From positions 32,001-96,000 of IMG/VR virus record IMGVR_UViG_3300028591_000110: a stretch of DNA of 64,000 nt, one strand, 5' to 3'. Under the pieces are notes generated by a model. The model searched no databases, was not told the DNA's origin, and saw nothing but the letters and a program-made list of their open reading frames with translations. Numbering within the stretch: position 1 is the stretch's first letter; the number at the start of each line of letters is the position of its first letter. The position numbers were made by a program, and so were the translations under genes. Shown piece by piece: positions 1-64,000 of the stretch. Source of the DNA: a virus. Taxonomy: Duplodnaviria > Caudoviricetes.

Positions 1-985
1 AAAGCTGGACGCGGTTGCATGGGCGATTGAGTATGAGAACCAGATGATCGCGGAAAATGCCAACGCATACTTCACATATGAGATGCTGAACAAGAACAGG
101 ACGCTGAAAAAGGCTTTCTTCCCGCGCAAACCGCTGGAGCAAGCGTCCAAGTGGAAGGCGAGATCCGTCACGCAGAAGCAGCCCGGAGAGATCCGGATTG
201 TATCTTGCGATATCGCAACCGCCGGCGGCAACGACAACGATAACTCTGTGTTTTCCTGCATTCGGCTGCTGCCGGAAAGCAAGGAGTACAAGGCAACCGG
301 GAAAGACGGAGAACACATTGAGGTCAAGCAGGGATATCGACGGCAAGTCCAGTATATGGAGGCCAGAAACGGCGGAGAGACGTCAAAGCAGGCAATTCGA
401 ATCAAACAGTTGTTCAATGACTTTGACGCTGATTACTGCGTGCTTGATATTCAGAACGCCGGTCGTTCGATTTACGACGCGCTGGCAAAGGTTTTGTATG
501 ACGAGGAGCGCAATTGCGAATATGTGCCATGGAAGGCCATGAACAATGACGACATGGCGGGGCGTATTGTTGTGTCCGGTCAGATCCCGGTTATTTTTAC
601 GGTGTCCGCAACCGGCGCCATGAACAGTGATATTGCCGTGGCGATGAGAAAGACGCTGGAGGACGGCATGATTGATCTGCTTGTGAATCATCAGGAGGGC
701 GTCGAATACATTCAGCAGCTCATCCCGGAATACGCAACGGCAGATCCGGAGGATCAGCTATTCTATGAGCGTCCGTATCTGGAAACGGTTGCTCTGATCA
801 ATGAGATGATCTCCCTTGAATACTCCGTGTCTGCACAGACCGGATATATCAAGGTGGAGGAAAAGGGCAAGAAGCGAAAAGACCGATATACTTCCGTGGC
901 TTACGGAAATTATTTTGCATCGATGCTGGAGCAGGATCTTCTGTCTGACAGCTCGGAATATGAATATCTAACGATTATTGATTAA
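1..985 (+). CDS. terL: Terminase large subunit, C-terminal nuclease part (5' truncated by window edge)
   Basis: RNase-H-like motifs IVSCDIA..G.DND and KRKDRYTS..Y; directly upstream of the portal; frame open from the window start. Confidence 0.85.
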   Translation, partial: KLDAVAWAIEYENQMIAENANAYFTYEMLNKNRTLKKAFFPRKPLEQASKWKARSVTQKQPGEIRIVSCDIATAGGNDNDNSVFSCIRLLPESKEYKATGKDGEHIEVKQGYRRQVQYMEARNGGETSKQAIRIKQLFNDFDADYCVLDIQNAGRSIYDALAKVLYDEERNCEYVPWKAMNNDDMAGRIVVSGQIPVIFTVSATGAMNSDIAVAMRKTLEDGMIDLLVNHQEGVEYIQQLIPEYATADPEDQLFYERPYLETVALINEMISLEYSVSAQTGYIKVEEKGKKRKDRYTSVAYGNYFASMLEQDLLSDSSEYEYLTIID

Positions 986-998
986 GGAGGTGAGGCGA

Positions 999-2681
999 TT
1001 GGCAACAGAATCACGGTTCCGCTTGTGGGGGAGCCGAGAGCAGACGCACGACGAAAAGCGAGCCGACATTGGCGACAAAGAGAAGGTCGCAGAAAGCAAT
1101 TCGGATGCGGGTGAGCAGAATGCGTGGAATGTACCGACGCCATCCTTTGTGAATCTATTCAATGAAGACGCACTGAAAGGTGCGCCTTTTTCTGTACACA
1201 GGCTGTCTGAGATGGCGAGGAGTCCGATGCGAAACATCAGAGATCTCCGGCGTTGGGCGCGTTGGGCATACAACGCGAACGGAACGGTGTCCACTGCGGT
1301 GGACGCACTGACCTACATCTATTCTCTGGATCATTTTGTCGTGGCGAAACCGAAACGCCGCAATGCGGACAAGTCTGTGCGCAATGAGAAAATTGCGCAA
1401 ATGAATAAGGCGCTTTCCGGCATGCGGGTCAAAGAAGTGATTCGCGACGCGCTGTTTTATGACATGCGCGACGGCATGTACGTCGGGTACTTTGAGACGC
1501 GCAATGCGCAGGCTTCCAGCAAAAAGGCTTTCACGGACTATGATCTGGATTTCTATACAGAGATCAATGACCGCAGCGAACATGCAACCGTTATTTCGCT
1601 CCCAATCGACTATGTAAGAATCGTCGGGAGACGCAACAGTTGTTATGAGGCCGCATTTGACTTGAGATACTTTGAGGCCATGACGGATGATCAGCGGGGC
1701 AGAACGCTCAAGGGTATGCCGAGGCAAATTCAGGAAGGCTGGGAGAAGTACAGTAAGGGTGACTTCAAAAACGGAGAATGCTGGATTCTCCTGGATTGGC
1801 GAAAAACCATTATCCACAAAATCAAGAGCGGAAGCAGAGATCCCTTTGGTGTGCCGTTTGTGATTGCGGCGCTCGACGACATTGAATACGCAAAGTATTT
1901 CACAAATACCAAGCGAAACGTGCTGGACAGCGTAAACAACCAGATCTACTACGAGACGTTCCCGGAGGGCAAGGAAAAGGGCACTTCCGCGCTGACGCAA
2001 AAGCAGCAAAAGGAGCAGCACGAAAACGTGAAGTCTGCGCTGACGACGCGGAAGAACAAGAACGGCGTATCGTTCTTCAGCTTAGCTGCCGGAACGAAAA
2101 TGGATCGCCTGCCGGTCGATATCTCTCTTCTTGACGAGGATAACGAAAATGCGATCAAGGAAAACGTGAACAAGGGCATTGGCGTTTCTGCTGCGGTGCT
2201 GAACGGCAGCGCATCCGGAACCTATGCAACCGCAGCGCTGAATCTGCAATTGGTTGCATCGGACGTCTATGCGTGGATTGAGGCACTGACGGAGGAAATC
2301 AACAAGTGCGTCAACCTGAATCTGATCAAGAGCGCGGATTACAGAGTGAACATGTGTATGCTTCCGACATTTTTTGTGAACAGAGCTGAATTTGTGAAGC
2401 AGTTCGCAGATCTTTATGCGAGAGGCAAGGGCAGTCTGATCGCGTGGATTGCAGCTACCGGCGTAAACGCCGATGACTATATTACACTTATGGACTACGA
2501 GCTTGATGAAGACTTTGAGAACAAGTATCCGGTACATAAGACGAGTTTCACTGTAACGGGTAAGGACGCACCGGAACACGAGGATGTTGATGATAACAAC
2601 GGCGGCTTGGAATCCAATCCAAGCACTGAATCGACGGTAGCGAACAACGGGAATGCAAGCCCGGCCCCATCTGACAATTGA
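999..2681 (+). CDS. Portal protein
   Basis: ~560 aa gene after terL; TTG start at 999 with RBS AAGGAGGTG; acidic low-complexity C-terminus. Confidence 0.75.
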   Translation: MATESRFRLWGSREQTHDEKRADIGDKEKVAESNSDAGEQNAWNVPTPSFVNLFNEDALKGAPFSVHRLSEMARSPMRNIRDLRRWARWAYNANGTVSTAVDALTYIYSLDHFVVAKPKRRNADKSVRNEKIAQMNKALSGMRVKEVIRDALFYDMRDGMYVGYFETRNAQASSKKAFTDYDLDFYTEINDRSEHATVISLPIDYVRIVGRRNSCYEAAFDLRYFEAMTDDQRGRTLKGMPRQIQEGWEKYSKGDFKNGECWILLDWRKTIIHKIKSGSRDPFGVPFVIAALDDIEYAKYFTNTKRNVLDSVNNQIYYETFPEGKEKGTSALTQKQQKEQHENVKSALTTRKNKNGVSFFSLAAGTKMDRLPVDISLLDEDNENAIKENVNKGIGVSAAVLNGSASGTYATAALNLQLVASDVYAWIEALTEEINKCVNLNLIKSADYRVNMCMLPTFFVNRAEFVKQFADLYARGKGSLIAWIAATGVNADDYITLMDYELDEDFENKYPVHKTSFTVTGKDAPEHEDVDDNNGGLESNPSTESTVANNGNASPAPSDN

Positions 2682-2699
2682 AATAGGAGGTGAATCAGT

Positions 2700-3851
2700 T
2701 TGAACAAGAATGCAAATGGATACTTTCCTATTTACGAAATTGCGGCAGAGTCCGCAGTCAATGGGCGGAGACATATCAAGGTGATTCTGCACGAGATTCA
2801 CGCAGATGAAACTCACTACCAGAAAAACGGCATCTCCTGGAACGAGGAGTATACAAGGGCAAATCTGCACACGGTTGAGGGAATGTCGATCGTGGCGGAG
2901 TTTGTAGACGATGAAAGAACCATGCCTTACGGGCATGGTCTTACTTCTATTCGGGACAATCTGCCTTTGTTTGAAGACGCAACGGTGGTCGGCCATTTCG
3001 ACAAGGCGTACATCGATGACGTTGAGCTTGGCGGTGAGAAAAAGCGTGTGCTTGTAGCGGAAGGCACGTTAGATGAGATGCGTTACCCGAATTTTGTACA
3101 GTGGATTCAAGAACAAAAAGAGAAACGAGCTGTAGAAGGGTCTGTAGAGATTGTCGGCAAAAAGGATCACGAAGGCGTGATTGTGTACAAGGACGGCTGG
3201 AAAGAGACCGGACGTGTGCCGATGCTCTATGACTACAGCGGATACGCAATCCTGAACGTCGCACCGGCAGACGCCGCTGCGGTTGTGATGGAGCTGAACA
3301 ACAAGCATGGAATGCCGAAGGAGGAAGAGTATATGGATGAGAAGCAATTGGAGGCTCTGAAAGAGGCTTTGACTCAGACCGTGACTGAGACCAATTCCAA
3401 AAATGCGGAATATGAGACTCAGATCGCAGAGCTGAACGCAAAGATCGAGCAGCTTCAGAACGATGTTGCTGCAAAGGACGCAGAGATCGCAGAGCTGAAC
3501 AGCGCTGTTGAGACGGCAAAGAACGAGTCCGCCGAGAAGGACAGCAAGATCAGCGAAGTCAATGCCGAGCTGGACAAGGTTCGGAATGAAAAGGCAATTA
3601 GCGAGCTGAACGCCGCGCTCGAAGGCTACACCGACGAGCAGAAGGCGATTGCCGCTGATGACATTAAGGCTTTCAACGAGAATCCGGGCAGCGTGGAGAT
3701 CAACAGCATTGTTGGCAAGATCTGCACCGAGATCGTGAAGAAGGCCAAGGAGGCCGCTGCTGGCGAACCCACTCAGGTGGACGTTTTTGGCATGGTCGAG
3801 ATCAACGAGGAAGAGCCCAAAGAGGGCGAAGACCCCGTTGAAGTATTTTGA
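2700..3851 (+). CDS. Prohead protease/scaffold fusion
   Basis: N-terminal globular domain (PYGHG, GSVEI) plus C-terminal coiled coil; in-frame internal RBS+ATG at 3333; lies between portal and capsid. Confidence 0.7.
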   Translation: MNKNANGYFPIYEIAAESAVNGRRHIKVILHEIHADETHYQKNGISWNEEYTRANLHTVEGMSIVAEFVDDERTMPYGHGLTSIRDNLPLFEDATVVGHFDKAYIDDVELGGEKKRVLVAEGTLDEMRYPNFVQWIQEQKEKRAVEGSVEIVGKKDHEGVIVYKDGWKETGRVPMLYDYSGYAILNVAPADAAAVVMELNNKHGMPKEEEYMDEKQLEALKEALTQTVTETNSKNAEYETQIAELNAKIEQLQNDVAAKDAEIAELNSAVETAKNESAEKDSKISEVNAELDKVRNEKAISELNAALEGYTDEQKAIAADDIKAFNENPGSVEINSIVGKICTEIVKKAKEAAAGEPTQVDVFGMVEINEEEPKEGEDPVEVF

Positions 3852-3860
3852 TAAGGGAGA

Positions 3861-4352
3861 GTGAAAAAGATGAAGGGTAAGACACTTGGATACATCAAGG
3901 GCGTACAGAACGTCCCTTACTGCAAGGCTGATGCTGACCTGAAGGTCGGTATGGGCGTCATTCTGGATCGCGTGAACAAGCTGGCAAAGCTGCCTGACAG
4001 CGCCGACGAGGCAAAGGCCTGCCACTACATCGTGAGCAACATCAACGACAAGCCGGAGCTTCACAACTTCAGCGAGACGCTGGATGTGAAGGAAGGCGAA
4101 TATGTCCGCGCAGACGATCTGACTTCCGTTGCAAACCTTGAGATGGAGTTTGCCGATTATGAAATCGACGACGATGTTGATGATCTCGCAGTCGGTGACG
4201 TTCTCGGCTTTGGCACTTCCGGTCTGCTTGAGAAGCTGGAGGCCGCTAAGGAAGGCGACGATCCCGCAGAGGGCTACAAGGTTTCCTTTGAGGTGATCCG
4301 CAAGACCGGCTACATGGGCAAGGGCGTTGACGTTCTCGTCCATGCGGACTAA
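3861..4352 (+). CDS. Putative head decoration/cement protein
   Basis: 163 aa, between scaffold and major capsid, highly expressed-type codon usage. Confidence 0.5.
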   Translation: MKKMKGKTLGYIKGVQNVPYCKADADLKVGMGVILDRVNKLAKLPDSADEAKACHYIVSNINDKPELHNFSETLDVKEGEYVRADDLTSVANLEMEFADYEIDDDVDDLAVGDVLGFGTSGLLEKLEAAKEGDDPAEGYKVSFEVIRKTGYMGKGVDVLVHAD

Positions 4353-4379
4353 TGAGAGAAATAGAGGAGGGAGAAGAAG

Positions 4380-5486
4380 ATGAACAACATCTATGAAATC
4401 AACATGCTGAATGCTCAGCGTGACGTAGATACAGGTCGGGTAAAGCAGGAGTCTCCTGTTGTCGAGGTTTTCTCTGCCCTGACCTCCGGTGTTGCGCCCA
4501 AGGTGGACGCAAAGACCAAAGACGCCGCTGTCAAGACCCTAAAGGATCTTGGCGCCAAGGCGCACGAGGGCGACAAGGAAGCCCGCAGCGAGGTAAACTC
4601 TATCGTTCGCTTCGCGATTCAGCCCAAGCTGCTCAAGCAAATTGAGCTCTATCGTTTCCTCGGCAGCCACAAAAAGCTCGACTGGAACGAAGCTGCCTAC
4701 ATGAAGACCTACAACTACGAAAGCATTGACTCTCGCTTCCAGGCCAGCAGCGGCGACGTGCCGTTTGGCTTTGTGAATTGGCGCGAGTATCCCATTGCAA
4801 CCCAGACCATTTCCGGCGGCATTGCAGTGGACTACCGCGAGATTGCAACCGGCAACTTTGACGGCAATCTTGCAGAGGCTATGAATCAGGTCAAGATTGA
4901 CATGCAGAACAAGATCGGCTACTACACGATCAATACGCTCTACAATGCAATCAAGTATGCAAAGGGCGTCAAGCACTTCTCTGAGGCTGCCGGCGTGTCC
5001 AAGCTGGCGGTGGACGACATGCTGAAGGTTATGCGTCGTTACGGCAAGGTCAACATCTGCGGCGACTACTCTGTGGTTTCTCAGATCAATGAGTTTGAGG
5101 GCTTCAAGACGATTGGCGCTGTTACCATTCCGTTCGGCGACGCCACTGTTGCTGAGGAAATTCGCAAGACCGGCCTCGTGAACTGGTATAACGGAGCATT
5201 CGTGACCGAGCTTCAGAACCAGATCAACTTTACGAAGCTCAATGCAACCGGCGACGATTACGAGCTTTATATGCCGCAAGGTCTGCTGTTCTTCCTGCCG
5301 GAAGGCGCAGTATCCCCGGTGCAGAGCTTTGTGCGCGGAAACCTCACCACGATGAGCGGCGACGACATCGTGACCCGTCAGCACATGATCCGTCTCGACC
5401 TCGAATTTGGCGTCGGCGTCGCAGAGGGTATGGAGCATCAGATCGGCCTGATCTCCGACAGCAACTACGATCTTCCCACCGTTTAA
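4380..5486 (+). CDS. Major capsid protein
   Basis: 368 aa, strong RBS, biased codons, position in head module, followed by a hairpin. Confidence 0.75.
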   Translation: MNNIYEINMLNAQRDVDTGRVKQESPVVEVFSALTSGVAPKVDAKTKDAAVKTLKDLGAKAHEGDKEARSEVNSIVRFAIQPKLLKQIELYRFLGSHKKLDWNEAAYMKTYNYESIDSRFQASSGDVPFGFVNWREYPIATQTISGGIAVDYREIATGNFDGNLAEAMNQVKIDMQNKIGYYTINTLYNAIKYAKGVKHFSEAAGVSKLAVDDMLKVMRRYGKVNICGDYSVVSQINEFEGFKTIGAVTIPFGDATVAEEIRKTGLVNWYNGAFVTELQNQINFTKLNATGDDYELYMPQGLLFFLPEGAVSPVQSFVRGNLTTMSGDDIVTRQHMIRLDLEFGVGVAEGMEHQIGLISDSNYDLPTV

Positions 5487-5507
5487 TCGGCGGGCTTTTT
5501 CTATTTC

Positions 5508-5535
5508 AGGGAGCGGATAACACCGCTCCCTAATT
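5508..5535 (+). terminator. Hairpin after capsid gene (putative terminator)
   Basis: AGGGAGCGG-ataaca-CCGCTCCCT inverted repeat. Confidence 0.5.
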
Positions 5536-5560
5536 TCAACTAAAAGGAGTCTTTTATTTT

Positions 5561-6019
5561 ATGGCGAACAACAATGTGAAGCTGAACAATTTGTGTGCAT
5601 GGCCTCTGTACTTCAACCGCGCAAGCGGCATGGGTTCCGTAAAGGTTCCTGCGAGTGCGAAGGGATATTCTATGCTGGATTTTGACGAGGTTCGGGCGCA
5701 GATTCAGCTTAACAACAAGTTTTTTGTTGGTGAGGACGGCATGGGCAACCATGCGCGGCTGCAGATTGTGGACGAAAAACAGCGCAATGAGCTGTTTGGA
5801 CTGGCAGAGGATGAGGTGGACGAGCCTGTGCTGCTTAATGACGAGAGCATCCGCGCACTGCTGGCGATCAAGTCCAAAGCCAAGTTTAACGACAAGCTGA
5901 ACAGTCTCGTGAAGACGAGCGCCGAGAAGAAAATGCTGGTACAGCTCGCATTTGCTGCCGGCGCGGAAGAGTGCGAAGCGTGGAAGGTTGACGCTCTTCG
6001 AGCAATGGCGGACGCCTGA
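5561..6019 (+). CDS. Hypothetical virion-module protein
   Basis: RBS AAGGAG, 152 aa ORF in operon. Confidence 0.6.
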   Translation: MANNNVKLNNLCAWPLYFNRASGMGSVKVPASAKGYSMLDFDEVRAQIQLNNKFFVGEDGMGNHARLQIVDEKQRNELFGLAEDEVDEPVLLNDESIRALLAIKSKAKFNDKLNSLVKTSAEKKMLVQLAFAAGAEECEAWKVDALRAMADA

Positions 6020-6043
6020 TAAATGATAAAGGAGGCGTGGTAA

Positions 6044-6436
6044 ATGGCTACGCAATTTCAGGAAATTCAGACCCGATTCCATTCCATGCCCCGAACAAAA
6101 TATGAAATTCCGGAGGCGCTGGAGGCGGAGTGGCTGAAAACCGCTGTTGCAGATTATGAGCTCAGCATTGGGTGCAATTTGGATTATGACGAGGACAATC
6201 AGGCGTTTTATGACACGCTTGATAATCAGGTCATCAGAACGCTTGCGCAAATGATGTATGTTTCCTATCTGCAAAGAGAGCTGAGCAGGGTAATGGCCTT
6301 GAATGGGATCTACGGAAAGGACATTCAGATTACCGGGCAGGACGCCACCAAGCGCGTGACAAAACAGGAGCTGGACACTCAGATCGGTCTTGTGGAAACG
6401 CTGCTGCACAGACAGAAAAAGCACGCCTTTGAGTGA
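6044..6436 (+). CDS. Putative head-tail connector/adaptor
   Basis: 130 aa helical protein; position after capsid. Confidence 0.5.
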   Translation: MATQFQEIQTRFHSMPRTKYEIPEALEAEWLKTAVADYELSIGCNLDYDEDNQAFYDTLDNQVIRTLAQMMYVSYLQRELSRVMALNGIYGKDIQITGQDATKRVTKQELDTQIGLVETLLHRQKKHAFE

Positions 6437-6447
6437 GGTGATACCAG

Positions 6448-7494
6448 ATGTCGGAAGAATCTAAACAGTGGTATCTCATGGACAGGCCGCTTTTTAACAG
6501 CGGGGATGAGAGCGAGGAGTTTTACCGCTTTGCGCAGGATGGATTTCAGGAGGTCTTGGAGTCTTTCATCGCAAAGACGGTTCGCGTTTATGACAAGACG
6601 ATCCATAAAAAGCCAACCGAGATCCGCGCGATCATCCAGAATGTGACCGCTGACACGCACAGCGGAACTTACACCCGGCAGATTTTGTGCGAAATCGGGA
6701 ATCTGCATTGCGGTCAGTACATCGAGTGCGACGGCGTGATGTGGATGGTTGCGTCCATGCCGGACAACAACCAAGTCTACGAGAAGGCTGTGCTTTGGAA
6801 GTGCAAGCAGAGTATCCGGTTTATCTCTCCGCTGACGGGCGAAATGGTGGAGTATCCGGTTTACAGCATCAACAGCACGCAGTACGGCACGGGCGAGAGC
6901 ACGCGGCAGTATATCACAGTCGGAGACGCGCAGCATCTGATTTACATTCCGTACAACGAAGAAACCATCCTCATGGATGACAGAGCGCGGTTTTTGATCG
7001 ACCGCAACCCGGAGCGCGTGACGGCTTTCCGCATTACGCAGGTAGACACGATGTCTTATGCCGTCGGCGACGAGTTTGCTGACGATGGTTTACTGCAATG
7101 GACTGTGATCGAGACGCAGTACAACGCCGAGACAGACGACATGGAGCTGGAAATCGCGGATCTTCACAAGAAGGACGAGCCCGGTTCTGTCGCCGTTGAT
7201 ACGGACGGGAAGACCATCATTCTTCAGGATCAGGACGGAGACAGAATGATTGCGATCGGCGAATCCAAGACGATTCATGTGTCGGTCGGATGGAATGTGC
7301 AGGACGGCGACGCGCCTGCGATTGAAGCAGAAATGACAGACGGTGCGCAATATGTGCAGATCGAAGCGGTTGACGGTACGGATGTTACCATTCGCGCTGC
7401 AGATGATTTTTCTGCCGTTGGAAAAACCGCGAGAATTGCGGTGAGAGCCGGCGGCGCGGAGGCGCATATGACGCTGAAAATTGTCGGATGGTAA
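6448..7494 (+). CDS. Putative head-closure/neck protein
   Basis: 348 aa, beta-rich, position in neck module; C-terminus looks Ig-like. Confidence 0.45.
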   Translation: MSEESKQWYLMDRPLFNSGDESEEFYRFAQDGFQEVLESFIAKTVRVYDKTIHKKPTEIRAIIQNVTADTHSGTYTRQILCEIGNLHCGQYIECDGVMWMVASMPDNNQVYEKAVLWKCKQSIRFISPLTGEMVEYPVYSINSTQYGTGESTRQYITVGDAQHLIYIPYNEETILMDDRARFLIDRNPERVTAFRITQVDTMSYAVGDEFADDGLLQWTVIETQYNAETDDMELEIADLHKKDEPGSVAVDTDGKTIILQDQDGDRMIAIGESKTIHVSVGWNVQDGDAPAIEAEMTDGAQYVQIEAVDGTDVTIRAADDFSAVGKTARIAVRAGGAEAHMTLKIVGW

Positions 7495-7506
7495 GGAGGG
7501 GATGAT

Positions 7507-8004
7507 TTGACACATTTTCTTTCGATGACGCACGAGAAGCAAAAGCTTCGCAGAGCGCTTTTGAATAACCAAAAGGTTGTAAATCTCCTCGTAAACACCG
7601 GCGACAATGAAGAGAGCTTTTCCAACGTCCCGATCGGCAGCAAGAGTCCGGCGTCAGAGCTTGTCAAGGCGCACTTCTATGTTCCAGGCACAGAACAGGA
7701 GGGGCGCAATTATATCACGATGCGCAATCGCGTTGTGTACTCTGCGTCCACTCACATTAAACAAGTGCAGCTTGTTGTATATATCATCTGCAATGAAGAT
7801 CAGATTGACATGCTGCAGGGATCTCGTGCAGATCTGATCGCAGACGAGCTAGATCAAATTTTGAATAACTTCCAAGATCCCCTGTTTGGGCTTGGAGGCA
7901 TTGATATATCCAGCGCAGAAGAGGTTCAGTTTAACAACGGGTACTCAGGCTGGGAGATCGCATACGCGACATTTGAGCGAAACCGGAGGCCGGAGATTTC
8001 ATGA
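7507..8004 (+). CDS. Putative tail terminator/completion protein
   Basis: 165 aa with R.DLIADELD.IL motif; upstream of tail tube gene. Confidence 0.45.
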   Translation: MTHFLSMTHEKQKLRRALLNNQKVVNLLVNTGDNEESFSNVPIGSKSPASELVKAHFYVPGTEQEGRNYITMRNRVVYSASTHIKQVQLVVYIICNEDQIDMLQGSRADLIADELDQILNNFQDPLFGLGGIDISSAEEVQFNNGYSGWEIAYATFERNRRPEIS

Positions 8005-8714
8005 CTGATACCCTGAAGGCGTTTCGAGGAGCGCCGTATCAAATCAGCGAAGGCGTGGTTGTGCATCAGCCGACGCTGGATCAGATTGCGGAATATGGCG
8101 AGCAGAAGTATTTCAATTTGATCTACTTTTTGTGCGCAACACCTGCGGACAGAAAAGTGGAGCTTTGGGATACTCTTCATATTTTTTGGGAGGAAATGGA
8201 CGAGTATCAATTGTTTGTTTCATCTCTTGGCGCTTTTACGCAAGACGATACAAAGATTATTCTTCCGGATTTGGATCTCGCATCCTTCTCTATTTACATC
8301 GCTCCGGACAGCGGAGATATCATTCTGCGGAATAAAGAGGGGGTTACGCTGGATCGAAAAGGTTATCTGGATCTCACAGACTATCTGCGAAGCGTTCATC
8401 TGATGACGAAGAACGTAGACATCGGAGCGGACAACACCACTCGAAAAGTGATGATTGATGTGTCTCGCTCTGACCAGGAGGCGGCGGCGAGGAAGCAGTA
8501 TGAATCTGTCATTATCCCGTTTGCTTCCGTTATGATGATGCAACAGCCGTTGAATCAGATTTTTGAGCTGCCTATCGGAGCATTTATGCACGGAATGGGC
8601 AGGGCATTGAAGGTCAAGGACTATGACCACATGATGCAGGGAATCTACAGTGGCTGCATTGATATTAAGAAAATAAATAAAAAGGATCTGAACTGGTTAG
8701 GGAAGCTGAAATAA
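8001..8714 (+). CDS. Hypothetical tail-module protein
   Basis: ATGA-coupled ORF of 237 aa. Confidence 0.55.
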   Translation: MTDTLKAFRGAPYQISEGVVVHQPTLDQIAEYGEQKYFNLIYFLCATPADRKVELWDTLHIFWEEMDEYQLFVSSLGAFTQDDTKIILPDLDLASFSIYIAPDSGDIILRNKEGVTLDRKGYLDLTDYLRSVHLMTKNVDIGADNTTRKVMIDVSRSDQEAAARKQYESVIIPFASVMMMQQPLNQIFELPIGAFMHGMGRALKVKDYDHMMQGIYSGCIDIKKINKKDLNWLGKLK

Positions 8715-8755
8715 GCTTCTCTTTTTGTTTGGAGAAAGAAAGGAATGAAAGCAAT

Positions 8756-9562
8756 ATGAAGCAAGTTGATTATCTGATTGACCGTGCGTTGAGCCTGAGC
8801 CGAATCGATTTGACTTCCGGTGATCTGACGTGGGTTGCAAAGAATATCGAAAACCCTCAGCTTGAGTTCACCGGAGAGACCACGGAGAAGAGAGACGCAC
8901 AGGGCACTCTGATTGCGCAGTTCGACACCGCGAAGGGCGCTACGCTGTCCGGCGAGCTGTCTCTGCTCAATATGATGGTGCTGGCCTCTCAGCTCGGTAC
9001 TGAGGTACAGTTTGGCGCTCAGAATGCCGCTATCGAGGTTGACTATGTTGACGAGATGGTCGCAGAAAAGGGTGAGAACGAGACTCAGTTTAAGTGCAAG
9101 ACCAAGTATAAGCCCAAGACTTCTCCTACCGCTATCTATGCACTGAATGCGGACGGCAGCATGGGAACCAAGTACACGATCGCCACCGGCGAGAATGTTG
9201 CTACTTACGCAGCGGGAACCGGAGACGACGCCGGCATCGGCATCATCACGCTCCCCGCTTCGGTTACTACCGGCGGCAAGTTTGTCGTGGCGTATAAGTA
9301 TGACAGCGAAACGGCTGTTATGGTCGAAGACAACGCTGAGGAGTTCGCGGTTCCTGCAAAGTACGTCCTGAAGATTCTGGGCGCAGACGTTTGCAACCCC
9401 GCTCTCAAGCGTTCCGGCGCAATCGTCTTCCCGAAGGCAAAGCTGGACAACAACTTCAGCCTGAACCTGACCACGGACGGCACGCATCCGTTCAGCCTGA
9501 CTGCTCTGAAGGATTACTGCGACGAAGCCGGCAAACTGTGCTACGTCGTCTGGGATGAATAA
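8756..9562 (+). CDS. Major tail (tube) protein
   Basis: ~270 aa, high-expression codon bias, beta-rich, tail-tube-like C-terminus (IVFPKAKL..NFSLNL); ATG at 8756 preferred over TTG at 8729. Confidence 0.65.
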   Translation: MKQVDYLIDRALSLSRIDLTSGDLTWVAKNIENPQLEFTGETTEKRDAQGTLIAQFDTAKGATLSGELSLLNMMVLASQLGTEVQFGAQNAAIEVDYVDEMVAEKGENETQFKCKTKYKPKTSPTAIYALNADGSMGTKYTIATGENVATYAAGTGDDAGIGIITLPASVTTGGKFVVAYKYDSETAVMVEDNAEEFAVPAKYVLKILGADVCNPALKRSGAIVFPKAKLDNNFSLNLTTDGTHPFSLTALKDYCDEAGKLCYVVWDE

Positions 9563-9567
9563 TCTCT

Positions 9568-9945
9568 GTGAGTGATCAGAAAAAAATGCTTCGCTGCAAG
9601 GTGTGTGGCGCTGAATATGAAAGCTGCTATTCCTGTGAAAAGGATCGCGGCTGGCGCATGCACACCGACACGGCAGAGCATTATCAAATTCTTTGCGCCC
9701 TGATGGAGTATCAAACCTACAAGGATGCAAAGAGCGCGTATCGTGCGCTGAGAAAACTCGGCGTCGATATGCAAAATACAGACGGGTACGTTGAAAGCGT
9801 ATCCGGATTGCTCCGCGAAATTGCCGGAGTACGGCGTGAAAACAGTAACGTCGAAGGCGGCAGCGACGCTGAGCCTGAAAAGGCTCAGCGCAAAGCTGCT
9901 GGAAAGCGTGCAGAGGCATTTGCCAAGAGCAGAAAGGATAACTGA
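9568..9945 (+). CDS. Small Zn-binding protein
   Basis: CKVC...CYSC motif. Confidence 0.5.
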   Translation: MSDQKKMLRCKVCGAEYESCYSCEKDRGWRMHTDTAEHYQILCALMEYQTYKDAKSAYRALRKLGVDMQNTDGYVESVSGLLREIAGVRRENSNVEGGSDAEPEKAQRKAAGKRAEAFAKSRKDN

Positions 9946-9946
9946 T

Positions 9947-9974
9947 AAGGAGGGCTGAACGCCCTCCTTTTTTC
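9947..9974 (+). terminator. Rho-independent terminator
   Basis: AAGGAGGGC-tgaac-GCCCTCCTT followed by a T-run. Confidence 0.75.
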
Positions 9975-9990
9975 AGTCGTGTGAAAAACT

Positions 9991-10524
9991 ATGAAAATTA
10001 TATCTGTTGACCAGGCGAGACATGGCGCGTGGGCGCTGTTTGACTATGAGTCAAAGACGCTGCTGGATCACGGCACATTTGATTTTGACAACAGAAACTA
10101 CCGCTTTGAGGAGGCGGTTATGAAGATCGAGGCTTTGATCGATGAGGTGATAAACATCCACGGGGCTGACGCGGTTTTCTTTGAGGATATTCAGCTTCGG
10201 AGAAATCCGAGCTCTTTCAAAAAGCTGGCGCAGTTACAGGGTGTACTCGTGAATCTTTGCGAGAAGAACGAATACCTATATGGGTTAATCTCCCCATCAC
10301 AATGGCAGGAATACTGCAAGGCGAGAGGCAGGACTGCCAAGGAGCAGGACAGCGGCGCGAAGGAAGTGACTACAAAATCCGGAAAGCCCGCATCAAAAGT
10401 GCTGTCGATTCAATATGTAAAGGAGCACTTTGGAATCGACACGGAGAACGACAACCTGGCAGACGCGATCTGCATGGGATATTACGCAGCGAATAATATT
10501 CGCATCAGAAAAACCAATACATAA
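9991..10524 (+). CDS. RuvC-like Holliday junction resolvase
   Basis: IISVDQ, VFFEDI and DNLADAI catalytic motifs. Confidence 0.8.
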   Translation: MKIISVDQARHGAWALFDYESKTLLDHGTFDFDNRNYRFEEAVMKIEALIDEVINIHGADAVFFEDIQLRRNPSSFKKLAQLQGVLVNLCEKNEYLYGLISPSQWQEYCKARGRTAKEQDSGAKEVTTKSGKPASKVLSIQYVKEHFGIDTENDNLADAICMGYYAANNIRIRKTNT

Positions 10525-10541
10525 GAGAATGGAGAACCGCA

Positions 10542-11192
10542 ATGATGAAAACACCGAAAAAGGGCGAATTTGACTTCTTTGATATTGAACTTGTTGGCAT
10601 GGGAGATCTTGCGAATTTGAAGCTTCCAGATCCTGCATTGCTTGCATATTATCAGAATCTTGATCAGCGGACAATCTACTGGAACTGCACCGTGGACGAA
10701 ACGATCACGGAGATCGGAAATTATATCAGAAAGTGGAACGCAGAAGATACCGGAGTCCCGGTTGAACAGCGGATGCCGATTCGGATCTTTATCAATACGG
10801 ATGGCGGAGATCTGATTTCGACGATGTATGTAGTGGACGTGATCAAGGCGTCGAAGACCCCGGTTTATACCATCGGCATGGGCAAGACGTACAGCGCCGG
10901 CGGTCTGCTGCTGATGGCCGGACACAAGCGATTTATTTTCGAGAACACCTCCTGCCTGATTCATGACGGACAGACCGGAGCCTATGGCAGCACAGGAAAG
11001 GTACTGGACAACGCGAAGTTTACAGAGGAGATGGAGGCGCGGCAAAAAAAATACATCCTCGGTCAGACAAAAATTACGCCGGAGCAGTACGATCAGCAGT
11101 ATCGGCGCGACTGGTTTATGTTCGCGGAGGATATGGTGAAATACGGCATTGCAGATAAGATTATCCACGATCTCAGTGAAATCGAGATTTGA
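10542..11192 (+). CDS. clpP: ClpP-family serine protease
   Basis: IFINTDGG, GKTYSAG (Ser), LIHD (His), RDWFM.AE...YGIAD. Confidence 0.85.
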   Translation: MMKTPKKGEFDFFDIELVGMGDLANLKLPDPALLAYYQNLDQRTIYWNCTVDETITEIGNYIRKWNAEDTGVPVEQRMPIRIFINTDGGDLISTMYVVDVIKASKTPVYTIGMGKTYSAGGLLLMAGHKRFIFENTSCLIHDGQTGAYGSTGKVLDNAKFTEEMEARQKKYILGQTKITPEQYDQQYRRDWFMFAEDMVKYGIADKIIHDLSEIEI

Positions 11193-11197
11193 GGTAT

Positions 11198-11938
11198 GCC
11201 ATGGCAAAGAAGAAGACGGTGGATTTTAAGGATGAGATGCCGTCCACTTTGGACGATCATCCGTTTTATGGCTTGGAACTGGACGAGTATCAGAAGGCGT
11301 TTCGAGACGCGATCTGGAATGAGAATAAAAGAATTGTCTTTTGCAACGCAAAGGCCGGAACCGGAAAAACGCTGATTGCGACGGCAACAGCAAATCTGCT
11401 TTGCAGATATGAGGCTTATGACGGAATTGTGTATATCGCCTCTCCGACGCAGGAGCAAAAGCAAGGGTACTTGAAGGGGACGATTGAAGAAAAGTCGGAG
11501 CCCTATTTTGAGCCATTTTATCAGGCGCTCAGAAAAATCGGTGTGAATATGAACACGGCATTCTATGATAAGCCGGAGAATGAAAAGTACGCAATGGCAT
11601 ATATCGAATGCGTAACACACACGTTTTTGCGAGGCGTCAATTTTGAGAACAAGGTTATTATCATTGACGAGGCGCAGAACTTCTATTTCGACGAGCTGAA
11701 AAAAGTTTTGACCCGCATCCACGACAACTGCAAGGTAATCGTGATCGGTCATGACGGACAGAATGACTTGCTTGTAAACACGGAGAGATCCGGGTTTATC
11801 CCTTATTGCAAGTGGTTTGAGCCGAACGAGGAAGTGGTTGCGGTCTGCAAACTGGAAAAGAATTACAGAGGCTGGATCAGTCAGATGGCGGACAACCTGA
11901 CGCCGGAAGTGGCGAAGCATCTTAGAAAGGATTTGTAA
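11198..11938 (+). CDS. phoH: PhoH-family ATPase
   Basis: AKAGTGKT Walker A, FLRGVNF, IIIDEAQN, GHDGQND. Confidence 0.9.
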   Translation, partial: AMAKKKTVDFKDEMPSTLDDHPFYGLELDEYQKAFRDAIWNENKRIVFCNAKAGTGKTLIATATANLLCRYEAYDGIVYIASPTQEQKQGYLKGTIEEKSEPYFEPFYQALRKIGVNMNTAFYDKPENEKYAMAYIECVTHTFLRGVNFENKVIIIDEAQNFYFDELKKVLTRIHDNCKVIVIGHDGQNDLLVNTERSGFIPYCKWFEPNEEVVAVCKLEKNYRGWISQMADNLTPEVAKHLRKDL

Positions 11939-11940
11939 GA

Positions 11941-12594
11941 ATGAAGAAAATCGCTGTAGGTACAATCAAAAACTACATGAAGGAACAGCGTGAAAAGGAT
12001 ACGAAGCGGTTTACCGCAAACTATAAGATCGGTGATTCTGCGTTCGAGGTAGAGTTTCGATATGATCTGAGTGTGGACGAACGGGATCAGTTTATCCGCC
12101 GTGTGGTACAGGGCAGCTTTGATGGTCTCGGTCAGTATCATCAGGCGTTTTTTGTTGCGATGCGAAACGCGACTCTGCTGCAGATGTGCAGCAACGTGCC
12201 GGCGCTTGCCGTGAGCGGAGAGCGTGCGGACGACGGCAGCGCACTTCTGGACGTAAACGCAATGGACGAGTTGTGCCGGATGCTGATGGACAACAAGGCT
12301 GTGCTCGAAAACGCAGAATTTCAGGCGTTTGTAAATGACATCTATCAGGATTGCTTCGGCGCAATGCTGGATCGCAAGGAAGAGCTTGAGCGCATCAACT
12401 CCGCGTCCTATGCGGTGCGGGATCTTGTGTTCACCTTGAAAGATCTGATTGAGCGGATCGGCAACATGGTCGGCGACGTGAATCCGGAGGAACTGATGAA
12501 GTACGCCGGAGCGCTGGCACAGAACACGGAGGGGCTGAATCGTGACGAGCTTGCGGACAAGGTGATTCAGCTTCATCAGGAAAACGATCAGTAA
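11941..12594 (+). CDS. Hypothetical protein (possible tail assembly chaperone)
   Basis: 217 aa ORF upstream of the tape measure gene. Confidence 0.45.
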   Translation: MKKIAVGTIKNYMKEQREKDTKRFTANYKIGDSAFEVEFRYDLSVDERDQFIRRVVQGSFDGLGQYHQAFFVAMRNATLLQMCSNVPALAVSGERADDGSALLDVNAMDELCRMLMDNKAVLENAEFQAFVNDIYQDCFGAMLDRKEELERINSASYAVRDLVFTLKDLIERIGNMVGDVNPEELMKYAGALAQNTEGLNRDELADKVIQLHQENDQ

Positions 12595-12610
12595 AAAAGG
12601 AGATGACGGG

Positions 12611-13102
12611 ATGACGATTGCAGAGGCATTAAAACAGGCCAATGAAAAATTGAAGCCGAAGATCGACAACGCTCTTACCAAAGAGGTATTCGAAGCGGTG
12701 AGAGAGACGGAAGCTGCTGTCATCCCGGACGTGGTGTATGGGGCGTATCAGCCGATAATTTATCAACGAAGAGGCCAATATGAAGGTCTCGGCGATCCAT
12801 ACAACATTGAGATTGCTGGCGGCGCTGCGACGGGCGGAGTTCTGACCGTGGTAAACACGACTGAGCCGAATCCCGGCGGCGTGATGGACAGGGGCAGAGT
12901 GACCACGGACAAGAACCTGCCGCTATTGGTGGAAAAGGGTCATGGCGCCGGCGGCGCTTATGACTTCCCAAGAAGAGGACGCGGCTATATGAAGCCGCGT
13001 CCATTTACTGAAAAGACAATTGAAGCCCTGATGGTCAGCAATGAGCATGTGGAAGCGCTCAAAGCAGGCTTGAGACGACAGGGCGTGAAAATCATCAAAT
13101 AA
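12611..13102 (+). CDS. HK97 gp10-like neck/tail completion protein
   Basis: VEKGHG...YMKPRPF motif. Confidence 0.6.
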   Translation: MTIAEALKQANEKLKPKIDNALTKEVFEAVRETEAAVIPDVVYGAYQPIIYQRRGQYEGLGDPYNIEIAGGAATGGVLTVVNTTEPNPGGVMDRGRVTTDKNLPLLVEKGHGAGGAYDFPRRGRGYMKPRPFTEKTIEALMVSNEHVEALKAGLRRQGVKIIK

Positions 13103-13123
13103 CAGAGAAAACAAGGTGGTGAG

Positions 13124-15856
13124 ATGATGGATGAAGAGCTGAAAGTAGTAGTAACCAGCGTACTGGAAGCGGATGAAGCTGCTTCAGCACAACGAATCAC
13201 AGGGCAGCTCCCGGCAATCTCTCAGCGCATCAATTCAAGCGGTAAGATTAAGGTGCAGGTTGAGCTTGACGACTCTACGGCCACTTCAAACGCAAAATCA
13301 TACGCACAAAAAGTAAGTCAGGCTGCAAAGTCTCAGCGCATCGGGCTTCCGATTGAGTTGGATCACTCATCAATTAACAAGATAAGATCGGAGCTAAAAA
13401 AACTTGGCGTTGATACCAACATCTCACAAGCTATGGTAAAAGAGCTTGACCAGATGTTTGCCAAGGTCAACCAAGTGAAGGGAACTTGGGGAGAGATCGC
13501 GAGCGAGGAAGAACATCTACTAAGCGTTTTGGTCGACGGTGTTGACCAGTTTGGCAGAAATGTTTCTGTTTTGCAGAGATATAATGCCGAAACGGGTGAT
13601 CTTGATAATAAAGTTACAAGCGTGACTTTGAATCTTGAAAAGATGCGTCAAGAGGACGAGCGAGCATCAAAAGCTGCAAAAACTGCGAATGACAATCGTA
13701 TTGCGGCTCTGCAAAAGCAGCTTGATATGCTGGAAAAGCTAAAGGCAAATTATTCCGGCAACGGAAAAGGCGATGCTGTAACCGGAACAGATCATCTGGA
13801 AACGCTATCAGCAAAATACCATGAAATCAAGCGGCAGATTCAGGATTTACAAAATGCGTCCGGCGCTTATGACAAGACCAGAAAGGTTGGAATTGACTCT
13901 GAGATTCGTGCACTTGAGCGCCTGATTACAGAGTACCAAAAAGCAGAACGAACGGCCACGGATCTTAGATCCAAAGATGTTACGACTGTAAAGACGGAGC
14001 AAGAGTTTAAGCTAAACGAGTTTGAATCGAAGCTGAAAACAGCAGGTATTCTTACTGATGAGCTAAAAGGAAAAATTACTTCTCTACGCAATGAGCTCGC
14101 TGGTGTTGGCGACTCTCAGGGAATGACGAAGTTCCTTGACAACTTCGGTGCAGCAAAGGCGCAGGCTTCGGCTACTGCGGCGGCAGAACAGTTCCGACAG
14201 AGCGTTGCCAGTGCAAATGCAGAGATGGCAGCAATGCCGTCTAACATCTCAGCGATGGAAGGGCGGATGCGTCAGCTATCAGCGCCGACAGACAACCTCA
14301 AAGCAAATGTTGCTGAGGTGCATCGCCTGATGGCGGAGTGGAATAAAGATCCGTCAGACGAAAAGAAGATTCAGATTTATGAGCAGATCAATGAAAAGCT
14401 GAAGCTGTGCAATTCTGAGATCACTCGTTTGAACCAAGCGCAAAACGCAGGTGTCAGAGACGTTAAGCTGATCCAAGGGCTCGACAAAGCGAAGGCCGAT
14501 CTGGCGACGATCCGCAGACAGTGGAGCGCGTTTACGAATGACAAGAGCTTGGAGCAAAAGTTCCAAGTTCTATCCAGGGGTTTGAACAACATCCGCAATC
14601 AAGCGGATTTGACGAAGTGGAATGCGCAGTTTGCAACGCTGAAATCGGAAATCAAGGCCGCAGGTCTGAATATGCAGTCGCTCGGCGATGTCATTAAGAA
14701 CAACCTCGCAAAAGTCGGACAATGGCTTGGCGCGACGACGATTATCTTCCGTGCAATCTCTACGATTAAATCAGCCGTAAATACGGTTATCGATATGGAC
14801 ACGGCGATGATCGATCTGCGGAAGGTTACGACCGGCACGGCAGCAGACTACGATAATTTCTATAAGTCTGCAAATGAGACCGCAAAGGCGCTCGGCGCTA
14901 CGACGGAAGAAGTTATCTCTCAAACTGCCGAGTGGGCCCGTTTGGGATACGCCATGAAAGACGCAGCAGAGCTCGCGAAGAACTCTGCTATTTTTGCGGC
15001 TGTATCCCCCGGCATGGGTCAAGAACTCGCAACAGATGGCTTGGTAAGTATTATCAAGGCGTTCGATGTTGACGTTGAAGACTCTATGGATGGGATTATT
15101 TCAAAGGTAAATGCGGTTGGTAACGCATTCGCCGTCAGCAACGCAGATATCGTGAACGCTCTCACGCGCTCATCTTCTGCGATGGCGGCAGCAAATAATA
15201 CCTTTGATGAAACCGTGGCGCTTGCTACGGCGGCAATTGAGATCACAAGAGACGCTGAGAGTGTGGGACAGGGCTTAAAGACCTTATCCATGAGAATCAG
15301 AGGCTATGACGAGGAGACTGAAGAATACTCCGAAGACGTGGCCATGCTTACTGGTAAGATCGCAGATCTTACCAAAACAGCAAAAACCCCCGGCGGCATC
15401 AGCCTATTTGAGCCGGGAGATCCCGACACTTATAAATCAACTTATGACATCCTGAAAGAAATCAGCGAGATCTGGGAAGATCTGACGGACAAGAACAGAG
15501 CAAGCCTCTTGGAAGCGCTGTTCGGAAAGCGTCAGGCTCAGATCGGCGCAGCGATCCTCTCCAACTTCGATCAGGCCAAGGCGTCCATCGAGACGATGGC
15601 GAACAGCGCCGGCAGCGCTGAGCGCGAGATGGAGAAGATCACGCAGAGCCTGGAATACCGCATCAATGCGCTCGGCCAGACATGGGTTGGCGTTGCGCAG
15701 AACCTATTCCAGACCGGCGATCTAAAGGGTGTAATATCTGTGCTTCAAGTTTTCTCCTCTGCTATTCAGGAGATTACCGATAAAGCCGGATTACTTGGAA
15801 CGATTGCAATTGGCGGCGGAATTACGTCGCTTGTGCAGGCGTTCAAAACTGTGGGT
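13124..15856 (+). CDS. Tape measure protein, exon 1
   Basis: Coiled-coil region plus TP901-type TMP core (DTAMIDLRKV...AVGNAFAVS..DI..AL.RSSS); ends at predicted 5' splice site ...GTGGGT|. Confidence 0.85.
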
Positions 15857-16249
15857 AGACCCAAAATGAGGGGTTTCATAAATGTGCCCACATACGCTCC
15901 GGTGGCGACACGGAACGAGCTTGCAGCGTAAGCGTGCTGCGGGCAAGGGAGCGTTGGCAAAATCACCGAACATGGCCTTTGCAGGCGATGGGTTTGAATC
16001 ATTCCCATCCGGGAACCCGAAAGGGAATCCGCAGCCAAGCTCGTTGTAAAAACTATATAGTTTTTCTAACGAGACGGTTCAGAGAGCATAATGGTGACGC
16101 GGCAGACCAGACGATACCGGTATCTGTCGTGATGGGGTGCTCCACATCGACGCAAAGCGATTTGCGAAAAATGATTATGCGGTTTGCCGCCGCACCCAAC
16201 AAAGGCAAAGAAAATGACGCCCAAGGCGGGCGCCATTTGTCAAGTAAAA

Positions 16250-16957
16250 TTAAAATTTACTGCCGCAGTTTTCACACTGCCAAGTCTTGCCGAGATCCCC
16301 GGCTCCGTATATTCCAAACAATGAAATTTTAGATGCTTTCTTTACGGTGGAAATCTTTTTTAGTTTTGTGGAATTACAGATCGGGCAATGAGGAATGTTC
16401 TTAGCGACATCTGCTTTTATTGGTTTTGGCTGCGCGGATCGTGGCACTTCATAAACAGGATGATTATAATCTTGAGGATTTGGCTTGACTTCTTTAACCG
16501 GTCTGTTTGGAAACGCAGCATTGCACTCTTCGATTCTGCTGAATAGTTCATTGACTGTATCTGTGTATTCCTTTGATTCTTTATCTCCAATATTGTATGG
16601 AATAACAAAGTGATTCAGAATGTATAGGTGCGCTCCAACTGTATAGTATCTGCCTCCGTTTGCGTAGTTTACTTCAACGCCAGGGTATTTTTCTCCATGG
16701 AACTGACATCCACAATCGGGGACGTATTCGTTTTTAGACAGATCAAAAGAAAAAGGCTTTGCGCATTTGATACAGACTTTCACTCTAGGGTTTGGAAGAG
16801 ACAGAGAATAGGGTTTAATTTGCCTTGTTAGTCTCGAAAATTCCTTAGATACTTCTTCCTTATCTACATAGTCTGATATCGGGAAACCGCATTTTGGGCA
16901 AGTTGAAGCTCGTGATGATACTTGGTTGTTGCATTCCGGGCAAGTGATCAGCGCCAT
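16250..16957 (-). CDS. Intron-borne zinc-ribbon protein (moron-like)
   Basis: CPEC/CPKC at N-terminus, CIKC and CGC internally, CPIC..CENC at C-terminus; AT-rich; own RBS GAGGTG. Confidence 0.8.
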   Translation of the reverse strand: MALITCPECNNQVSSRASTCPKCGFPISDYVDKEEVSKEFSRLTRQIKPYSLSLPNPRVKVCIKCAKPFSFDLSKNEYVPDCGCQFHGEKYPGVEVNYANGGRYYTVGAHLYILNHFVIPYNIGDKESKEYTDTVNELFSRIEECNAAFPNRPVKEVKPNPQDYNHPVYEVPRSAQPKPIKADVAKNIPHCPICNSTKLKKISTVKKASKISLFGIYGAGDLGKTWQCENCGSKF

Positions 16958-16975
16958 ATTATCACCTCACATAAT

Positions 16976-17004
16976 ATTATACATTCATTTTAAGCTATGG
17001 GCAA
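16976..17004 (-). promoter_or_regulatory. Sigma-A promoter for the intron-borne gene
   Basis: TTGCCC-17 bp-TATAAT on the minus strand. Confidence 0.7.
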
Positions 17005-17027
17005 GCTTAAGTTGAATACCAGATGGG

Positions 17028-20000
17028 ACATTAAAAATTGGCGATTTTGTTGCATCGATGCAACAACTTAGCAACGTGTCGTTCTATGGCACAACACAAG
17101 ACACACTAAAATATATTTCCACTTTAAGCGGAATGACGCAGGCGCAACAGGCGGCTATTATTTCCTCGCACGGATATACTGCTGCTCAGGAGCAGGAAAT
17201 TCTTACAATGGTTCGCGCAATCGCTTCTTTGGAAGCTTATACGGTTGCCGAGATGGAGTCTGCTCTTGGAATCAAGAACGGAGAGCTGGCTAAAAAGCTT
17301 AATGTAGCTGCAACAGAGCAGCTAACACAGGCAAACATCAGACTGCTTTTGGCGGACACCAGTTTGTCTGCTGAGCAAAGAGCAGTTCTGCTAGGCATGG
17401 TTCAGGACAGCGCGGCAAAGCTGACCGCTGCTGCTGCAACTGACACTGCGACTGTCGCAAATGTCGGGTTTGCCGCATCTCTAAAAGCAGTATGGGTCGC
17501 TATGAAGGCGAATCCGATTGGCCTTCTTCTGACAGCGCTGCCGCTTCTTGTTATTGCAGTTAAGGCGTTTGTCAAAGCTATGAACGACGCGCATCCGTCT
17601 TTGGATACGCTGAAAGATGATCTTCAAGGTTTGAAGACAGAAGAGGAAGATCTTGAAACACAATCTTCCGAGCTCAACGATCGGATTAAGGAACTGCAAG
17701 ATCTGAAAAACGCCGGCACGATTACTCTTACAGAAGAGGAGGAGCTTGGAAGGCTCGAAAGAGAAAACGAACTGCTCAGGCAGCAAATCGAGCTCCAGAA
17801 AGAGCGTATTGCAGCACAGGAAGAAAAGGTTCAAGACAAGGCGGAAAGCAATGCGTCGGACTTTTTCAACCCGAACAAAGGCGGAAACGGTGTTTATAAT
17901 AACAACGCAACCGGTCTGAAGAATCTAATCGACAGATACAATCAGGCAAAAGAAGAGTTTAGCAAGGCAGTGAATGAAAAAGATACGGACAGCATGGAGA
18001 AGTGGCAGGATGTCATGGATTCCGCCAGAGAACGTATTGCAAGCATTCATTCACAGTTGGTCTCTATGCGAGGAGATCTCGGAGAGGATTCAGAATACCT
18101 CCCCAAAATTGACGAGCTTTTGGACAGCATTGCGGAGACGCTTGGACTATCGTCTGATGGGCTTCCGGACAGCTTAAAGGAAGCATACGAAGCGTACCAA
18201 AAGCTAAAGGATGCTGTTGGAGAAGAAGGCGCAAAGGGTTCAGATGAGTTCAAGACGCTTGAAGAGGAAGCAGGCAAGGCCGGTCTTACCGTCGAGCAGG
18301 TCACGGAGCGTATGGGCGAAAACAGCGCCGCTGCCGCTGCGGAGGCGGAAGAGCTTGAAAAGCTGAAAGCAAGCGCGACAAAGGCGACGGAAGCACTTGC
18401 AGGATTGCAGTCTCAGCAAAGCCTTGTTTCCGGCGCGGCCAAAGAACAGACTGAATCCGGATATCTGTCCGTTGAAACGTATGACAAGCTGATTGCCGCA
18501 TCTGCGGATTATGCATCCTGCATTGAGTACGAGAACGGCTCCATGCAGCTCAACACCGAAAAAGCGAAAGAGTTGACGGACGCAAAGTATGAGCTTCAGC
18601 TTCAGGAGATTGAGCTTGCAAAGGCGCAGGACGTTGCGAAGTGGAAAGAGAACGCTGCGGACATTGCAGATCTGGAGAGCAGATATGCGTCTCTGTCTGA
18701 TACGGAGCTTGCGCATTTAGCAAGCCTGCAAAGCGAAAATGGCGTTCTGGAGCAGAACATCCAGAAATACAACGTCATGAAGAGCGAGATCATCGAGCTA
18801 ACCGGCGCATACAAAGAATGGCTGGACGCGCAGAGCGGGCCGGAATCCGGCGACATGTATGATTCTCTGAAGACGGCGCAAAAGGCGATTGAGGAGGGGC
18901 TGGAGTCCGGCAAGACCGGAACGGCGAAATACAAGTCTGCTTTGAAGCTGCTTGTGCCGGAGGATGCGAGAGCGGATGCTGCTGCTTATATGCAGAACCT
19001 GCAGCGCTATATCTCAGACGATTCTGCCGGCGTAACCAACTTCATTCACGACATGGTAGCTGCCGGTCTGATGATCGAGGATGGCGACAATGTGCAGCTA
19101 GTGCCAGATACGGCGATCCAGGATATTTGCGAGAAGCTTCATATTACGCCGGAGATGGCAAAGGCGATTTTCGGAGAGCTTGAAGAATACGACTTCCATT
19201 TTGACTGGGAAGACGAGGACTTTGAGTTTAATACAAACACGAAGTCTTTGGATGAGATCAACGCCAAGATCGCGGAGACGAAGCAAAAGATTGAAGAGAT
19301 CAAGGCTTCCACGGTTGATCCGCAGGTCAAGCTGGAGCAGATTAACGAGGCTAAGCAGGAAATGCAGCAGCTCCTGCAGGACAAGGCTGCATTGGAAACG
19401 CCGACGGAAGCGGACGTTACGACGAACTCGGAGACCGCGAAGACGCAGCTGTCCGAGATCACAGGAACGCTGGATGAGATTGCGAAAAAGATTGACGAGG
19501 TTGCTGCAAAGCAAATCGGAGATCTCGGCGCAAGCTCGACCATTACGGCGCTGCAGAATGTGCTCAATAAGCTGAACGGAATCAACAGCATTAAGCTGAG
19601 AGACAAGACGTTCACGGTCACACAGATCACCAAAACAGATCCTGCCGGCGCCTATGGATTCCCGGCTGCCGGTGGTACACGCGGCGCACCCGGCGGCTTG
19701 ACGCTAGTTGGTGAGCTCGGGCCGGAGCTGGTTGTGTCCGGCAATCATTATTACACGGTAGGCGATCTCGGCGCTGAGTTTGTAAATCTCAAAGCCGGGG
19801 ATATCGTCTTTAATCATAGAGATACCGAAAAACTCTTGAAGGGCTTGACTGGCGTTCGTGGCACTGCGCTTGCGCAAGGCACGGCTATGGCCGGAAAGAT
19901 CAGCGGCGGCGGCAGTCTCAGCAACTTGCCGGGTTATAAAGTAACCAGCGCGAGCACGGTGCAATCGCAGACCACGGCGACGGTTAATGTCAATGTGAAA

Positions 20001-22682
20001 ACCGGCGCGAAGGATCTTGGTGAGGCGCTGGAAGATCAGCTAAAGACGCTGAAAGAAGAGCTGGACGACATTCTCGGCCAGTTTGATTTCAAGATCTTTA
20101 TGGCAGAGAAGCACAACGCATCTGCCAAGGAGATTATTGAAATCTATCGCAAAATGCAGGAAGCGGTTCATGCTCAGGCTGAGAAGTACCGCTCAATGGG
20201 CGTTGACGAGAACAACGAATACATCCGGGATCTGAAAAAGCAGTGGTGGGAATACGAAGAAGCGATCAAGGACGCTCGCAAGGACGAGTTTGATGAATGG
20301 ATGAAGGATTCCAAGTTTGCAATTGAAGCGATGGATCGCGATCACACCGGAACGGACAAGATGTTGGAATCCTGGCGGACGGTGCTGAGATCCATCAATG
20401 ATGAGATCGCATATTATACCGCTCGCGGATATGACATGGCTTCGGATGAGATTCAGGATCTGCTGAAAGAGGCGTGGGACGCCGAGAGCGAGATCGAGTC
20501 GATTCTTGAGCATACGTTGGATGCGGTCAACGACAGCATTGACAACATTCAGGATCTCTATAAGACATTAAAGGACGCTGCGGAAGAGTTTGCGGAAACC
20601 GGATACATCTCACTAGATGCGTATCAGGAAATCGTGAACATGGGCGTGGAATACATGGCGTATTTGCGCGACGAAAACGGTTATCTGCACATCAACCGCG
20701 AGCGCGTGGAAGCGGTGCTGACAGCGAAGACGCAGCAGATGGCGGTAGAGTCTGCTTTGAACTATGTTCGCCAGATCGGATTGGCGCTTGCCAACAACGA
20801 GACGGAGGAACTGAAGCGGCTGCTGGACGCTACGGAGCAGACGTCGGACGCAACATGGGGGCTCGTCTACGCGAACCTTGCGTTCCTGAATCTGACGGAC
20901 AAGCAGAGAGCTGCGGCGAGAAAGAACATTGACAGCCTGCGGGCGATTGCGGACAACGTATCTGCAAACATCTCCAAGAATCTGGATGACGAGGAAGGCG
21001 CCGAGTCGGTAACGGACACGAAGGATGCACTGGAAGACATTTTGGAGTTGACCAAGGATCTGATCAAGCATGAGCATGATCAGATGCTGGACGCTCTGGA
21101 CGATCAGCTTGACAAGTATAGAGAGATCATCGACGCGAAGAAGGAATCTTTGGCGTTGACTAAATCCGAATTGAGCTACAATAAGGATGTTCAGGACAGA
21201 ACGAAAGAGATCTCCCAGATTCAGGCGCGGATTGCGGCGCTTGAGCTGGATGACAGCAGGGAAGCGGCAATCGAACGCGCGAAGCTGATGGAAGAGCTCG
21301 CCGAAAAGCAGGCAGAGCTGGAAGAGAAGCAGCGCGATCATGCGTATGATCTGCAGATGGATTCTCTGGACAAGATGGCAGAGGCGCAGGAGAAGTCTGT
21401 GAACGAGCGCAAGGAGCAGATCGAGAACGAAACCAGCTCCGAGCAGAAGCTGTATGACCTCGCGATCAAAAAGATCTCCGAGGAATGGGATACGCTGGAA
21501 GATCAGCTTTTGGCCTGGAACACCGAATATGGCCGCAGCCTGAACAAAGACGTCATCGAAAAGTGGGACGCAGCCCGTGAAGCAGCGGAGCGTTACGGTA
21601 GCTTTGTGGAGGCGCTGAATCAGATGGGCATCGCCCCGGCTGAGGATGGCGAGAAGCCAACCTCCGATATTGTCGGCAAGGTGGAAGTTTATGACGACGC
21701 GGAGCGCATTCAGGAGATCGCGGAGCAGATGCAGAAGAACTCTCTGGAATGGTTCGGGGCGACAGATGATCGCCGCAGAGAACTGGAACGCGAGAACGAG
21801 AGCCTCAGCGCCGAGCTTGAGCAATACACCAATTACGGCATCTACAAAGAGAAGGGCACATGGTATCGAGCAGACGGAAGCACACTGTATTCACTTAATC
21901 CAGATGTAAAAGACGCCGCTATTACTGCCGCGATGAAACAGAACTCCATTGCATGGTGGACTGCCTCTCCAGAGGATCAGGCGAAGCTTGCAAAGAGGAA
22001 TGAGGATCTTGCCAGCTATTCAGACGGACGCATTACGAAGCAGAATAACCAGTGGGTTGGCGTGGATGGTAATCCGCTGTATGCCATTTCCAAGGAGGAA
22101 AAGGATGCGATTGCACATCAGCTTGTGGCGATGATGAAAGCCAACAGCGCGGCATGGTCTTCTGCAACCGATTCCGGGAAGCAGAATCTTTCCAACGAGA
22201 ATACAAGGCTGGCAAAGCTGCTGGAACAGCTTCTTGGGTCAAAGGTTACACGAGACAATGGCACTGGCACTTGGTACATTGACGGGAAGCCTCTTTATGA
22301 TGTTTACCACAAGGGCGGCGTCGTCGGCGGCGGAAATCTTCGCAGCCAGGAACGATTTGCGCTGCTGGAAGAGGGCGAGATGGTTCTTGCGGAAAAGCAC
22401 TTCAAGGCAATCGACCAGATGATTGAAATGATGAAGTTCATGAAATCGCGGTCTGCGGATTTGTCCAAGGTGTATTCTGAGACGAACCAAGTCAACGCCA
22501 TGAAGGAGCGCAGCGAGAAGATCAACAGCATCCTTCAAACCAGAACGTCAAAGTCTGAGGAGAGCGTTGTCAACGTGGACGCCTCCATTTCTGTAAGCGG
22601 AATCGTGGACGAGCACGTTCTGCAGGCGATCCGGAGACATCCTCGCGCAGTGGCAGAGGAAGTTGCCAAACAATTCGTATAA
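17028..22682 (+). CDS. Tape measure protein, exon 2 (predicted spliced product ~2795 aa)
   Basis: Long coiled-coil ORF with TMP motifs (MKANPIGLL, LVGELGPEL, YHKGG); no RBS before ATG 17058; in frame with exon 1 after splicing. Confidence 0.85.
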   Translation, partial: TLKIGDFVASMQQLSNVSFYGTTQDTLKYISTLSGMTQAQQAAIISSHGYTAAQEQEILTMVRAIASLEAYTVAEMESALGIKNGELAKKLNVAATEQLTQANIRLLLADTSLSAEQRAVLLGMVQDSAAKLTAAAATDTATVANVGFAASLKAVWVAMKANPIGLLLTALPLLVIAVKAFVKAMNDAHPSLDTLKDDLQGLKTEEEDLETQSSELNDRIKELQDLKNAGTITLTEEEELGRLERENELLRQQIELQKERIAAQEEKVQDKAESNASDFFNPNKGGNGVYNNNATGLKNLIDRYNQAKEEFSKAVNEKDTDSMEKWQDVMDSARERIASIHSQLVSMRGDLGEDSEYLPKIDELLDSIAETLGLSSDGLPDSLKEAYEAYQKLKDAVGEEGAKGSDEFKTLEEEAGKAGLTVEQVTERMGENSAAAAAEAEELEKLKASATKATEALAGLQSQQSLVSGAAKEQTESGYLSVETYDKLIAASADYASCIEYENGSMQLNTEKAKELTDAKYELQLQEIELAKAQDVAKWKENAADIADLESRYASLSDTELAHLASLQSENGVLEQNIQKYNVMKSEIIELTGAYKEWLDAQSGPESGDMYDSLKTAQKAIEEGLESGKTGTAKYKSALKLLVPEDARADAAAYMQNLQRYISDDSAGVTNFIHDMVAAGLMIEDGDNVQLVPDTAIQDICEKLHITPEMAKAIFGELEEYDFHFDWEDEDFEFNTNTKSLDEINAKIAETKQKIEEIKASTVDPQVKLEQINEAKQEMQQLLQDKAALETPTEADVTTNSETAKTQLSEITGTLDEIAKKIDEVAAKQIGDLGASSTITALQNVLNKLNGINSIKLRDKTFTVTQITKTDPAGAYGFPAAGGTRGAPGGLTLVGELGPELVVSGNHYYTVGDLGAEFVNLKAGDIVFNHRDTEKLLKGLTGVRGTALAQGTAMAGKISGGGSLSNLPGYKVTSASTVQSQTTATVNVNVKTGAKDLGEALEDQLKTLKEELDDILGQFDFKIFMAEKHNASAKEIIEIYRKMQEAVHAQAEKYRSMGVDENNEYIRDLKKQWWEYEEAIKDARKDEFDEWMKDSKFAIEAMDRDHTGTDKMLESWRTVLRSINDEIAYYTARGYDMASDEIQDLLKEAWDAESEIESILEHTLDAVNDSIDNIQDLYKTLKDAAEEFAETGYISLDAYQEIVNMGVEYMAYLRDENGYLHINRERVEAVLTAKTQQMAVESALNYVRQIGLALANNETEELKRLLDATEQTSDATWGLVYANLAFLNLTDKQRAAARKNIDSLRAIADNVSANISKNLDDEEGAESVTDTKDALEDILELTKDLIKHEHDQMLDALDDQLDKYREIIDAKKESLALTKSELSYNKDVQDRTKEISQIQARIAALELDDSREAAIERAKLMEELAEKQAELEEKQRDHAYDLQMDSLDKMAEAQEKSVNERKEQIENETSSEQKLYDLAIKKISEEWDTLEDQLLAWNTEYGRSLNKDVIEKWDAAREAAERYGSFVEALNQMGIAPAEDGEKPTSDIVGKVEVYDDAERIQEIAEQMQKNSLEWFGATDDRRRELERENESLSAELEQYTNYGIYKEKGTWYRADGSTLYSLNPDVKDAAITAAMKQNSIAWWTASPEDQAKLAKRNEDLASYSDGRITKQNNQWVGVDGNPLYAISKEEKDAIAHQLVAMMKANSAAWSSATDSGKQNLSNENTRLAKLLEQLLGSKVTRDNGTGTWYIDGKPLYDVYHKGGVVGGGNLRSQERFALLEEGEMVLAEKHFKAIDQMIEMMKFMKSRSADLSKVYSETNQVNAMKERSEKINSILQTRTSKSEESVVNVDASISVSGIVDEHVLQAIRRHPRAVAEEVAKQFV

Positions 22683-22688
22683 CAGGAG

Positions 22689-23516
22689 GTGCTGTTTATG
22701 GCGTTTTATGCATGCACATTTCGTTACGATGGCATCTCAAGCGAAGAGTTTGGGCTGACATTGTGTGAGATCGCAAGTAACAAGCAAAACGGAGGGGCTA
22801 TCAATGATGGCTTCTCCGTTTTATCAGACCACATGGCAAGGAGATCGCAGCCGATTCACTACGGCGTGCAGAAGAGCGATCACCTTGAATTTGATCTTAT
22901 TTTCGGCGCCGATGAATATCTGGACAGGACTGTGGTTGCAGATATTGCAAAATGGCTGCTCGGAAGATCGAAATTCGCACCGCTTGTCATTGAGCAGGAG
23001 GATATGAAGGGATTTCAGTATAAGGCAATTATTACAACGATGAAGATTATTCCCGTCGGCGGGAAGACGATCGGCTTCAGCGCACACGTTGTTTGCGACG
23101 GGCCGTTTGCCTACACTGAAAGAATCATTTCGTCCTATAAATGCGAAGGGGTGAAAAGTTTCTATTTCAGAAACTTGTCCAATGTTCCGGAGCTGTATGC
23201 GCCGGATGTTGCAATTATTCTTGACGCAAATTCCGATTTCAAAATGGTGAACAACACGACCGGAGAAACCGTGTCGTTTGAGTTTGATGGGGCGAACACA
23301 TCCAACATTGCCATTTCCATTCACGGAAAGACGAAGGTAATGACCTATGCGGAAATCGGAGAGAGCGTCACCTTGAACTTGTATGAGTGCATGACGCTGA
23401 ACGGTGAGCGGCATTTTGTTTTCCCGCGATTTGCTCAGGGGGATAATCTGATCACCGTAACCGGCAACTGCACTTTGAAAATAGAATCTGAATTTCCTAT
23501 GGCGATAGGAACATAA
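22689..23516 (+). CDS. Distal tail protein (Dit)
   Basis: F.YDGISSEEFGL N-terminus, CDGPFAY, GDNLI; follows the tape measure gene. Confidence 0.75.
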   Translation: MLFMAFYACTFRYDGISSEEFGLTLCEIASNKQNGGAINDGFSVLSDHMARRSQPIHYGVQKSDHLEFDLIFGADEYLDRTVVADIAKWLLGRSKFAPLVIEQEDMKGFQYKAIITTMKIIPVGGKTIGFSAHVVCDGPFAYTERIISSYKCEGVKSFYFRNLSNVPELYAPDVAIILDANSDFKMVNNTTGETVSFEFDGANTSNIAISIHGKTKVMTYAEIGESVTLNLYECMTLNGERHFVFPRFAQGDNLITVTGNCTLKIESEFPMAIGT

Positions 23517-23538
23517 AAGAGAAGGGAGGTAAGGCATA

Positions 23539-26500
23539 TTGAATGTTAATTTGAGTGCGCTGCATGCGGCAGCGAACGGCGGGATTGAGCCGGCGTATCT
23601 GATTTTGAAGACCATGCACGGGAAAACAATCGGGCTGATTACGCAGCACATTGATTTGCAGCTTGAGCTCAAATTTATTGACGACTCAAAAATCTCATTC
23701 AAGATCCCTGCTTATGACGGAGAAGAGCCAACGGCGCTCTATGACGAGCTGATCTCCATGCGCAAGATTGAAGTTCCAACCATCGGAACCTTTGTTTTGG
23801 ACGAACCAAAGACGGAAGGGGATGGGCTGAAGGAGGTCAAGGAAATTACCGGATACTCCGAAGAGCGCGTGTTTGCGAACAGGGATATCTTGCTGGAGCA
23901 GGGGACGTATAGACTGTACTCCGCAGATGACCTTGCCTCCGAAACCCCGACAACGATCATGGGCATCGCGCATCGGCTGATGCCCAAATGGTCGATCTGG
24001 GTGGACGAGAGCCTGTATAACAAATACAGGACGTTTGACAATACGAAAACCGGGCTTCTGGGATGGCTGCGCGGGACTGCTGCAAAAGCGTATGGATGCC
24101 TGTTCAATTTTGATTCTGCAACCAAAACGCTTTATGTGCTGGACGCGAACAAGGAGTACAGGACGAATCCGATTTACCTGTCTTATGATAATCTTTTGAA
24201 AAAGGGAGTACGGACAGAGTACACGAAAGAGTTTCTGACGGTGTTGAATGTTTACGGCGCAGATCCCGTGAACATCCGCGAGGTAAACCCGATCGGCAGC
24301 AACAAGATCTACAATCTGGATTACTTTATCGAGATCGGAGACATCCCGGAAGATTTAAGCAATAAATGGAGAGCATGGCAGGCAGAGATTGTGCTTGCTC
24401 AAAACAACTATACTACAATGCAGCTTCTGCGCAATGCGGAGATGATGCGCAGGGAGACTCTGAATGCGTCAAAGCGCGATCTGGAAGGGGAAGCGACAGA
24501 CATTGAAAACCGGATCAGTGTTGTGACGCAGGAATTGGCGCTGACGGAGGACGAGGAAGACAAAGAAGAACTGCAGGATACGCTGGAAGGTCTTGTCGAT
24601 CAGAAAGCGGCAAAGCAGGGAGAGATCGACGACGTTCAGGATGAGATTGACGCTTCGCAGGACACGATCGACGAACACAATGCGGCGCTATCCGATATCG
24701 TTGCGGAGCTGTCTTACAACTCCTACTTCACGGCGGAAGAGCGGTCGATCCTTGACGATTACTTTATTGAGGGCGACTTCACCGACGAGACGTTTGCTGT
24801 GTTCGATGTGGATATTTCAGGCGAACAGGATTACTACGAGAAGGCGGAGACGTGCACGATCTCTGTAGAAACAGACGAGGACGAGCAGGTTGAAGAGCTG
24901 GATTTGTCTGAGGTAGATCCCGGCAACATCATCAACAAACGAGTCATCCGTGTGAGCGGCGGCGTTTTGACGGCTGAGATCGGCAACACCGAGATTGAGG
25001 CAAAGATCCTATCCGGCACGGTGGAGCGCGACAGCGACACCGGAAGAACGGTGTGTTCTTTCTACACCGGCGCAGGAAATCTCACAAAATCGAATAGCGT
25101 GACGACGTTTGTGAACGCAAACGTCAACTTTATCAGCTCCGATTCAACGCTGCAAAACGGCGACAATCCGCTGAGTAATGCTGTGCTTTCTGAATGCAGT
25201 GCATATTTCACGAAAAACAAGACGCAGTTTGAGTCTTACGCGGTGCAGCAGCAACTGTTTGATCACGCCGCAGAACAGCACCGCGCGATCGCGTATCCGA
25301 CGTGTGAGTTCGACATCGAATCCGGCAACGTCATTTACGCGGAAGAGTTTGAGCCGTTCAAGGATGTGCTTCGTCTTGGCGAAGGTGTGTATCTTGATTT
25401 TGGCGACGGCACGGTTTTGACGCCGCTGCTTTTGGAGATGCATTTCAGTTTTGACGACCCATCCAAATTCGACCTGATCTTTTCAAACAGCTATTCGCGT
25501 TCCGGCAGCGTGAAAACGATGAAGGATCTGCTTGCAGAAAGCCACGTCAGCGCGAGAACACTGGAAATGTCGAAGTATAACTACGGAGCGTTTACCAGAT
25601 CCGGTGCGGAGAGCGAAGTGTCGAAGCTGTTCACGCAGGGACTTGACGCGGCGACGAAACAAATTCTGGCCGGTGTGAACAACAGCGTCGTGATCGACGG
25701 CTCCGGCATTACGATCCGGAATCCAGATGATGAGACGGTCTATCTGAAAATGAACAACGGCATGTTTGCTTTCATGGATGGATCTGACACGGCGAAGCTG
25801 GCGATCGGTAAGTTTTATGATACGGGTATGGGTCAGGTGATGTACGGCATTGTGGCGCCGAATATTGTCGGCACGCTGCTGGCCGGCGAGAATCTGATTA
25901 TCCAAAGCCCGAAATTTGACGGTACAAATATGTATTTCTCTGTGGATGCAGACGGCGTTCGGTTGGCGAACGGTCAGTTTGATATCTACAAGATTTCCAG
26001 CCAAGAGGGCTTGAGTGTTTCTGAAAAGTCAATCTCCATTGATCCGAACCTCGGTATTCTCGGCGGCGATCTTGATAATGCGATTGCGTATGATCAGAAC
26101 GGTGCTGTTACGGGCGTGAAGATCATGAACGGCAATACGCTTATCGGAACTGTGACAAGTATTGCTGACGCAAAAGCAAATTACACCAATTCAATTCAGC
26201 ATTTGACTCCAAACTTCTGGCTTGATCTGAATGGCGATGCGTTTTTCCGTGGTACGATCTATGCGACGGACGGTTATTTCTCAGGTACGGTTCACGCAAC
26301 AGACGGCGAGTTTAGCGGAACTCTGAATGCCCCAACACTGACCGGAACAATGGTTGCCGGCAGCGGCGGTGTGATTCGCGGCGCTCGGATTGAGGTTGGC
26401 GGTGCGAATTACGATAAATTCGTCGTAACAAGCAGCGGTGATGTGTATCTTGACGGCAATATCCACATGACCGGTCAGATTGACTGGGGCGATAATACCG

Positions 26501-29229
26501 GGCCGGACAGCGGCGACGACAGCGAATTTGTTGACAGTGTTAATGCATATATGAGTGCCAATGATGCTGCGCTGCTGCTGATGCAAAGACAGCTTGACGG
26601 CCAGATTATGACGTACTTTGAAACATATGCCCCGACACTTGCAAATGAGCCGGCGTCAGCGTGGACAACCGATGCGCTGAAGGATGAGCACCTTGGCGAT
26701 ATGTTTTACAACAGCACAACCGGATATGCATATCGGTTTGTCAAAAACGGTGATACATATGAATGGGAGCGCATCGGCGATAACTCTGTCATTCAAGCGC
26801 TTGCGCTTGCTGCGAAAGCGCAGGATACGGCAGACAGGAAGCGGCGTAACTTTATTGTGCAGCCATACCCGCCGTATGATGTCGGAGATATCTGGATGAA
26901 CGGGACGAAAATCCTTGTCTGTGTTCACGCACAGACAATCAGCGGAGCATTCGATGAGGATGACTGGGAAGAGCGTGTTGCATATACCGACGATTCTGTG
27001 GCATTGGCAATTGCACAAGGCACATACACCGGCGGCGCGTTTATTGATGGTAAAATACTTCATATGCCTATTGTTTCAGGCGGAAGGCTGTATGGGGCAA
27101 TCAGCTTGCAAGTCGGCGCGAACAACAATAATTTTACAGCGGACAATATGCTGGAATACAATTACAATTTTGCTGTGTCGCAAAACGGAGCGCTTGGAAT
27201 CGGTTATAACGCTGGAGCTCAGAGCTCAAACTATCGTAACTTCTACGTTGATCCAACCGGCAATGTGTGGCTGATGGGCAATATCCACATGATTGGTGCT
27301 ATTGACTGGGGGAGCAACACAGCGCCGACAGGCGATGCTGATTACGACGCTCTTTCTTCAAGAGTGAGCAATCTTGATATTATGCTTCGGCAATACATCC
27401 AGTCAAACGGCGCTGAGGTTTCCGGGTTGAGAGACCGCATGGTTGAAACATATTATTTTAATTATGCTCCTACATTAAATAATATCCCAGCATCAGAGTG
27501 GACTGAAGATTACCAAAAGGCGGAACATGTAGGCGATTTGTTTTTTGACAAATCTACAGGTTATACATATCGTTTCAATGATGCCACGACTACGGTTAAT
27601 GGTGAAGAAGTTACGACTTATAGCTGGGATCGAATCGAAGACAGCGATATTACCGAGGCTTTAAGCGCAGCCTCTGAATTGGAGGCAGCCATCGACGGAC
27701 ACATCAGGCATTTTGTAACAACACAAGAACATCCTACTCCGTATCCGCCTTATGACGAAGGTGATCTCTGGACGGATGGCGTCACGATGTATACATGCAT
27801 TCGAGCGAGGACAAGTAATGAGTCATATAGCAGATCTGACTGGGCTAATGCAACTGCGCTGCAAAAAATAGTAGGCGGCGATTACGATGGGCATTCCTAT
27901 ATTGATGGCGTAATGCTTCAAATGCCTATTATCAGCGGTGGCGATATTTATGGTGCAGTCAGTCTTAATATCGGAGCAAGAGGGAATAATCAAGGCTACA
28001 ATTTCGTTGTCGATCAATATGGAAGTGTGACAACCGCTGGAGACGTTACGCTTGGCGGCAACATTACTCTGAGCGGCAACATTACTTGGGGAACCGGGAC
28101 GAGCCCGACGCAGGTCGTGTACGCAGAAACACAACTTTCAAAACCGATTGATGGGACAGCGTATAGTACAGATAATTTCCCGCTTACAAGCAGCTCGACA
28201 TGGCATAGGAGAATGTCTGCTTCTGATATGTATGCTTCTTATACATATGACGGAGGCACAACATGGACGATGGCAGTTAAGATCAAGGGAACCGATGGTG
28301 ATCCTGCAACGGTAACAAGGGATTCTATTGTTTCTGCACTTCGGAATGCAACAAGCGGGCTGCCTGACGGCATTTATCCATATTCGTATACTGATAGTGG
28401 TACAACCAAATACGCTATCGGCATCAACGCTACTTATATTAAAGCTGGTACTATTGATGCAAATGGTATTCGTTTTTATGGAACTAATACATTAAATAAT
28501 GTTACCGGCGGCGGTGGCTTCCATGTTGGCACTGGTCATGACGGCAACAGCACGACATATGGCGCGAAGATGTATGGTTATAACGCAGAAAATACGAACT
28601 ATATTATCGCAACCAATGCTGGTGTTAGAATGACGTCCGGTGGTGGAACTACAGAAATGTGGTGCATCAACGATCAAATTAGCATTGGATATTATAAGAG
28701 TGCAACAAACCATGGATCTGGACAGCATTATGGAAAAATCTATATTAAAAAGGACGCAAATAATAATGGTCAGGTAAATATAGAGTGTAATGATTTCAGC
28801 GTCGGTGCTGGCAGTGTTCATTTTAATCTTGGTGGCGGAGTCGTATACTATGGCGATACGCCGGTACATGGTTCTGACGCAAGTTTAAAATATGATATTC
28901 GATATGATTATGATAAGTATGAAGACTTCTTTATGAAGCTCAAGCCGTCTGTTTATAAGCTTTACACAGGGAACAGTGGAAGGGATCATACTGGGTTTAT
29001 TGCGAATGATATTCAGAATGCGTTATCAGAAACGAATATATCCACAAATGAATTTGCGGCATATGTCGAAGAGAAAATGTATGACGAAGAAGGCTTGTTT
29101 ACTGGAATAAAACGAGGGTTGCGGTATACAGAGTTTGTATCTCTGAACACCTATATGATCCAAAAACTATACGCTCGAATTGAAGAGCTTGAAAACAGGG
29201 TTGCACTTTTATCTGGAGGAAATGAATGA
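23539..29229 (+). CDS. Tal/baseplate hub-tail fibre protein with C-terminal intramolecular chaperone (peptidase S74-like)
   Basis: Follows Dit; C-terminal SDASLKYDI...GFIANDI...LRYTEF..L...IQKL motif; internal duplicated modules. Confidence 0.75.
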   Translation: MNVNLSALHAAANGGIEPAYLILKTMHGKTIGLITQHIDLQLELKFIDDSKISFKIPAYDGEEPTALYDELISMRKIEVPTIGTFVLDEPKTEGDGLKEVKEITGYSEERVFANRDILLEQGTYRLYSADDLASETPTTIMGIAHRLMPKWSIWVDESLYNKYRTFDNTKTGLLGWLRGTAAKAYGCLFNFDSATKTLYVLDANKEYRTNPIYLSYDNLLKKGVRTEYTKEFLTVLNVYGADPVNIREVNPIGSNKIYNLDYFIEIGDIPEDLSNKWRAWQAEIVLAQNNYTTMQLLRNAEMMRRETLNASKRDLEGEATDIENRISVVTQELALTEDEEDKEELQDTLEGLVDQKAAKQGEIDDVQDEIDASQDTIDEHNAALSDIVAELSYNSYFTAEERSILDDYFIEGDFTDETFAVFDVDISGEQDYYEKAETCTISVETDEDEQVEELDLSEVDPGNIINKRVIRVSGGVLTAEIGNTEIEAKILSGTVERDSDTGRTVCSFYTGAGNLTKSNSVTTFVNANVNFISSDSTLQNGDNPLSNAVLSECSAYFTKNKTQFESYAVQQQLFDHAAEQHRAIAYPTCEFDIESGNVIYAEEFEPFKDVLRLGEGVYLDFGDGTVLTPLLLEMHFSFDDPSKFDLIFSNSYSRSGSVKTMKDLLAESHVSARTLEMSKYNYGAFTRSGAESEVSKLFTQGLDAATKQILAGVNNSVVIDGSGITIRNPDDETVYLKMNNGMFAFMDGSDTAKLAIGKFYDTGMGQVMYGIVAPNIVGTLLAGENLIIQSPKFDGTNMYFSVDADGVRLANGQFDIYKISSQEGLSVSEKSISIDPNLGILGGDLDNAIAYDQNGAVTGVKIMNGNTLIGTVTSIADAKANYTNSIQHLTPNFWLDLNGDAFFRGTIYATDGYFSGTVHATDGEFSGTLNAPTLTGTMVAGSGGVIRGARIEVGGANYDKFVVTSSGDVYLDGNIHMTGQIDWGDNTGPDSGDDSEFVDSVNAYMSANDAALLLMQRQLDGQIMTYFETYAPTLANEPASAWTTDALKDEHLGDMFYNSTTGYAYRFVKNGDTYEWERIGDNSVIQALALAAKAQDTADRKRRNFIVQPYPPYDVGDIWMNGTKILVCVHAQTISGAFDEDDWEERVAYTDDSVALAIAQGTYTGGAFIDGKILHMPIVSGGRLYGAISLQVGANNNNFTADNMLEYNYNFAVSQNGALGIGYNAGAQSSNYRNFYVDPTGNVWLMGNIHMIGAIDWGSNTAPTGDADYDALSSRVSNLDIMLRQYIQSNGAEVSGLRDRMVETYYFNYAPTLNNIPASEWTEDYQKAEHVGDLFFDKSTGYTYRFNDATTTVNGEEVTTYSWDRIEDSDITEALSAASELEAAIDGHIRHFVTTQEHPTPYPPYDEGDLWTDGVTMYTCIRARTSNESYSRSDWANATALQKIVGGDYDGHSYIDGVMLQMPIISGGDIYGAVSLNIGARGNNQGYNFVVDQYGSVTTAGDVTLGGNITLSGNITWGTGTSPTQVVYAETQLSKPIDGTAYSTDNFPLTSSSTWHRRMSASDMYASYTYDGGTTWTMAVKIKGTDGDPATVTRDSIVSALRNATSGLPDGIYPYSYTDSGTTKYAIGINATYIKAGTIDANGIRFYGTNTLNNVTGGGGFHVGTGHDGNSTTYGAKMYGYNAENTNYIIATNAGVRMTSGGGTTEMWCINDQISIGYYKSATNHGSGQHYGKIYIKKDANNNGQVNIECNDFSVGAGSVHFNLGGGVVYYGDTPVHGSDASLKYDIRYDYDKYEDFFMKLKPSVYKLYTGNSGRDHTGFIANDIQNALSETNISTNEFAAYVEEKMYDEEGLFTGIKRGLRYTEFVSLNTYMIQKLYARIEELENRVALLSGGNE
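26437..28092 (+). repeat. Tandem ~270-aa module duplication inside the tail protein
   Basis: G.V.L.GNI...G.I.WG occurs three times; APTL.N.PAS.WT....K.EH.GD.F...TGY.YRF and PYPPYD.GD.W occur twice. Confidence 0.75.
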
Positions 29230-29609
29230 AAGTATCTGTAAAAGATGTGTTGGCGGCGAGTGTCGCAATTCAGTTTATGGAAATCACCGGCACGGTTCCG
29301 TTCAAGACGGTGCGCGGTCTGAGCAAGATCAGAACGTCTTTGGCGGAAGAGGCGCAGATTGCGAACAAAGAGCAGGAGCGCCTGCTTGGTGAATATGAAG
29401 GCAAGGTGCTTGGGAACGGATCAATCTCATTCCCAAGCGCAGAGAAGAGAAAAGAGTTTGAAGCGGCCTGGATCGGCATCCTCAATTCAGAGGTGGAGTT
29501 CGATCAAGACCGCTTTGATCTATCAGCGCTGGTAGATCAAATTGTATTTCATAACGCGAACGTGGACGTGGATGCACTGTCCACGTTCTTTGATTTTGAT
29601 GGGGATTAA
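29226..29609 (+). CDS. Small tail-associated hypothetical protein
   Basis: ATGA-coupled 127 aa ORF. Confidence 0.6.
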   Translation: MKVSVKDVLAASVAIQFMEITGTVPFKTVRGLSKIRTSLAEEAQIANKEQERLLGEYEGKVLGNGSISFPSAEKRKEFEAAWIGILNSEVEFDQDRFDLSALVDQIVFHNANVDVDALSTFFDFDGD

Positions 29610-29626
29610 AAAAGAGAGGTGATCTT

Positions 29627-32600
29627 TTGATTCAGAGAATCAATGTTTCAGACCCTCCGAGACGGAAGATTAAAATCGGATACTACGAGGAGAACGAGTT
29701 CCGCAAGGTCGTGTTTGACGTATCCGATTGGAGGGAGGCGTACCCGAACGGCACGGCGTCTATCATCTTCAAGCGTGCTGACGGCGAGGTATATCCGATT
29801 GTGCCGAGAACTGACAGCGACGGCAATCCGGTATTTGTGCCGACGACCACGGAGACATGCAAGGTAGGCGACTGCGAGTTCCAGCTTCAGTGGAAGTCCG
29901 GAAGTGTGGTCGGCAAGACCTGCAATCTCCAAATGTGCGTGGAATCGGCGATTGGCGAATACGGAGACGTGCCGACGGATACAACCGACGACTGGATCGC
30001 ACAGATTGTTGCCGCGACGAGTGAGATTGTCGGACAGGCGCAGCAGGCGCAGAGAGCCGCTGAGACGGCTGCATCTCAGGCGCAGAGCGCAGCGCAGGCA
30101 GCTTCGCAGAGTGCTTCTTCGGCGAATGCAAGCGTCGGCAATCTCTCGGAGCTGCAGACGACGAACAAAGGCACTGTTGTCGCCGCCGTGAATGAAGTTC
30201 ACGGCGAGGCTGCTGCGGCACAGTCTGCCGCTGCTTCTGCAGCTTCGGACGCCAGCAGCGCAAACGCAGGAGTAAACACACTGAACGGCAAGGTTGGAGA
30301 TCTGAGCAATCTTACTACGGATGCGAAAAACAATCTTGTTGCTGCCGTCAATGAGGTGGATGCTCATGCGGACGCAGCACAGACTGCTGCGAATCAGGCG
30401 GCGTCTGCTGCTGCGCAAGCTGCAACGGCTGCAAGTCAGGCTGCTTCCAGCGCAGACGCGGCAAGCGGAAAAGTTGGAGATCTCAGCTCGCTGCAAACGC
30501 AATCAAAGAATAATGTAGTTGCGGCGTTGAATGAGGTGCTTCAGCGAATCGGAAGTTCGCTTAATCTTGATCTTCAAATGGATACAACAAACGGCAAACT
30601 GTATATCATGCAAGAAGGTGTTAAGGTTGGCCTAGGCGCGACAATTGCAGCAGAATCCGGTCTGTTGTTTGACAGCGGATTTGTTTCAAAGGTTGATGAC
30701 AATGGAATGCCTTCTGAGAATTATTACTTGCATCTCACTAAAGAGGGTGTAGAGCTGTCTTTGGACGATTTTGTTCCGTTTGTTGTACACGGAGACGGAG
30801 GCGGCGGTGGTGGTGGTCTCGTTTTTGACAGCGGCGCTTTTGAAAAAATTGACGAGGACGGCAACGCTTCCGACAGCTATTATCTGCATCTGAAGAGTGG
30901 GGACGAGGATATTACCGGCTTTACTCCAATTGAAGTACCGGCTGAGATGGGAAGCGGAGGCGGAGGCGCCGCAGCAGGCGGATCAACACTTATTCTGCGG
31001 TCAAGAATGGACTCCAAGACGTTTTCAATTATGGATGCGCAGACGGAGCTTCAGATGCTGTTTACATGGTCAAGCATTGACAACGCGACAGAAGAACCAA
31101 CCGGGGACGGCACTGCAAGCTGGTATGTCAACGGCACTCGCGTTGCAACAACGACCGTTGAGCAAGGTGACGGATCTTTTAACATCCGCCCATACCTTAC
31201 AACCGGACAGGCTAACTCTGTTAAGTTGTCAATTGAGGATAACTATGGCGTTGTCCGTCCATACACATGGAACGTCACGGTAACTGCTTATACCCTGACA
31301 TGGAATGCTCCTGCTTTGGAGAACCATGGTGAATCTTCAGACTATCAGCTTCGACTTGTAGCAAGCGGCGTTGGGAATAAGACGCTTGTTGTAAAGGTCG
31401 ATAACACGGAAGTGTCACGGCAGAATGTGGCTACAAGCGGCAGAACTACTACCGTTACAATTCCTGCAAATAATCTCGGACATGGAGCACACACTATTAC
31501 TGCATGGCTTGAGGTTACAATTGATGGTGATGTGATTTCAACGAATCCGCTTCGTCACGTCGGTATTTGGAAGAGATCTTCTTCCGTTACGCCGATTGTT
31601 GCAATTTACGACAGCGAGATTACGATGAAACAGCTTGCCACATACGGCATTAGATACATGGTATATGATCCTGCGTACTCTCCTGTTAATACAGAGCTTA
31701 TCGTAGACGGGGATACTGTGGCTAATGTAAGTGTTGGCCGTGACATTCAGACTTGGGCATACCGCGCAACTGAGGTCGGACAGAAAACGCTTTCAGTGAA
31801 ATGCGGTGTCACTACGGCTTCTGTCAGCGTGACGGTCGAGGATCTTGGATATGATATTGCCCCTGTAACGGATGGTCTTGTTGTTGACTTTGATCCTTCC
31901 GGACACAGCAATTCGGAGTCAAACAGAACCAGCTTTGGCTACAAGGATGCAAACGACACTGTGCATCCGCTCATTTATTCTGACGGAACAACGCAGAACC
32001 CGCACGGGGTCGCCTATCTTCCGTTTGACTGGACAAACGGCGGCTTCCAGACCGATAATGACGGCGTGACGGCTTTTGTCGTTCGGCGCGGATGCAGGGC
32101 GTGGTTTGATCGCAGCCTCTTTGCGGACAATGCAAAGGCAAGCGGAAAAAACATTGAGCTTATTTTCAAGGCAACGAATGTCAGAGACTTTGACGCCGAG
32201 ATTATGCGCTGCCTGTCTAATAATATCGGACTGCAATTCTATGCGAACACCGGGTATTTCCGGTGTCAGTCTACTTCCGTAGACATGAAGTGGTGCGAGG
32301 ACTCGAAGGCGGAAATTTGCCTGAGCGTAGAGTCTGCGACAGGCAAGGATCAGCCGAGAATGGAGATGTGGGACAATGGCACGCCGAGCAGAGGTCGAGT
32401 CTATGACACGAATACCATGTGGCTGCAGAACGACCCGGACTATTTCTGCATCGGTTCGGATGAGGCGGATGTTTGGGTTTATCGAATCCGCGCGTATAGC
32501 GCTTATCTGACCGATTCTGAGGTAAGAGCAAACTTTATTGCTGATGCTCCAACGCCGGAAGAGGCAATCAACAGATTCGTCAGAAACAACATCTATACAG

Positions 32601-35600
32601 ATGACGGCAGCACAATCAGCATTCAGCGTCTGGTTGCGGCGGCGCCAGATCTGCATGTAATTGAGATCAGAACGGCTGGTTTCCCAAGCGATAAAAAGAA
32701 CTTTATCCCATGCAGAGTAGAGCACTGGCTTGGTTCCGGCGGGCCGTCGCATCACTGGTGGACGGATTCGAACGCAGGATTTGTCTTGCAGGGAACGTCG
32801 TCTCTAAACTACATCGAAAGCTGCGGCAACCTTGATATCAGCATGGTTAACGCCACCATGACAAACGAAAGCGGTCAGGTCATGAGTGACGGATATGCAA
32901 TGACATCAAACAGCATCCCGGTTAAATATTTCAACACGAAAGCAAACACCGCTTCGTCTGACAATGCGAACAACACGGTTTCTGCGCAAATTTTTGATGA
33001 ATTTGACCCGTTTGAGCCTCTTGCTAAAGTGCGTGATCCTCGCATCAGAGACTCTGTGGAAGGTCATCCGTGCGCTGTGTTTGTCACGAATACAAGCGAC
33101 ACCGCTTTTAGGTGTGGATCAGACAAGGCGCGAGATGTTCAGCCAGGAGAAACGATCTTGTATCTCGCCGGCGATATGAATAACTCCAAGCTGACAACGA
33201 ACGTATTTGGAGAGAGCGATATCGTTGGGACAGACGGCGACGGCATCGGCGTCTTCTGTGTGGAATTTATGGATAACGGCTATCCAAGATGCAAGTTCTT
33301 GGAAGAGGCAACCATGCTGAATGAGACATGGGACAACGGGAACGGAGGCCAGTTTGAGTTCAGATACCCAACCAAGAAGGCCATTGATCCGAGCATTCAG
33401 ACGCCTCGTCAACCGACAGACGCCATGAAGATCAAGTTTATTGAGATGCAGAACTGGCTCTGCAGACTAAACCCAGATCCAACGATTGCAAATGGGCGCA
33501 GTCTCGGCGGATCTATCAGATTGTTTAATCCGGCCACTGGACTTGAAGAGACATTCATGTATGATACGCCGACGTATCGCGGCTGTAAGTTCCGTAATGA
33601 AGTCGCGAACTATTTCCATATTGACAGTCTTGTTTATTATTATGTGTTTACAACGATCTTCTGCTGCGTAGACCAGCGCTCTAAGAATACGTTTGTTACA
33701 TATGAACCTGACAAGAACGGGGTGTGGAAGTTCGATTACAGAGCGTACTACGACGGAGACACGATGCTTGGCATCAACAACAAGGGCGCTCTAACGCTGG
33801 ATTATGGCGTTGAAGACACGGATGAAGTTGTTGGCGGCGACGGTATGGCTTTTAATGCTTTCGAATCTGTGCTCTGGTGCTTGGTAAGAGACTATCTGCC
33901 GGATTATTGTTCCGCTGAGTTTAATCGTCTTGAGAGCGCCGGGCTAATCAGCGAAAGCTTTTTGAATAACCGATGGGATACGCATCAGCGTATTCGCCCG
34001 GAGGCGCTGATGACAGAAGACTTCCGGAATAAATACGACGGGCCGCTTGTTAGAAACGGAACCACTCTATATTACGAATCCATGCAGAACGGCGAGAAAT
34101 ACAGCCAGCGGCATGGATTTTTCCATTTCCAAGTCCCTTATATGCAGAGCAAATACCGCAGTGGACGAGCAAAGCAAAACAGTCTGCTTTTGGACGCTTA
34201 TTATTCTGCAACAGGTGCAATTGAAGCCGCTGCTTCTGTGGAGATTACGCCTTATATGGATATGTATATCACGATGCAGTGCGACAACTTTGGAACGGTT
34301 TCTGTAAGAGCGAAGAAGGGCGTCCCGACACGGGTAACTGTGTCAGGAAACGGAGGATCTGCCCCTGCGGGCGATACCGCTACGCAGATTTATAACTGCC
34401 AGTGGATTACGTCGTTCGATTCTTTGGCGCAATTCTATACGCAGCAGTTTGCCGGCACTTTGACAAAGCTTCGTTATCTGCCGCTCGGCAGTTCTGTTTC
34501 CGGATATCAGAACAGAAACCTGACAACGCTCGGCTCTACGGATTTGCCGATGCTTGAGTATTTGAACCTTGGCGGCCTTGTAAATCTTGAAACGAACATC
34601 GATCTTAGCAGATGTCCGTTCCTTGAGGAAGTTTACGCAAACGGCGCAGGTATCACAGGTATTACGCTTGCGCGTGGCGCAGCGATCGAGATTTTGCAGC
34701 TCCCGGCGGTTTCGCGTTTGATTGCGCTGGATTTGCAAAAGCTGCTCCCCGCAAACTTTACTTTGGATATGAGTAACCTGAGCTTGCTGCACGTTGAAAA
34801 CAGCCCCGGCGTCAATACGCAGAGCATCGTCCAGAATGCAACCGAGCTTGCATACGGTCGTCTGATTGGCGTGAACTGGAACATGGACAACCCAGATCCG
34901 GTTATGGCGTTGATCGGAAAGACCGGTCTGAACGAAGAGAGCGAGGCGGAAGGCACGTTTGTTTTGACCGGTGCAGTAACCTTTGCTGCTATTTCTCAAA
35001 ACGAGTACAACCGTCTGCATGCCGCATTCCCGAATTTGACGATCAACTATACGTCGCTTCTTTCAGAACATACGGTGCGATTCTACAATTGGGATGGCAC
35101 ACCGTTGTGGGAGGAATCTGTTCGTCACGGCGGAACGGCACCGAACCCAATTGTAACCGGAGACATTCAAACTCCGACGCGCCCAGCGTCCGGCCAATAC
35201 GAATATGTCTATCGTTACTGGTCTGAGTCTCTGGATAATGTCGTTGAGGATTTGGATGTTTACGCAGATTATCTTGCACAGGAGCGCACACTCACTGTTC
35301 GCTGGCATGACGCCGCAGGCGGCGTCATGACGCAATATACAAAGACCTGCAGATATGGGCAGGGCGTAACGTATACCGGCCCGGATATGCCGGACAGGGG
35401 CAGCGGCGCAAACAAGGAATACTGGATGGGCTGGGATAAGCCAACCACAAATGTAACAGAAGATCTTGACGTGTATCCGCAGTATGTTCTTCCGACTACG
35501 CCGCTTGGAAAGCCATTGACGTATGACTATGCGTATTCCGATGATCCAAATGATATTTCTGCATACACGTTGGCGGAGTTCTGGGGCGCTCTGAAGAGCG

Positions 35601-36271
35601 ATAATCCTGCTGCGTATCTTGCAGAGCATGACAAGATCAAGATTGTTATGCCGGCGAGCAAACCAAACAGCAATATTACAGACACTACCATTGAGCTGAA
35701 GGTTGCCGGATTTAACCGCTTCAAACTTTCTGATGGTTCCGGTAATTTCGCGAAGACGGTATTTGTAATGTGCAACTGCCTGAATGCTACTCGCGCGATG
35801 AATGGATCGAATACGAATGCTGGCGGCTGGCCTGCTACGGCTATGCGTTCGTTCCTGAACAACAGCTTGATTAAGGACTTCCCGATTCAATGGCGCAGAA
35901 TGATTCAGCAGGTCGAAGTATTGTCTACGGCAGGTGCTTCATCTACGGAGATTGTAAAGAGCAACGACTATCTGTTCCTTCCTTCCTACACGGAGGTTGG
36001 ATTTGGAACGACAGATCCGTACATTAACGAGATTGACTCTGCTGTGTACGGAAGCGATATGACATACGCAAAGTGGCCAGTCTTTACCGACAATGCATCG
36101 CGTATTAAAAGAATCGGCGGTTCCAACGGAACCGCAACTATCTGGTGGTTGCGCTCTCCGATTGCGGAGGCCGGTACTTTTTGGTATATGCTTACCTCCG
36201 GCAGTCGCGATAACGGGAACTATTATACATCCAATTCAGTTAGGGGCGTCGCGTTCGGCTTCTGCATTTGA
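29627..36271 (+). CDS. Large receptor-binding/tail fibre protein; DGR target with C-terminal CLec-like (DUF6273-type) variable domain
   Basis: BppU-like N-terminus, Ala-rich fibre repeats, LRR-like segment, C-terminal YLFLPS..EV...WWLRSP...GVAFGFCI*; directly upstream of avd/RT. Confidence 0.85.
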   Translation: MIQRINVSDPPRRKIKIGYYEENEFRKVVFDVSDWREAYPNGTASIIFKRADGEVYPIVPRTDSDGNPVFVPTTTETCKVGDCEFQLQWKSGSVVGKTCNLQMCVESAIGEYGDVPTDTTDDWIAQIVAATSEIVGQAQQAQRAAETAASQAQSAAQAASQSASSANASVGNLSELQTTNKGTVVAAVNEVHGEAAAAQSAAASAASDASSANAGVNTLNGKVGDLSNLTTDAKNNLVAAVNEVDAHADAAQTAANQAASAAAQAATAASQAASSADAASGKVGDLSSLQTQSKNNVVAALNEVLQRIGSSLNLDLQMDTTNGKLYIMQEGVKVGLGATIAAESGLLFDSGFVSKVDDNGMPSENYYLHLTKEGVELSLDDFVPFVVHGDGGGGGGGLVFDSGAFEKIDEDGNASDSYYLHLKSGDEDITGFTPIEVPAEMGSGGGGAAAGGSTLILRSRMDSKTFSIMDAQTELQMLFTWSSIDNATEEPTGDGTASWYVNGTRVATTTVEQGDGSFNIRPYLTTGQANSVKLSIEDNYGVVRPYTWNVTVTAYTLTWNAPALENHGESSDYQLRLVASGVGNKTLVVKVDNTEVSRQNVATSGRTTTVTIPANNLGHGAHTITAWLEVTIDGDVISTNPLRHVGIWKRSSSVTPIVAIYDSEITMKQLATYGIRYMVYDPAYSPVNTELIVDGDTVANVSVGRDIQTWAYRATEVGQKTLSVKCGVTTASVSVTVEDLGYDIAPVTDGLVVDFDPSGHSNSESNRTSFGYKDANDTVHPLIYSDGTTQNPHGVAYLPFDWTNGGFQTDNDGVTAFVVRRGCRAWFDRSLFADNAKASGKNIELIFKATNVRDFDAEIMRCLSNNIGLQFYANTGYFRCQSTSVDMKWCEDSKAEICLSVESATGKDQPRMEMWDNGTPSRGRVYDTNTMWLQNDPDYFCIGSDEADVWVYRIRAYSAYLTDSEVRANFIADAPTPEEAINRFVRNNIYTDDGSTISIQRLVAAAPDLHVIEIRTAGFPSDKKNFIPCRVEHWLGSGGPSHHWWTDSNAGFVLQGTSSLNYIESCGNLDISMVNATMTNESGQVMSDGYAMTSNSIPVKYFNTKANTASSDNANNTVSAQIFDEFDPFEPLAKVRDPRIRDSVEGHPCAVFVTNTSDTAFRCGSDKARDVQPGETILYLAGDMNNSKLTTNVFGESDIVGTDGDGIGVFCVEFMDNGYPRCKFLEEATMLNETWDNGNGGQFEFRYPTKKAIDPSIQTPRQPTDAMKIKFIEMQNWLCRLNPDPTIANGRSLGGSIRLFNPATGLEETFMYDTPTYRGCKFRNEVANYFHIDSLVYYYVFTTIFCCVDQRSKNTFVTYEPDKNGVWKFDYRAYYDGDTMLGINNKGALTLDYGVEDTDEVVGGDGMAFNAFESVLWCLVRDYLPDYCSAEFNRLESAGLISESFLNNRWDTHQRIRPEALMTEDFRNKYDGPLVRNGTTLYYESMQNGEKYSQRHGFFHFQVPYMQSKYRSGRAKQNSLLLDAYYSATGAIEAAASVEITPYMDMYITMQCDNFGTVSVRAKKGVPTRVTVSGNGGSAPAGDTATQIYNCQWITSFDSLAQFYTQQFAGTLTKLRYLPLGSSVSGYQNRNLTTLGSTDLPMLEYLNLGGLVNLETNIDLSRCPFLEEVYANGAGITGITLARGAAIEILQLPAVSRLIALDLQKLLPANFTLDMSNLSLLHVENSPGVNTQSIVQNATELAYGRLIGVNWNMDNPDPVMALIGKTGLNEESEAEGTFVLTGAVTFAAISQNEYNRLHAAFPNLTINYTSLLSEHTVRFYNWDGTPLWEESVRHGGTAPNPIVTGDIQTPTRPASGQYEYVYRYWSESLDNVVEDLDVYADYLAQERTLTVRWHDAAGGVMTQYTKTCRYGQGVTYTGPDMPDRGSGANKEYWMGWDKPTTNVTEDLDVYPQYVLPTTPLGKPLTYDYAYSDDPNDISAYTLAEFWGALKSDNPAAYLAEHDKIKIVMPASKPNSNITDTTIELKVAGFNRFKLSDGSGNFAKTVFVMCNCLNATRAMNGSNTNAGGWPATAMRSFLNNSLIKDFPIQWRRMIQQVEVLSTAGASSTEIVKSNDYLFLPSYTEVGFGTTDPYINEIDSAVYGSDMTYAKWPVFTDNASRIKRIGGSNGTATIWWLRSPIAEAGTFWYMLTSGSRDNGNYYTSNSVRGVAFGFCI
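30133..30545 (+). repeat. Three fibre repeats VG(N/D)LS.L.T..K...VAA.NEV with Ala/Ser/Gln spacers
   Basis: Seen in the translation. Confidence 0.7.
36132..36262 (+). repeat. DGR variable region (VR) of the target gene
   Basis: Identical over 131 bp to cassette 3 (37307-37437); lies at the 3' end of the gene. Confidence 0.95.
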
Positions 36272-36290
36272 CCGAAACGACCGAAAAACC

Positions 36291-36386
36291 GGGGCGCGAA
36301 CAGCGCCCCTGCCAATCTGCGTCAAGCACGCAGATAAAAATAGAAGAGGGCAGCGAAATATCTGCCCTCTCTCGCCGCGAAGCGGC
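36291..36386 (+). promoter_or_regulatory. Cluster of four hairpins downstream of VR (candidate DGR target-recognition cruciform/terminator)
   Basis: GGGGCGC/GCGCCCC 36291-309; ATCTGCGT/ACGCAGAT 36315-335; AGAGGGCAG/CTGCCCTCT 36345-370; GCCGC/GCGGC 36374-386. Confidence 0.65.
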
Positions 36387-36425
36387 AAAATTTTGATAAA
36401 AATTCTGAGAAATCGAATATTACAG

Positions 36426-36454
36426 TAGGCATTCAATCTCGAACATGGTAGAAT
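36426..36454 (+). promoter_or_regulatory. Candidate promoter for the avd-array-RT transcript
   Basis: TAGGCA-17 bp-TAGAAT with extended -10 TG at 36446-47. Confidence 0.45.
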
Positions 36455-36472
36455 ACCACAGAGAAAGGAGGA

Positions 36473-36958
36473 GTGCCTATGCCTCATGACAAAAGTAAGA
36501 CATCATACTCGAACCGGCCATTGCCGGAATCACAACCGAAAAAGAAAGAGCCGCCGCACTATTTGCTGCGAGCACAGGAATTGCAAGCCTATACGATCAA
36601 CACATGCAGAGACATCAACAGCAACCCAGACAGGGGCGGCAAAGGATTGTCGTTCTATCTGCTTGTGCCGATGGGAAATCTTGCGCAGGAGATCACAGCC
36701 CATTGCGCTGCTGCGGACGACAACTATCCGACATGCAGACAGGACTGGATTGATCGAAGAAGAGACTTATATGCGGCACGACGAGCAGCAAAGGAACTAA
36801 GTAGTATGCTGACTGTGGCATTACAGGTCAAAAGTTTTAATGTCAGCGAACATGTTGTAGAGGAGTGGGCGAAGAAGATCAATAGGGTGATTGCGCTATT
36901 GAATAAGACGATAAAAAGTCATGAAGAAAACAAACAGCTTTTGGAAGTAGACTATTAA
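36473..36958 (+). CDS. avd: Avd-like accessory variability determinant (four-helix bundle)
   Basis: 161 aa basic helical protein between target and template/RT; strong RBS AAGGAGG; W...I......L..  C-terminal helix. Confidence 0.7.
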   Translation: MPMPHDKSKTSYSNRPLPESQPKKKEPPHYLLRAQELQAYTINTCRDINSNPDRGGKGLSFYLLVPMGNLAQEITAHCAAADDNYPTCRQDWIDRRRDLYAARRAAKELSSMLTVALQVKSFNVSEHVVEEWAKKINRVIALLNKTIKSHEENKQLLEVDY

Positions 36959-39686
36959 GGTCATGAACTAAATCACGACGCAACTATCTGGTGGGTGCGC
37001 TCTCCGAGGTCGGCGAGTTCCGTCGGGTTTTGGTCGGCGGCTACCGGCGGCAGCACGTTGGGCGGCCCCGGCTCTGACTCAGCAGGCTCGTGGTGGGGCG
37101 TCGCGTTCGGCTTTTCTTCGGGTTTTGTCTTATCATGCGACGTGCTGTCTGGTGGTTGCGCTCTCCGCGCGTAGATGATACTACTTTTTCAAAGTTTGTA
37201 CCGGTCTCTGCGGCTGGATCTTCAAGTGTTCTGAACCATCAAGATCCGGCATCTGCCTCGAATGGCGTCGCGTTCGGCTAATCTTCTAGGTTGTGCTCTA
37301 ATAACGCCGCAACTATCTGGTGGTTGCGCTCTCCGATTGCGGAGGCCGGTACTTTTTGGTATATGCTTACCTCCGGCAGTCGCGATAACGGGAACTATTA
37401 TACATCCAATTCAGTTAGGGGCGTCGCGTTCGGCTTCCTTTGCGTGGTCATGTTCTGATTAGTTATGCAGGCGTATGGTGGTTGCGCTCTCCTGCTAGTG
37501 GCGTGGCATCACGATTCATAAGCCCGTCTAGCAGTGGGTCTTTGGATCAGTGGGGTGCGCAGTCATCTATGGGCGTCGCGTTCGGCTTCAAAATATGGTC
37601 ATACTCTTTAGAGATGATGCGCTTTCTGTGGTTGCGCTCTCCGATTGGTACATCCAATGCTGTTTGCTGGGCTAGTGATGGTTCCGGCGCACAAAAAGAT
37701 GTCTCTTGGAACGGGGCTGCGTATCCGCAGGGCGTCTCGTTCGGCTTCTCAGAATGCAGGCTATGTCCCGAGCGAGTTTTCGCCTAGCTGGTGGTTGCGC
37801 TCTCCGTTGACGGGGAACGCTGATAGGTTTGTGAACGCGAACACGAATGGTTCGTATAACAACAACAACGCCAACAACAGCAACGGCGTCGCGTTCGGCA
37901 TCTTTCTAGGTCTTGTTCTAATCGTTTGAACGCACTATCTGGTGGTTGCGCTCTCCGATTTCTGGGAGTGCGTCTTCCTTCCCGTATGTTTCTACTAGCG
38001 GATCGCAGGATTCGCGTAACGCCAGTGGAAACAACGGGGTTGGTTGTGGCGTCGCGTTCGGCGTCTTTTCAAGGTCTTGCTCTGTATTTACGCGATTATT
38101 CTGGTGGTTGCGCTCTCCGTGGACTACTGCGTCTGAGATGGTTGATATGGTCACGGAAGGCGGCGCTCGCAATGCTAACACAAGCAATAGCTACAAAGCG
38201 AGCAGTTATCACGGCGTCGCGTTCGGCATCTTTCTAGGTTTTGCCCTAAGATGCTTCGTCATTTTGGTGGTTGCGCTCTCCGCGTTCTTCAACTGACAAT
38301 GCGTTCTTAAACGTGTTGGCTACAGGCGGGGGCGATTGGAATGTCAGGGATGCAAACAACACCTATGGCGTCGCGTTCGGCTTTTCTTAGGTTGTACCCC
38401 AAAAAGTGCGGCGCACTAGCTGGTGGTTGCGCTCTCCGTGGAATGGTCGTTCTGATTATTTCGAGGTTCTTAGCTCTGACGGTTCTCGCAATAACAGCAC
38501 GTCAGGTGTTTCAGGGGACGCGCATAACGCAGGCAGGGCACAAGGCGTCGCGTTCGGCATCTCTTTTGGCAGTGCTCTAATGCGTCTCGCTCTGCATCTG
38601 GTGGTTGCGCTCTCCGTATACGGCTTATTCCGATATGATTTGTGGAGTTTTGGACAGCGGTCGTTTTACGGGTTATCTCAATAACGCTCGCGCTTCCACC
38701 CAGAATGGCGTCGCGTTCGGCTTCGGTCATGGTTGTGTCCTGATTTTGCGTCGCCTTCGCCGGTGGTTGCGCTCTCCGACGGCTGTTCGCTCGGATCTCA
38801 TTGTTCCGGTCAGCGCCGCCGGCGGCACAGTCAACAACTATAATGTTCATGGCGCTCAAGCAAGCTACGGTTATGGCGTCGCGTTCGGCTTAATTAAATT
38901 GGTCTTGCCTCATCATTGATTTGCATGTGTTGGTGGTTGCGCTCTCCGCATGTTGGAGTGTCTACTTATTTTCGCTTTTCAAACGGGAACGGATCGCCAA
39001 ATATACAAGCAGACTATAACGCGACAAGTGCGTATGGCGTCGCGTTCGGCTAATCTTCTAGGTTGTGCTCATAATCGTGACGCAACTAGCTGGTGGTTGC
39101 GCTCTCCGGCTTCTTGGGCTTCCACCTTATGTATGGTTGTGCGAGATAATGGCTTGGCTATTTCCCAAAGCGGCTATGCGAATCTTGGCACTCCGTCCGG
39201 GGCTCAGGGCGTCGCGTTCGGCTTTCTTTTGATGGGCTGTACCTTTGATGCGATTGCCGCCATGGTGGTTGCGCTCCCCGCGCCTGAATGATTCTTGGTT
39301 TCATGGCTGCGCTACTGGCGGAGTGTGGGCGAATTTTAATTCGCTGCCATCTGGAGCGGGCGTCGCGTTCGGCTTATATTATGGCTGTGTTCTATGAGCG
39401 GCGAGACTATCTGGTGGTTGCGCTCTCCACGATCCTCCTCTGAGTCGAGCGGGTATCAGGTTCTCACATCTGGTTCTCCGTCTTGGCAGACAGATGCGTG
39501 GAATCAGGGCGCCGGCGTCGCGTTCGGCATCGATTAGGGCAAGGTTATACTCTGTTGTTTATGGCGTTTTTCTGGTGGTTGCGCTCTCCGCATTCTGTTT
39601 ACGAGGGCTATTTCTTTCGCGCGTCATCTGCGGGTGATCGCGATTGGCAGTCTGGCGGAAACCCAAACACCGGCGTCGCGTTCGGC
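36959..39686 (+). repeat. Array of 17 DGR template-like cassettes
   Basis: Cores from TGGTGGTTGCGCTCTCCG to GGCGTCGCGTTCGGC (minor anchor variants in a few units) at 36989-37111, 37150-37278, 37318-37434, 37476-37586, 37626-37745, 37789-37899, 37940-38062, 38102-38227, 38265-38381, 38421-38558, 38599-38721, 38761-38889, 38931-39050, 39091-39222, 39263-39373, 39412-39528, 39573-39686; all lengths are multiples of 3 with no stops; linkers ~37-44 nt. Confidence 0.95.
37789..37899 (+). ncRNA. Cassette 6: classical AAC-rich template repeat (TR)
   Basis: 10 AAC + 1 AAT among 26 variable codons (LTGNADRFVNANTNGSYNNNNANNSN). Confidence 0.8.
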
Positions 39687-39945
39687 TTCACACGGGCGAC
39701 AGAGTAGAGTATTTGAAAACAGACCGTATGAAGAGAAGGAGGGCATGGCCTTTCTCATGTCAAAAGCATGAGATAAAACGCCTCCAAGTTGGCGTGGGTT
39801 GATCCGCGTCACAGATGACCTGCAGGCGGACGCTATCGAGCTTGGTATCGCTTGACGGTGATGCGATATTTCAAGCCTGCAGGCTACGCAGCTAGTGGAA
39901 CCGTCCGAAAAGCTGTACAGGGAGAGAATATAAATAACATAGGTG
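39687..39945 (+). ncRNA. DGR spacer (Sp) structured RNA region
   Basis: Non-coding stretch between last cassette and RT; hairpins TCTCATGT/GCATGAGA, ACGCC/GGCGT, CCTGCAGGC/GCCTGCAGG, GTATCGC/GCGATAT; AGGGCATGGCC is complementary to the cassette leaders. Confidence 0.65.
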
Positions 39946-39952
39946 ATTTGTT

Positions 39953-41209
39953 TTGACTGGTACACAGAGAAGAAAACAGAAAATCTATGAGCGGCGCGTC
40001 GCAAGGCGGGCTGCTAAACGAGCTGAACGCAATAAGACCTACGGCAGTTTTTATTGGGTGTTTCAGCACGGAAATGTTGACCGTGGTTTCAGAGACATTC
40101 GCAAGAAGCTGGTAAAGTGCGCTGACGGCATTTGGTACTGTGTGCACGCTCCGATTAACGAAGTACACACATGTAAGAAGTTAATGAACGGGACGTACAA
40201 ATTCCGTCCTCTTCGCAAAAAGCATATTAAGCAGCGAGGAAAACCGAGGGATATTGGGATCGGAGCCGCAGAGGACAGGGTTGTTTTAAGTACGCTGACA
40301 ACGCACTGCTTGATGCCGATGATTGAACCAAGACTAATCAACACATGCACAGCCGGTCGTCCAAACATGGGGCCGGAGGTCGCGATGCTTCAGCTTGAAG
40401 AAATGCTGAAGGATCACTACCGAGAGCACGGCACGGACGGGTATGTTCTAATCTTCGACATCCGTAATTACTACGGCAGTATTGACCGGGATAAACTTGG
40501 CGTCATGCTGCGTAAAGTAATCAAAGATCAGCGCTTGATTCGGCTTATCGAGGATTCAAATGACGTCGCGATTCCGGACAGCAGGATCGGCATCAATCTT
40601 GGCAGCTCTACTTCTACGATGCTTGCTGCGCTTTATATGAGCGGAGTGGATCATTATATGAAAGAAGTTTTGCGGCTCAGATACTACGGGCGCCATGGGG
40701 ATGATGGGTTTATCATTCATCATGATAAGGAGTTTCTGCTTTCCGTTCTGGACGCGCTGCGCGAAAAGACTTCTGAGCTTGGTTTGGAATTGCATCCGAA
40801 GAAAACGCAGATTATCAAACTTACCAAAGGGTTCCGATGGCTGAAAGTGAAGTGGAAACTGAAAGAAACCGGATACGTTGTGAAGAAAATGAATCACGAT
40901 ATCGTGACGCGAGACAGCAAAAAGATGAAGAAATGCCTTGCTTTAGAGGCAGAAGGTCTTACTACTATGAATTATATTCGCAATTCTGTGTGGAAGGGCT
41001 GGCTGAACAAGTCGAAGAATCCGGATCTTATCAGGCAAAAGCCGATCCGCAAAGGCTTCAAAAAGCGGTTTAGATATGATAATTACTTTGTCAGGATAAA
41101 AATGGCGAACAGGTATTACAGCCTGTTCGGTGAGTGGGAGGGCTGTAATAGAGATGTATTTTATCAAATTATTGGAGAACGACGAAGTAGTCGGAGCCGA
41201 GCAGCTTGA
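39953..41209 (+). CDS. DGR-type reverse transcriptase with atypical motifs
   Basis: RGKPRDI, EDRVV, YVLIFDIRNYYGSID, GINLGSSTS, YYGRHGDDG, LGLELHPKKTQI, GFRWLK; 418 aa; no maturase or endonuclease domain seen. Confidence 0.9.
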   Translation: MTGTQRRKQKIYERRVARRAAKRAERNKTYGSFYWVFQHGNVDRGFRDIRKKLVKCADGIWYCVHAPINEVHTCKKLMNGTYKFRPLRKKHIKQRGKPRDIGIGAAEDRVVLSTLTTHCLMPMIEPRLINTCTAGRPNMGPEVAMLQLEEMLKDHYREHGTDGYVLIFDIRNYYGSIDRDKLGVMLRKVIKDQRLIRLIEDSNDVAIPDSRIGINLGSSTSTMLAALYMSGVDHYMKEVLRLRYYGRHGDDGFIIHHDKEFLLSVLDALREKTSELGLELHPKKTQIIKLTKGFRWLKVKWKLKETGYVVKKMNHDIVTRDSKKMKKCLALEAEGLTTMNYIRNSVWKGWLNKSKNPDLIRQKPIRKGFKKRFRYDNYFVRIKMANRYYSLFGEWEGCNRDVFYQIIGERRSSRSRAA

Positions 41210-41696
41210 AGTGCTTGAGTATGTTCGACAAGATACAAACGGAAATAATATTCGATGCTCTGTGCTTTCGGCGCAGGGCATCATTTCATTAGATGGCGGT
41301 TCGATCTATCAACTTGACGGCAAGCCCGCAATGGTCGGCGGGTATAAGATCGCTGTGTTTATTGATGGCGACGAATACAGCGAGATTATCCAGGAGCTTC
41401 AGGACGAAGATCCGGATGACGACATTCCCGCCAGCGACGAGGCTTTGACGCGGGAGGAGCTGACTGCGAAAGTAGCAAAGCTTGAGGAAATGAACACCAT
41501 GCTTACAGGAATGCTCCTCGAAAACCGAGAGGACAGCATGAAAGCGTCCAAGGTATACAGCGAGGGCGATCTCATCATTGTAAACGGCGAGCTGTATAAG
41601 GTTCTTGCAAAAATCGCAAACGGTTCTTTGCTGACTGTAGGCACAAATGTAAAACAAACAACTATTGCGGCTGAGATTGCCGCATTAAGTGTATGA
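41154..41696 (+). CDS. Hypothetical tail-fibre-associated protein
   Basis: Acidic ORF overlapping the RT 3' end; C-terminal Y..GD.I..NG.LYKV module. Confidence 0.6.
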   Translation: MYFIKLLENDEVVGAEQLEVLEYVRQDTNGNNIRCSVLSAQGIISLDGGSIYQLDGKPAMVGGYKIAVFIDGDEYSEIIQELQDEDPDDDIPASDEALTREELTAKVAKLEEMNTMLTGMLLENREDSMKASKVYSEGDLIIVNGELYKVLAKIANGSLLTVGTNVKQTTIAAEIAALSV

Positions 41697-41710
41697 TAGG
41701 AGGGCAAAAC

Positions 41711-41923
41711 ATGAAATATGCCATTATTAAGTTCATTAACGGTAACTGGTTCATCCACGCCGAGGGTATCACCACGCTGGAAGCGGCAAAGACGCAGTTC
41801 CACGGGCTTTGCCAGACCCTTTGGAATGCTCAAGACGTGCTGTCCGCCTATGTGATGATCTCGGACGAGCAGTTGGATGTCGTGGAGGGCTATAAGGAGT
41901 TCATTCATCACGAGGCAGCGTAA
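41711..41923 (+). CDS. Small hypothetical protein
   Basis: RBS AGGAGG before ATG 41711. Confidence 0.6.
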   Translation: MKYAIIKFINGNWFIHAEGITTLEAAKTQFHGLCQTLWNAQDVLSAYVMISDEQLDVVEGYKEFIHHEAA

Positions 41924-41966
41924 TTCGTGAAAAGCTGATCGAAAAAATTGAATATATGCACTTTGA

Positions 41967-41996
41967 GGCAGCGGTGAAATATCCGCTGCCTTTTCC
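41967..41996 (+). terminator. Putative terminator
   Basis: GGCAGCGG-tgaaatat-CCGCTGCC followed by TTTT. Confidence 0.55.
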
Positions 41997-42014
41997 ATTG
42001 GAAGGAGGGATGAC

Positions 42015-43304
42015 GTGGCTACGAATGAGGAAGTAATCTGGTCTTTCCTGTATGACAAGATCGGCAATGCATACGGCGTTGCCGGGCTGATGGGGAATCT
42101 CTACGCAGAAAGTGCGTTGAAGCCTACAAATTTGCAGAACAACTTCGAAACCAAGCTCGGATACAGCGATGCATCCTACACCGCTGCGGTTGACAACGGC
42201 GTTTACAAGAACTTCACGATGGACGGCGCCGGATACGGATTGGCGCAGTGGACATATCGGACACGCAAGGCGGCTCTGCTTGCTTACACGCAGGCACAGG
42301 GCAAATCTATCGGAGACTTGGACACTCAGCTTGCGTTTCTATGGAAGGAGCTGCATGAGAATTTCGCAACAGTTGTGAAAACTCTGAAATCCGCAAAGAG
42401 CGTGAAAGAGGCTTCCAACGCTGTTCTGCTCAAGTTTGAGGCTCCGAAAGACCAGAGCGAAAAAGTACAGGCATTGAGGGCGAGCTACGGACAGGCGTAC
42501 TACGACAAGTACGCAATCGCTCCGATGTCGGAGGAGGAGAAGATTATGGCTGATCTAGGGATCATCAATATGCCGGCGCACAGCACGAATCAGTGGTATC
42601 GCAACGGCAACAAGATTCAGTACATCGTAATGCACTACGTTGGTGCGGTCAGCACGGCCAAAAACAATGGCTCTTACTATGGGAATACTGCGAATATCGG
42701 CGCGAGTGCGCACTATTTCGTGGATGAAAATCACATTGTTGCTTCCGTGCCGGAGATTATGAGTGCAGGACACTGCGGTGTTGACTATTCGGGCGGCAAG
42801 GCGCCGTTCTGGGGCAAGTGCACGAACAAAAACAGTATCGGCATTGAAATGTGCTGCAAGAAAACCGCAAGCGGACAGTGGTACATTGAGCCAGCAACGG
42901 TTACGAAGTCTGTTGCACTTGTGAAGTGGCTTATGGCGAAGTATGGCATTGACGCGGCTCATGTGGTGCGTCACTACGACGTCTGCTACAAGCGTTGCCC
43001 TGAACCGTGGGTTCGCGACGCTGCGCAGTGGGCGGACTTTAAGCGAAGAATCAGTGAGGAGGAAATTGACATGACGAAAGCTGAAGTAAAAGATATGGTC
43101 AAGGAGATCGTGACCGAAATGCTTACGGGCGCAAACACTGAGCCCAGCGATTGGGCAAAGAAAGAGATGGGCGAGCATCTTGAGGATGTAAAGCACATCA
43201 CGGACGGCACTCGTCCGCGCGGATACACCAAGCGCGAGGAGACGGCTGCCATGGTTCGTCGCGCCGAGAAGCGTCTGATGGCAAAGATCGAAGAGTTGAA
43301 GTAA
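42015..43304 (+). CDS. Endolysin: phage-tail-lysozyme-like domain + Amidase_2 + C-terminal cell-wall-binding domain
   Basis: GLMGNLYAES, GYGLAQWT; IVMHY, SAHYFVD, SIGIEMC, RHYDV..K.CP. Confidence 0.85.
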   Translation: MATNEEVIWSFLYDKIGNAYGVAGLMGNLYAESALKPTNLQNNFETKLGYSDASYTAAVDNGVYKNFTMDGAGYGLAQWTYRTRKAALLAYTQAQGKSIGDLDTQLAFLWKELHENFATVVKTLKSAKSVKEASNAVLLKFEAPKDQSEKVQALRASYGQAYYDKYAIAPMSEEEKIMADLGIINMPAHSTNQWYRNGNKIQYIVMHYVGAVSTAKNNGSYYGNTANIGASAHYFVDENHIVASVPEIMSAGHCGVDYSGGKAPFWGKCTNKNSIGIEMCCKKTASGQWYIEPATVTKSVALVKWLMAKYGIDAAHVVRHYDVCYKRCPEPWVRDAAQWADFKRRISEEEIDMTKAEVKDMVKEIVTEMLTGANTEPSDWAKKEMGEHLEDVKHITDGTRPRGYTKREETAAMVRRAEKRLMAKIEELK

Positions 43305-43317
43305 GGAGGTCGCCAAC

Positions 43318-43593
43318 ATGGAACTTGATTTTGCCGGCCTCGGCTCATATATCGTAATCACAGCGATTGCGCTTTTCATTGGCTACTGCTTCAAAACGAT
43401 GGATCGCTTCGACAACAAATATATCCCCGTGGTCGTCGGTATTACCGGCGTTGCTTTGGGGATTCTCGCATTTTACATGAATGTTTCTTGGTTCCCTGCA
43501 ACAGATCCGCTTCACGCCGCTGCGGAAGGTTTGTACTCCGGCGTTGGCGCGACGTGGCTGCATCAGCTTTATAAACAGTTGACACAAAACTAA
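43318..43593 (+). CDS. Holin
   Basis: 91 aa with hydrophobic helices, NKYIP and HQLYKQ motifs; follows the endolysin. Confidence 0.75.
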   Translation: MELDFAGLGSYIVITAIALFIGYCFKTMDRFDNKYIPVVVGITGVALGILAFYMNVSWFPATDPLHAAAEGLYSGVGATWLHQLYKQLTQN

Positions 43594-43654
43594 TAGTACG
43601 CTGTGGGCGCAGGGCAATTAAAGCTCTGCGCCTGCGGAGAATGGGGGACGTGAC

Positions 43655-44086
43655 ATGGAAATTTTCAAGCACTTGGCGGGAGAGATCGCCGCCATTATTG
43701 TTGCGCTTTCTGTTGTTGTCGAGATTACGCCGATCAAGCTGAATCCTTGGTCGTGGATTGCACGAAAGATCGGTAAGGCTATCAATCATGATGTGATTGA
43801 AAAAGTAGATCAACTGGAGAAGAAAGTGAACCGCGTCGGAGACGCATTGGACGAAAAGAGTGCGAAGGACGCCAGGACTAAGATCCTGAATTTTGGCGAT
43901 GAGCTGATATATAACCCGGAGCGAAAGCACAGTAAAGATAAGTTTGACGAGGTTGTTGCAAACATTACTGAGTACGAACAATACTGTTCTGAGCATCCGG
44001 ACTTCAAGAATCATATGACGGAAGCAACGACCAAACTGATTCTTTCGACATATGAAACTTGCATGAAGAAACATTCATTTTTGTAA
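43655..44086 (+). CDS. Membrane-anchored lysis-module protein (holin-like)
   Basis: N-terminal TM segment + EITPIKLNPW, coiled coil, YEQYC..HPDFKN. Confidence 0.55.
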   Translation: MEIFKHLAGEIAAIIVALSVVVEITPIKLNPWSWIARKIGKAINHDVIEKVDQLEKKVNRVGDALDEKSAKDARTKILNFGDELIYNPERKHSKDKFDEVVANITEYEQYCSEHPDFKNHMTEATTKLILSTYETCMKKHSFL

Positions 44087-44135
44087 AAGTAACTGCGCGG
44101 CTGCAATGCCGCGCAGTTTTTGTTGTGGTGATGAA

Positions 44136-44657
44136 ATGAAAACTGTGAGAATTGATTTTGCAGATCTCCCACAGGAGAATCCCGTGATCGGGAGAAGGGG
44201 AGAGAACCTATGCACTGAGGTAATCTTTGACGTTTCATCGTTGTTCGAGACTTGGCCGCATGGAACCGTTACCATTCTATATTGGCGCCCAGATAAGAAA
44301 GCAAAGTTTATTTGCGCTCAGACAACAGAGCATGAGGTTTCTTGGAAGCCGACAAGTGCAGACCTGAAATATCCAGGAACTGGCTTTGTAGAGGTACGAA
44401 TGTATCAGGGCGAGGTGTTGGAGAAAAGAGCACCTATCTTTTTGGAAATTGAAAAGGCTCCTGTGAAGAATGCTCATTTTGAAGACGACGATGACGACGA
44501 TTGGGTAAAGGAGTTCCTTGATACAATCGGCACGATCAAAACGGAACAAGAAGAAAACGATAAAGATATTGATGAGCTCCGAGCCATGATTGAAGGATAC
44601 GAGCATTACGGTTTGCGCGAGATTACCAATATGGATCTTGAAGAGCTGCTGAAGTAA
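44136..44657 (+). CDS. BppU-like baseplate/fibre anchor protein
   Basis: IGRRGENLCTEVIFDVS...P.GT resembles the N-terminus of 29627..36271. Confidence 0.55.
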   Translation: MKTVRIDFADLPQENPVIGRRGENLCTEVIFDVSSLFETWPHGTVTILYWRPDKKAKFICAQTTEHEVSWKPTSADLKYPGTGFVEVRMYQGEVLEKRAPIFLEIEKAPVKNAHFEDDDDDDWVKEFLDTIGTIKTEQEENDKDIDELRAMIEGYEHYGLREITNMDLEELLK

Positions 44658-44668
44658 GGGGTGAAGAA

Positions 44669-45154
44669 ATGGCACAAACAACGATTAAATTTGCAAGCGA
44701 AAATACAATCCTGTATTTTTGGCAGAAGATCAAAGCACTGCTTGGCAATAAGGTTGACAAAGTAACAGGCATGGGGCTATCCCATAACGACCTGACGGAC
44801 GCCCTTGTTGAGAAGATTAACAACGCCGGCGACAGTTCCTTTACCGGAGCATACAACGATCTGACTGGCAAGCCCAGCATCAACGGCGTGACGCTTGGTG
44901 CGACGAACACGCTGGCGTCTCTCGGCATTCAGCCTGCGGGCAATTATCCTACCACAAGCGAAGTGGAGGGCATGATTGACGACTTGGTTGACAGCGCTCC
45001 TGCTGCGCTTGACACGCTGAAAGAGCTGTCTGCTGCGTTGGGCGACGATCCGAACTTTGCAACGACGATTGCAACACAGATGGGCAATAAAGCAAACACC
45101 AGTGATTTTGTAGAGATCACGAATGCGGAGATTGACACGATCCTCGCCACTTGA
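44669..45154 (+). CDS. Short fibre protein
   Basis: KVDKV.G.GLS.ND, YNDLTGKPSINGVTL and APAALDTLKELSAALGDDPNFATT fibre motifs. Confidence 0.65.
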   Translation: MAQTTIKFASENTILYFWQKIKALLGNKVDKVTGMGLSHNDLTDALVEKINNAGDSSFTGAYNDLTGKPSINGVTLGATNTLASLGIQPAGNYPTTSEVEGMIDDLVDSAPAALDTLKELSAALGDDPNFATTIATQMGNKANTSDFVEITNAEIDTILAT

Positions 45155-45171
45155 GAGGATGGTGATTTTTT

Positions 45172-46302
45172 ATGATTAAAATTTTTGGGTTAAACTCACT
45201 TTCATATCTGTGGGGCAAACTCAAAGAGAAGCTGGCTGCGAAGTATGATAAAGCCGGTGGCGACATCAGCGGAGACGTCAAGGTGTTTGGCAATTTTACG
45301 CTTGACATTGACGACGAAGACTATGATGCCGGCATTCGATTCACAAAAACACTTGACAACAATCTCGGCACAATCTTGACTTTGACGGGCTATGCGGGTG
45401 GTACGAATTACAGGCCGCGCATTCGCAATGTCGGAGAACCGGCGTCCAACTACGATGTGGCGAACAAGAAGTATGTAGACGACAACATTGTTCGCCCGCT
45501 GACATATTTCGTGTTTCTGAATGATGACGGTACGTTGGACGCATACAGCTCGCAGCTAGATTACGCGACAGTTAAGGCAAACTTGACGAACATGACAACC
45601 AATGTTTATCTTGATGTTATTCAGGGTGCAAGCAGATTCTATGTCAAGGCTGAGCAGGACATGGATGTGAATAACGGCCCGATCAAATTCATGGACTGGT
45701 ATTCCAAAGACGGCAATATCGTAGAGATTGAATTTGACTTGGCGTCTGACAATACACTGACTCACACAATCCGTGTTGTGGAGCATATCGGCAATAAGGT
45801 GCAGTCTGTTGCAGGGAACAGTCTGAGCGCTTCTGCATATCCATCTGCTGCAGCGGTATTCGCAGAGTTTCAGAGGAAGCCGGTTGTAATTTGGGAAGTT
45901 GATGGCGTAAATGTGACTGCTGGGCTTAACGCGCTTCAAACAGAAATCGCTGCAAATGTGAACTGGCAGCTTACGGGTCTTGATCTTACGCCGTATAAGA
46001 GAATCAAGATATATGCCAAAGGTGGGCAAGGCAGCACGAATGCGAGCACCACCGGTGGGATAATTTGCGAAATTATGCTTGATCCACGACTTGCCATTTC
46101 GTCAAAAGGCGGACATTATGTTGGATCAGCAGTCGTACAAAAGCCAAACGACTCGAATAGACTAGCAACGCTGACCTGTGCTGTATCAGCAGACAAAACT
46201 TCATTTGCGGTTTTGCGCCAGACAAGCTTGTACGGAACTGCCGCTACAACCAATGCGGACATTGGAGCATCTGTTGTTTTGATTGAGGGGTATTACGACT
46301 AA
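45172..46302 (+). CDS. Putative fibre/adhesin protein
   Basis: KYDKAGGDISG and VANKKYVD fibre motifs; beta-rich C-terminus. Confidence 0.55.
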   Translation: MIKIFGLNSLSYLWGKLKEKLAAKYDKAGGDISGDVKVFGNFTLDIDDEDYDAGIRFTKTLDNNLGTILTLTGYAGGTNYRPRIRNVGEPASNYDVANKKYVDDNIVRPLTYFVFLNDDGTLDAYSSQLDYATVKANLTNMTTNVYLDVIQGASRFYVKAEQDMDVNNGPIKFMDWYSKDGNIVEIEFDLASDNTLTHTIRVVEHIGNKVQSVAGNSLSASAYPSAAAVFAEFQRKPVVIWEVDGVNVTAGLNALQTEIAANVNWQLTGLDLTPYKRIKIYAKGGQGSTNASTTGGIICEIMLDPRLAISSKGGHYVGSAVVQKPNDSNRLATLTCAVSADKTSFAVLRQTSLYGTAATTNADIGASVVLIEGYYD

Positions 46303-46307
46303 TAGTT

Positions 46308-46342
46308 TTAGGGAGTAGAGAAATCTACTCCCTATTTTTTTT
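46308..46342 (+). terminator. Terminator at the end of the late region
   Basis: TAGGGAGTAGA-gaaa-TCTACTCCCTA followed by T8. Confidence 0.8.
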
Positions 46343-46586
46343 GATTAATATGAACTCTTATTAGTGGCTCAGTTTTGCTGCAAATGGCTATGGTTTGGGC
46401 AACTAATAACAGCTCGTATTATTGGCTTTGGGTACAAATTGGGTACAAAACTGCGATTTGATAGTAAAATCAGTAGGTATAAGATGGTACTAATCAAAAG
46501 TGCGATATTCAAAAAGTCGTGTATTTTCAATGCTTTTTCATACACGATGGTACTAACGGGTACTTAGTAAATACTTCACGAGGGTA

Positions 46587-46631
46587 TTGGTAAGGATGAG
46601 GTCGGCAGTTCGAATCTGCCCAGCAGCTCCA
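46587..46631 (+). other. attP core = 3' half of tRNA-Thr(GGT)
   Basis: TTGGTAAGGATGAGGTCGGCAGTTCGAATCTGCCCAGCAGCTCCA: anticodon loop, T-arm, acceptor strand and CCA; no 5' half; next to the integrase 3' end. Confidence 0.8.
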
Positions 46632-46672
46632 AAAAAGCCTTGAATCTCAACGGATTCAGGGTTTTTATTTTT
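46632..46672. terminator. Hairpin terminator after the tRNA fragment
   Basis: CCTTGAATC-tcaacg-GATTCAGGG flanked by A and T runs. Confidence 0.65.
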
Positions 46673-46744
46673 TTAACACATTGTCCGTTTTAGGCGTTTG
46701 GGTACAGCGTGGGTACAAATAGCGATTTGATTTGCTGTTCAATA

Positions 46745-48106
46745 CTATTTGTTGTTGCTGATCGCGAGCAGAAGTTGAAGCAATTCAGGGGACGCGGCAA
46801 TGGCTGAAATGACCTGATCTTTCTTTGCTTCGATGTCGTCCGGGGTGGTGACGCCGTTCGAGAAAAATGCTTTTTCCATGAGAACGGCAAGCCTTTTTCG
46901 ATCTTCATCAAAAATTTCTGCATACACATCTGTAACCATAGCTGCTTGTGCGTGTCCGGTGTCTCCTTGGACTGCCTTAATGTCGCCGCCTGATAGTTTG
47001 AGTTTTTCTGATGTGCTGAGATGGCGGAGGGAGTGGAAGACAACCTCTTCAAACCCATGCTCTAAAATGAAAGACTTGAAATCTTTTGCGATCAGACGTT
47101 CTTCCACGGGTCTACCGTTTGGCTGGGCGATGACCATGTTATAATCCTGATAGAGTCCGTGCAAATGCTCCATTTGTTCAAGCTGCTCTTGCCGGATCTC
47201 TTTCATAAACTTTGCTACGGTGTCCGGAACGAATACAGTGCGGCAGCTCGATTTCGTCTTTGGTTCTTTCAGAACGAGGACGGTCTTGCATGCAGATTTG
47301 ACTTTGAGATCCGGGAAGCGGAAGAATACCTTTGTGCGCTTCTTTTCTTCCAGTTTCTCCAACGTACTATTGCTGCATCGCTTCAGTTCCTGCTTGATCT
47401 TGATCGTTGTGAGGCCGTTATCCTTGAATTTGACTTCCGGCCATTGAAGGCCAAGAATCTCACCGATTCGCATACTGCATCCGATGGATAACATCATGCA
47501 GAGCTTCAGGATTTTGTTGTCGCAAACTGTGAGCGCTTGCATGGCTGTTTCACGATCCCAAACAACACGCTTGTTCTGATCGTATTCCGGAATGACCGCA
47601 TCTGCAGCAGAATTGTTTTGCGCATATCCCCAAGCGATCCCTTGCTTATAAGCGTTTCGGAGCAGACTGTGGATCTTCTCAATGACCGACGGCGACACGG
47701 TTTTCTCTGTGTCTTTATGGCCGGCAAGCTGGACAGCAGGGTAGGATAGAAGATCGGAATAGTATTCGCTGATATCTTCCGCGTCCAGATCTTTGAAGAT
47801 CCTGTTTCCGATCAGCGGCTTGATGTAATCGTTGATCCTGTGAACCGATGTGGAATAGTAGCTGTCTCCCCATTTTAAGGCGCCGTATCTCTCTACATAG
47901 AGATCCATGAACTCGGATACCGTAAGGTTGTCGTTTCGCTTCGTCTTCTTTGGCGGTTTCAGCGTTCCGCGTTTTTTCTCAAGCTCAATGATCGCGCATC
48001 TCAGAACGGCTTCTTCCTCTGTGTCGAAGCTCTCCTTGAAGGGCTTATCATACCCTTTGACGCGATATTGAACCTTCCATTTGTTTCCGTGTTTTGTGGG
48101 TTTCAT
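46745..48106 (-). CDS. int: Tyrosine integrase
   Basis: MRIGEILGL, FHSLRH, TGHAQ..M..DVY catalytic residues. Confidence 0.92.
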   Translation of the reverse strand: MKPTKHGNKWKVQYRVKGYDKPFKESFDTEEEAVLRCAIIELEKKRGTLKPPKKTKRNDNLTVSEFMDLYVERYGALKWGDSYYSTSVHRINDYIKPLIGNRIFKDLDAEDISEYYSDLLSYPAVQLAGHKDTEKTVSPSVIEKIHSLLRNAYKQGIAWGYAQNNSAADAVIPEYDQNKRVVWDRETAMQALTVCDNKILKLCMMLSIGCSMRIGEILGLQWPEVKFKDNGLTTIKIKQELKRCSNSTLEKLEEKKRTKVFFRFPDLKVKSACKTVLVLKEPKTKSSCRTVFVPDTVAKFMKEIRQEQLEQMEHLHGLYQDYNMVIAQPNGRPVEERLIAKDFKSFILEHGFEEVVFHSLRHLSTSEKLKLSGGDIKAVQGDTGHAQAAMVTDVYAEIFDEDRKRLAVLMEKAFFSNGVTTPDDIEAKKDQVISAIAASPELLQLLLAISNNK

Positions 48107-48137
48107 TTTATATCTCCTTTATCATGGCCTCCTCTCG

Positions 48138-48386
48138 TCAAGTATTTGATAAAGTACCCGTTGCGTCTACTGTAGCAGAAAAAACGGGAATACTCAAGCT
48201 GTTTTGGTAGTTGATGATGTCGCCGCGATAGATGCGGAATTGCTTTCCAACTCTGATAGACGGGATCTCCTGGTTTCGCACCAGAGAGTAGGCGGTGTTC
48301 CTGCCGATTCTCAAAAGCGCCGCCATTTCATCGACGGTCATCATAACAGGAATCTCTTCGACAGAGGTATAGGTCTTAGTTGCCAT
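48138..48386 (-). CDS. xis: Excisionase (HTH_17 family)
   Basis: MTVDEMAALLRIGRNTAY.LV....IPS.RVG; upstream of int. Confidence 0.8.
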   Translation of the reverse strand: MATKTYTSVEEIPVMMTVDEMAALLRIGRNTAYSLVRNQEIPSIRVGKQFRIYRGDIINYQNSLSIPVFSATVDATGTLSNT

Positions 48387-48408
48387 TCCATGATCCTTTC
48401 TTATAGAT

Positions 48409-48440
48409 TAGGGGCTGTATTGCACAGCCCCTATTTTTTT
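48409..48440. terminator. Hairpin/terminator
   Basis: TAGGGGCTGT-attgc-ACAGCCCCTA followed by T7. Confidence 0.65.
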
Positions 48441-48447
48441 GATTGTG

Positions 48448-48609
48448 TTATTTCATGAAATATCGCTTAGCATAGATGTACTTGCGAGCGGCAGGGAAGT
48501 GTGGCAGGTTCTTCTTGCAGTGAATCTGCCATGCAGTTCTTCTGATTTTCTCGGCTTCGCTCGCGTCAGACGCTTTCATGTTATTGTGTTTGAGTGATGA
48601 AGTGCTCAT
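48448..48609 (-). CDS. Small hypothetical protein (53 aa, not in ORF track)
   Basis: ATGA-coupled to the phosphatase gene; open frame MSTSSLKHNNMK...YFMK. Confidence 0.35.
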   Translation of the reverse strand: MSTSSLKHNNMKASDASEAEKIRRTAWQIHCKKNLPHFPAARKYIYAKRYFMK

Positions 48610-49289
48610 TGATCGATTCCTTCCTTGTCTTTCTCAGATTGCGGCACAACGTAATACTTGATATTTCCTGTGTCGAGATCCTTGACGTATGCGCAGAGCA
48701 TGCCTCCGAATACGCAGCCTCCGTCGATGCAAATGTCTCCGGTTTTTACGATATACGGCACGACGTCTTCGCTCGGAGTGTGGCCGAATACGACCAGCTT
48801 TTCTCGCGGTGCGTCATCTTCCTCGATCCAGTCACGACCCCATAGGAGATCTTCTTCGGTGTTGTCTTTGAGATGCGGGTGTGTAAGCCCAGCGTGGCAG
48901 AAGATTGTGTCATCTGTTTCATAATACAACGGCAGCGAGCGGAACCATGCGATATCGCTTTGGAGCTGAGCCGGATTCTCGTCATAGCTCATGACCGTTT
49001 GCATGCCGCCATTCCACGCCCAAAGCGGATCGACGATTCCGTCGTTATCGATGGCGAATTTTTCATGATTCCCTTTTAGGCAGACGACTTTATCTCTGCC
49101 GGCCTGCCTCTGCAGCAGGCGTATGGTTTCAACCACCTTTGCGCTATACGGGCCGCGATCGATGTAGTCTCCGATAAACACCAGCGTATCCGTTTCGCTG
49201 CTGTAATCGATTCCTCTAAACAGATCGCACATGGTATGGTAGCATCCGTGGATGTCTCCCATGGCGATGAGTCTCTTATGTTTCTCCAT
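48606..49289 (-). CDS. Ser/Thr protein phosphatase-like metallophosphoesterase
   Basis: GDIHG, GDYIDRG, GNHE, HAG and FGHTP motifs. Confidence 0.9.
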   Translation of the reverse strand: MEKHKRLIAMGDIHGCYHTMCDLFRGIDYSSETDTLVFIGDYIDRGPYSAKVVETIRLLQRQAGRDKVVCLKGNHEKFAIDNDGIVDPLWAWNGGMQTVMSYDENPAQLQSDIAWFRSLPLYYETDDTIFCHAGLTHPHLKDNTEEDLLWGRDWIEEDDAPREKLVVFGHTPSEDVVPYIVKTGDICIDGGCVFGGMLCAYVKDLDTGNIKYYVVPQSEKDKEGIDQ

Positions 49290-49557
49290 TTTCTTTTCTC
49301 ACTTTTTCATACAGGTGATAGACCGGCGGACAAACATAGAAGAACTCTGTGTGGCTGCCGACATCATATTTCGTCGCCGGCTTTCCTTTCAGATCCTCGT
49401 TCCAGACCCTTGTGTAGTAGATCGTGAAGTTTCGCTCGTCGCAAAACGCTTTGATCTGTCTTGAGATCTCGTCGATGACCTTCTGAGCTTTCATTCGCCC
49501 GTCGATCTTGCCGATCTGCCTGATCTTCCCGTGGCTGTTTCTAAAGTATAGAGTCAT
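49276..49557 (-). CDS. Hypothetical protein
   Basis: Coupled ORF; YDVGSHTEFF. Confidence 0.6.
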   Translation of the reverse strand: MTLYFRNSHGKIRQIGKIDGRMKAQKVIDEISRQIKAFCDERNFTIYYTRVWNEDLKGKPATKYDVGSHTEFFYVCPPVYHLYEKVRKENGET

Positions 49558-50507
49558 GCTGTCTCCTCATGCGCATCGCTGATTAGTGTACTGGACTCAA
49601 TGTAATGCAGATATGTATCAATACACACAGACTGAACCTGAGCAGGGGTATATTCTCTTCTAATACACGGGTTTTCTCCGCGATAGAAAGTAAGCCGAAG
49701 CATTGCTAGATCGCTCTGTTTTTTGCTTTCTTCCGGCATTTCGACATAATCAAAGAATTGTTTTGCCATCTTGAGTGCGTCGTACTCAGACAGCTTGGTG
49801 ATTTCTTCGATGTGCGAAAACCGCCTGTGGAGAGCGGGGTCGATGGAGTCAAAACGGTTTGTTGTGGCGATGATGATGTTGTCATTCTGAACTCTGTCCA
49901 GCTCCTGCATCAGCGCAATGACGACGCGATTCATTTCTCCAACGTCAGAACTTGCACCGCGCTTGAGAGCAACCGCATCAAGCTCGTCAAAGCAAAAGAC
50001 GCATGGCGTCTTTCTGACAAACTCGAAGATCCTGCCCAAACTCTTCTGTGTTTCGCCGAGATATTGTCCAAGCAAGAACGAAAAGTTTACATAATAGAAT
50101 GGAAGACCTGCTTTGTATGCGATGTATTTTGCAAGCGTTGTTTTTCCGGTTCCGCTTTCTCCGTGCAAAAGCAGCGACGGCATATAGCGGATATTTTTCT
50201 CTGCCAAGACTCCTGCGGATTTATATGTCAACAAGAGCTTGTCTACGATCTCTTTTTCTTGATCTCGAATGAAAAATCTCCCGTCTACCATATCCGATAC
50301 ATCTTCGTAGATTAGAACGCTCTGCAGGTTTAGCGGAATCTCAAAGCGCTTCGCTTCTTTCTCTTCAATAAGCCTGCTCATTCTGGCGCAGAATGTTTGA
50401 TCTTTTTGAGTCTTCGACTCTTTAACGATGTACGCTGCCTGTTCTCTTGCCTGCTGCATATTCCCATTGATAACGTATTGGATCAGCAGCTTTTCTCTTT
50501 CTGTCAT
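49554..50507 (-). CDS. AAA+ ATPase
   Basis: GESGTGKT, FCFDELD, TTNR..IDPAL.RRF. Confidence 0.9.
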   Translation of the reverse strand: MTEREKLLIQYVINGNMQQAREQAAYIVKESKTQKDQTFCARMSRLIEEKEAKRFEIPLNLQSVLIYEDVSDMVDGRFFIRDQEKEIVDKLLLTYKSAGVLAEKNIRYMPSLLLHGESGTGKTTLAKYIAYKAGLPFYYVNFSFLLGQYLGETQKSLGRIFEFVRKTPCVFCFDELDAVALKRGASSDVGEMNRVVIALMQELDRVQNDNIIIATTNRFDSIDPALHRRFSHIEEITKLSEYDALKMAKQFFDYVEMPEESKKQSDLAMLRLTFYRGENPCIRREYTPAQVQSVCIDTYLHYIESSTLISDAHEETA

Positions 50508-50538
50508 TCAGATCCTCCGGATTACGCTCTTGATTTTT

Positions 50539-50763
50539 TCAAGAAACGTCATTACTCTGCCCCCCCCCCATCAGTGGGGTGACGGTGGATGCGTCTACCT
50601 CAGAGAATGGGCCGATTTCCACGTCATTGTTGTATTTAATGCTTACAAATGGCGCCTCGCAGATGTAGTAGCGTTTCTGAGCGTCAATGGCAAGATAGCC
50701 TTCGACATATCCGCCGGTGTCTTTTCTGCGGCCTTTATAGAGGCCGGTTCCTTCTCTATACAT
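50539..50763 (-). CDS. Short YopX-like protein
   Basis: YKGRRKDTGGYVEGYL...EVD.STV. Confidence 0.45.
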   Translation of the reverse strand: MYREGTGLYKGRRKDTGGYVEGYLAIDAQKRYYICEAPFVSIKYNNDVEIGPFSEVDASTVTPLMGGGQSNDVS

Positions 50764-50772
50764 ATTGTCTCC

Positions 50773-51063
50773 TTAGTAAACCAAGTATTCGTCAAAGCCG
50801 TACTGCTCTGACAGCGTGCGGGTCATTGATGCAAAGACTGATTCTGTACTGTGGTCATATTTGAAAATACAAACGTCTTTATCGTCGTAAATTGCCGCTC
50901 CAATTTTCAGAATCTTGACCAGCAAATCAAGTTCATCATCCGATAGCTTGTAGTGACCGCCCTTATACTCATGGAATGAGCATCCGGTCGTTTGGCTTAC
51001 AGCGCCGGCCTTTTCGCATGCCAGACGCACATGGGAACAGGTGTCACATGTTGGCATGCTCAT
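50773..51063 (-). CDS. Hypothetical protein
   Basis: Coupled ORF with Cys-rich N-terminus. Confidence 0.55.
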   Translation of the reverse strand: MSMPTCDTCSHVRLACEKAGAVSQTTGCSFHEYKGGHYKLSDDELDLLVKILKIGAAIYDDKDVCIFKYDHSTESVFASMTRTLSEQYGFDEYLVY

Positions 51064-51341
51064 TCTGTTTCCTCCCCCGGCTTCGACGACAGAATATATT
51101 GCCCGCCATAGCCGAACATGGCGTTCTGCTCATCCGTCAGACCGCATTCGTCATAGGCTTCCTGTTCGTCAAACGAATTGAGGAAGATCCAGGTGTGCAT
51201 CTTCTTGCCGGCCTTCAGCAGCTCGTCGATGACGGTTTTTGCCTCAACGACCGCAGCGGCAAAGTCCGGGTCGAGATGTTCGGCGATGCACTTTTCCGTA
51301 TATCGCCCAAGGCGATTGATAATATCTTTACAGTTTGTCAT
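51060..51341 (-). CDS. Hypothetical protein
   Basis: RBS plus ORF in operon. Confidence 0.55.
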   Translation of the reverse strand: MTNCKDIINRLGRYTEKCIAEHLDPDFAAAVVEAKTVIDELLKAGKKMHTWIFLNSFDEQEAYDECGLTDEQNAMFGYGGQYILSSKPGEETE

Positions 51342-51351
51342 GTATGATCTC

Positions 51352-51624
51352 CTAAAGTTTTGCTTCTTTCTTCAGCCATTCCTGCCAGCATTTGATGCAG
51401 CTCGCGCCTTTCTGTTCGCACTCGACATGCGGGCAAATTCCATTGCTGACCATCGCTAGAAAAGGAGCTAGTTTTTCATCCGGCAAACGTCGGATGTCGT
51501 CTCCGTTTGTCAATGCTCTGTAATGCTCGCAATCGCGAATGATGTCCGGGTCAGGGCTGTCAATCACTTTTTCACACCAGTTGTTGATAAGGTTGAAGCA
51601 CTTTTTACATTGAATGAATCTCAT
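51352..51624 (-). CDS. Hypothetical Cys-rich protein
   Basis: TNGDDIRRLPDEKLA...C..CW.EWL phage motif. Confidence 0.55.
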   Translation of the reverse strand: MRFIQCKKCFNLINNWCEKVIDSPDPDIIRDCEHYRALTNGDDIRRLPDEKLAPFLAMVSNGICPHVECEQKGASCIKCWQEWLKKEAKL

Positions 51625-52013
51625 TATTCCTCATCTTTCTGCGCCTTTTGCAGCTTATCCAAAATCCAATCAGCCAGATCTGCTACGTTTTCTTCGTCCC
51701 ATTCAGAAAAGTCATCAAAAGACATTGTACCGATTGCGAATGCTTCCTTTACGCGGGTCAGCTCGAATGTCATGCTGTCGCCAATTTGAAAGTAATGAGA
51801 TAGAATGTCGATCAGCTTCTCTCGTGTGGGAATCATGGATAGCAATTCGTCAATGGCGTTTGCAGCGCGTTCTGCAAGCTCCTCAGAGCACGTCTTAAAT
51901 CTATCTTCGTCGAAGCCAGAGTATAAGCTGCATTCTGCAAAATTGTATTCACAATTCCCAGTGTGGCAACGGAGATCTTTTGCTAATCCCTTATAGTCAG
52001 TCGTCGTTGTCAT
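51624..52013 (-). CDS. Hypothetical protein
   Basis: Coupled ORF of 129 aa. Confidence 0.55.
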   Translation of the reverse strand: MTTTTDYKGLAKDLRCHTGNCEYNFAECSLYSGFDEDRFKTCSEELAERAANAIDELLSMIPTREKLIDILSHYFQIGDSMTFELTRVKEAFAIGTMSFDDFSEWDEENVADLADWILDKLQKAQKDEE

Positions 52014-52470
52014 TATCCTCCTTCATTGTCCTGTGCCTTTTCTGATGGCACTTCTTGCAAAGCGTCACCAGATTGTCCGGCTCATCTCCGCCGCCTTGCG
52101 AAACGGGGAGAATATGATGCACTTCGAGCTGTCCGTCGTCAATCGGAACCGGCATACCGAACGGATTCATAAACACATGCAGCTCACCGCAATCCTGACA
52201 GGTGAAGTTGTCTCGATACAACATGCGGAGTGAATACGGATCTCTGCCGCGCTGCCAGACCGTGCGAAGATCAAACTCTCTGCGGCAATCGTCCGAACAG
52301 AATCGGCGCCGTTTACTTTCAACAGCTCCACCGCACCACGGACATTGGCCTTTTGCCTCATATCGCGGCTTCGAATACATCACAGCGTCCCTTCCGTATA
52401 GTTCAACAGCCTTATAGAGAGCGGGGAAGGGGCGTCGTGTTCCGTGCGTTTGCCAGTAGTGTTTAATCAT
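51997..52470 (-). CDS. HNH endonuclease
   Basis: RDNFTCQDCG...EVHHILP...GG....NLVTLCKKCH. Confidence 0.85.
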   Translation of the reverse strand: MIKHYWQTHGTRRPFPALYKAVELYGRDAVMYSKPRYEAKGQCPWCGGAVESKRRRFCSDDCRREFDLRTVWQRGRDPYSLRMLYRDNFTCQDCGELHVFMNPFGMPVPIDDGQLEVHHILPVSQGGGDEPDNLVTLCKKCHQKRHRTMKEDNDNDD

Positions 52471-52630
52471 CTTTCTCCTTTACGCGAAACTTTTCAATAT
52501 TGGCACTTTGATAACCGCAGTTGAGACAGCTTGCTTTGGCCTTCCTGTAATAAACCGGATATGCCAGTGTGCGGCTAGGGATACGAACTACCTTGTCGCA
52601 TCCGCACTTCGGACATTTGTATTCAATCAT
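52463..52630 (-). CDS. Small zinc-ribbon protein (55 aa, not in ORF track)
   Basis: MIEYKCPKCG...CLNCGY open frame. Confidence 0.4.
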   Translation of the reverse strand: MIEYKCPKCGCDKVVRIPSRTLAYPVYYRKAKASCLNCGYQSANIEKFRVKEKDD

Positions 52631-52669
52631 TTTTGCGCAGAAGTGATTTGTCTCTGTATGTGAGTCGTT

Positions 52670-53027
52670 TCAATCCGCAGCCTCCTTGTTTGACGGAACG
52701 ATGACAGGCGCATTCGCAAGCATATTAATGATCGTCGATTTTGCTGCGTCCGCTTCTCCATGCCTTCTTTGCGTGCCGCGCCCGAACGGATAATGATTAT
52801 CCATCTCCGCACGGAAAGCGGCGCGATCAATCAGATCGCCATGCTCTGACAACTGTTCGAGAGGGCATTTTGGATGCGTCCCTGTGCAAAAATCAAATCC
52901 CCTATTGGTTGGGTCGTACATAAACTTGATGGTTTCGTTTAGTGGGCAGTAAGCATTATAGGATCGGATTTTGCAAACTGCGCAGCTCTTTGGTATCTCT
53001 GCGCCACGGATGATAATGTCAGGCATC
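52670..53027 (-). CDS. Hypothetical phage protein
   Basis: MPDIIIRG.EIPKSC..C...CPL...HGDLID; start approximate. Confidence 0.5.
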
Positions 53028-53148
53028 CTGCTTCTCCTTTGAGCCATTGAGCAAAGCAGCGCAGGCCATCGCGATCGCTTCGTGGGATCTTGGATCTTTG
53101 AATTGAAATATAGCGGCAAGGTTTACAAGAATTACCGCAGCTTCCGCA

Positions 53149-53448
53149 TTAGTCATCTTTTTTCACTCCAAGCATTGCTCCGCAATTTGGGCAGAATGGA
53201 GGCATTTGTTTTGTGCCTCCGATTCCGCTGTGTTTTCCGCAGTTGGTACAATATGTTCTGCGGCGCCCATACGGGCCGTCGAATCTCACGACCCATTCTC
53301 CGGCAGGACGACTGTCGCTTGGCATTGTCGGAGCGGCGTCGATCTGCTCGGCGAGCCACGCCACGCCGTCATCGAATGAGTCTGAAAAACCATCCGGGAT
53401 GCCTTCGTAGCTGATCAGCTCGAAGGGATCTGCGTCGATCAAACGCAT
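53149..53448 (-). CDS. Hypothetical zinc-ribbon protein
   Basis: MRLIDAD...CTNCG...FCPNCGA. Confidence 0.65.
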   Translation of the reverse strand: MRLIDADPFELISYEGIPDGFSDSFDDGVAWLAEQIDAAPTMPSDSRPAGEWVVRFDGPYGRRRTYCTNCGKHSGIGGTKQMPPFCPNCGAMLGVKKDD

Positions 53449-53735
53449 TTACTCCATCCCCTCTCTTCCTTCAGCATCTCGTTTCGCTCGCGGTGCGCGT
53501 CTCTTCTCTTCAGCTCCGCGAACTTTTCCTCTTCTGCTTTGCGGAGCTCTCGAATGCATTCTTCGTCAGACCTCGTTACTACGCAGTCCTCTTTCAGCGG
53601 CCTTCCGACAATGCTTCTTTTGAGATATTCAGATACATCCTCAAACAGCTTTTGTTTCCGCAGCCTTTGAAGGCAGTTATCACAGGCCGCCTTCTTCTCG
53701 TCGCACGGCCTGTTCGGGCAGGACTCGCACTTCAT
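53439..53735 (-). CDS. Hypothetical protein
   Basis: Coupled ORF. Confidence 0.5.
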   Translation of the reverse strand: MKCESCPNRPCDEKKAACDNCLQRLRKQKLFEDVSEYLKRSIVGRPLKEDCVVTRSDEECIRELRKAEEEKFAELKRRDAHRERNEMLKEERGWSKCV

Positions 53736-54112
53736 GGGCGTTCAGCTCCGCAGCGCTTACACTTGCCGTCCTCGCCCCAAACGTGGTCGTTCCTGGGGCA
53801 GAGGGTGGAAGACAGCTTGGCCTGCAGCTCGTTACGCTCCTTAAAGAACATATCGCGCTCTTCGGCTGTGACAGCGAGCTCCGCGTACAGTGAGTCCTTG
53901 GCGGCGTTACTTGCATAGAGTGCCTTGCTTGCCTCGTCAAGCTGCGCTTGGCGTTCATCAAGCGCAGCGCTGCACTCTTTCTGCAGCGTGAGGTTCAGGC
54001 TGATTTCATGCCAGCGCTTTTTATACTCTTTGCGCCACATGACGGCGAGGAAGACAACCGCTGCGACGAGCAGCAGAATCACGACGCCAATGATAATCCA
54101 TGCTGTGGTCAT
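53732..54112 (-). CDS. Membrane-anchored coiled-coil protein
   Basis: N-terminal TM helix, coiled coil, C-terminal C..H...C..C. Confidence 0.6.
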   Translation of the reverse strand: MTTAWIIIGVVILLLVAAVVFLAVMWRKEYKKRWHEISLNLTLQKECSAALDERQAQLDEASKALYASNAAKDSLYAELAVTAEERDMFFKERNELQAKLSSTLCPRNDHVWGEDGKCKRCGAERP

Positions 54113-54272
54113 TGTTTCAATCCTTTCTATAATCTTCGTTTCAGCTTGCTTGCGATCTCATCTCCAACTACGAGAATTGCGATGATTACATAGTCTGTAT
54201 CACTTAGCGTGATGCCGAACTTTTTGGAGAGGAGATAGGCAATGAAGGAGACAATGAAGAACCCGATGTAAA

Positions 54273-54467
54273 TCAATGCTCTTCACCCTTATCGTTGAAT
54301 GCAGACGTGGTGGTATAGCCGCTGTCGTTGCCGTATTGGATTGTTACGCTTTGCTGCGGGCATTGTCTGCCAAGCTCTTTACAGTAACCGCATGGCAGCA
54401 TGTAGGCGCATCCATTTAACGATCCGCCTTCGCCCCAATACGGAGGGGTGTGATTCCAGTCTTTCAT
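54273..54467 (-). CDS. Small hypothetical protein
   Basis: ATGA-coupled ORF. Confidence 0.45.
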   Translation of the reverse strand: MKDWNHTPPYWGEGGSLNGCAYMLPCGYCKELGRQCPQQSVTIQYGNDSGYTTTSAFNDKGEEH

Positions 54468-55252
54468 GGTTCCACCTCCACCTTGTTCCAGTACGTCGCG
54501 GTCATGTAGATCCCTTCGCTATCGTTGCAGGTTGCGATAAAAAGATCGTATCCCAGTTTGAAGCATGAGTTACCGTCGTCGTCCCATACGTCCGATCCTT
54601 TGTTCCTGACATGGGCGTCTGTTTTCTGCCATTCGTATGTTTCAACCGTTCCATCCTTCTTGACGATCTTCATGGTGTCGCCAGGCCCGCACCAGCGAAT
54701 AATCCAGAGTCCTTCTGAATCGTGATCCCCAACCATATAGCTGCCGCCGAAAAGTTTCATGATGAAAGCCGCATCAGAGGAGTCAACAAGCTCTTTATCA
54801 AGCGTGTCGTACAGGCCAACGGAATAGGTGTCTCCGATGTACATTCTGCCGTAGTAGTCCAGCTTATACTCCGGGACAATGGTAGGATGTGGCTCCGGAA
54901 CCTGATAGGTCAGATCTGCAAGCGTTCTCTGCGGAGGCGTGGGCTTCGGCGTGGACGCCGGGGTAGGATCTGGCGTAGGCTCCGGATCTACCGGCAGGGT
55001 GGTCGCCGGCGCTTCTTCTGTTTTCTCCTGCTGCGACATTCGCCACAGGAACGTAATCATTTCTGCGCGGGTAATCGGCTTGTCCGGCGAAAAGTGCGTT
55101 TCGTCCGTGCCGAAGGTGATGCCGTTTTCTTTCGCCCACGCCACAGCGTCTGCATAATAGGCGTCCTGCGGCACATCCACAAAGCCGGACGCGCCGACAA
55201 CGGACGTGATGAGCAGCACGGCAACAATCATGATGATGAGTGTTTTCTTCAA
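54464..55252 (-). CDS. Secreted SLH-domain protein with sortase-like C-terminal domain
   Basis: Signal peptide; FVDVP..AYYADAVAWA...GIT.G....FSPDKPITRAE (SLH); Pro/Thr linker; VGDH...GD......Y...LFIATC. Confidence 0.7.
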   Translation of the reverse strand: MKKTLIIMIVAVLLITSVVGASGFVDVPQDAYYADAVAWAKENGITFGTDETHFSPDKPITRAEMITFLWRMSQQEKTEEAPATTLPVDPEPTPDPTPASTPKPTPPQRTLADLTYQVPEPHPTIVPEYKLDYYGRMYIGDTYSVGLYDTLDKELVDSSDAAFIMKLFGGSYMVGDHDSEGLWIIRWCGPGDTMKIVKKDGTVETYEWQKTDAHVRNKGSDVWDDDGNSCFKLGYDLFIATCNDSEGIYMTATYWNKVEVEP

Positions 55253-55267
55253 ATGGTTTCCTCCTGT

Positions 55268-55936
55268 TTATTTTCCATCTGGCAACAAGCGCTCTACGCT
55301 GCTTGCAAGGCCAGCAAACGTATCGCTTGCCATAAGGAGATTTACAACATTGTCTGTCAGCGTTTGACGCATCGTTTCGTCAAACCTCTGCTTGATACCT
55401 GCGTTGATTGAGTCGCGGCAGCGTCTGGCGAACTTTTCAATTTCTTCGCTCGCCGCTTTCTTCGCATACTCAATCGTATTGTTTTTGCTGAATGCCTCCT
55501 CAAGCTTCTTCTGAACAAGCTCTGCGAGGTATTCATTTCTTGGGAGTGTTCGCGTTGGTTCTGCCCAACCGCCGCCAACTGTGATGTCGCCGGCCATAAA
55601 CTCGGAGACCTGCCGATCAACAATCTGTTTGACGGCTTCTACGGTCAGAGATTTGACGACAGATCTGTACTCGTCTTCGACGATCTTTTCGATCTCTCTG
55701 ACCGCAATCTCATGCGCTTCACTTTCGAACGTATTGTGAATGGTGTCTCTGATGTACTCTGTAAAAAACTCTACATCAATTTGAATGACACTCTTGTTCT
55801 TGCGGAACGTCGGCGCCAAGTCATTGTATGGACACTTCTCATATCCGCCATCCACTTCGCAATAGGGCGTACCGTCGTCGTCATTCCACCCGCTGAAGTG
55901 ATCACATTCTCTGCATTCTTTGCTCAAGTATTGCAC
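55268..55936 (-). CDS. Hypothetical protein
   Basis: 222 aa, Cys-rich N-terminus, helical remainder. Confidence 0.6.
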   Translation of the reverse strand: MQYLSKECRECDHFSGWNDDDGTPYCEVDGGYEKCPYNDLAPTFRKNKSVIQIDVEFFTEYIRDTIHNTFESEAHEIAVREIEKIVEDEYRSVVKSLTVEAVKQIVDRQVSEFMAGDITVGGGWAEPTRTLPRNEYLAELVQKKLEEAFSKNNTIEYAKKAASEEIEKFARRCRDSINAGIKQRFDETMRQTLTDNVVNLLMASDTFAGLASSVERLLPDGK

Positions 55937-56970
55937 TCCTCATTTCTTCTGTCTCTGTACTCGTAATATGCTCTCGTATATTCAATGCTCGGCCCGAATA
56001 CGTTCAGAGCTGCTTTGTATAGTTTCGGCTCATAGATTCTGGCAACCTCAAGTTCTTTTTCAAAGTATCTCCCGAACGGGCAGCATGCGCAGCCGGTGCG
56101 ATCCAGACCGTAAAGCGAATAGCACTTAGAATGCTCCACACCAAAAGTCTGGTCGTATGCGTCGCAGTCGCTCTTCTTAAACCAGAAAAGCGGTCTGAGA
56201 TTGGAACATCCAAATTCAATATGGTCAAAGCAATTCTGATATGCGAATCTTCTGACGCCGCCCTCTGCCTTACGGACGCCTGTGACACTGAGATCCGGGT
56301 TGTGCTCCTTCAGGATCTCATGCGAGGTGTCCTTTTTGGACTTTTGGCAGCACTGATCTGAGATCTGAAATGTGGGTGGATTCTCAATCATAAACTCTTT
56401 GAGCCACTTTCTTGCGCTGATATTTACGAGTGATTTTTCTCCCCATAAATTACACCACCACCGGAGCGCTGCTTTGCAGTGCGGGTATCTCTCATAGAGG
56501 ACTTCAAAAGGCTCGTCCTCCCACTGAAAATTGTGAATCTGCAGCCGGTGAATATAGTTGCTGATTTTCTTTGAAAGGAACGGGTAGCCGTATCTTCTCA
56601 CAGCAAGAGGCACAGGACACTTTGCTCTGTATTCTTTGATCTCTACGCCGTATTTCTCCCGCAGATAGGAAAGATGATCCTTCGTTGCCTGATACTCCAT
56701 GCCGGTATTGAAATAGCAATAATGCACGTTTCCGTCCGGATGACCGATTCGCTCGATCATATCCAGCATCCGATCACTGTCAGCTCCGCCTGAAATGGAA
56801 ACTACCACATTTTGGAATTGGGGGGGGGTGGAAGTTTTACCGTTGAACTTTTGATAGTGCTTGATAAAAGCGGACTGGATCTCAGCGGTAGGAGAGAGCG
56901 ACATTAAATCAGAGTAATCCGTTTGGATCGCAGTCAACATAGACTGTTCGATTGCCATCTGCTCCATCAT
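55924..56970 (-). CDS. PAPS-reductase-family (PP-loop, Fe-S) protein
   Basis: SISGGADS, NTGME, CCQKSKK, TGVRKAEG, RTGCACCPF. Confidence 0.85.
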   Translation of the reverse strand: MMEQMAIEQSMLTAIQTDYSDLMSLSPTAEIQSAFIKHYQKFNGKTSTPPQFQNVVVSISGGADSDRMLDMIERIGHPDGNVHYCYFNTGMEYQATKDHLSYLREKYGVEIKEYRAKCPVPLAVRRYGYPFLSKKISNYIHRLQIHNFQWEDEPFEVLYERYPHCKAALRWWCNLWGEKSLVNISARKWLKEFMIENPPTFQISDQCCQKSKKDTSHEILKEHNPDLSVTGVRKAEGGVRRFAYQNCFDHIEFGCSNLRPLFWFKKSDCDAYDQTFGVEHSKCYSLYGLDRTGCACCPFGRYFEKELEVARIYEPKLYKAALNVFGPSIEYTRAYYEYRDRRNEECNT

Positions 56971-57188
56971 AAAAGTCGACCTCCTGTTTCCGGGTCGATC
57001 AGCTCGTCAATCTGGTCAATTGCAGGAGCGTTTTTATCCTTGATTTCCGTATTGATTACGGAATAGATGGCGTTCATCGCGCCCTCCGCTTTGCCGAGCT
57101 TGCGGTCTGACGAATCCTTCTCCTCTCCGAACTCGAAGAAGTCGCTGACGATCTGGTCAATGAGCGCGAGCTTGATTTTTTCGTTCAA
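56967..57188 (-). CDS. Hypothetical protein
   Basis: Coupled ORF. Confidence 0.5.
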   Translation of the reverse strand: MNEKIKLALIDQIVSDFFEFGEEKDSSDRKLGKAEGAMNAIYSVINTEIKDKNAPAIDQIDELIDPETGGRLL

Positions 57189-57586
57189 GTTTGTGCCTCC
57201 TCATACAAAACTCTCGGTACATAGACCCGGTTTTCCATTTGCTTTTCCACCTTGCGCGTGCGGCCAAGGACTTCTTTCATCAGGTTTGTAAGCTGCCGTC
57301 CTTTGTCGCTGTCCAGGAACTCCACAAGCGGCTGCAAAGCGCGAACGGTGTCTTTGGATTCTCTGCGGCTCTGCCGGCACTTCATGATCTGCGTGGCAAC
57401 TCTGGCGCGGTTTTTGTAATTGAGATTGTTCAGCTCGATCTGATGCAGCAGATCTTCCTGCAGGCCATTGAAGTAGGAAACCTGCTCTTCATTCCATGTG
57501 TAATCCCGCTGCGCCTGTTCCATGAGCGCCAAGAACGCCTCGATGCTGCCGGAGAAGTGCGGGAGCTGCTTTTTGACTTTAGGCAT
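57185..57586 (-). CDS. Hypothetical coiled-coil protein
   Basis: QEDLLHQIEL...RR..KD...Y.PRVL. Confidence 0.6.
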   Translation of the reverse strand: MPKVKKQLPHFSGSIEAFLALMEQAQRDYTWNEEQVSYFNGLQEDLLHQIELNNLNYKNRARVATQIMKCRQSRRESKDTVRALQPLVEFLDSDKGRQLTNLMKEVLGRTRKVEKQMENRVYVPRVLYEEAQT

Positions 57587-58400
57587 TGTCCTGCACCTCC
57601 AAATGGCGCTCTACATAGCTGCGATCCTGCGTAAAGATCGGCGTATCGTGATCTACGATCCATTTGCCGCGCTGATACTGATTGCCGTCCTTGCCGGTAA
57701 TGGTCTCTACGCGCTTGAAGCAGGCCGTACCACGCTTTTCATCCGGAGAAAAGTCGTTCCAGTTGATATTTTTCTCGGAAAAAAGCATCTCCTGAATGAC
57801 ATTGCACGACTTGTTCTGCAGCTCAGCGTGAGAGAAGTTGGCCTGACCGACAGACTGAATACTGTTTCGTGTGGCGTCTTGCTGGCGCCAGATCAGGCAG
57901 TTGCATACCTCGTCCTTTGGCATGGAGAACGCGCGAGCGTCAAACATGGCTCCTTTTGTAAGTGCAGCAAGGTGCCATTGATGCCTCAAAATAAATTCAG
58001 ATGACGGGTTTGTCTCCCCTTCATACGCAATGGATGAAAAGACACGAAATGACTGATTGAAATTTACAGTTGCCATTGACGCCGCAATGCTGCACATCTT
58101 CTGGACGTTGTAGCCGAACCATGCGTCTGTCTTAATCGTCGCATAGTCCGTAAGAACCAGCGTGATTTCGTCCGACTGCGTATAGCCAAAGACACAGCCC
58201 TGAATGTTCTCGCAGAGATACTTCATCGTGTCCTGCATGGCGGACATCAGAACGTGGTCGAACGGCTTGACAAACCCTTTGGTGAAAGTATGAAATGCCT
58301 TGCCGTCGATGCGGATAATCACGGGGATTCTGCGTGGCAGGTAGTTGCGGGAGATATACTCGTAACCTTTCATCCGGTCGCCGAGAGAATCTTTGTTCAA
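57579..58400 (-). CDS. tRNA(His) guanylyltransferase Thg1-like protein
   Basis: RIDGKAFHTFT, YTQSDEI, FDAR, WRQQDATRNS, KRG motifs. Confidence 0.9.
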   Translation of the reverse strand: MNKDSLGDRMKGYEYISRNYLPRRIPVIIRIDGKAFHTFTKGFVKPFDHVLMSAMQDTMKYLCENIQGCVFGYTQSDEITLVLTDYATIKTDAWFGYNVQKMCSIAASMATVNFNQSFRVFSSIAYEGETNPSSEFILRHQWHLAALTKGAMFDARAFSMPKDEVCNCLIWRQQDATRNSIQSVGQANFSHAELQNKSCNVIQEMLFSEKNINWNDFSPDEKRGTACFKRVETITGKDGNQYQRGKWIVDHDTPIFTQDRSYVERHLEVQDNA

Positions 58401-58440
58401 ATAAAGCCCTCCTAGTCTTTAATGTTTTACTAACAAGGTC

Positions 58441-58469
58441 AGTATATCAGACAGAAGGGCTTGTGTCAA
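58441..58469 (-). promoter_or_regulatory. Strong sigma-A promoter
   Basis: TTGACA-17 bp-TATACT with extended -10 TG; upstream of the Thg1-like gene. Confidence 0.8.
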
Positions 58470-58495
58470 TAGGAAAATAAGTTTTTTGTGTTGCG

Positions 58496-59290
58496 CTATA
58501 CCAAGGTTTTAATCAGGCGATCTTTTGCCACCTCAGACCACGGCTTTCCATAGTACGGGCTCTTCTTTTTATCGCAGAACCCGTTGTCCATGCCGATAAA
58601 ACGGCGGCCTTCCAGTTTTGCGGCAATCAGAGTCGATCCGGCGCCGCAGCAGTTGTCCAGGATCAGATCGCCGGGATTGGAATAGGTGCGGATCAGGTAT
58701 CGCAGGAGTGATACAGGCTTTTCTGTTGCGCTAATGGCAACGGAAGGGTGCGGCTTTGCAAAAGAGAGGATAGAACCGGGATACTTCATCGTGGATTCGC
58801 GCTGCTCCACGATGTTGTAGTCACCGTAGCTGCGGTTGGAATGCACATCATCCGCTTTCCGTCCAAGCGCTCTGCCCTTGGTATGGTTTTTCTTGCCCTT
58901 TACCATTTGCGGGTGATAGGCAGGCGGAGCTTTGTAAAACACCATGATATCCTCATGCTGGCGCAGCGGCATTCGTTTGGCGTTAAGAAATCCGCTCTTG
59001 AGCTGCTTGTCCCAAACGAGATTGTAGCGATGCAGCTTTGGATTGGAGAGCATCATGGTCGCGGTGAATTTATCCTGACCGAACATGAGAATTGCGCCGT
59101 TCGGCTTGATGATCCGCTCGTACTGCTCCCAAAGCGGAGCCGGAGGGATCATGACATCCCATGAGTTCTGAGTCATCTGATACGGAGGATCTACCAGAAT
59201 CATATCGATGGATTCATCCGGGATCTGGCGCATCAGCTCAAGACAATTGCCTTGATAGACATTGTTTTCAGATACCAAAAACGTCCGCAC
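58496..59290 (-). CDS. Orphan DNA N6-adenine/N4-cytosine methyltransferase (beta class)
   Basis: DPPY motif IV precedes motif I (LDNCCGAGST); EKPV.L. Confidence 0.88.
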   Translation of the reverse strand: MRTFLVSENNVYQGNCLELMRQIPDESIDMILVDPPYQMTQNSWDVMIPPAPLWEQYERIIKPNGAILMFGQDKFTATMMLSNPKLHRYNLVWDKQLKSGFLNAKRMPLRQHEDIMVFYKAPPAYHPQMVKGKKNHTKGRALGRKADDVHSNRSYGDYNIVEQRESTMKYPGSILSFAKPHPSVAISATEKPVSLLRYLIRTYSNPGDLILDNCCGAGSTLIAAKLEGRRFIGMDNGFCDKKKSPYYGKPWSEVAKDRLIKTLV

Positions 59291-59612
59291 CTACTCTTTC
59301 ATAAAGTTCTTTATCATAGAAAAAGTGTACATCTGATTTATCTCCTCTATGAAACGCAACAATGCTGCGGCTCACCATTTCGATCGGTGTGTTGATGTCA
59401 ATATACAGATTGTCGCAGCGCAGCCCTCTCATATTAGCGAAGGCTGAATGCCACTCAATAACGACGCTTCCATCAATATTGATTTCAAAATTGTCTCTGC
59501 CGAATCTCCAACTGATAACATCCGATTCGAGGTTGCGATATCTTTCTGAGATGATTTTTTGCGCAACTCTTTCTGCGAGCTTTTTGTTATACGACAAAAT
59601 GAGATACCGCAT
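59268..59612 (-). CDS. Hypothetical protein
   Basis: AT-rich 114 aa ORF. Confidence 0.55.
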   Translation of the reverse strand: MRYLILSYNKKLAERVAQKIISERYRNLESDVISWRFGRDNFEINIDGSVVIEWHSAFANMRGLRCDNLYIDINTPIEMVSRSIVAFHRGDKSDVHFFYDKELYERVGADVFGI

Positions 59613-59614
59613 AA

Positions 59615-60052
59615 TTACGCCCTCCCCGTGCTTCCGTGGCCTCCGCGATCTGCGTTGCCGAGCGCTTCCACTTCTTCAAAGATCAGCTCCGGCTGATGCT
59701 TCATGATACGGAACTGACAGATGCGGTCTCCCTTCTTGATCTTCGTCGGACGCATGGCGATGGCAGGGAAGAACCACTGATCGTTGTCGCCGCAATAGCT
59801 CTCGTCGATCAAGCCCATGCTGTTGGCCTGAATGATGCCGAAGTTCTTGAACGTGGAGCTGCGCGGGATCACATGCGCCTCGTAGCCTTCCGGCAGCTCC
59901 ATTGCGACTCCGAGCGGGATCAGACGGAAGGAATGCCCGCGCATCTCGACATCCTCCGCAGCGCGAAGGTCGATCCAGTCAGACTTGCCGTCGATGTAGG
60001 TCAGCTTCTCAATACTGTCGTCAAAATACTTGATTTTGATTTTTTCAGCCAT
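59615..60052 (-). CDS. dut: dUTPase (trimeric)
   Basis: [32 protein letters not shown]; start 60052 has an RBS. Confidence 0.92.
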
Positions 60053-60065
60053 TCTTTGTCCCTCC

Positions 60066-60821
60066 TTAGCCGTAGCAGAAGTAGGTGCTTCCGCTGAGCG
60101 GATGATAGAAATGCATCGCCACGCCGTAGCCCTGCTTAAAATTGGCCTGATACAGAACAGACGGATCGTCAAACACTCTCTCCCCGTTCATCAGCCTTAC
60201 TGCTGCGTCAACGCAGTATGGATACAGAACCATGCCATTGTATCTATGCTTATCCGCATACTGTCCATCCTGATACACGACATCGTAGATCGTTTTCGGA
60301 TACTTGGGAGACGCAACGCGATTGAGCACAACTTCGCCGACGCCCATCCGCCATTCCATAGGCAGCCAATCACTGCCGGCCTCGTTCTGGATGACCTTGG
60401 CGAGCAGGACAAATTCATCGAAGGTAAACTTCTGATAGCCCAAGCCGAGGTAAGAGATCTTGATGTTGCGCTTTTTTGCCGCTTCGACGCCGGCGTTGTA
60501 GTCTCCGGAGTATACGGCGGAAACCATCTCCGCCATATAGTCTGCCTCCAGAGAGAAGCCGACGCGATATTCAAAGGTCTCCAGCAGCTCCGCCGCAGAG
60601 ACGGGCGTCCAGCTCATGTTTTCGCCCTTGATCTTCTCGTTGCGAAGACGCGCGGCCTCCTCAAGCGATTTGTAATCGCGGGCGATGGCGGCTTTGATCA
60701 TCAGCTCCATATAATCCACATTCGGATCATAGCTTGCTGCAGCAGCAGTCCCAAACAGGAGGGACAGGGCGATCAGTGGCGTGATGATATATTTCACAAC
60801 GGTTTTCATATTTTTCTTCAT
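60066..60821 (-). CDS. Secreted SleB/Hydrolase_2 cell-wall hydrolase
   Basis: Signal peptide; [11 protein letters not shown]...[23 protein letters not shown]. Confidence 0.85.
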
Positions 60822-60833
60822 GGTGTTTCTCCT

Positions 60834-61427
60834 TTACATATACTCCGAGACGAGCGACGCGAGCGACATGCCGTTCTGCTTTGCGAGATCAATGCAGATT
60901 GCAGTCACATTCTTTTCGGTGGACGCGCCGATCTCATTGTTGATGTAGTTCAGCAGATCCGGATATGTACGCTCTTTGTAGCAGTCGCAGATGTCTTCAT
61001 CCTTGGCGCCGCAGCCGAACTCTTCACGGTCTTCGCACGGCAGACAATACTCTGTGTACCAGTCCTGCCGAACCCGACCGTCCCATGCTTTCAGACTTTT
61101 GCCGCGAATGATGTAACTGCGCTCGACCGGGCCGAGGTTGGAGCCTTCTGCATGGCGCCACCAGCCCCATTTCTCTTTCCAGTCATCGTCTGAGATCTTG
61201 CAGAGCGCTTTGAACCAGGAGCTCGGAAGCTCCCATACTTCCCAATAACCGTTTGAAGAGACGGCAGTTTTCGTGGCCGGAACGCCGAGATCGGCGAAGG
61301 CGTTGGACAAGCCTTCGCCTCCAAGGATCTCGACCATCGGCTCTCCGTACTCAAAAAGATCAGCAATAATTTTGGCGCTTCGGTCATTGCTGACGGTAAC
61401 TTTCTTTAGGATGCTGGATGTTGCCAT
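60834..61427 (-). CDS. Hypothetical protein
   Basis: 197 aa, Trp/Cys-rich. Confidence 0.6.
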   Translation of the reverse strand: MATSSILKKVTVSNDRSAKIIADLFEYGEPMVEILGGEGLSNAFADLGVPATKTAVSSNGYWEVWELPSSWFKALCKISDDDWKEKWGWWRHAEGSNLGPVERSYIIRGKSLKAWDGRVRQDWYTEYCLPCEDREEFGCGAKDEDICDCYKERTYPDLLNYINNEIGASTEKNVTAICIDLAKQNGMSLASLVSEYM

Positions 61428-61906
61428 TATGAAAGCTCCTTTGCATACTGATTCGGTGACGCCAGCCAGACGCCGAGCACTTCGTCATAGTGCTTTTCCT
61501 GATTCGGGATGAAGCGACCAAACTTCATAATGACGTTCGGGAGCCGGCTGAAAGCATCGACAGAGCTTCTGATCTCATCTTCTGTATATCCGGTATAGAT
61601 TACGACCGGATCATTGCGCTTATATTTCGTGCGAAGCAGATTGATGAAATGATAGACTTCCTGAGACTGATCCATCGGTTCAAGTCCTGCAAATACAATC
61701 GCCTTCGTGATTGGGTTTCGCAGATAGCGCTGAATCAGCATGTCATCGTCAATGAGGATGGACGGCTCTTTGGCGAGAGAGCTGTTTTGACAACAGCTCG
61801 CCCCGCTTTCTTTATCGCACTTGAAATTGCAGGTGCTTGTGCAGATGTACATGGACGGCAGCTTGTAGTTTGGAAAATCCTCATCTACCAGTCCTTTGAT
61901 TCTCAT
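61427..61906 (-). CDS. nrdG: Anaerobic ribonucleotide reductase activase
   Basis: CNFKC.....C radical-SAM-like motif, GLEP, IYTGY; coupled to nrdD. Confidence 0.85.
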   Translation of the reverse strand: MRIKGLVDEDFPNYKLPSMYICTSTCNFKCDKESGASCCQNSSLAKEPSILIDDDMLIQRYLRNPITKAIVFAGLEPMDQSQEVYHFINLLRTKYKRNDPVVIYTGYTEDEIRSSVDAFSRLPNVIMKFGRFIPNQEKHYDEVLGVWLASPNQYAKELS

Positions 61907-63873
61907 TGCATCACCCCATCATTGGACAGCACATTCATCCAACGGCGTTTGTCAAATTCCGTTTTACGGATTTTCTGATAGCTTGAGGTTGGCGTGTAAA
62001 ATCCGACGACACGAGCATAGGTGTCCGCCACGGGCTCACCGCAGACAGGACAACGCGGCTCACTGATGAATGCGTGACGATCTTTACAGACGCTGATCTT
62101 TGTAGTGAATGCGAAATAGATTACACCTTGAGACGCCACATAGTTCAGCATATCCCACGCTGTATCGCTGTCAGGGAAGCGGTTTTCGATGTTGATATGC
62201 GCGATGCATCCGCCTCCGCACTTCTTATCGAACAGGGAACCAAGTCTGCACTTCTCCTGAATGGTGCATTTCTCCATCAGAGGAATCCACTGGTTCGAGT
62301 AAATGAAATACTTGTTCTGCTCATACAGAAGGTTGTCTGCCTGACAGATGACGCCGGCACAGTTTTCTGCAGGGATCATCTCAATGTTGAAGGTGAAGTC
62401 GCATTCAAAGTTGTCTTTGACTTCATTCATCACATCAAGGATCTCCGATGCAAACTCCACGGCCTCATCGGAATAACTCTTGCAGCCAACTTCATCCGTA
62501 TCGATCAGGCCAAAGAGATCCATGACCTCATACATGCCGATGCCGCCGATGGTGCAGAACTGCTTATCCAGCTCTACGGCGCCATCCTGATAGTTTGGCA
62601 GGAGGCCTTTTTCGATATTGCGCTGAATGATGTGGCGCATGGCGGTAAGCGCTTTGCAATCCAGCAACACACGATCACGCAGGATCTTGATGTATTTCTT
62701 TCGGTTCATGCCGCTCTCATACGCAATGCGGACAAGGTTGATCGTGCTAACGCGGCAGGAGCCGACAGAGAGCGCAGTACCGCCGATGGAGTTGATGAAG
62801 GCGTCCAGCTTTTTGGTGTCGCTCAGAAGACGGCAGCAGTTGGAAAGAACACCAACATTATCGCTGCAGAAGAAGTTGCTGTCAGACCATTCGATGTTAT
62901 GGTCGGAGCACCATCTTGCAAATGGAGCGTCCACAAAAATATCCCATTCACGCGTTTGAATCATTTTCTCGATCTCTTCCGGAGAATGAGGTTTTACAAG
63001 GAGAGAGTAAGACAACACCGGATAGGTGAACATGTTTGTCTCCCTGATTTCGCTGACGACCTCCATAAAGACCTTCTGGCAGTCAATCAGATCCTCAATA
63101 TGATCGATTGCATAGGTTCCGTCCGGGAACTCTACGCCTCCGAAGAGTGATTCCAGATAGGGACGATCAAAAATCGACACATTGGTGAAAGCACTCTGAT
63201 CAATACGGAGGAACGGTTGATTGAGACGATAAATCAGCTTCTGGAACTGCTGGCGGAGATAGTAGTCAGGATCTTTCATGTAGTATCCCTTTTCTACGTC
63301 CACCTTCCAGAACCACCATGCCCAAATCAGGATGTTCGGCATACCAACGGCGCCGGACTGACGGTTGCTGAGGAAACTGACAAACTCGATGACATCATCA
63401 AAGTAGGTCGTGAGATGCTTTGGGGCTTGGTTGTTGTACTTGCCGAGGAAGAACAAGCCCTCTGTGGCAAGGCGGGTGAAATCGTTTGCCCAGCAGTACG
63501 GGAAGTAGCTTGCGGTTGTTGAATCGTTCAGATAAAATCCACGACTAAACTCTTGCTCCAACCACTGCTTTGCCGTGCGAAGCCCAAACATCTTCTTGAT
63601 CTCGCTGAAGATCTTGTTCAGGCCAAAGAGTTTGTCTTCGCTTTTGCCTTTTTCGGTCATGAAGCTGCGGATATCTTTATGGTTGGAATTTGCGTTCGGG
63701 TCAATGCTGGCGTCCGCAAGCGTGTCCTTGTCCACAAAGTTGTCAATGAACTCAGAGAAGTCAAGCTGACTCGGATGAACACCATTGATGTATTCAAAAT
63801 CTTCGCCGTACTTCTTCTTGAGGTCTTCCAGACATCGCTCGAAATCTTTGGAAAGTTTTAGCTGAATCTCCAT
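61903..63873 (-). CDS. nrdD: Class III anaerobic ribonucleotide reductase
   Basis: SNCCRL, IPAEN, C..H...CPVCG, RVVGF glycyl-radical loop. Confidence 0.92.
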   Translation of the reverse strand: MEIQLKLSKDFERCLEDLKKKYGEDFEYINGVHPSQLDFSEFIDNFVDKDTLADASIDPNANSNHKDIRSFMTEKGKSEDKLFGLNKIFSEIKKMFGLRTAKQWLEQEFSRGFYLNDSTTASYFPYCWANDFTRLATEGLFFLGKYNNQAPKHLTTYFDDVIEFVSFLSNRQSGAVGMPNILIWAWWFWKVDVEKGYYMKDPDYYLRQQFQKLIYRLNQPFLRIDQSAFTNVSIFDRPYLESLFGGVEFPDGTYAIDHIEDLIDCQKVFMEVVSEIRETNMFTYPVLSYSLLVKPHSPEEIEKMIQTREWDIFVDAPFARWCSDHNIEWSDSNFFCSDNVGVLSNCCRLLSDTKKLDAFINSIGGTALSVGSCRVSTINLVRIAYESGMNRKKYIKILRDRVLLDCKALTAMRHIIQRNIEKGLLPNYQDGAVELDKQFCTIGGIGMYEVMDLFGLIDTDEVGCKSYSDEAVEFASEILDVMNEVKDNFECDFTFNIEMIPAENCAGVICQADNLLYEQNKYFIYSNQWIPLMEKCTIQEKCRLGSLFDKKCGGGCIAHINIENRFPDSDTAWDMLNYVASQGVIYFAFTTKISVCKDRHAFISEPRCPVCGEPVADTYARVVGFYTPTSSYQKIRKTEFDKRRWMNVLSNDGVMQ

Positions 63874-63882
63874 GCGTTCACC

Positions 63883-64000
63883 TCACTGCTCGTTTACCCA
63901 GGCGATTGCAGAGGGAAAATTACGGAGCTCTCCGTCCACCTCAAGCATCGGCGCCTCCATGATTCCGAGCTCTCGCATTGCCTCCACATCGGTGTTGACC
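63883..64000 (-). CDS. Glutaredoxin/NrdH-like protein, 3' part (truncated by window)
   Basis: ...DVEAMRELGIMEAPMLEVDG...AIAWVNEQ*; directly upstream of nrdD. Confidence 0.65.
   Translation of the reverse strand, partial: VNTDVEAMRELGIMEAPMLEVDGELRNFPSAIAWVNEQ

Follow-up and report, generated by a model that had tools for sequence, protein, structure and literature searches.

The stretch of DNA analysed here (64,000 nucleotides, referred to below as the window) derives from a 135-kb rumen phage that carries 17 ready-made versions of a tail-fibre tip at the position where a diversity-generating retroelement (DGR) usually has its single mutable template. The elements of the locus follow one another in the order originally predicted, namely the variable region (VR) of the target gene, a pair of hairpins, avd, the cassette array, a spacer RNA, and the reverse transcriptase (RT) gene. 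The target ORF (29627-36271, plus strand) encodes a 2214-aa tail fibre with matches to PHROG tail-fibre families and a C-terminal Pfam DUF6273 domain (residues 2058-2206, E 2.1e-17). The fibre tip was modelled with low confidence (pLDDT 65), and the model gave weak matches to the C-type-lectin fold and to DGR variable proteins (Z 3.4-5.3; 5.3 for 2y3c and 3.4 for 5vf4), with 9qa6 (Z 12.2) as the top match. The receptor-binding and host-range roles that we infer for this protein come from its tail-fibre context, DUF6273, and this weak C-type-lectin-like match. The VR (core 36143-36259, tract 36132-36262, plus strand) lies between two anchors. Past the target stop codon are two GC-rich hairpins (36291-36371), located at 36291-36309, with 7 G-C pairs, and at 36344-36371; a GC-rich hairpin is also found 20-35 nt past the VR in the sister loci L017, L018, and L028, and the structures in the window are candidates for either a terminator or a DGR target-site hairpin.

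The array (36989-39686, plus strand) consists of 17 cassettes with a period of ~150-180 nt, all of them direct repeats on a single strand, and each unit is made of a Stop strand of 11 nt, a 5' anchor, a unique middle of 78-105 nt, and a 3' anchor. With up to 3 mismatches allowed, the window contains 18 copies of the 5' anchor (18 nt, encoding WWLRSP), always on the plus strand and between 36143 and 39590, compared to a chance expectation of 0.08 occurrences in the window at the same threshold, and the 3' anchor (15 nt, encoding GVAFG) is found at 18 matching places, a count that resolves into one VR and 17 cassettes. The cores of all 17 cassettes are multiples of 3 (111-138 nt). No stop is present among the 500 in-frame codons of the middles, the other two frames contain 8 and 31, and shuffled middles averaged 21.9 stops, with none of 2000 shuffles reaching zero. 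These 18 anchor pairs and the absence of in-frame stops confirm the prediction of 17 in-frame, stop-free cassettes bounded by the anchors of the VR. The accompanying claim that the linkers break the frame or contain stops held for 13 of 16 and failed for those between cassettes 4 and 5, 7 and 8, and 11 and 12, which are 39 nt long, in frame, and open. Cassette 3 (37318-37434, plus strand) is the VR donor in the window genome: the two tracts (36132-36262 and 37307-37437) show no differences over 131 bp, with 23 adenines unchanged, and the differences at template adenines that characterise DGRs are absent from this pair. Cassette 6 (37789-37899, plus strand) is the sole AAC-rich cassette (10 AAC); it resembles a canonical template repeat (TR), and its end matches, at the protein level, the end of the TR of the sister L017.

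The avd-like accessory gene (36473-36958, plus strand, 161 aa) matched PHROG 3206, 'Avd protein of DGR' (E 1e-4), and its product matched the TIGR02436 four-helix bundle at E 1e-3, under the family cut-off, so that the evidence is weak at the sequence level alone. Its structural model consists of four helices (pLDDT 78) with TM values of 0.80-0.84 (target length) to the Avd chains 8ub7_E and 4dwl_C, and the position of the gene is the same as in the sisters L017-L019; DGRs have an Avd four-helix bundle adjoining the template, and so does this locus. The RT (39953-41209, plus strand, 418 aa; RVT_1; PHROG 1423, E 7e-57) falls within the DGR clade, in that it is 30-37% identical to 80 DGR-type RTs of IMG/VR and to those of sisters with proven TR/VR pairs, and its best solved relative is bRT (8ub7, E 1.5e-15). 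It retains the catalytic DD and lacks the DGR motifs [I/L/V]GxxxSQ and YxDD, in place of which it has LGSSTST and HGDD. In all 5 RTs of the array clade, in fact, the signature Gln is replaced by T or A and the second motif reads (H/Y)GDD, the Met of YMDD being gone, while among the other relatives compared Gln was found in 83 of 83 and YMDD in 79 of 83. The equivalent Gln of bRT, Q187, contacts the base of the incoming nucleotide. Such changes could mean that mutagenesis was lost or fidelity raised or, alternatively, that RT activity was changed or lost; the RT gene is under strong purifying selection (dN/dS 0.05), and RT, Avd, and the RT-2 spacer RNA are all intact. The array occupies the exact place of the single TR in the sisters L017, L018, and L019. 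In the sisters, TR-VR mismatches within the aligned template tract fall at adenines in 15 of 15 and 16 of 16 cases, 40-42% of template adenines are changed, and, judging from these sequences, the single-template sisters are ordinary adenine-mutating DGRs.

The spacer RNA (39690-39945, plus strand) matches the Rfam family RT-2 (RF03077) over its full length (72.3 bits, E 1.4e-15; gathering score 40). In comparison to locus L010, the spacer is more conserved (92.5% identity) than the RT gene (79.5%), and its stem-loop shows a compensatory change in L010. The priming and stop core of this RNA (39730-39778, plus strand) is composed of a purine box (39730-39739), a box B (39740-39750), a stem-loop (39754-39772), and an A-rich run (39773-39778). 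Box B is a single site in a single RT-2 spacer, and the Stop strands of 17 of 17 cassettes can pair with it through 9-11 of 11 positions. The first of these strands (36959-36969, plus strand) lies before cassette 1 and the 16 others in the linkers, of which they are the sole conserved element; all 17 are found 17-20 nt upstream of the 5' anchor, although the linkers are homologous and this count does not represent 17 independent events. No Stop strand is present at the VR. In the array of L014 a Stop strand precedes 6 of 6 cassettes, and the linker elements of the distant array L011 pair with their own box at just 8 of 11 positions, a result that counts against the RT as the copying engine. 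Across 17 single-template sister loci, the pairing between Stop strand and box B co-varies, with an own-box score of 9.76 compared to 6.32 +/- 0.39 for permuted boxes, and 0 of 1000 permutations scoring as high. In the Bordetella phage BPP-1, the 'cPRT Stop' is made of a duplex, a stem-loop, and adenosines, the duplex being required for cDNA synthesis and also terminating it, and the cDNA ends 4-8 nt before the Stop duplex (preprint). The spacer core of the window matches this layout with its Stop-duplex strand, stem-loop, and A-rich run, and the identity between the VR and cassette 3 starts 7 nt past the Stop strand. A structured spacer RNA and a Stop duplex with a segment upstream of the template, as in other DGRs, are hence found here.

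Contigs from four metagenome runs of different studies of the animal gut (X1-X4) carry near-identical phages of the same lineage, ~3% diverged, and their VRs contain cassette 3 (X1), cassette 12 (38761-38889, plus strand; X2), cassette 13 (38931-39050, plus strand; X3), and a cassette-9-like sequence (X4), where the start of cassette 9 (38265-38381, plus strand) follows the VR anchor with 11 of 12 nt matching. The gut samples across which natural switching is visible are those of cattle and sheep. Cassettes 3 and 12, for which the full tract is visible, were copied faithfully. The loose ends of X2-X4 have unique matches that fall precisely on the first or last base of the respective cassettes: in X2, 13 of 13 and 12 of 13 nt match where the cassette 12 middle starts and ends, and a 130-nt contig at about double depth represents VR and cassette 12 collapsed together, while the X3 contig joins 39035 to 36245 and continues into the avd gene. 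The source run has VR and cassette 3 collapsed into a single 131-nt contig, also at double depth. Because the contigs end k-1 bases inside each repeat, as expected, we consider these junctions true. We acknowledge that this evidence consists of contigs, in which minor alleles are hidden, and that X3 and X4 show one VR end only. All four donor cassettes are still present in the window, so that the transfer is a copy and not a cut. The presence of four VR contents in one lineage, with donors retained, supports the proposal of a library of whole loops copied into an expressed gene, and a VR fixed on cassette 3 in populations and relatives, which would have spoken against it, was not seen, as X1-X4 differ. 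We regard it as very likely, based on these results, that the library is copied whole into the expressed VR.

Other explanations for the array need to be considered. An assembly artefact or a meaningless tandem duplication, which the original prediction had itself raised as a concern, is scarcely conceivable, for although repeats confuse short-read assemblers and the contigs of relatives break at the array, an independent assembly of the source run agreed with 0 mismatches, at an even depth of 13-15 and with breaks at true repeats only, and three further runs as well as three unrelated contigs (L011, L013, and L014) contain such arrays, besides which no stop is present in 500 in-frame codons. 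DNA inversion switches tail fibres in the Mu Gin, P1 Cin, and shufflon systems, in which, as is probably the case here, ready-made fibre tips are alternated to change host range. The phage does encode two Phage_integrase-family genes, one of them ~5.7 kb downstream of the RT (46910-47542, minus strand), but shufflon- or integron-like recombination by such a tyrosine recombinase is highly improbable, given that the cassettes are direct repeats on one strand and the donor copy stays, that neither inverted sites beside the cassettes nor a recombinase gene adjoining the array could be seen, and that the exchange is not reciprocal; no serine invertase or recombinase was found in the phage, and 17 options are available here in place of 2-7. 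It is also very unlikely that the cassettes are only an archive, that is, past VRs stored by transfer from VR to array, or decayed template duplicates, that never act as donors. Cassette 6 does look like a relic template, and L028 has a 3-unit array with a canonical RT, and the two upstream units of that array resemble variants of the AAC-rich template that have the same length and are depleted of adenines, so that arrays may start as archives. Against this, four diverged strains have four VRs, each matching a cassette of the window's array; a single expression site cannot have contained all of them in the time since array formation, so that at least three must have been transferred from array to VR. 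The middles, moreover, are maintained in frame and free of stops.

Gene conversion at the DNA level is the main rival, given that an ERF single-strand annealing protein is among the products of the phage (G000:C1:106555-107031); neither a RecA nor a RecT gene was found in it. Under this reading, silent donors would be recombined into the VR through the anchors by phage ERF or host RecA, and RT, Avd, and spacer would do something else, such as occasional mutagenesis from cassette 6 or the building of the array. Borrelia vlsE/vls, Neisseria pilE/pilS, and Treponema tprK are examples of silent-cassette gene conversion in bacteria, and the window resembles them in having one expression site and tandemly arrayed cassettes that lack promoter and start, have conserved flanks, and are copied one way with the donor retained. 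It differs from them in being found in a phage and inside a retroelement, in having reverse-transcription RNA elements at each cassette, and in the transfer of whole cassettes rather than mosaics. Exact copies without adenine changes would be expected from a DNA route too, as would retention of the donor. One spacer, furthermore, serves 17 cassettes, and the observed donors (3, 9, 12, and 13) lie 0.6-2.3 kb away from it, the spacer-proximal cassette 17 not being among them; no convincing pairing with the primer box was seen for the 3' flanks of cassettes 12 and 16, even though cassette 12 is among the donors. Both the distant donors and the lack of a primer-pairing flank at cassette 12 count against the RT as engine and fit gene conversion. 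On the other hand, the anchors (18 and 15 nt) are short for an exchange of the RecA type. Gene conversion also leaves unexplained the Stop strand complementary to the spacer, kept at a fixed distance as the sole conserved linker element, the constant place of the array between avd and the RT-2 spacer, and the purifying selection on an RT with clade-specific changes at nucleotide-contacting residues. We consider this route possible, although rather doubtful. The RNA and RT evidence favours the RT as engine, short of proof, and an RT-driven copying step appears probable to us; the best reading of sequence and RNA elements is that a DGR was probably turned into a non-mutagenic copier that chooses among templates.

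If the RT is the engine, the region from avd through array and spacer would be transcribed as a single RNA, in which box B of the RT-2 spacer would pair with the Stop strand ahead of one cassette, much as the spacer of the Bordetella phage DGR pairs with a segment of avd upstream, and present the chosen cassette to the Avd-RT complex. The RT, in which residues touching the incoming nucleotide are altered (Gln to Thr or Ala, Met to Gly), would then synthesise a faithful cDNA ending a few bases before the Stop duplex, and this cDNA would replace the VR through the two anchors (18 and 15 nt), perhaps with the phage ERF protein carrying out the annealing. The phage would thereby acquire a different fibre tip, 37-46 residues long, and presumably a changed receptor specificity. 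The chances seem about even that the retroelement carries out a programmable, error-free 'gene conversion through RNA', in which one spacer RNA picks any of 17 templates through a Stop duplex with the template's own leader and an RT devoid of adenine mutagenesis writes the tip.

Comparison to characterised and related DGRs reveals both commonalities and differences. The BPP-1 DGR (mtd VR, avd, TR, spacer, brt) shares with the window its gene order, the Avd fold, bRT as the nearest solved RT, the placement of the VR at the C-terminal end of a phage tail-fibre protein, the tip of which matches a lectin-like fold weakly in the window, and a GC-rich 3' anchor with a hairpin after the VR. Unlike BPP-1, the window has 17 templates of varied length rather than one, a VR that is an exact copy without adenine changes, an RT in which the signature Gln and the YMDD Met are missing, and one spacer site common to 17 Stop strands. 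The single-template RT-2 DGRs of gut and rumen phages (L017, L018, L019, and ~20 IMG/VR loci) have the same WWLRSP...GVAFG target family, RT-2 spacer, Stop duplex, and gene order, with RTs 30-37% identical, and the fibre of L018 also exceeds 2100 aa; these loci differ in having one AAC-rich TR, adenine-only mismatches, and canonical SQ and YMDD motifs.

Our literature search found no paper describing such an array. DGRs are known as single-template point mutators, and here the DGR machinery seems to have been repurposed to choose among solutions of differing length that are stored and pre-tested. Even with recombination as the engine, the locus remains a phage cassette library, embedded in a retroelement, of a kind not described before. 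With the RT as the engine, reverse transcription by DGRs can be faithful, and the two altered active-site positions are candidates for the control of adenine misincorporation; one priming RNA can, moreover, address many templates through an 11-bp code, which would be useful for retroelement-based genome-writing tools. Phages would in that case join bacteria (vls, pilS, tprK) in the use of silent-cassette variation, with consequences for host-range evolution in gut viromes, and, should gene conversion through RNA prove true, the element would represent a naturally occurring DNA writer, multiplexed and template-addressable, and a novel host-range switch for a virus.

The locus lies in an IMG/VR phage genome of 135.5 kb that is rated complete, and the run that holds the window best is a sheep gut metagenome. 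The anatomy laid out in the original prediction, namely a variable region (VR), an avd gene, 17 cassettes, a spacer and a reverse transcriptase (RT), proved correct, as anchors, open reading frames, RT-2 and RT matches all agree. The 18-nt 5' anchor, which encodes WWLRSP, is present in 18 copies, all on the + strand between 36143 and 39590 (0.08 expected by chance), and each is followed downstream by the 15-nt 3' anchor encoding GVAFG (18/18). The first anchor pair bounds the last 39 codons ahead of the final FCI-stop of a 2214-aa ORF (29627-36271), recognized as the tail-fibre target by tail-fibre PHROG matches and a C-terminal DUF6273 domain match; the anchor search places the other 17 pairs in a tandem array on the + strand (36989-39686). 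Upstream of the array is a 161-aa avd-like gene, assigned on weak Avd matches and a predicted four-helix bundle. A Pfam scan of this ORF gave no match and a sequence search of the PDB a single irrelevant weak one (E 1.6), and the predicted structure superposes on Bordetella Avd with a TM of 0.80-0.84. Downstream of the array, the Rfam model detects a full-length RT-2 RNA (RF03077, 72 bits), followed by an RT of 418 aa, whose nearest solved relative is bRT, the enzyme of the Bordetella phage diversity-generating retroelement (DGR). In a promoter and terminator scan, promoter counts were close to chance, and the sequencing runs matching this stretch included none of RNA. The fibre-tip model, for which Foldseek returned nothing from the PDB at E <= 0.001, weakly suggests a lectin-like fold. 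A CotH-kinase-like match under the cut-off (33590-33820, residues 1321-1397, E 2.9e-4) was also seen in the tail fibre, and the fibre of L018, a single-template sister locus, has the same faint match. A 188-aa ORF without a family match (41130-41696, +) shares its beginning with the last part of the RT gene, and ORFs of 109-183 aa occupy the corresponding position in L009, L011, L012 and L017-L019; it may belong either to the retroelement or to the lysis module that follows, in which a lysozyme/amidase gene (42015-43304) is found.

All 17 cassette cores are multiples of three (111-138 nt), and their middles are free of stops over 500 in-frame codons, whereas the two alternative frames contain 8 and 31; shuffled middles averaged 21.9 stops, and none of 2000 shuffles was free of them. 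That the linkers break the frame or carry stops, as previously proposed, holds for 13 of the 16, the remaining three doing neither. The cassettes were rejected as separate genes, having no starts and being joined mostly by frame-breaking linkers. VR and cassette 3 match at every position of a 131-bp tract, which includes 23 adenines. Cassette 6 is the sole AAC-rich cassette in the window, and its end resembles that of the template repeat (TR) of L017, another single-template sister. We also rejected the idea that the other cassettes are adenine-mutagenised copies of cassette 6, since lengths differ and differences fall, by eye, at non-A and synonymous sites. Taken together, anchors, frames, the identity of VR and cassette 3, RT, RT-2 and avd confirm the overall observation of a DGR locus with 17 cassettes.

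The array is real and one of a family. An independent Logan assembly of the source run reproduced 35000-41300 without a mismatch and at even depth, breaking only at the 131-bp repeat shared by VR and cassette 3 and at one repeated linker, which answers the concern that the array might be an assembly artefact. Relatives of the RT are rare, and the four recovered are 45-87% identical to it; their contigs begin inside a last cassette (L009, L010) or contain an array, as does L011, with at least seven cassettes, nearly the same anchors and an RT 45% identical to that of the window. Two more short metagenome contigs carry 4-6 cassettes each. No RT relative emerged from a single-protein search of IMG/VR, no other IMG/VR contig had the anchor-pair pattern, which was seen in two short JGI contigs only, and megablast against GenBank phages gave no match. 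For the fibre tip, the search yielded no close relative, just distant targets of at most 47% identity.

Whether the library is used was addressed by comparing contigs of four runs from four studies over window positions 35000-41300. In the source run (X1, sheep gut), VR and cassette 3 are merged in one 131-nt contig at double depth. In a bovine gut run (X2), the VR anchor leads into the first 13 nt of cassette 12, the contig running into the VR 3' anchor opens with the last 13 nt of that cassette (12/13 match), and a 130-nt cassette-12 contig has about double depth. In a second bovine gut run (X3), one contig passes from cassette 13, at its end (39035), into the VR 3' anchor (36245) and on into avd. 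In the fourth run (X4, origin not given), the VR anchor is followed by 12 nt matching the start of cassette 9 at 11 positions. Every loose end has a unique match in the 64-kb window, which falls precisely on the first or the final base of a cassette middle, and the contig ends sit k-1 bases inside the repeat, as they do for true junctions. The fibre gene in X2 and X4 shows 34 base differences per ~1160 nt. Because the four samples have four different cassettes at the expression site, all of them still present in the window array, copying very probably runs one way, from array to VR. The proposal of a library copied into the VR is thus supported by natural variation, and the VR is not always cassette 3 across relatives, X2, X3 and X4 carrying cassettes 12, 13 and a 9-like one. 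Where the whole tract is visible (X1 and X2), copying is faithful; differences between strains show no adenine bias and are mostly transitions in both directions. Arrays vary among strains as well, with several joints that skip or replace cassettes. A minor, 15%-diverged relative in X1 (36081-36160; 151-nt contig, depth 2.9) has a post-anchor sequence absent from the 17 cassettes, and position 1 in X3 is a different cassette; the repertoire is therefore strain-dependent. Separately, the AAC-rich end of cassette 6 (37858-37899) is covered in all four runs by many foreign contigs with unrelated flanks, to a depth of 103 in X3; these are TRs or VRs of other DGRs with the same target family, which must be abundant in rumen samples.

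RT relatives at a greater distance (30-37% identity) share gene order and target family with the window, with one template only. L017, for example, comprises a 257-aa DUF6273 target, avd, one AAC-rich TR, an RT-2-like spacer and RT, and in L018 the fibre exceeds 2100 aa. TR-VR mismatches in two of these sisters fall at template adenines in 15/15 (inside the template tract) and 16/16 cases, with 40-42% of template adenines changed, a rate at which the 23 adenines would all remain unchanged with a probability of ~1e-5. Of 88 aligned RTs, the 83 that fall outside the array clade all keep the Gln that ends the DGR signature [ILV]GxxxSQ, and 79 of these 83 have YMDD; in the five array-clade enzymes Gln is replaced by Thr or Ala, and the catalytic motif reads HGDD or YGDD. 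Cryo-EM of bRT shows Q187, I181 and R74 touching the base of the incoming nucleotide (10.1101/2023.10.23.563531). The natural reading of these replacements is that RT fidelity would have changed. The gene is not decaying, as its dN/dS against L010 is 0.05; identity is 92.5% in the non-coding spacer and 79.5% in the RT gene.

RT-2 spacers contain an invariant purine box and, after it, a variable 11-nt box B (39740-39750 in the window), a short stem-loop and then an A-rich run. Each of 17 distinct single-template loci has, ~200 nt upstream and ahead of its TR, an 11-nt element complementary to the box B of that same locus, and compensatory changes are numerous. With their own boxes these elements score 9.76 on average; permuting the boxes among loci gives 6.32 +/- 0.39, and 0/1000 permutations scored as high. 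This pairing matches the cPRT Stop of the Bordetella DGR, an 11-bp duplex in which the spacer pairs with a segment of avd upstream, with a stem-loop and adenosines after it. That duplex adjoins the template:primer duplex, is needed for cDNA synthesis and ends the cDNA 4-8 nt earlier. In the window, all 17 cassettes carry such a Stop strand 17-20 nt ahead of the 5' anchor, forming 9-11 of 11 pairs with the single box B, and the VR has none before it (7/11 pairing only). Apart from the Stop strand, no part of the linkers is well conserved; where the strand does vary, it mostly has C or U facing G, and positions facing C or A are invariant. The identity of VR and cassette 3 starts 7 nt past it. 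Among related loci, L014 has the Stop strand in 6/6 cases, and in L013 and L011 it is weaker. The 5' anchor itself (36147-36157, the same 11 nt in each cassette) is complementary to box B at 10/11 positions, and a single base separates it from the Stop strand most frequent in the linkers; the complementarity recurs in L011 (9/11) and, by eye, in L028, a locus of three tandem units, and not in the single-template sister L017. Target recognition or the cause of array growth are candidate meanings.

The template:primer duplex co-varies in several single-template loci. RNAduplex comparison of each 3' flank with the whole spacer yielded no significant z-score; it pointed, however, to the box-B site. 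Against the primer box alone, the 3' flanks of the array average -8.4 kcal/mol vs -4.45 for random 15-mers, with individual significance for five cassettes only. A template:primer duplex at every cassette is thus not established, being clear for five and absent at 12 and 16.

On balance, we consider it reasonably probable that the engine of copying is the DGR machinery, now faithful, with templates addressed through alternative Stop duplexes. The main rival, gene conversion at the DNA level, appears rather unlikely to us, yet it has points in its favor: cassette 12 is a donor in spite of lacking primer pairing at its 3' flank, the distance from donor to spacer reaches 2.3 kb, and the phage encodes an ERF single-strand annealing protein that could drive such conversion. 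The same protein could alternatively help cDNA anneal. The other recombination genes found are two of the tyrosine recombinase/integrase family, one in the window (46910-47542, -); the second integrase and ERF lie outside it (G000:C1:9359-9835 and G000:C1:106555-107031, respectively, in whole-genome coordinates), and no RecA, RecT or serine recombinase gene was found in the phage. Against conversion stands the Stop element on each cassette, which, judged from its pairing, would be useless to DNA recombination and useful to reverse transcription of single cassettes.

The original prediction was unaware of any description of this architecture, and the literature that we searched on template arrays, silent cassettes and multiple TRs in DGRs likewise described no such array; on multiple TRs, it held only two-TR loci serving different VRs and TR variants between strains. 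The element differs from DGRs in lacking adenine-specific TR/VR differences and the RT signature, and resembles them in keeping the rest of the machinery. A link between the two might be found in L028 (IMG/VR UViG 3300000287_000008; 4250-5900), whose three tandem units stand by a canonical RT (SQ, YMDD). Next to the spacer stands an AAC-rich TR, and nearly all differences between it and the VR are at adenines. The two units farther upstream are variants of it that have the same length and are depleted of adenines, each with its own Stop strand. This locus may be an intermediate, representing an early stage of array formation in which mutagenised copies are archived.

Follow-up and report, generated by a model that had tools for sequence, protein, structure and literature searches.

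What does a reverse transcriptase (RT) of DGR descent do beside a phage tail-fibre gene whose 3′ end is an exact copy of one of 17 silent cassettes? Diversity-generating retroelements (DGRs) are defined by a single template (the template repeat, TR) and by adenine mutagenesis, and neither is what this locus displays. The window analyzed here is a stretch of 64,000 nucleotides (positions 32,001 to 96,000 of IMG/VR record IMGVR_UViG_3300028591_000110) from a phage genome of 135,563 bp (135 kb). The element occupies the plus strand in the order target, avd, cassette array, spacer RNA, RT. The target gene (29627..36271 in the open reading frame list) encodes a 2214-aa tail-fibre-like protein that ends in WWLRSP, a variable stretch, GVAFGFCI and the stop codon, and its homologues share the ending WWLRSP...GVAFGFCI. 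The C-terminal domain matches Pfam DUF6273 (E 2.1e-17, residues 2058-2206), which is the sole Pfam assignment around the expressed variable region (VR), a part that in DGRs lies in a C-type lectin or similar ligand-binding fold; an AlphaFold model of the last 215 residues was unusable (pLDDT 40). The VR lies at the 3′ end of the open reading frame (36132..36262) and comprises an 18-nt anchor encoding WWLRSP (36143-36160), an 84-nt core (36161-36244), and a 15-nt anchor encoding GVAFG (36245-36259).

The neighbouring parts resemble those of a DGR. A GC-rich hairpin with a 7-bp stem and a 5-nt loop (36291..36309, plus strand) is situated 31 nt downstream of the VR. It is conserved in two related loci (L264 and L268), analogous hairpins follow the VRs of L271 and L019, and none follows any of the 17 array cassettes. 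The folding z-score of the window's own hairpin is weak; by analogy with DGR targets, which carry an IMH and a hairpin after the VR, it is a candidate target-recognition element. The next gene (36479..36958, plus strand; 159 aa from its ATG) is assigned as Avd-like from a fold search, a PHROG profile, and an AlphaFold model that forms a four-helix bundle (pLDDT 81). The top PDB matches in the fold search are the Avd-family chains 2rld, 2gsc, 8ub7_B, and 4dwl_D, with TM scores to the target of 0.72-0.89 and weak E-values. The protein also matches phrog_3206, 'Avd protein of DGR' (E 1e-4), and TIGR02436 (E 1e-3, below that model's cut-off), and searching PDB with a profile built from the Avd alignment gave no match by sequence. 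Beyond the array, the spacer (Sp) RNA (39687..39952, plus strand) precedes the 418-aa RT (39953..41209, plus strand; Pfam RVT_1; phrog_1423, E 8e-57), the only RT of the genome.

The identity that raised the question is exact. Positions 36132-36262 and 37307-37437 agree at 131 of 131 nucleotides (100%) by repeat search and by a scripted test of string equality, and none of the 23 adenines in this block, or of the 20 in the 84-nt core, is changed. The original prediction had the identity right and had also placed its limits correctly, 11 nt before WW and 3 nt after GVAFG, but it took 37307-37437 for the expressed copy; that segment is silent cassette 3 with its flanks (cassette proper 37318-37434, plus strand), and the expressed copy is 36132-36262. 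Because cassette 1 shares 10 nt of upstream sequence with the target despite an unrelated core, the outer 11 and 3 nt reflect pre-existing flank similarity and are not necessarily the ends of a transferred tract, so the informative tract is the 84-nt core. Chance is ruled out as a source of the match by comparison with the other cores of the array, which are at most 49% identical to one another.

The genome was assembled from a metagenome, and 131-nt repeats can confuse assemblers, so that the match could in principle stem from a mis-resolved repeat or from polishing that homogenized two similar copies. Both copies are situated in distinct flanks, and a second record (ENA; a MEGAHIT k141 contig of 135,556 bp) agrees at 100% across a stretch of 10,480 bp spanning the two; its assembly k of 141 exceeds the length of the repeat. 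A Logan contig from another run (L269, SRR8436538) starts at 36233 and includes exactly the last 30 nt of the identity, where a k = 31 graph would be expected to break at such a repeat. The low similarity among all other cassette pairs leaves nothing similar to homogenize. Repeat collapse, a concern raised with the original prediction, is thereby excluded, and we regard any assembly artefact as extremely improbable.

The array itself (36989..39686, plus strand), delimited by repeat and anchor searches, consists of 17 silent cassettes, each with a WWLRSP anchor, a unique core, and a GVAFG anchor. The cassettes measure 111-138 nt, all multiples of three, contain no stop codons, and are separated by spacers of 37-44 nt. 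The anchors occur 18 times in the whole genome, always on the plus strand (17 cassettes and the VR) and nowhere else. Inversion of the shufflon type was considered and rejected, as 33000-41000 contains no inverted repeat pairs and the anchors share one strand. Distinct cassettes within the array have a median core identity of 37%, and among the cores of 50 cassettes from nine loci, the most similar pairs after VR/cassette 3 reach 81% and 54%.

One cassette differs from the rest. Cassette 6 (37789..37899, plus strand) is the only AAC-rich unit with a TR-like design, as judged by codon content and orthology: it has 10 AAC codons, its third positions are devoid of adenine, and its orthologue in canonical relatives is their single TR (compared with the L271 TR). 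It is also 81% identical to a cassette of L264, whereas its neighbours are not conserved in this manner, a pattern that would fit some residual adenine mutagenesis. The remaining cassettes contain third-position adenines and a few AAA, AAG, or AGA codons, and by these features they are not designed for adenine mutagenesis. Derivation of any cassette or VR from an AAC-rich cassette by A-to-N changes was rejected as well: comparison of the L264 VR with its five cassettes, and of L270 with its L259 orthologues, revealed differences at all base types, synonymous sites included.

The RT offers a first indication of how such an array could be used. The signature of DGR RTs is [I/V/L]GxxxSQ (PMC7826257); this motif is absent from the window RT, which carries LGSSTST and HGDD. 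Arrays were found only with one RT clade (window, L273, L020, L017, L018), and its five array-type RTs have LGxxxST, with Gln replaced by Thr, and (H/Y)GDD in place of SQ and YMDD. By way of comparison, regex parsing of the 160 nearest representatives (34 unparsed) found [ILV]GxxxSQ in 114 and YMDD in 97 of the 126 that could be parsed. Aligned with relatives, the active-site motifs of the array-type RTs are derived. The window RT nevertheless belongs to the DGR RT lineage, as its nearest relatives indicate. These, at 25-31% identity (L019 and L262), are proven adenine-mutagenic DGRs that have the same tail-fibre domain as their target; each has one TR, from which the VR differs at adenines only. 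These loci and L271 present target, avd, one AAC-rich TR, and Sp in the same order. In the two clean canonical TR/VR pairs, all mismatches (17/17 and 14/14) fall at TR adenines, of which 41% and 48% are changed. Under that regime, the probability of zero changes at 20-23 adenines is ∼1e-5 to 1e-7.

These numbers bear on whether the element is a canonical mutagenic DGR after all, its apparent identity being a consensus over rare VR variants or the result of mutagenesis at a few percent per adenine. The close relatives are mutagenic, an AAC-rich cassette has been kept and conserved, and the counterparts of bRT residues R74 and I181, which promote adenine mutagenesis, are retained in the window RT as R99 and L216. 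Since these residues are kept and the bRT substitution Q187P has no effect on misincorporation, the motif changes described above do not prove high fidelity. On the other hand, the unmutated sequence recurs in assemblies made with k = 141 and with k = 31, drawn from at least two runs, whereas the VRs of the relatives, likewise as assembled, differ from their TRs at 41-48% of adenines, and a second exact VR/cassette match in a sister strain (see below) again includes unaltered adenines. We therefore consider a canonical mutagenic DGR quite improbable here.

The Sp RNA is structured and conserved. It matches Rfam family RF03077 (RT-2) with 72.3 bits (E 1.3e-15, 39690-39945), and compensatory changes occur in 16 of 47 predicted pairs across four loci. 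An invariant Sp site, AGGGCATGGCC (39740-39750), is complementary to 17 upstream 11-mers, one per cassette, located 28-31 nt before WW; the first of these, GGTCATGAACT, lies at 36959..36969 on the plus strand. All 17 form 9-11 of 11 pairs with the site, a level reached by none of 300 shuffled-site controls, and in L271, L019, and L262 the upstream:Sp duplex persists while both of its strands have changed. The upstream-strand complementarity is not significant in the more distant arrays L018, L259, and L270, where L259 and L270 were tested with the window's site as their own Sp lies off the contig. Scanning the spacers generically for duplex energy with Sp yielded no signal (z −1.9 to +1.3, at inconsistent sites). 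In BPP-1, an 11-bp avd:Sp duplex, termed the 'cPRT Stop', is essential for cDNA synthesis (bioRxiv 10.1101/2023.10.23.563531). The pairing of cassette 11-mers with Sp looks like this duplex, and by analogy with BPP-1 the 11-mers may act as stop strands.

A sister strain in run SRR30574120, whose RT is 98% identical to the window RT at the amino acid level, provides a second view of the VR. Two contigs from this run, L268 and L273, begin with an identical 30-mer, 13 nt of which belong to the core specific to cassette 12 (38761..38889 in the window, plus strand). L268 runs on to the fibre stop codon and then avd, and L273 to the cassette-12 spacer, cassettes 13′-17′, Sp, and RT. From this common start, of which 30 nt are seen, the sister VR carries cassette 12′ and not cassette 3; the slot has thus been swapped between the strains. 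The shared 30-mer is exact and includes 4 core adenines. Comparison of the strains also points to selection: the RTs differ at 38 synonymous and 8 non-synonymous codons, and Avd at 14 synonymous and no non-synonymous positions in L268, counts that place both genes under purifying selection. Cassettes 13-15 and 17 have orthologues in the sister strain at ∼96% identity, and these differ at 16 of 358 nt compared with 48 of 1257 in the RT. As this is the background rate, adenine hypermutation of the cassettes is not apparent. In contrast, cassettes 1, 2, and 16 are wholly different in strains that match elsewhere at 96-97%.

The identity of VR and cassette 3 carries no direction, and the wholesale differences at cassettes 1, 2, and 16 imply that information enters the array somehow. 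A successful VR might hence have been archived into position 3, the reverse flow that the original prediction had raised as its alternative. Several features disfavour this direction: cassette 3 is embedded in ordinary TR-type array flanks and is preceded by a stop strand of its own, only the VR is followed by a GC hairpin of the kind typical of DGR targets, and the sister cassettes that diverge at the background rate behave as stable templates. Reverse flow into cassette 3 is accordingly disfavoured, and we hold it to be highly improbable. A recent, faithful transfer from an internal cassette to the VR, unlike the relation of canonical TR/VR pairs, gains support from the relatives, the sister strain, and the RT motifs, as had been proposed.

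We favour a model in which the locus is a template library, derived from a DGR and used by near-faithful retrohoming, and we consider this reading probable. A single template repeat would have been turned into 17 complete template units, a library in which every member has both VR anchors around an open in-frame core, plus an 11-nt strand of its own for pairing with the single Sp. The complex of RT, Avd, and spacer RNA would reverse-transcribe one unit, misincorporating at adenines rarely or not at all, and the resulting cDNA would then replace the VR core by way of the 18-nt and 15-nt anchors, possibly aided by the ERF-family annealing protein that the phage encodes. The VR would at any time be an exact copy of the unit last used, cassette 3 in the window and cassette 12′ in the sister strain, and the receptor-binding tip would be switched among stored, pre-tested variants and not altered by random mutagenesis. 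A difficulty for this model is the priming that it requires, which would have to start where an internal unit ends (3′), as much as 2.4 kb from the only Sp.

The original prediction had allowed for either a high-fidelity RT or recombinational conversion. The same product could indeed arise without the RT, through homologous or annealing-based gene conversion by host RecA or the phage ERF protein via the shared anchors, as in the variation of pilE/pilS or vlsE, in which case the RT would be idle at these cassettes and may serve only cassette 6. An exact copy is the outcome expected of DNA-templated conversion, the cassettes are silent, in frame, and directly oriented, the phage's ERF annealing protein makes an RT-independent route feasible, and the exchange of whole cassettes between near-identical strains indicates that DNA-level replacement does occur in the array. 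However, anchors of 18 and 15 nt are short for RecA-type recombination, and cassette 12 adds only 1-2 nt of flank identity to them. Recombination would also have no need for Sp-complementary strands, yet all 17 cassettes, and not cassette 6 alone, retain one; arrays occur only beside an intact, selected RT, Avd, and Sp RNA, and the array-type RT clade has active-site changes of its own. The preserved strands, together with purifying selection on RT and Avd, favour use of the RT. We infer from these sequence features that the RT, and not recombination, moves the cassettes and does so with fidelity, and we rate conversion as somewhat unlikely.

The locus may be compared with three kinds of known system. 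As in the DGR of Bordetella phage BPP-1 (mtd, avd, TR, Sp, brt), a target with a C-terminal VR, an Avd-like gene, the template, Sp RNA, and RT follow in order, VR and template have invariant ends in common, a candidate GC hairpin element follows the VR, and an upstream:Sp duplex can form. The VR is again located at the 3′ end of the target, but 17 unrelated templates take the place of one, the VR equals one of them with 0 of 23 adenines substituted, templates other than cassette 6 lack the AAC design, and the RT carries LGxxxST and (H/Y)GDD where DGRs have [ILV]GxxxSQ and YMDD. Diversity here would come from choice among stored sequences, that of DGRs from misincorporation. The pilE/pilS system of Neisseria, vlsE/vls of Borrelia, and tprK of Treponema likewise combine an expression site with nearby promoterless, in-frame, divergent cassettes with conserved flanks; transfer is non-reciprocal, the donor stays intact, and the arrays vary strongly among strains. 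Those systems diversify bacterial surface antigens by DNA recombination, without an RT, Avd, or template RNA, and usually transfer segments that yield mosaics, whereas in this phage tail fibre one cassette is matched along the entire core, and the locus retains its selected RT, Avd, and Sp RNA. Shufflons and invertible fibres (the R64 shufflon, Mu Gin, and P1 Cin) also switch the C-terminus of an adhesin or fibre among pre-encoded alternatives, but they require inverted repeats and a site-specific recombinase; here the repeats are direct and the donor is copied.

The machinery of a DGR (RT, Avd, spacer RNA, and VR) has seemingly been converted to switch among stored functional receptor-binding tips. 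If so, retrohoming can be faithful and template-selective, and array-type RTs (ST, H/YGDD), set against their mutagenic sisters (SQ, YMDD), provide a handle on RT error-proneness. Phages would join the users of silent-cassette variation, via RNA, and elements of this type would, by design, escape DGR finders that require an adenine bias in TR/VR mismatches. A bolder version would make the array an addressable memory, in which Sp picks units through their upstream strands, a faithful RT writes them into the tail fibre, cassette 6 permits continued exploration by mutagenesis, and useful variants are written back into the array. Such write-back would explain the whole-cassette differences between near-identical strains, and the locus would be the first RNA-addressed, RT-driven cassette switch and a natural DGR that stores its successes; we consider this version unlikely.

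We found no published description of such a system, and INPHARED phages gave no match. RT-profile searches of IMG/VR and GTDB genomes returned no relatives, a scan of the same genomes with a 14-mer of the 3′ anchor gave chance matches only, and the anchor-gap-anchor pattern retrieved nothing from them. Loci L009-L016 have the WWLRSP anchor without the 3′ anchor, in 1-3 copies, and are not arrays. In metagenomes, the anchor-gap-anchor pattern recovered two array fragments.

The window derives from a virus record of 135,563 bp that is 100% complete by CheckV. A fibre-like gene (29627-36271), whose 2214-aa product has a C-terminal DUF6273 domain, is followed, in order, by a GC hairpin, an Avd-like gene (36479-36958), an array of 17 cassettes (36989-39686), a 266-nt spacer located between the array and the RT (Sp, 39687-39952), a 418-aa RT (39953-41209), and an endolysin. 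The Avd-like protein is modeled as a four-helix bundle (pLDDT 81) and in the PDB most closely matches Avd-family chains, among them BPP-1 Avd and the DGR RNP; it has weak matches to phrog_3206 and TIGR02436. All 17 cassettes are bounded by the 18-nt and 15-nt anchors of the VR itself, measure 111-138 nt, are multiples of three in length, and lack stop codons. Anchors of this type occur exactly 18 times in the genome, on one strand only.

A repeat search, together with string equality by script, identified a direct repeat of 131 nt and 100% identity (36132-36262 and 37307-37437) containing 23 adenines, 20 of them in the 84-nt core (36161-36244), confirming the original prediction of a perfect 131-bp copy without adenine substitutions. 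That prediction had labeled 37307-37437 as the expressed VR; the identity holds, but these coordinates are those of silent cassette 3, whereas the expressed one occupies 36132-36262, at the 3' end of ORF 29627-36271, where the encoded protein reads ...WWLRSP-IAEAGTFWYMLTSGSRDNGNYYTSNSVR-GVAFGFCI before the stop. The limits of identity had been correctly placed 11 nt upstream of WW and 3 nt past GVAFG, but both extensions are pre-existing flank similarity, and the informative tract is thus the core; cassette 1, with an unrelated core, has 10 nt upstream in common with the target. Core identity has a median of 37% among 50 cassettes from nine loci and does not exceed 49% for any pair inside the window's array; the only high values are VR with cassette 3 (100%) and cassette 6 with a cassette of metagenome fragment L264 (81%).

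Collapse of the two copies during assembly, for which the prediction had proposed a check, is scarcely credible. Over 10,480 bp that include both repeat copies, ENA contig L267 (MEGAHIT k141, 135,556 bp) matches the window at 100%; its assembly k (141) exceeds the repeat length. L267 and the IMG/VR record possibly come from the same reads. Logan contig L269 (SRR8436538) is 100% identical across 36233-37291 and starts 30 nt before the identity stops, at the position where branching is unavoidable in a k=31 graph; this break point and the k of L267 both oppose an artefact. L269 also ends at a repeat formed by the spacers after cassettes 2 (37259-37298) and 13 (39031-39070), whose 98% identity over 40 nt far exceeds that of other spacer pairs and suggests a recent duplication or conversion within the array.

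Canonical DGRs provide the reference for adenine substitution. RT relatives P0006 and P0009 (25-31% identity) are encoded in loci that match the window in gene order and target domain but have one AAC-rich TR each. All TR/VR mismatches fall at TR adenines in L019 (17/17, with 17/41 TR adenines changed) and L262 (14/14, with 14/29 changed). At these rates, zero changes at 20-23 adenines have a probability of 2e-5 to 3e-7, and we judge it improbable that adenine mutagenesis persists in the window, either hidden in the consensus or acting at a low rate. Locus L271 has the same WWLRSP...GVAFGFCI scaffold as the window and a 36-codon AAC-rich TR resembling cassette 6. The array element descends from canonical DGRs. 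L271:549-1568 (and L272) contains one AAC-rich TR, with a VR longer by one codon; the ORF after the L271 spacer RNA encodes a small membrane protein rather than an RT, so the RT of this locus must lie elsewhere.

A second VR state is present in SRR30574120, which contains a sister phage with a 98% identical RT (P0026). Contigs L268 and L273 of this data set have the same first 30-mer, AAGCTACGTTTATGGCGTCGCGTTCGGCTT, after which L268 continues with CTGCATTTGA (the fibre stop codon), the hairpin, avd, and cassettes 1' and 2', and L273 with AATTAAATCGG... (the spacer following cassette 12), cassettes 13'-17', Sp, and RT. As 13 nt of the 30-mer are cassette-12-specific core, one base off cassette 12 of the window, the sister-strain VR ends in the cassette-12' core, identical at least over the 30-mer. 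The common stretch ends at GGCTT, one base before that of L269 and exactly where the cassette 12 spacer diverges from the fibre flank. In a more distant, third lineage, SPAdes contig L270:1-715 leaves the fibre scaffold through a WWLRSP...GVAFG core, lacks the GFCI stop normally found there, and leads directly to an array spacer and the cassettes behind it; most simply, this path would be an assembler crossing a VR=cassette repeat.

Sp matches Rfam RT-2 (72 bits, E 1e-15), with compensatory pairs across four loci. An 11-mer is situated 28-31 nt upstream of the WW anchor in 17/17 cassettes, the first directly after the avd stop codon. The best conserved block of Sp, AGGGCATGGCC at 39740-39750, pairs with every one of these 11-mers at 9-11 of the 11 positions when G-U is counted as a pair. 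This block is the best among all Sp offsets (mean 9.29 pairs; 0/200 shuffles as good), and 0/300 shuffled-site controls equal the observed mean of 10.06. Complementarity of the 17 copies is by itself weak evidence because they are homologous. The duplex is also maintained, despite changes on both strands, in canonical relatives L271 (upstream strand GGTTTCGGGCT, Sp strand AGCCCGAGACC), L019 (GGGTTATGGGT and ATCCATAACCC), and L262 (GGGTTGCCACT and AGTGGTAATCC); the Sp strand is immediately 3' of a conserved GAAGGA in L271, L019, and the window. In arrays further removed from that of the window (L018, L259, and L270), upstream complementarity to Sp does not reach significance. In BPP-1, an 11-bp duplex between the avd 3' end and Sp 59-70 ('cPRT Stop') is essential to cDNA synthesis and determines where it ends (bioRxiv 10.1101/2023.10.23.563531). 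Each cassette has the appearance of a complete template unit.

Near-faithful retrohoming from a template library is the best reading of these data and, in our estimation, a probable one. Conversion by recombination only could draw on an ERF-family single-strand annealing protein encoded by the phage outside the window (G000:C1:106555-107031, minus strand; 48.6 bits, over the cut-off; the window is G000:C1:32001-96000), but this protein could equally aid cDNA integration, and such conversion, which we consider unlikely, would have no need of the 11-mer. No RecA or RecT match was found in the phage. It is mainly the presence of this element at all 17 units that favors RT-mediated copying and the array-to-VR direction; reverse flow, from the VR into cassette 3, seems very improbable. 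The element has the component set of a DGR but lacks both the SQ motif and adenine-specific differences, two features that define DGRs; in function it is akin to silent-cassette antigenic variation, from which its retroelement parts set it apart. Full-text literature on DGRs that carry several templates, tandem templates, or silent cassettes yielded no published account of such an array, a provisional absence given incomplete coverage.

The array is associated with an RT clade of its own. Cassettes also precede the RT in L018 (at least 7), L273 (5), and L017 and L020 (contigs ending inside the last cassette), and arrays occur in metagenome fragments L259, L260, and L264. The array-type clade is rare, being represented by one complete genome, another assembly record that matches it at 100% across the 10.5 kb compared, and ∼12 short metagenome contigs. 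Its RTs have LGxxxST and (H/Y)GDD in common, whereas relatives have LGSxxSQ and YMDD (of 126 representatives parsed from the nearest 150 clusters, 114 have SQ and 97 YMDD). The DGR RT signature is [I/V/L]GxxxSQ, and in the BPP-1 enzyme, bRT, R74 and I181 promote adenine mutagenesis while Q187P is without effect (PMC7826257). Since the window RT keeps counterparts of R74 and I181 (R99 and L216) and Q187P is inert in bRT, the motif changes are suggestive, but not proof, of altered fidelity. P0029, the closest 50%-cluster representative to the window RT (40% identity, E 6e-79), has VGPIFSQ with YGDD, a possible intermediate combining DGR-type SQ with array-type GDD. Codon differences from the sister strain number 38 synonymous and 8 non-synonymous in RT and 14 and 0 in Avd; the retro-machinery is under selection. 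An ORF overlapping the RT 3' end (41154-41696, plus strand) has conserved counterparts downstream of RT: identities are 99%, 70%, and 54% for array-type loci, and canonical relatives show weaker conservation at 27-32%. The ORF has no Pfam or PHROG match and may be part of the tail module or of the element.

The window and the sister strain have orthologous cassettes 13-15 and 17, together with the visible part (the end) of cassette 12; these differ at 16/358 core positions versus 48/1257 in RT, with no clear adenine bias. Although flanking DNA of the two strains is 96-97% identical, cassettes 1, 2, and 16 are swapped wholesale for unrelated cores of other length (36989-37278 and 39412-39528 versus L268:759-1061 and L273:551-694); some process writes new cores into the array. 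Orthologous cassettes of the distant arrays L270 and L259 differ at all base types, synonymous sites included. Of 320 adenines in cassettes other than cassette 6, 58 occupy third codon positions, and these cassettes also contain a few AAA/AAG/AGA codons; cassette 6 and canonical TRs have none or almost none. Judging from background-rate orthologue divergence, wholesale swaps, and codon-position data, the units behave as stable stored alleles that are now and then replaced whole. Conservation of the AAC-rich cassette 6 and its flanks (37714-37905 versus L264:1464-1655) is 81-86% in another phage, with Avd identity of only 66% and unrelated neighboring cassettes; this TR-like cassette seems to be the stable member of the array.

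Follow-up and report, generated by a model that had tools for sequence, protein, structure and literature searches.

The phage examined here encodes a DGR-lineage reverse transcriptase (RT) in which two motifs regarded as hallmarks of such enzymes have been rewritten: the YxDD loop, YMDD in most DGR RTs, reads HGDD, and the DGR RT signature [I/V/L]GxxxSQ (PMC7826257) keeps its Leu and Gly and ends in Thr in place of Gln. This deviation exceeds chance and is statistically unusual. Judged from sequence comparisons, the protein looks like a functional, derived enzyme of the DGR lineage that is under selection. The best explanation, offered tentatively, is that a functional DGR RT has had its pocket rebuilt stepwise, works with the standard DGR machinery, and would misincorporate opposite adenine at a frequency much below that of bRT, the enzyme of Bordetella phage BPP-1.

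The retroelement locus

The window, that is, the whole 64,000-nucleotide stretch of DNA that was analysed, forms part of a complete 135.6-kb phage record in IMG/VR. The features on which the argument draws are listed in their order along the window.

36132-36262, plus strand: VR, at the 3' end of a 2214-aa tail-fibre-like gene (29627-36271); an exact copy of cassette 3
36473-36958, plus strand: Avd-like accessory gene, 161 aa (TIGR02436 E 1e-3 and PF05635 E 0.047, both below cut-off; weak four-helix-bundle matches)
36989-39686, plus strand: 17 cassettes in tandem; the WWLRSP and GVAFG anchors are conserved and each middle is unique
37307-37437, plus strand: cassette 3, donor or twin of VR (131/131 identity)
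37789-37899, plus strand: cassette 6, the only cassette of classic mutagenic-template design (10 AAC)
39690-39945, plus strand: RT-2 RNA (Rfam RF03077), a spacer/priming RNA that separates the last cassette from the RT gene
39953-41209, plus strand: DGR-lineage RT gene, an intact 418-aa ORF (Pfam RVT_1; bRT fold match)
40220-40264, plus strand: fingertips loop with K90, K97, R99, I101 and I103 (bRT alignment)
40454-40489, plus strand: motif 3, FDIRNYYGSID; it contains the catalytic D169, and its YY occupies the steric-gate position (alignment)
40598-40618, plus strand: motif 4, LGSSTST (L216-T222), against the DGR signature [I/V/L]GxxxSQ; T222 corresponds to bRT Q187 (bRT pairwise alignment)
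40694-40705, plus strand: motif 5, HGDD (H248-D251), against YMDD; equivalent to bRT Y213-M214-D215-D216

The context is that of a DGR, with a VR target at the 3' end of its gene, template repeats, an Avd-like gene, for which the match is weak, and a spacer RNA. The RT-2 RNA is full length and scores 72.3 bits against a gathering threshold of 40 (E 1.3e-15); the RNAs upstream of canonical relatives score 111-158 bits, and priming RNA and enzyme appear to have diverged in parallel. Searches of the phage genome found no second VR or target and no second RT. The preliminary description had reported an exact VR copy, and the comparison bears this out: VR and cassette 3 are identical over 131/131 nt, 23 of them adenines, and the identity ends at both borders. 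Flanks of 29 nt and 22 nt are shared around the copy.

Cassette 6 carries its adenines at codon positions 1, 2 and 3 in the proportions 15/13/0; its Asn-rich pattern is similar to that of the templates of two canonical RT-2-type DGRs (L027 and L023). Equal-length cassette pairs differ at about half of their positions, at all four bases and with no adenine bias, a pattern that rules out the cassettes as adenine-mutagenised copies of cassette 6. Arrays of this kind were sought in several collections. An exact anchor search of the viral contigs of IMG/VR returned loci with one or two anchors only and no arrays, and a degenerate anchor-pair search of GTDB genomes gave at most two per locus and again no arrays. 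An anchor-pair search of metagenomes yielded two contigs, L032 (JAEEGL012477538.1, 1470 bp) and L033 (ODAI010748587.1, 1233 bp), that consist almost entirely of tandem WWLRSP/GVAFG cassettes, 7-8 in the one and 6 in the other, with in-frame lengths and no RT. Their cassette middles are entirely different, none being common with this phage, and the array architecture is therefore present in other elements. The association of the odd RT with a cassette array comes from a single locus.

An intact enzyme with two altered motifs

The RT gene starts with TTG and is preceded by AGGTGA. At its other end, the last 80 nt are overlapped in a different frame by a 188-aa ORF (41130-41696), whose Pfam matches, CBM_5_12 and PDZ_4, are weak and below threshold and which is not obviously part of the retroelement. 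The RT matches Pfam RVT_1 above the cut-off (E 4.5e-11), and its best solved relative is bRT (8ub7; E 1.5e-15 from the single sequence). The best fold match of an AlphaFold (AF2) model (pLDDT 92, pTM 0.88) is 8ub7_A, the active state of bRT, with a TM score of 0.82 on the target. Taken jointly, RVT_1, the invariance of the three catalytic aspartates (D169, D250 and D251) and the AF2 model indicate an RT fold composed of fingers, palm and thumb. The three aspartates, the first of them within FDI, and K97/R99 of the fingers, all said earlier to have been kept, do indeed lie in invariant columns of a 90-sequence alignment.

Around the altered motifs, residues 213-229 read GINLGSSTSTMLAALYM (40589-40639) and residues 245-253 read YGRHGDDGF; the coordinates that the preliminary description had given for HGDD, in an intact 418-aa ORF, are exact. 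Its broader statement that the motifs deviate from the DGR consensus holds for Q222T and for HGDD. It does not hold for the Pro of GIPIG or the Asn of ANxY: this part of the consensus quoted there (G-L/I-P-I-G-N, and the N of ANxY) resembles bRT and lacks conservation among the nearest relatives, so that the meaningful changes in motif 4 are Q222T and weaker ones at positions 219 and 226. The altered regions had also been said to line the dNTP/template pocket, in agreement with the cryo-EM structure of bRT, in which Q187 contacts the incoming base (10.1101/2023.10.23.563531). The equivalent residues of HIV-1 RT, Pro157, Tyr183 and Met184, influence dNTP binding, and the M184I substitution raises accuracy four-fold (PMC3185545).

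A separate peculiarity lies in the N-terminal extension, where residues 55-58 read K-C-A-D (40118-40129) and the W-K pair of GVxWKxS, 92-99% conserved in relatives, is absent. In bRT, a conserved Lys29 on the N-terminal loop contacts the 5' phosphate of the template; the alignment around K55-C56 is too loose to equate Lys29 with the Lys of the lost WK motif.

Kinship with DGR reverse transcriptases

Sequence comparison places the protein with the DGR RTs and not with those of group II introns, retrons or defence systems, and the profile that reaches bRT at 4.3e-50 reaches group II enzymes at 1e-25. All 134 matches in phage records fall below 36% identity, and the recognised records among them are, as we take it, DGR-bearing phages. 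Other RT classes were tried and rejected. For a group II intron RT/maturase, the TIGR04416 score is 104 bits against a cut-off of 300 and Pfam gives no Intron_maturas2 match; no intron RNA was found in an Rfam scan of 36000-41300. Retron and defence RTs (Drt2, Drt3a, Drt4 and retron St85) score 23-56 bits against NCBIfam cut-offs of 200-450. The GDD triplet is a hallmark of RNA-dependent RNA polymerases, and a viral enzyme of that class was rejected as well: the RdRP_1 match reaches 19.1 bits against a gathering threshold of 23.9 (E 6e-4), is local around GDD (residues 246-314), and most likely reflects no more than the Gly that precedes the Asp pair.

A small clade and the order of change

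A word-indexed search of 5.8 billion clustered proteins placed the RT in a clade of five 90%-identity clusters, P0001 to P0005. The other four are 87% (P0002), 50% (P0003) and 46% (P0004 and P0005) identical to P0001, which represents this RT, and every one of them is a full-length protein from an assembly of its own. These relatives occur only in Logan/ENA assemblies; when viral, metagenome and genome collections were searched with the clade alignment, for loci based on P0016, and for loci based on the tail-fibre C-terminus, no relatives were found. In a HMMER scan of 1.84 billion representatives, which gave 6755 hits, the next cluster past the query's own is only 40% identical. The alignment of the five clade members has 122 invariant columns, among them every catalytic and fingertip residue.

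A FastTree analysis of 152 proteins, with group II-like proteins as the outgroup, nests the RT within the canonical DGR RTs and resolves its neighbourhood as ((((P0001,P0002)100,P0003)96,(P0004,P0005))86,P0016)100. Along this series, P0016 has VGxxxSQ with YGDD, P0004 and P0005 have LGxxxS(A/T) with YGDD, and P0003 and P0001/P0002 have LGxxxST with HGDD; the series therefore begins with the replacement of M by G, continues with that of Q by T/A and ends with that of Y by H. A Tyr-site His has at least three further origins, in P0038 (HNDD), P0076 (HMDD) and P0140 (HADD), and is conserved within each of these clusters. For Q to T just two origins are seen, one in this clade and one in P0038, and His is also present in both lineages, which hints that the Tyr-site and Gln-site positions may be coupled.

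Rarity of the pocket changes

Residues were equated with those of bRT by pairwise alignment, with the bRT numbering of PMC7826257 and 10.1101/2023.10.23.563531. The residues kept are R99 (bRT R74), I101 (I76), L216 (I181), G217 (G182) and D169/D250/D251 (D138/D215/D216); those changed are T222 (Q187), H248 (Y213), G249 (M214), K90 (F66) and I103 (A78). Column frequencies were taken from the 84 nearest non-clade DGR RT representatives, whose consensus is LGxxxSQ with RYMDD and whose motif 4 region reads GLGLGSQxSQxxA. At the position of T222, 83 of the 84 have Q, and T or A appears only in this clade and in P0038. The H248 column has Y in 78, H in 3 and F in 3, and that of G249 has M in 67/84. 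K90 replaces an F found in 77/84, I103 an S or A (75/84), S219 a Q or E (75/84) and A226 a V, L or I (75/84), while the column of Y174, at the steric-gate position, is F in 77/84; that of R99 is invariant. In total, at least 8 pocket-lining positions that are 80-99% conserved in the 84 relatives are altered across the clade. In a wider motif table of 164 proteins, YMDD occurs in 125, HGDD only in P0001-P0003, and the final Q of GxxxSQ in all but a handful.

Evidence on adenine mutagenesis

The differences confined to template adenines that mark a mutagenic DGR are absent from the VR, which shows 0 differences from cassette 3 over 131 nt with 23 adenines. If the VR was written once by this RT, the chance of an exact copy at 50% misincorporation per adenine is 1e-7, and the 95% upper bound on the rate is 12%; a rate of 8%, like that of bRT R74A, leaves 23 adenines untouched in 15% of transfers. 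The stored cassettes also differ from mutagenic templates. Codon position 3 accounts for 58/320 cases of adenine in their middles, whereas in ten canonical templates it accounts for 13/280 (p 2e-7), and stop-prone Lys codons number three, in three cassettes, against none in the same ten. In all, 16 of the 17 cassettes lack the codon design of a mutagenic template.

The motif pair was also sought in 33 single-template DGR loci, 12 reached via P0038 and P0184 and 21 via the WWLRSP/GVAFG anchors. None of the 33 has HGDD with ST; 31 have YMDD, and two, L030 and L031, have HMDD with CQ. These two phages (IMG/VR 3300045988_165841 and _118615) each have a single template, and 12/13 and 13/14 of their mismatches fall at template adenines. 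They are near-identical, and their VRs differ from each other at 16 sites, almost all of them template adenines. This is a clear natural case of diversification still in progress under an enzyme that lacks the canonical Tyr, and active mutagenesis is therefore possible with His at that site. A finding that would have told against a link between motifs and fidelity, namely the same motifs in mutagenic single-template DGRs, is thus borne out in part: the HGDD and ST pair is absent from 33/33 loci, and His alone is present in two mutagenic ones.

Site-directed mutagenesis of bRT provides the experimental background (PMC7826257). R74A lowers misincorporation from 52% to 8% and I181N from 52% to 24%, and R74 and I181 are the only two bRT residues found in this way to promote adenine misincorporation; Q187P, M214V and F66V/S leave its frequency unchanged, and enlargement of A78, the position occupied here by Ile (I103), raises it. 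Both of the promoters are kept in the phage enzyme, R74 as R99 and I181 as L216.

Explanations weighed

According to the favoured explanation, the pocket would have been rebuilt stepwise, first M to G within YMDD, then Q to T/A within GxxxSQ and then Y to H, with positions 219 and 226 and the counterparts of F66 and A78 altered as well. The standard DGR machinery would have been kept, with an Avd-like partner and the RT-2 spacer RNA priming cDNA synthesis on an adjacent template RNA. Any of the 17 stored cassettes could provide that template, and the cDNA would take the place of the VR, which encodes the tip in the tail-fibre gene, between two anchors free of adenine. The present VR would have been written by this enzyme, which may misincorporate opposite adenine much less than bRT, at about 12% per adenine or less, and the rebuilt pocket would be the likely cause of the raised fidelity. 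On the comparative evidence, a link between the rewriting of the motifs and a loss of adenine mutagenesis is plausible, if some way from secure. The further proposal that an adenine-hypermutating DGR sub-lineage became one that copies faithfully through the rebuilding of its pocket (YMDD to HGDD, GxxxSQ to GxxxST, and the F66/A78 equivalents) is doubtful.

The strongest rival, which has a serious claim while falling short of probable, holds that the enzyme is a normal adenine-mutagenic DGR RT. The odd residues would then be neutral, mutually compensating, or engaged in tuning a trait other than adenine fidelity, for example the fit to the divergent RT-2 RNA, primer placement or processivity, and the exact VR copy would be due either to DNA gene conversion from anchor to anchor or to the current VR having recently been archived into the array. 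Recombination or conversion at the DNA level between the shared flanks could produce such a copy. Much of what speaks for a normal mutagenic RT may equally be held against a rise in fidelity. The only promoters of mutagenesis that have been proven are both kept, as R99 and L216; Q187P and M214V, like F66V/S, are neutral for misincorporation frequency in bRT, and the A78 enlargement, matched here by Ile at I103, acted in the opposite direction (PMC7826257). The natural HMDD enzyme of L030/L031 is adenine-mutagenic. Rich in AAC and free of adenine at third codon positions, cassette 6 has the textbook design of a mutagenic template, and its pristine state would be hard to explain if mutation had ceased before the split from the 50%-identical P0003. 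A single exact copy would be compatible with an 8% rate (probability 0.15). The divergence of the RT-2 RNA (72 against 111-158 bits) also fits a normal mutagenic RT, in that RNA and enzyme may have co-diverged. Set against this rival, however, is the lack of any adenine-specific difference in the locus, where none of the 23 adenines differs between VR and cassette 3 and the differences within cassette pairs involve all four bases. In addition, 16/17 cassettes have adenines at silent positions and three have stop-prone codons, a poor design for mutagenic templates, and eight pocket changes at near-invariant positions would be unusual for neutral drift.

That the RT is degenerate or inactive, the relic of a former DGR whose cassettes are now exchanged by recombination only, is very improbable. 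The preliminary description had allowed for a degenerate enzyme, and the deviation of two hallmark motifs and the absent footprint of adenine mutagenesis would both fit one. Yet the 418-aa ORF is intact and has a ribosome-binding site, the catalytic triad and the fingertip residues are invariant, the model is confident and bRT-like, and the partner RT-2 RNA upstream is kept at full length. Full-length relatives from independent samples, at 46-87% identity, have conserved the odd residues too, and the suggestion has been set aside.

It is likewise most unlikely that the pocket was rebuilt for another substrate, either the modified dNTP pool of a hypermodified-DNA phage or ribonucleotides: the changes cluster at the incoming-nucleotide site and a weak RdRP_1 match covers residues 246-314, but this match stays below its cut-off (19.1 against 23.9 bits), the steric gate carries a Tyr (Y174) as in DNA-making RTs, a role assigned from HIV-1 Tyr115 (PMC3185545), and the complete 135.6-kb record contains no PurZ-like adenylosuccinate synthetase, thymidylate-synthase-family enzyme or TGT/DpdA.

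Implications

The interest of the lineage lies in the coincidence of three conditions, namely that both promoter residues are kept, that other pocket residues are replaced stepwise, and that a template library exists with an expressed copy unchanged at adenines. If these hold together, the lineage constitutes a ready-made series for residue-swap experiments. How DGR enzymes confine their infidelity to adenine is, to our knowledge, still unresolved. Were the pocket changes to raise fidelity, they would explain how a hypermutation device evolved into a cassette-swapping device and would offer a handle on error rate for the engineering of DGR-based mutagenesis tools. Were they not to do so, two 'hallmark' DGR motifs would prove dispensable for function. 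A faithful copier would mean that a mutagenic retroelement had given rise to RNA-mediated cassette swapping for the receptor-binding tips of a phage, and the nested relatives with SQ and YGDD, ST and YGDD, and ST and HGDD would be natural intermediates with which to map the residues responsible for adenine infidelity.

Comparison with known systems

Of the other lineages found, the P0038 cluster (24 members, Logan/ENA only), which has HNDD with GSDSVT, is alone in combining a Tyr-site His with a Gln-site Thr. It differs in forming a separate branch beside relatives with SQ and YQDD/FNDD, and in having Asn, not Gly, before DD; its relatives in IMG/VR are all canonical YMDD. The P0184 cluster (165 members, from uncultured Caudoviricetes), to which L030/L031 belong, shares with the present system the His in YxDD and the RT-2 RNA. 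Its enzymes keep Met and Gln, however (HMDD, GxxxCQ), work with a single template and ongoing adenine mutagenesis, and acquired their His independently.

The nearest canonical relatives are the RT-2-type DGR RTs of Firmicutes and gut phages (e.g. L044, L052, L006 and L041), at 30-35% identity. Their loci have the RT-2 RNA in the same position and the same WWLRSP...GVAFG target anchors as this phage, whereas all of them have LGSQxSQ with RYMDD, one template, and VR-template differences at adenines.

Among solved structures, bRT of Bordetella phage BPP-1 (PDB 8ub7, with Avd and the avd-TR-Sp RNA) is the best match in both sequence and fold. The two enzymes share the catalytic triad and the equivalents of R74, I76, I181 and G182, and in both systems the RT has an Avd-like partner and lies downstream of a structured spacer RNA, while a tail-fibre gene carries the VR C-terminally. 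They are about 24% identical, and the phage RT departs from bRT at Q187 (T), Y213 (H), M214 (G), F66 (K) and A78 (I). Where bRT draws on one template, the system described here has 17, and its VR carries no adenine substitutions.
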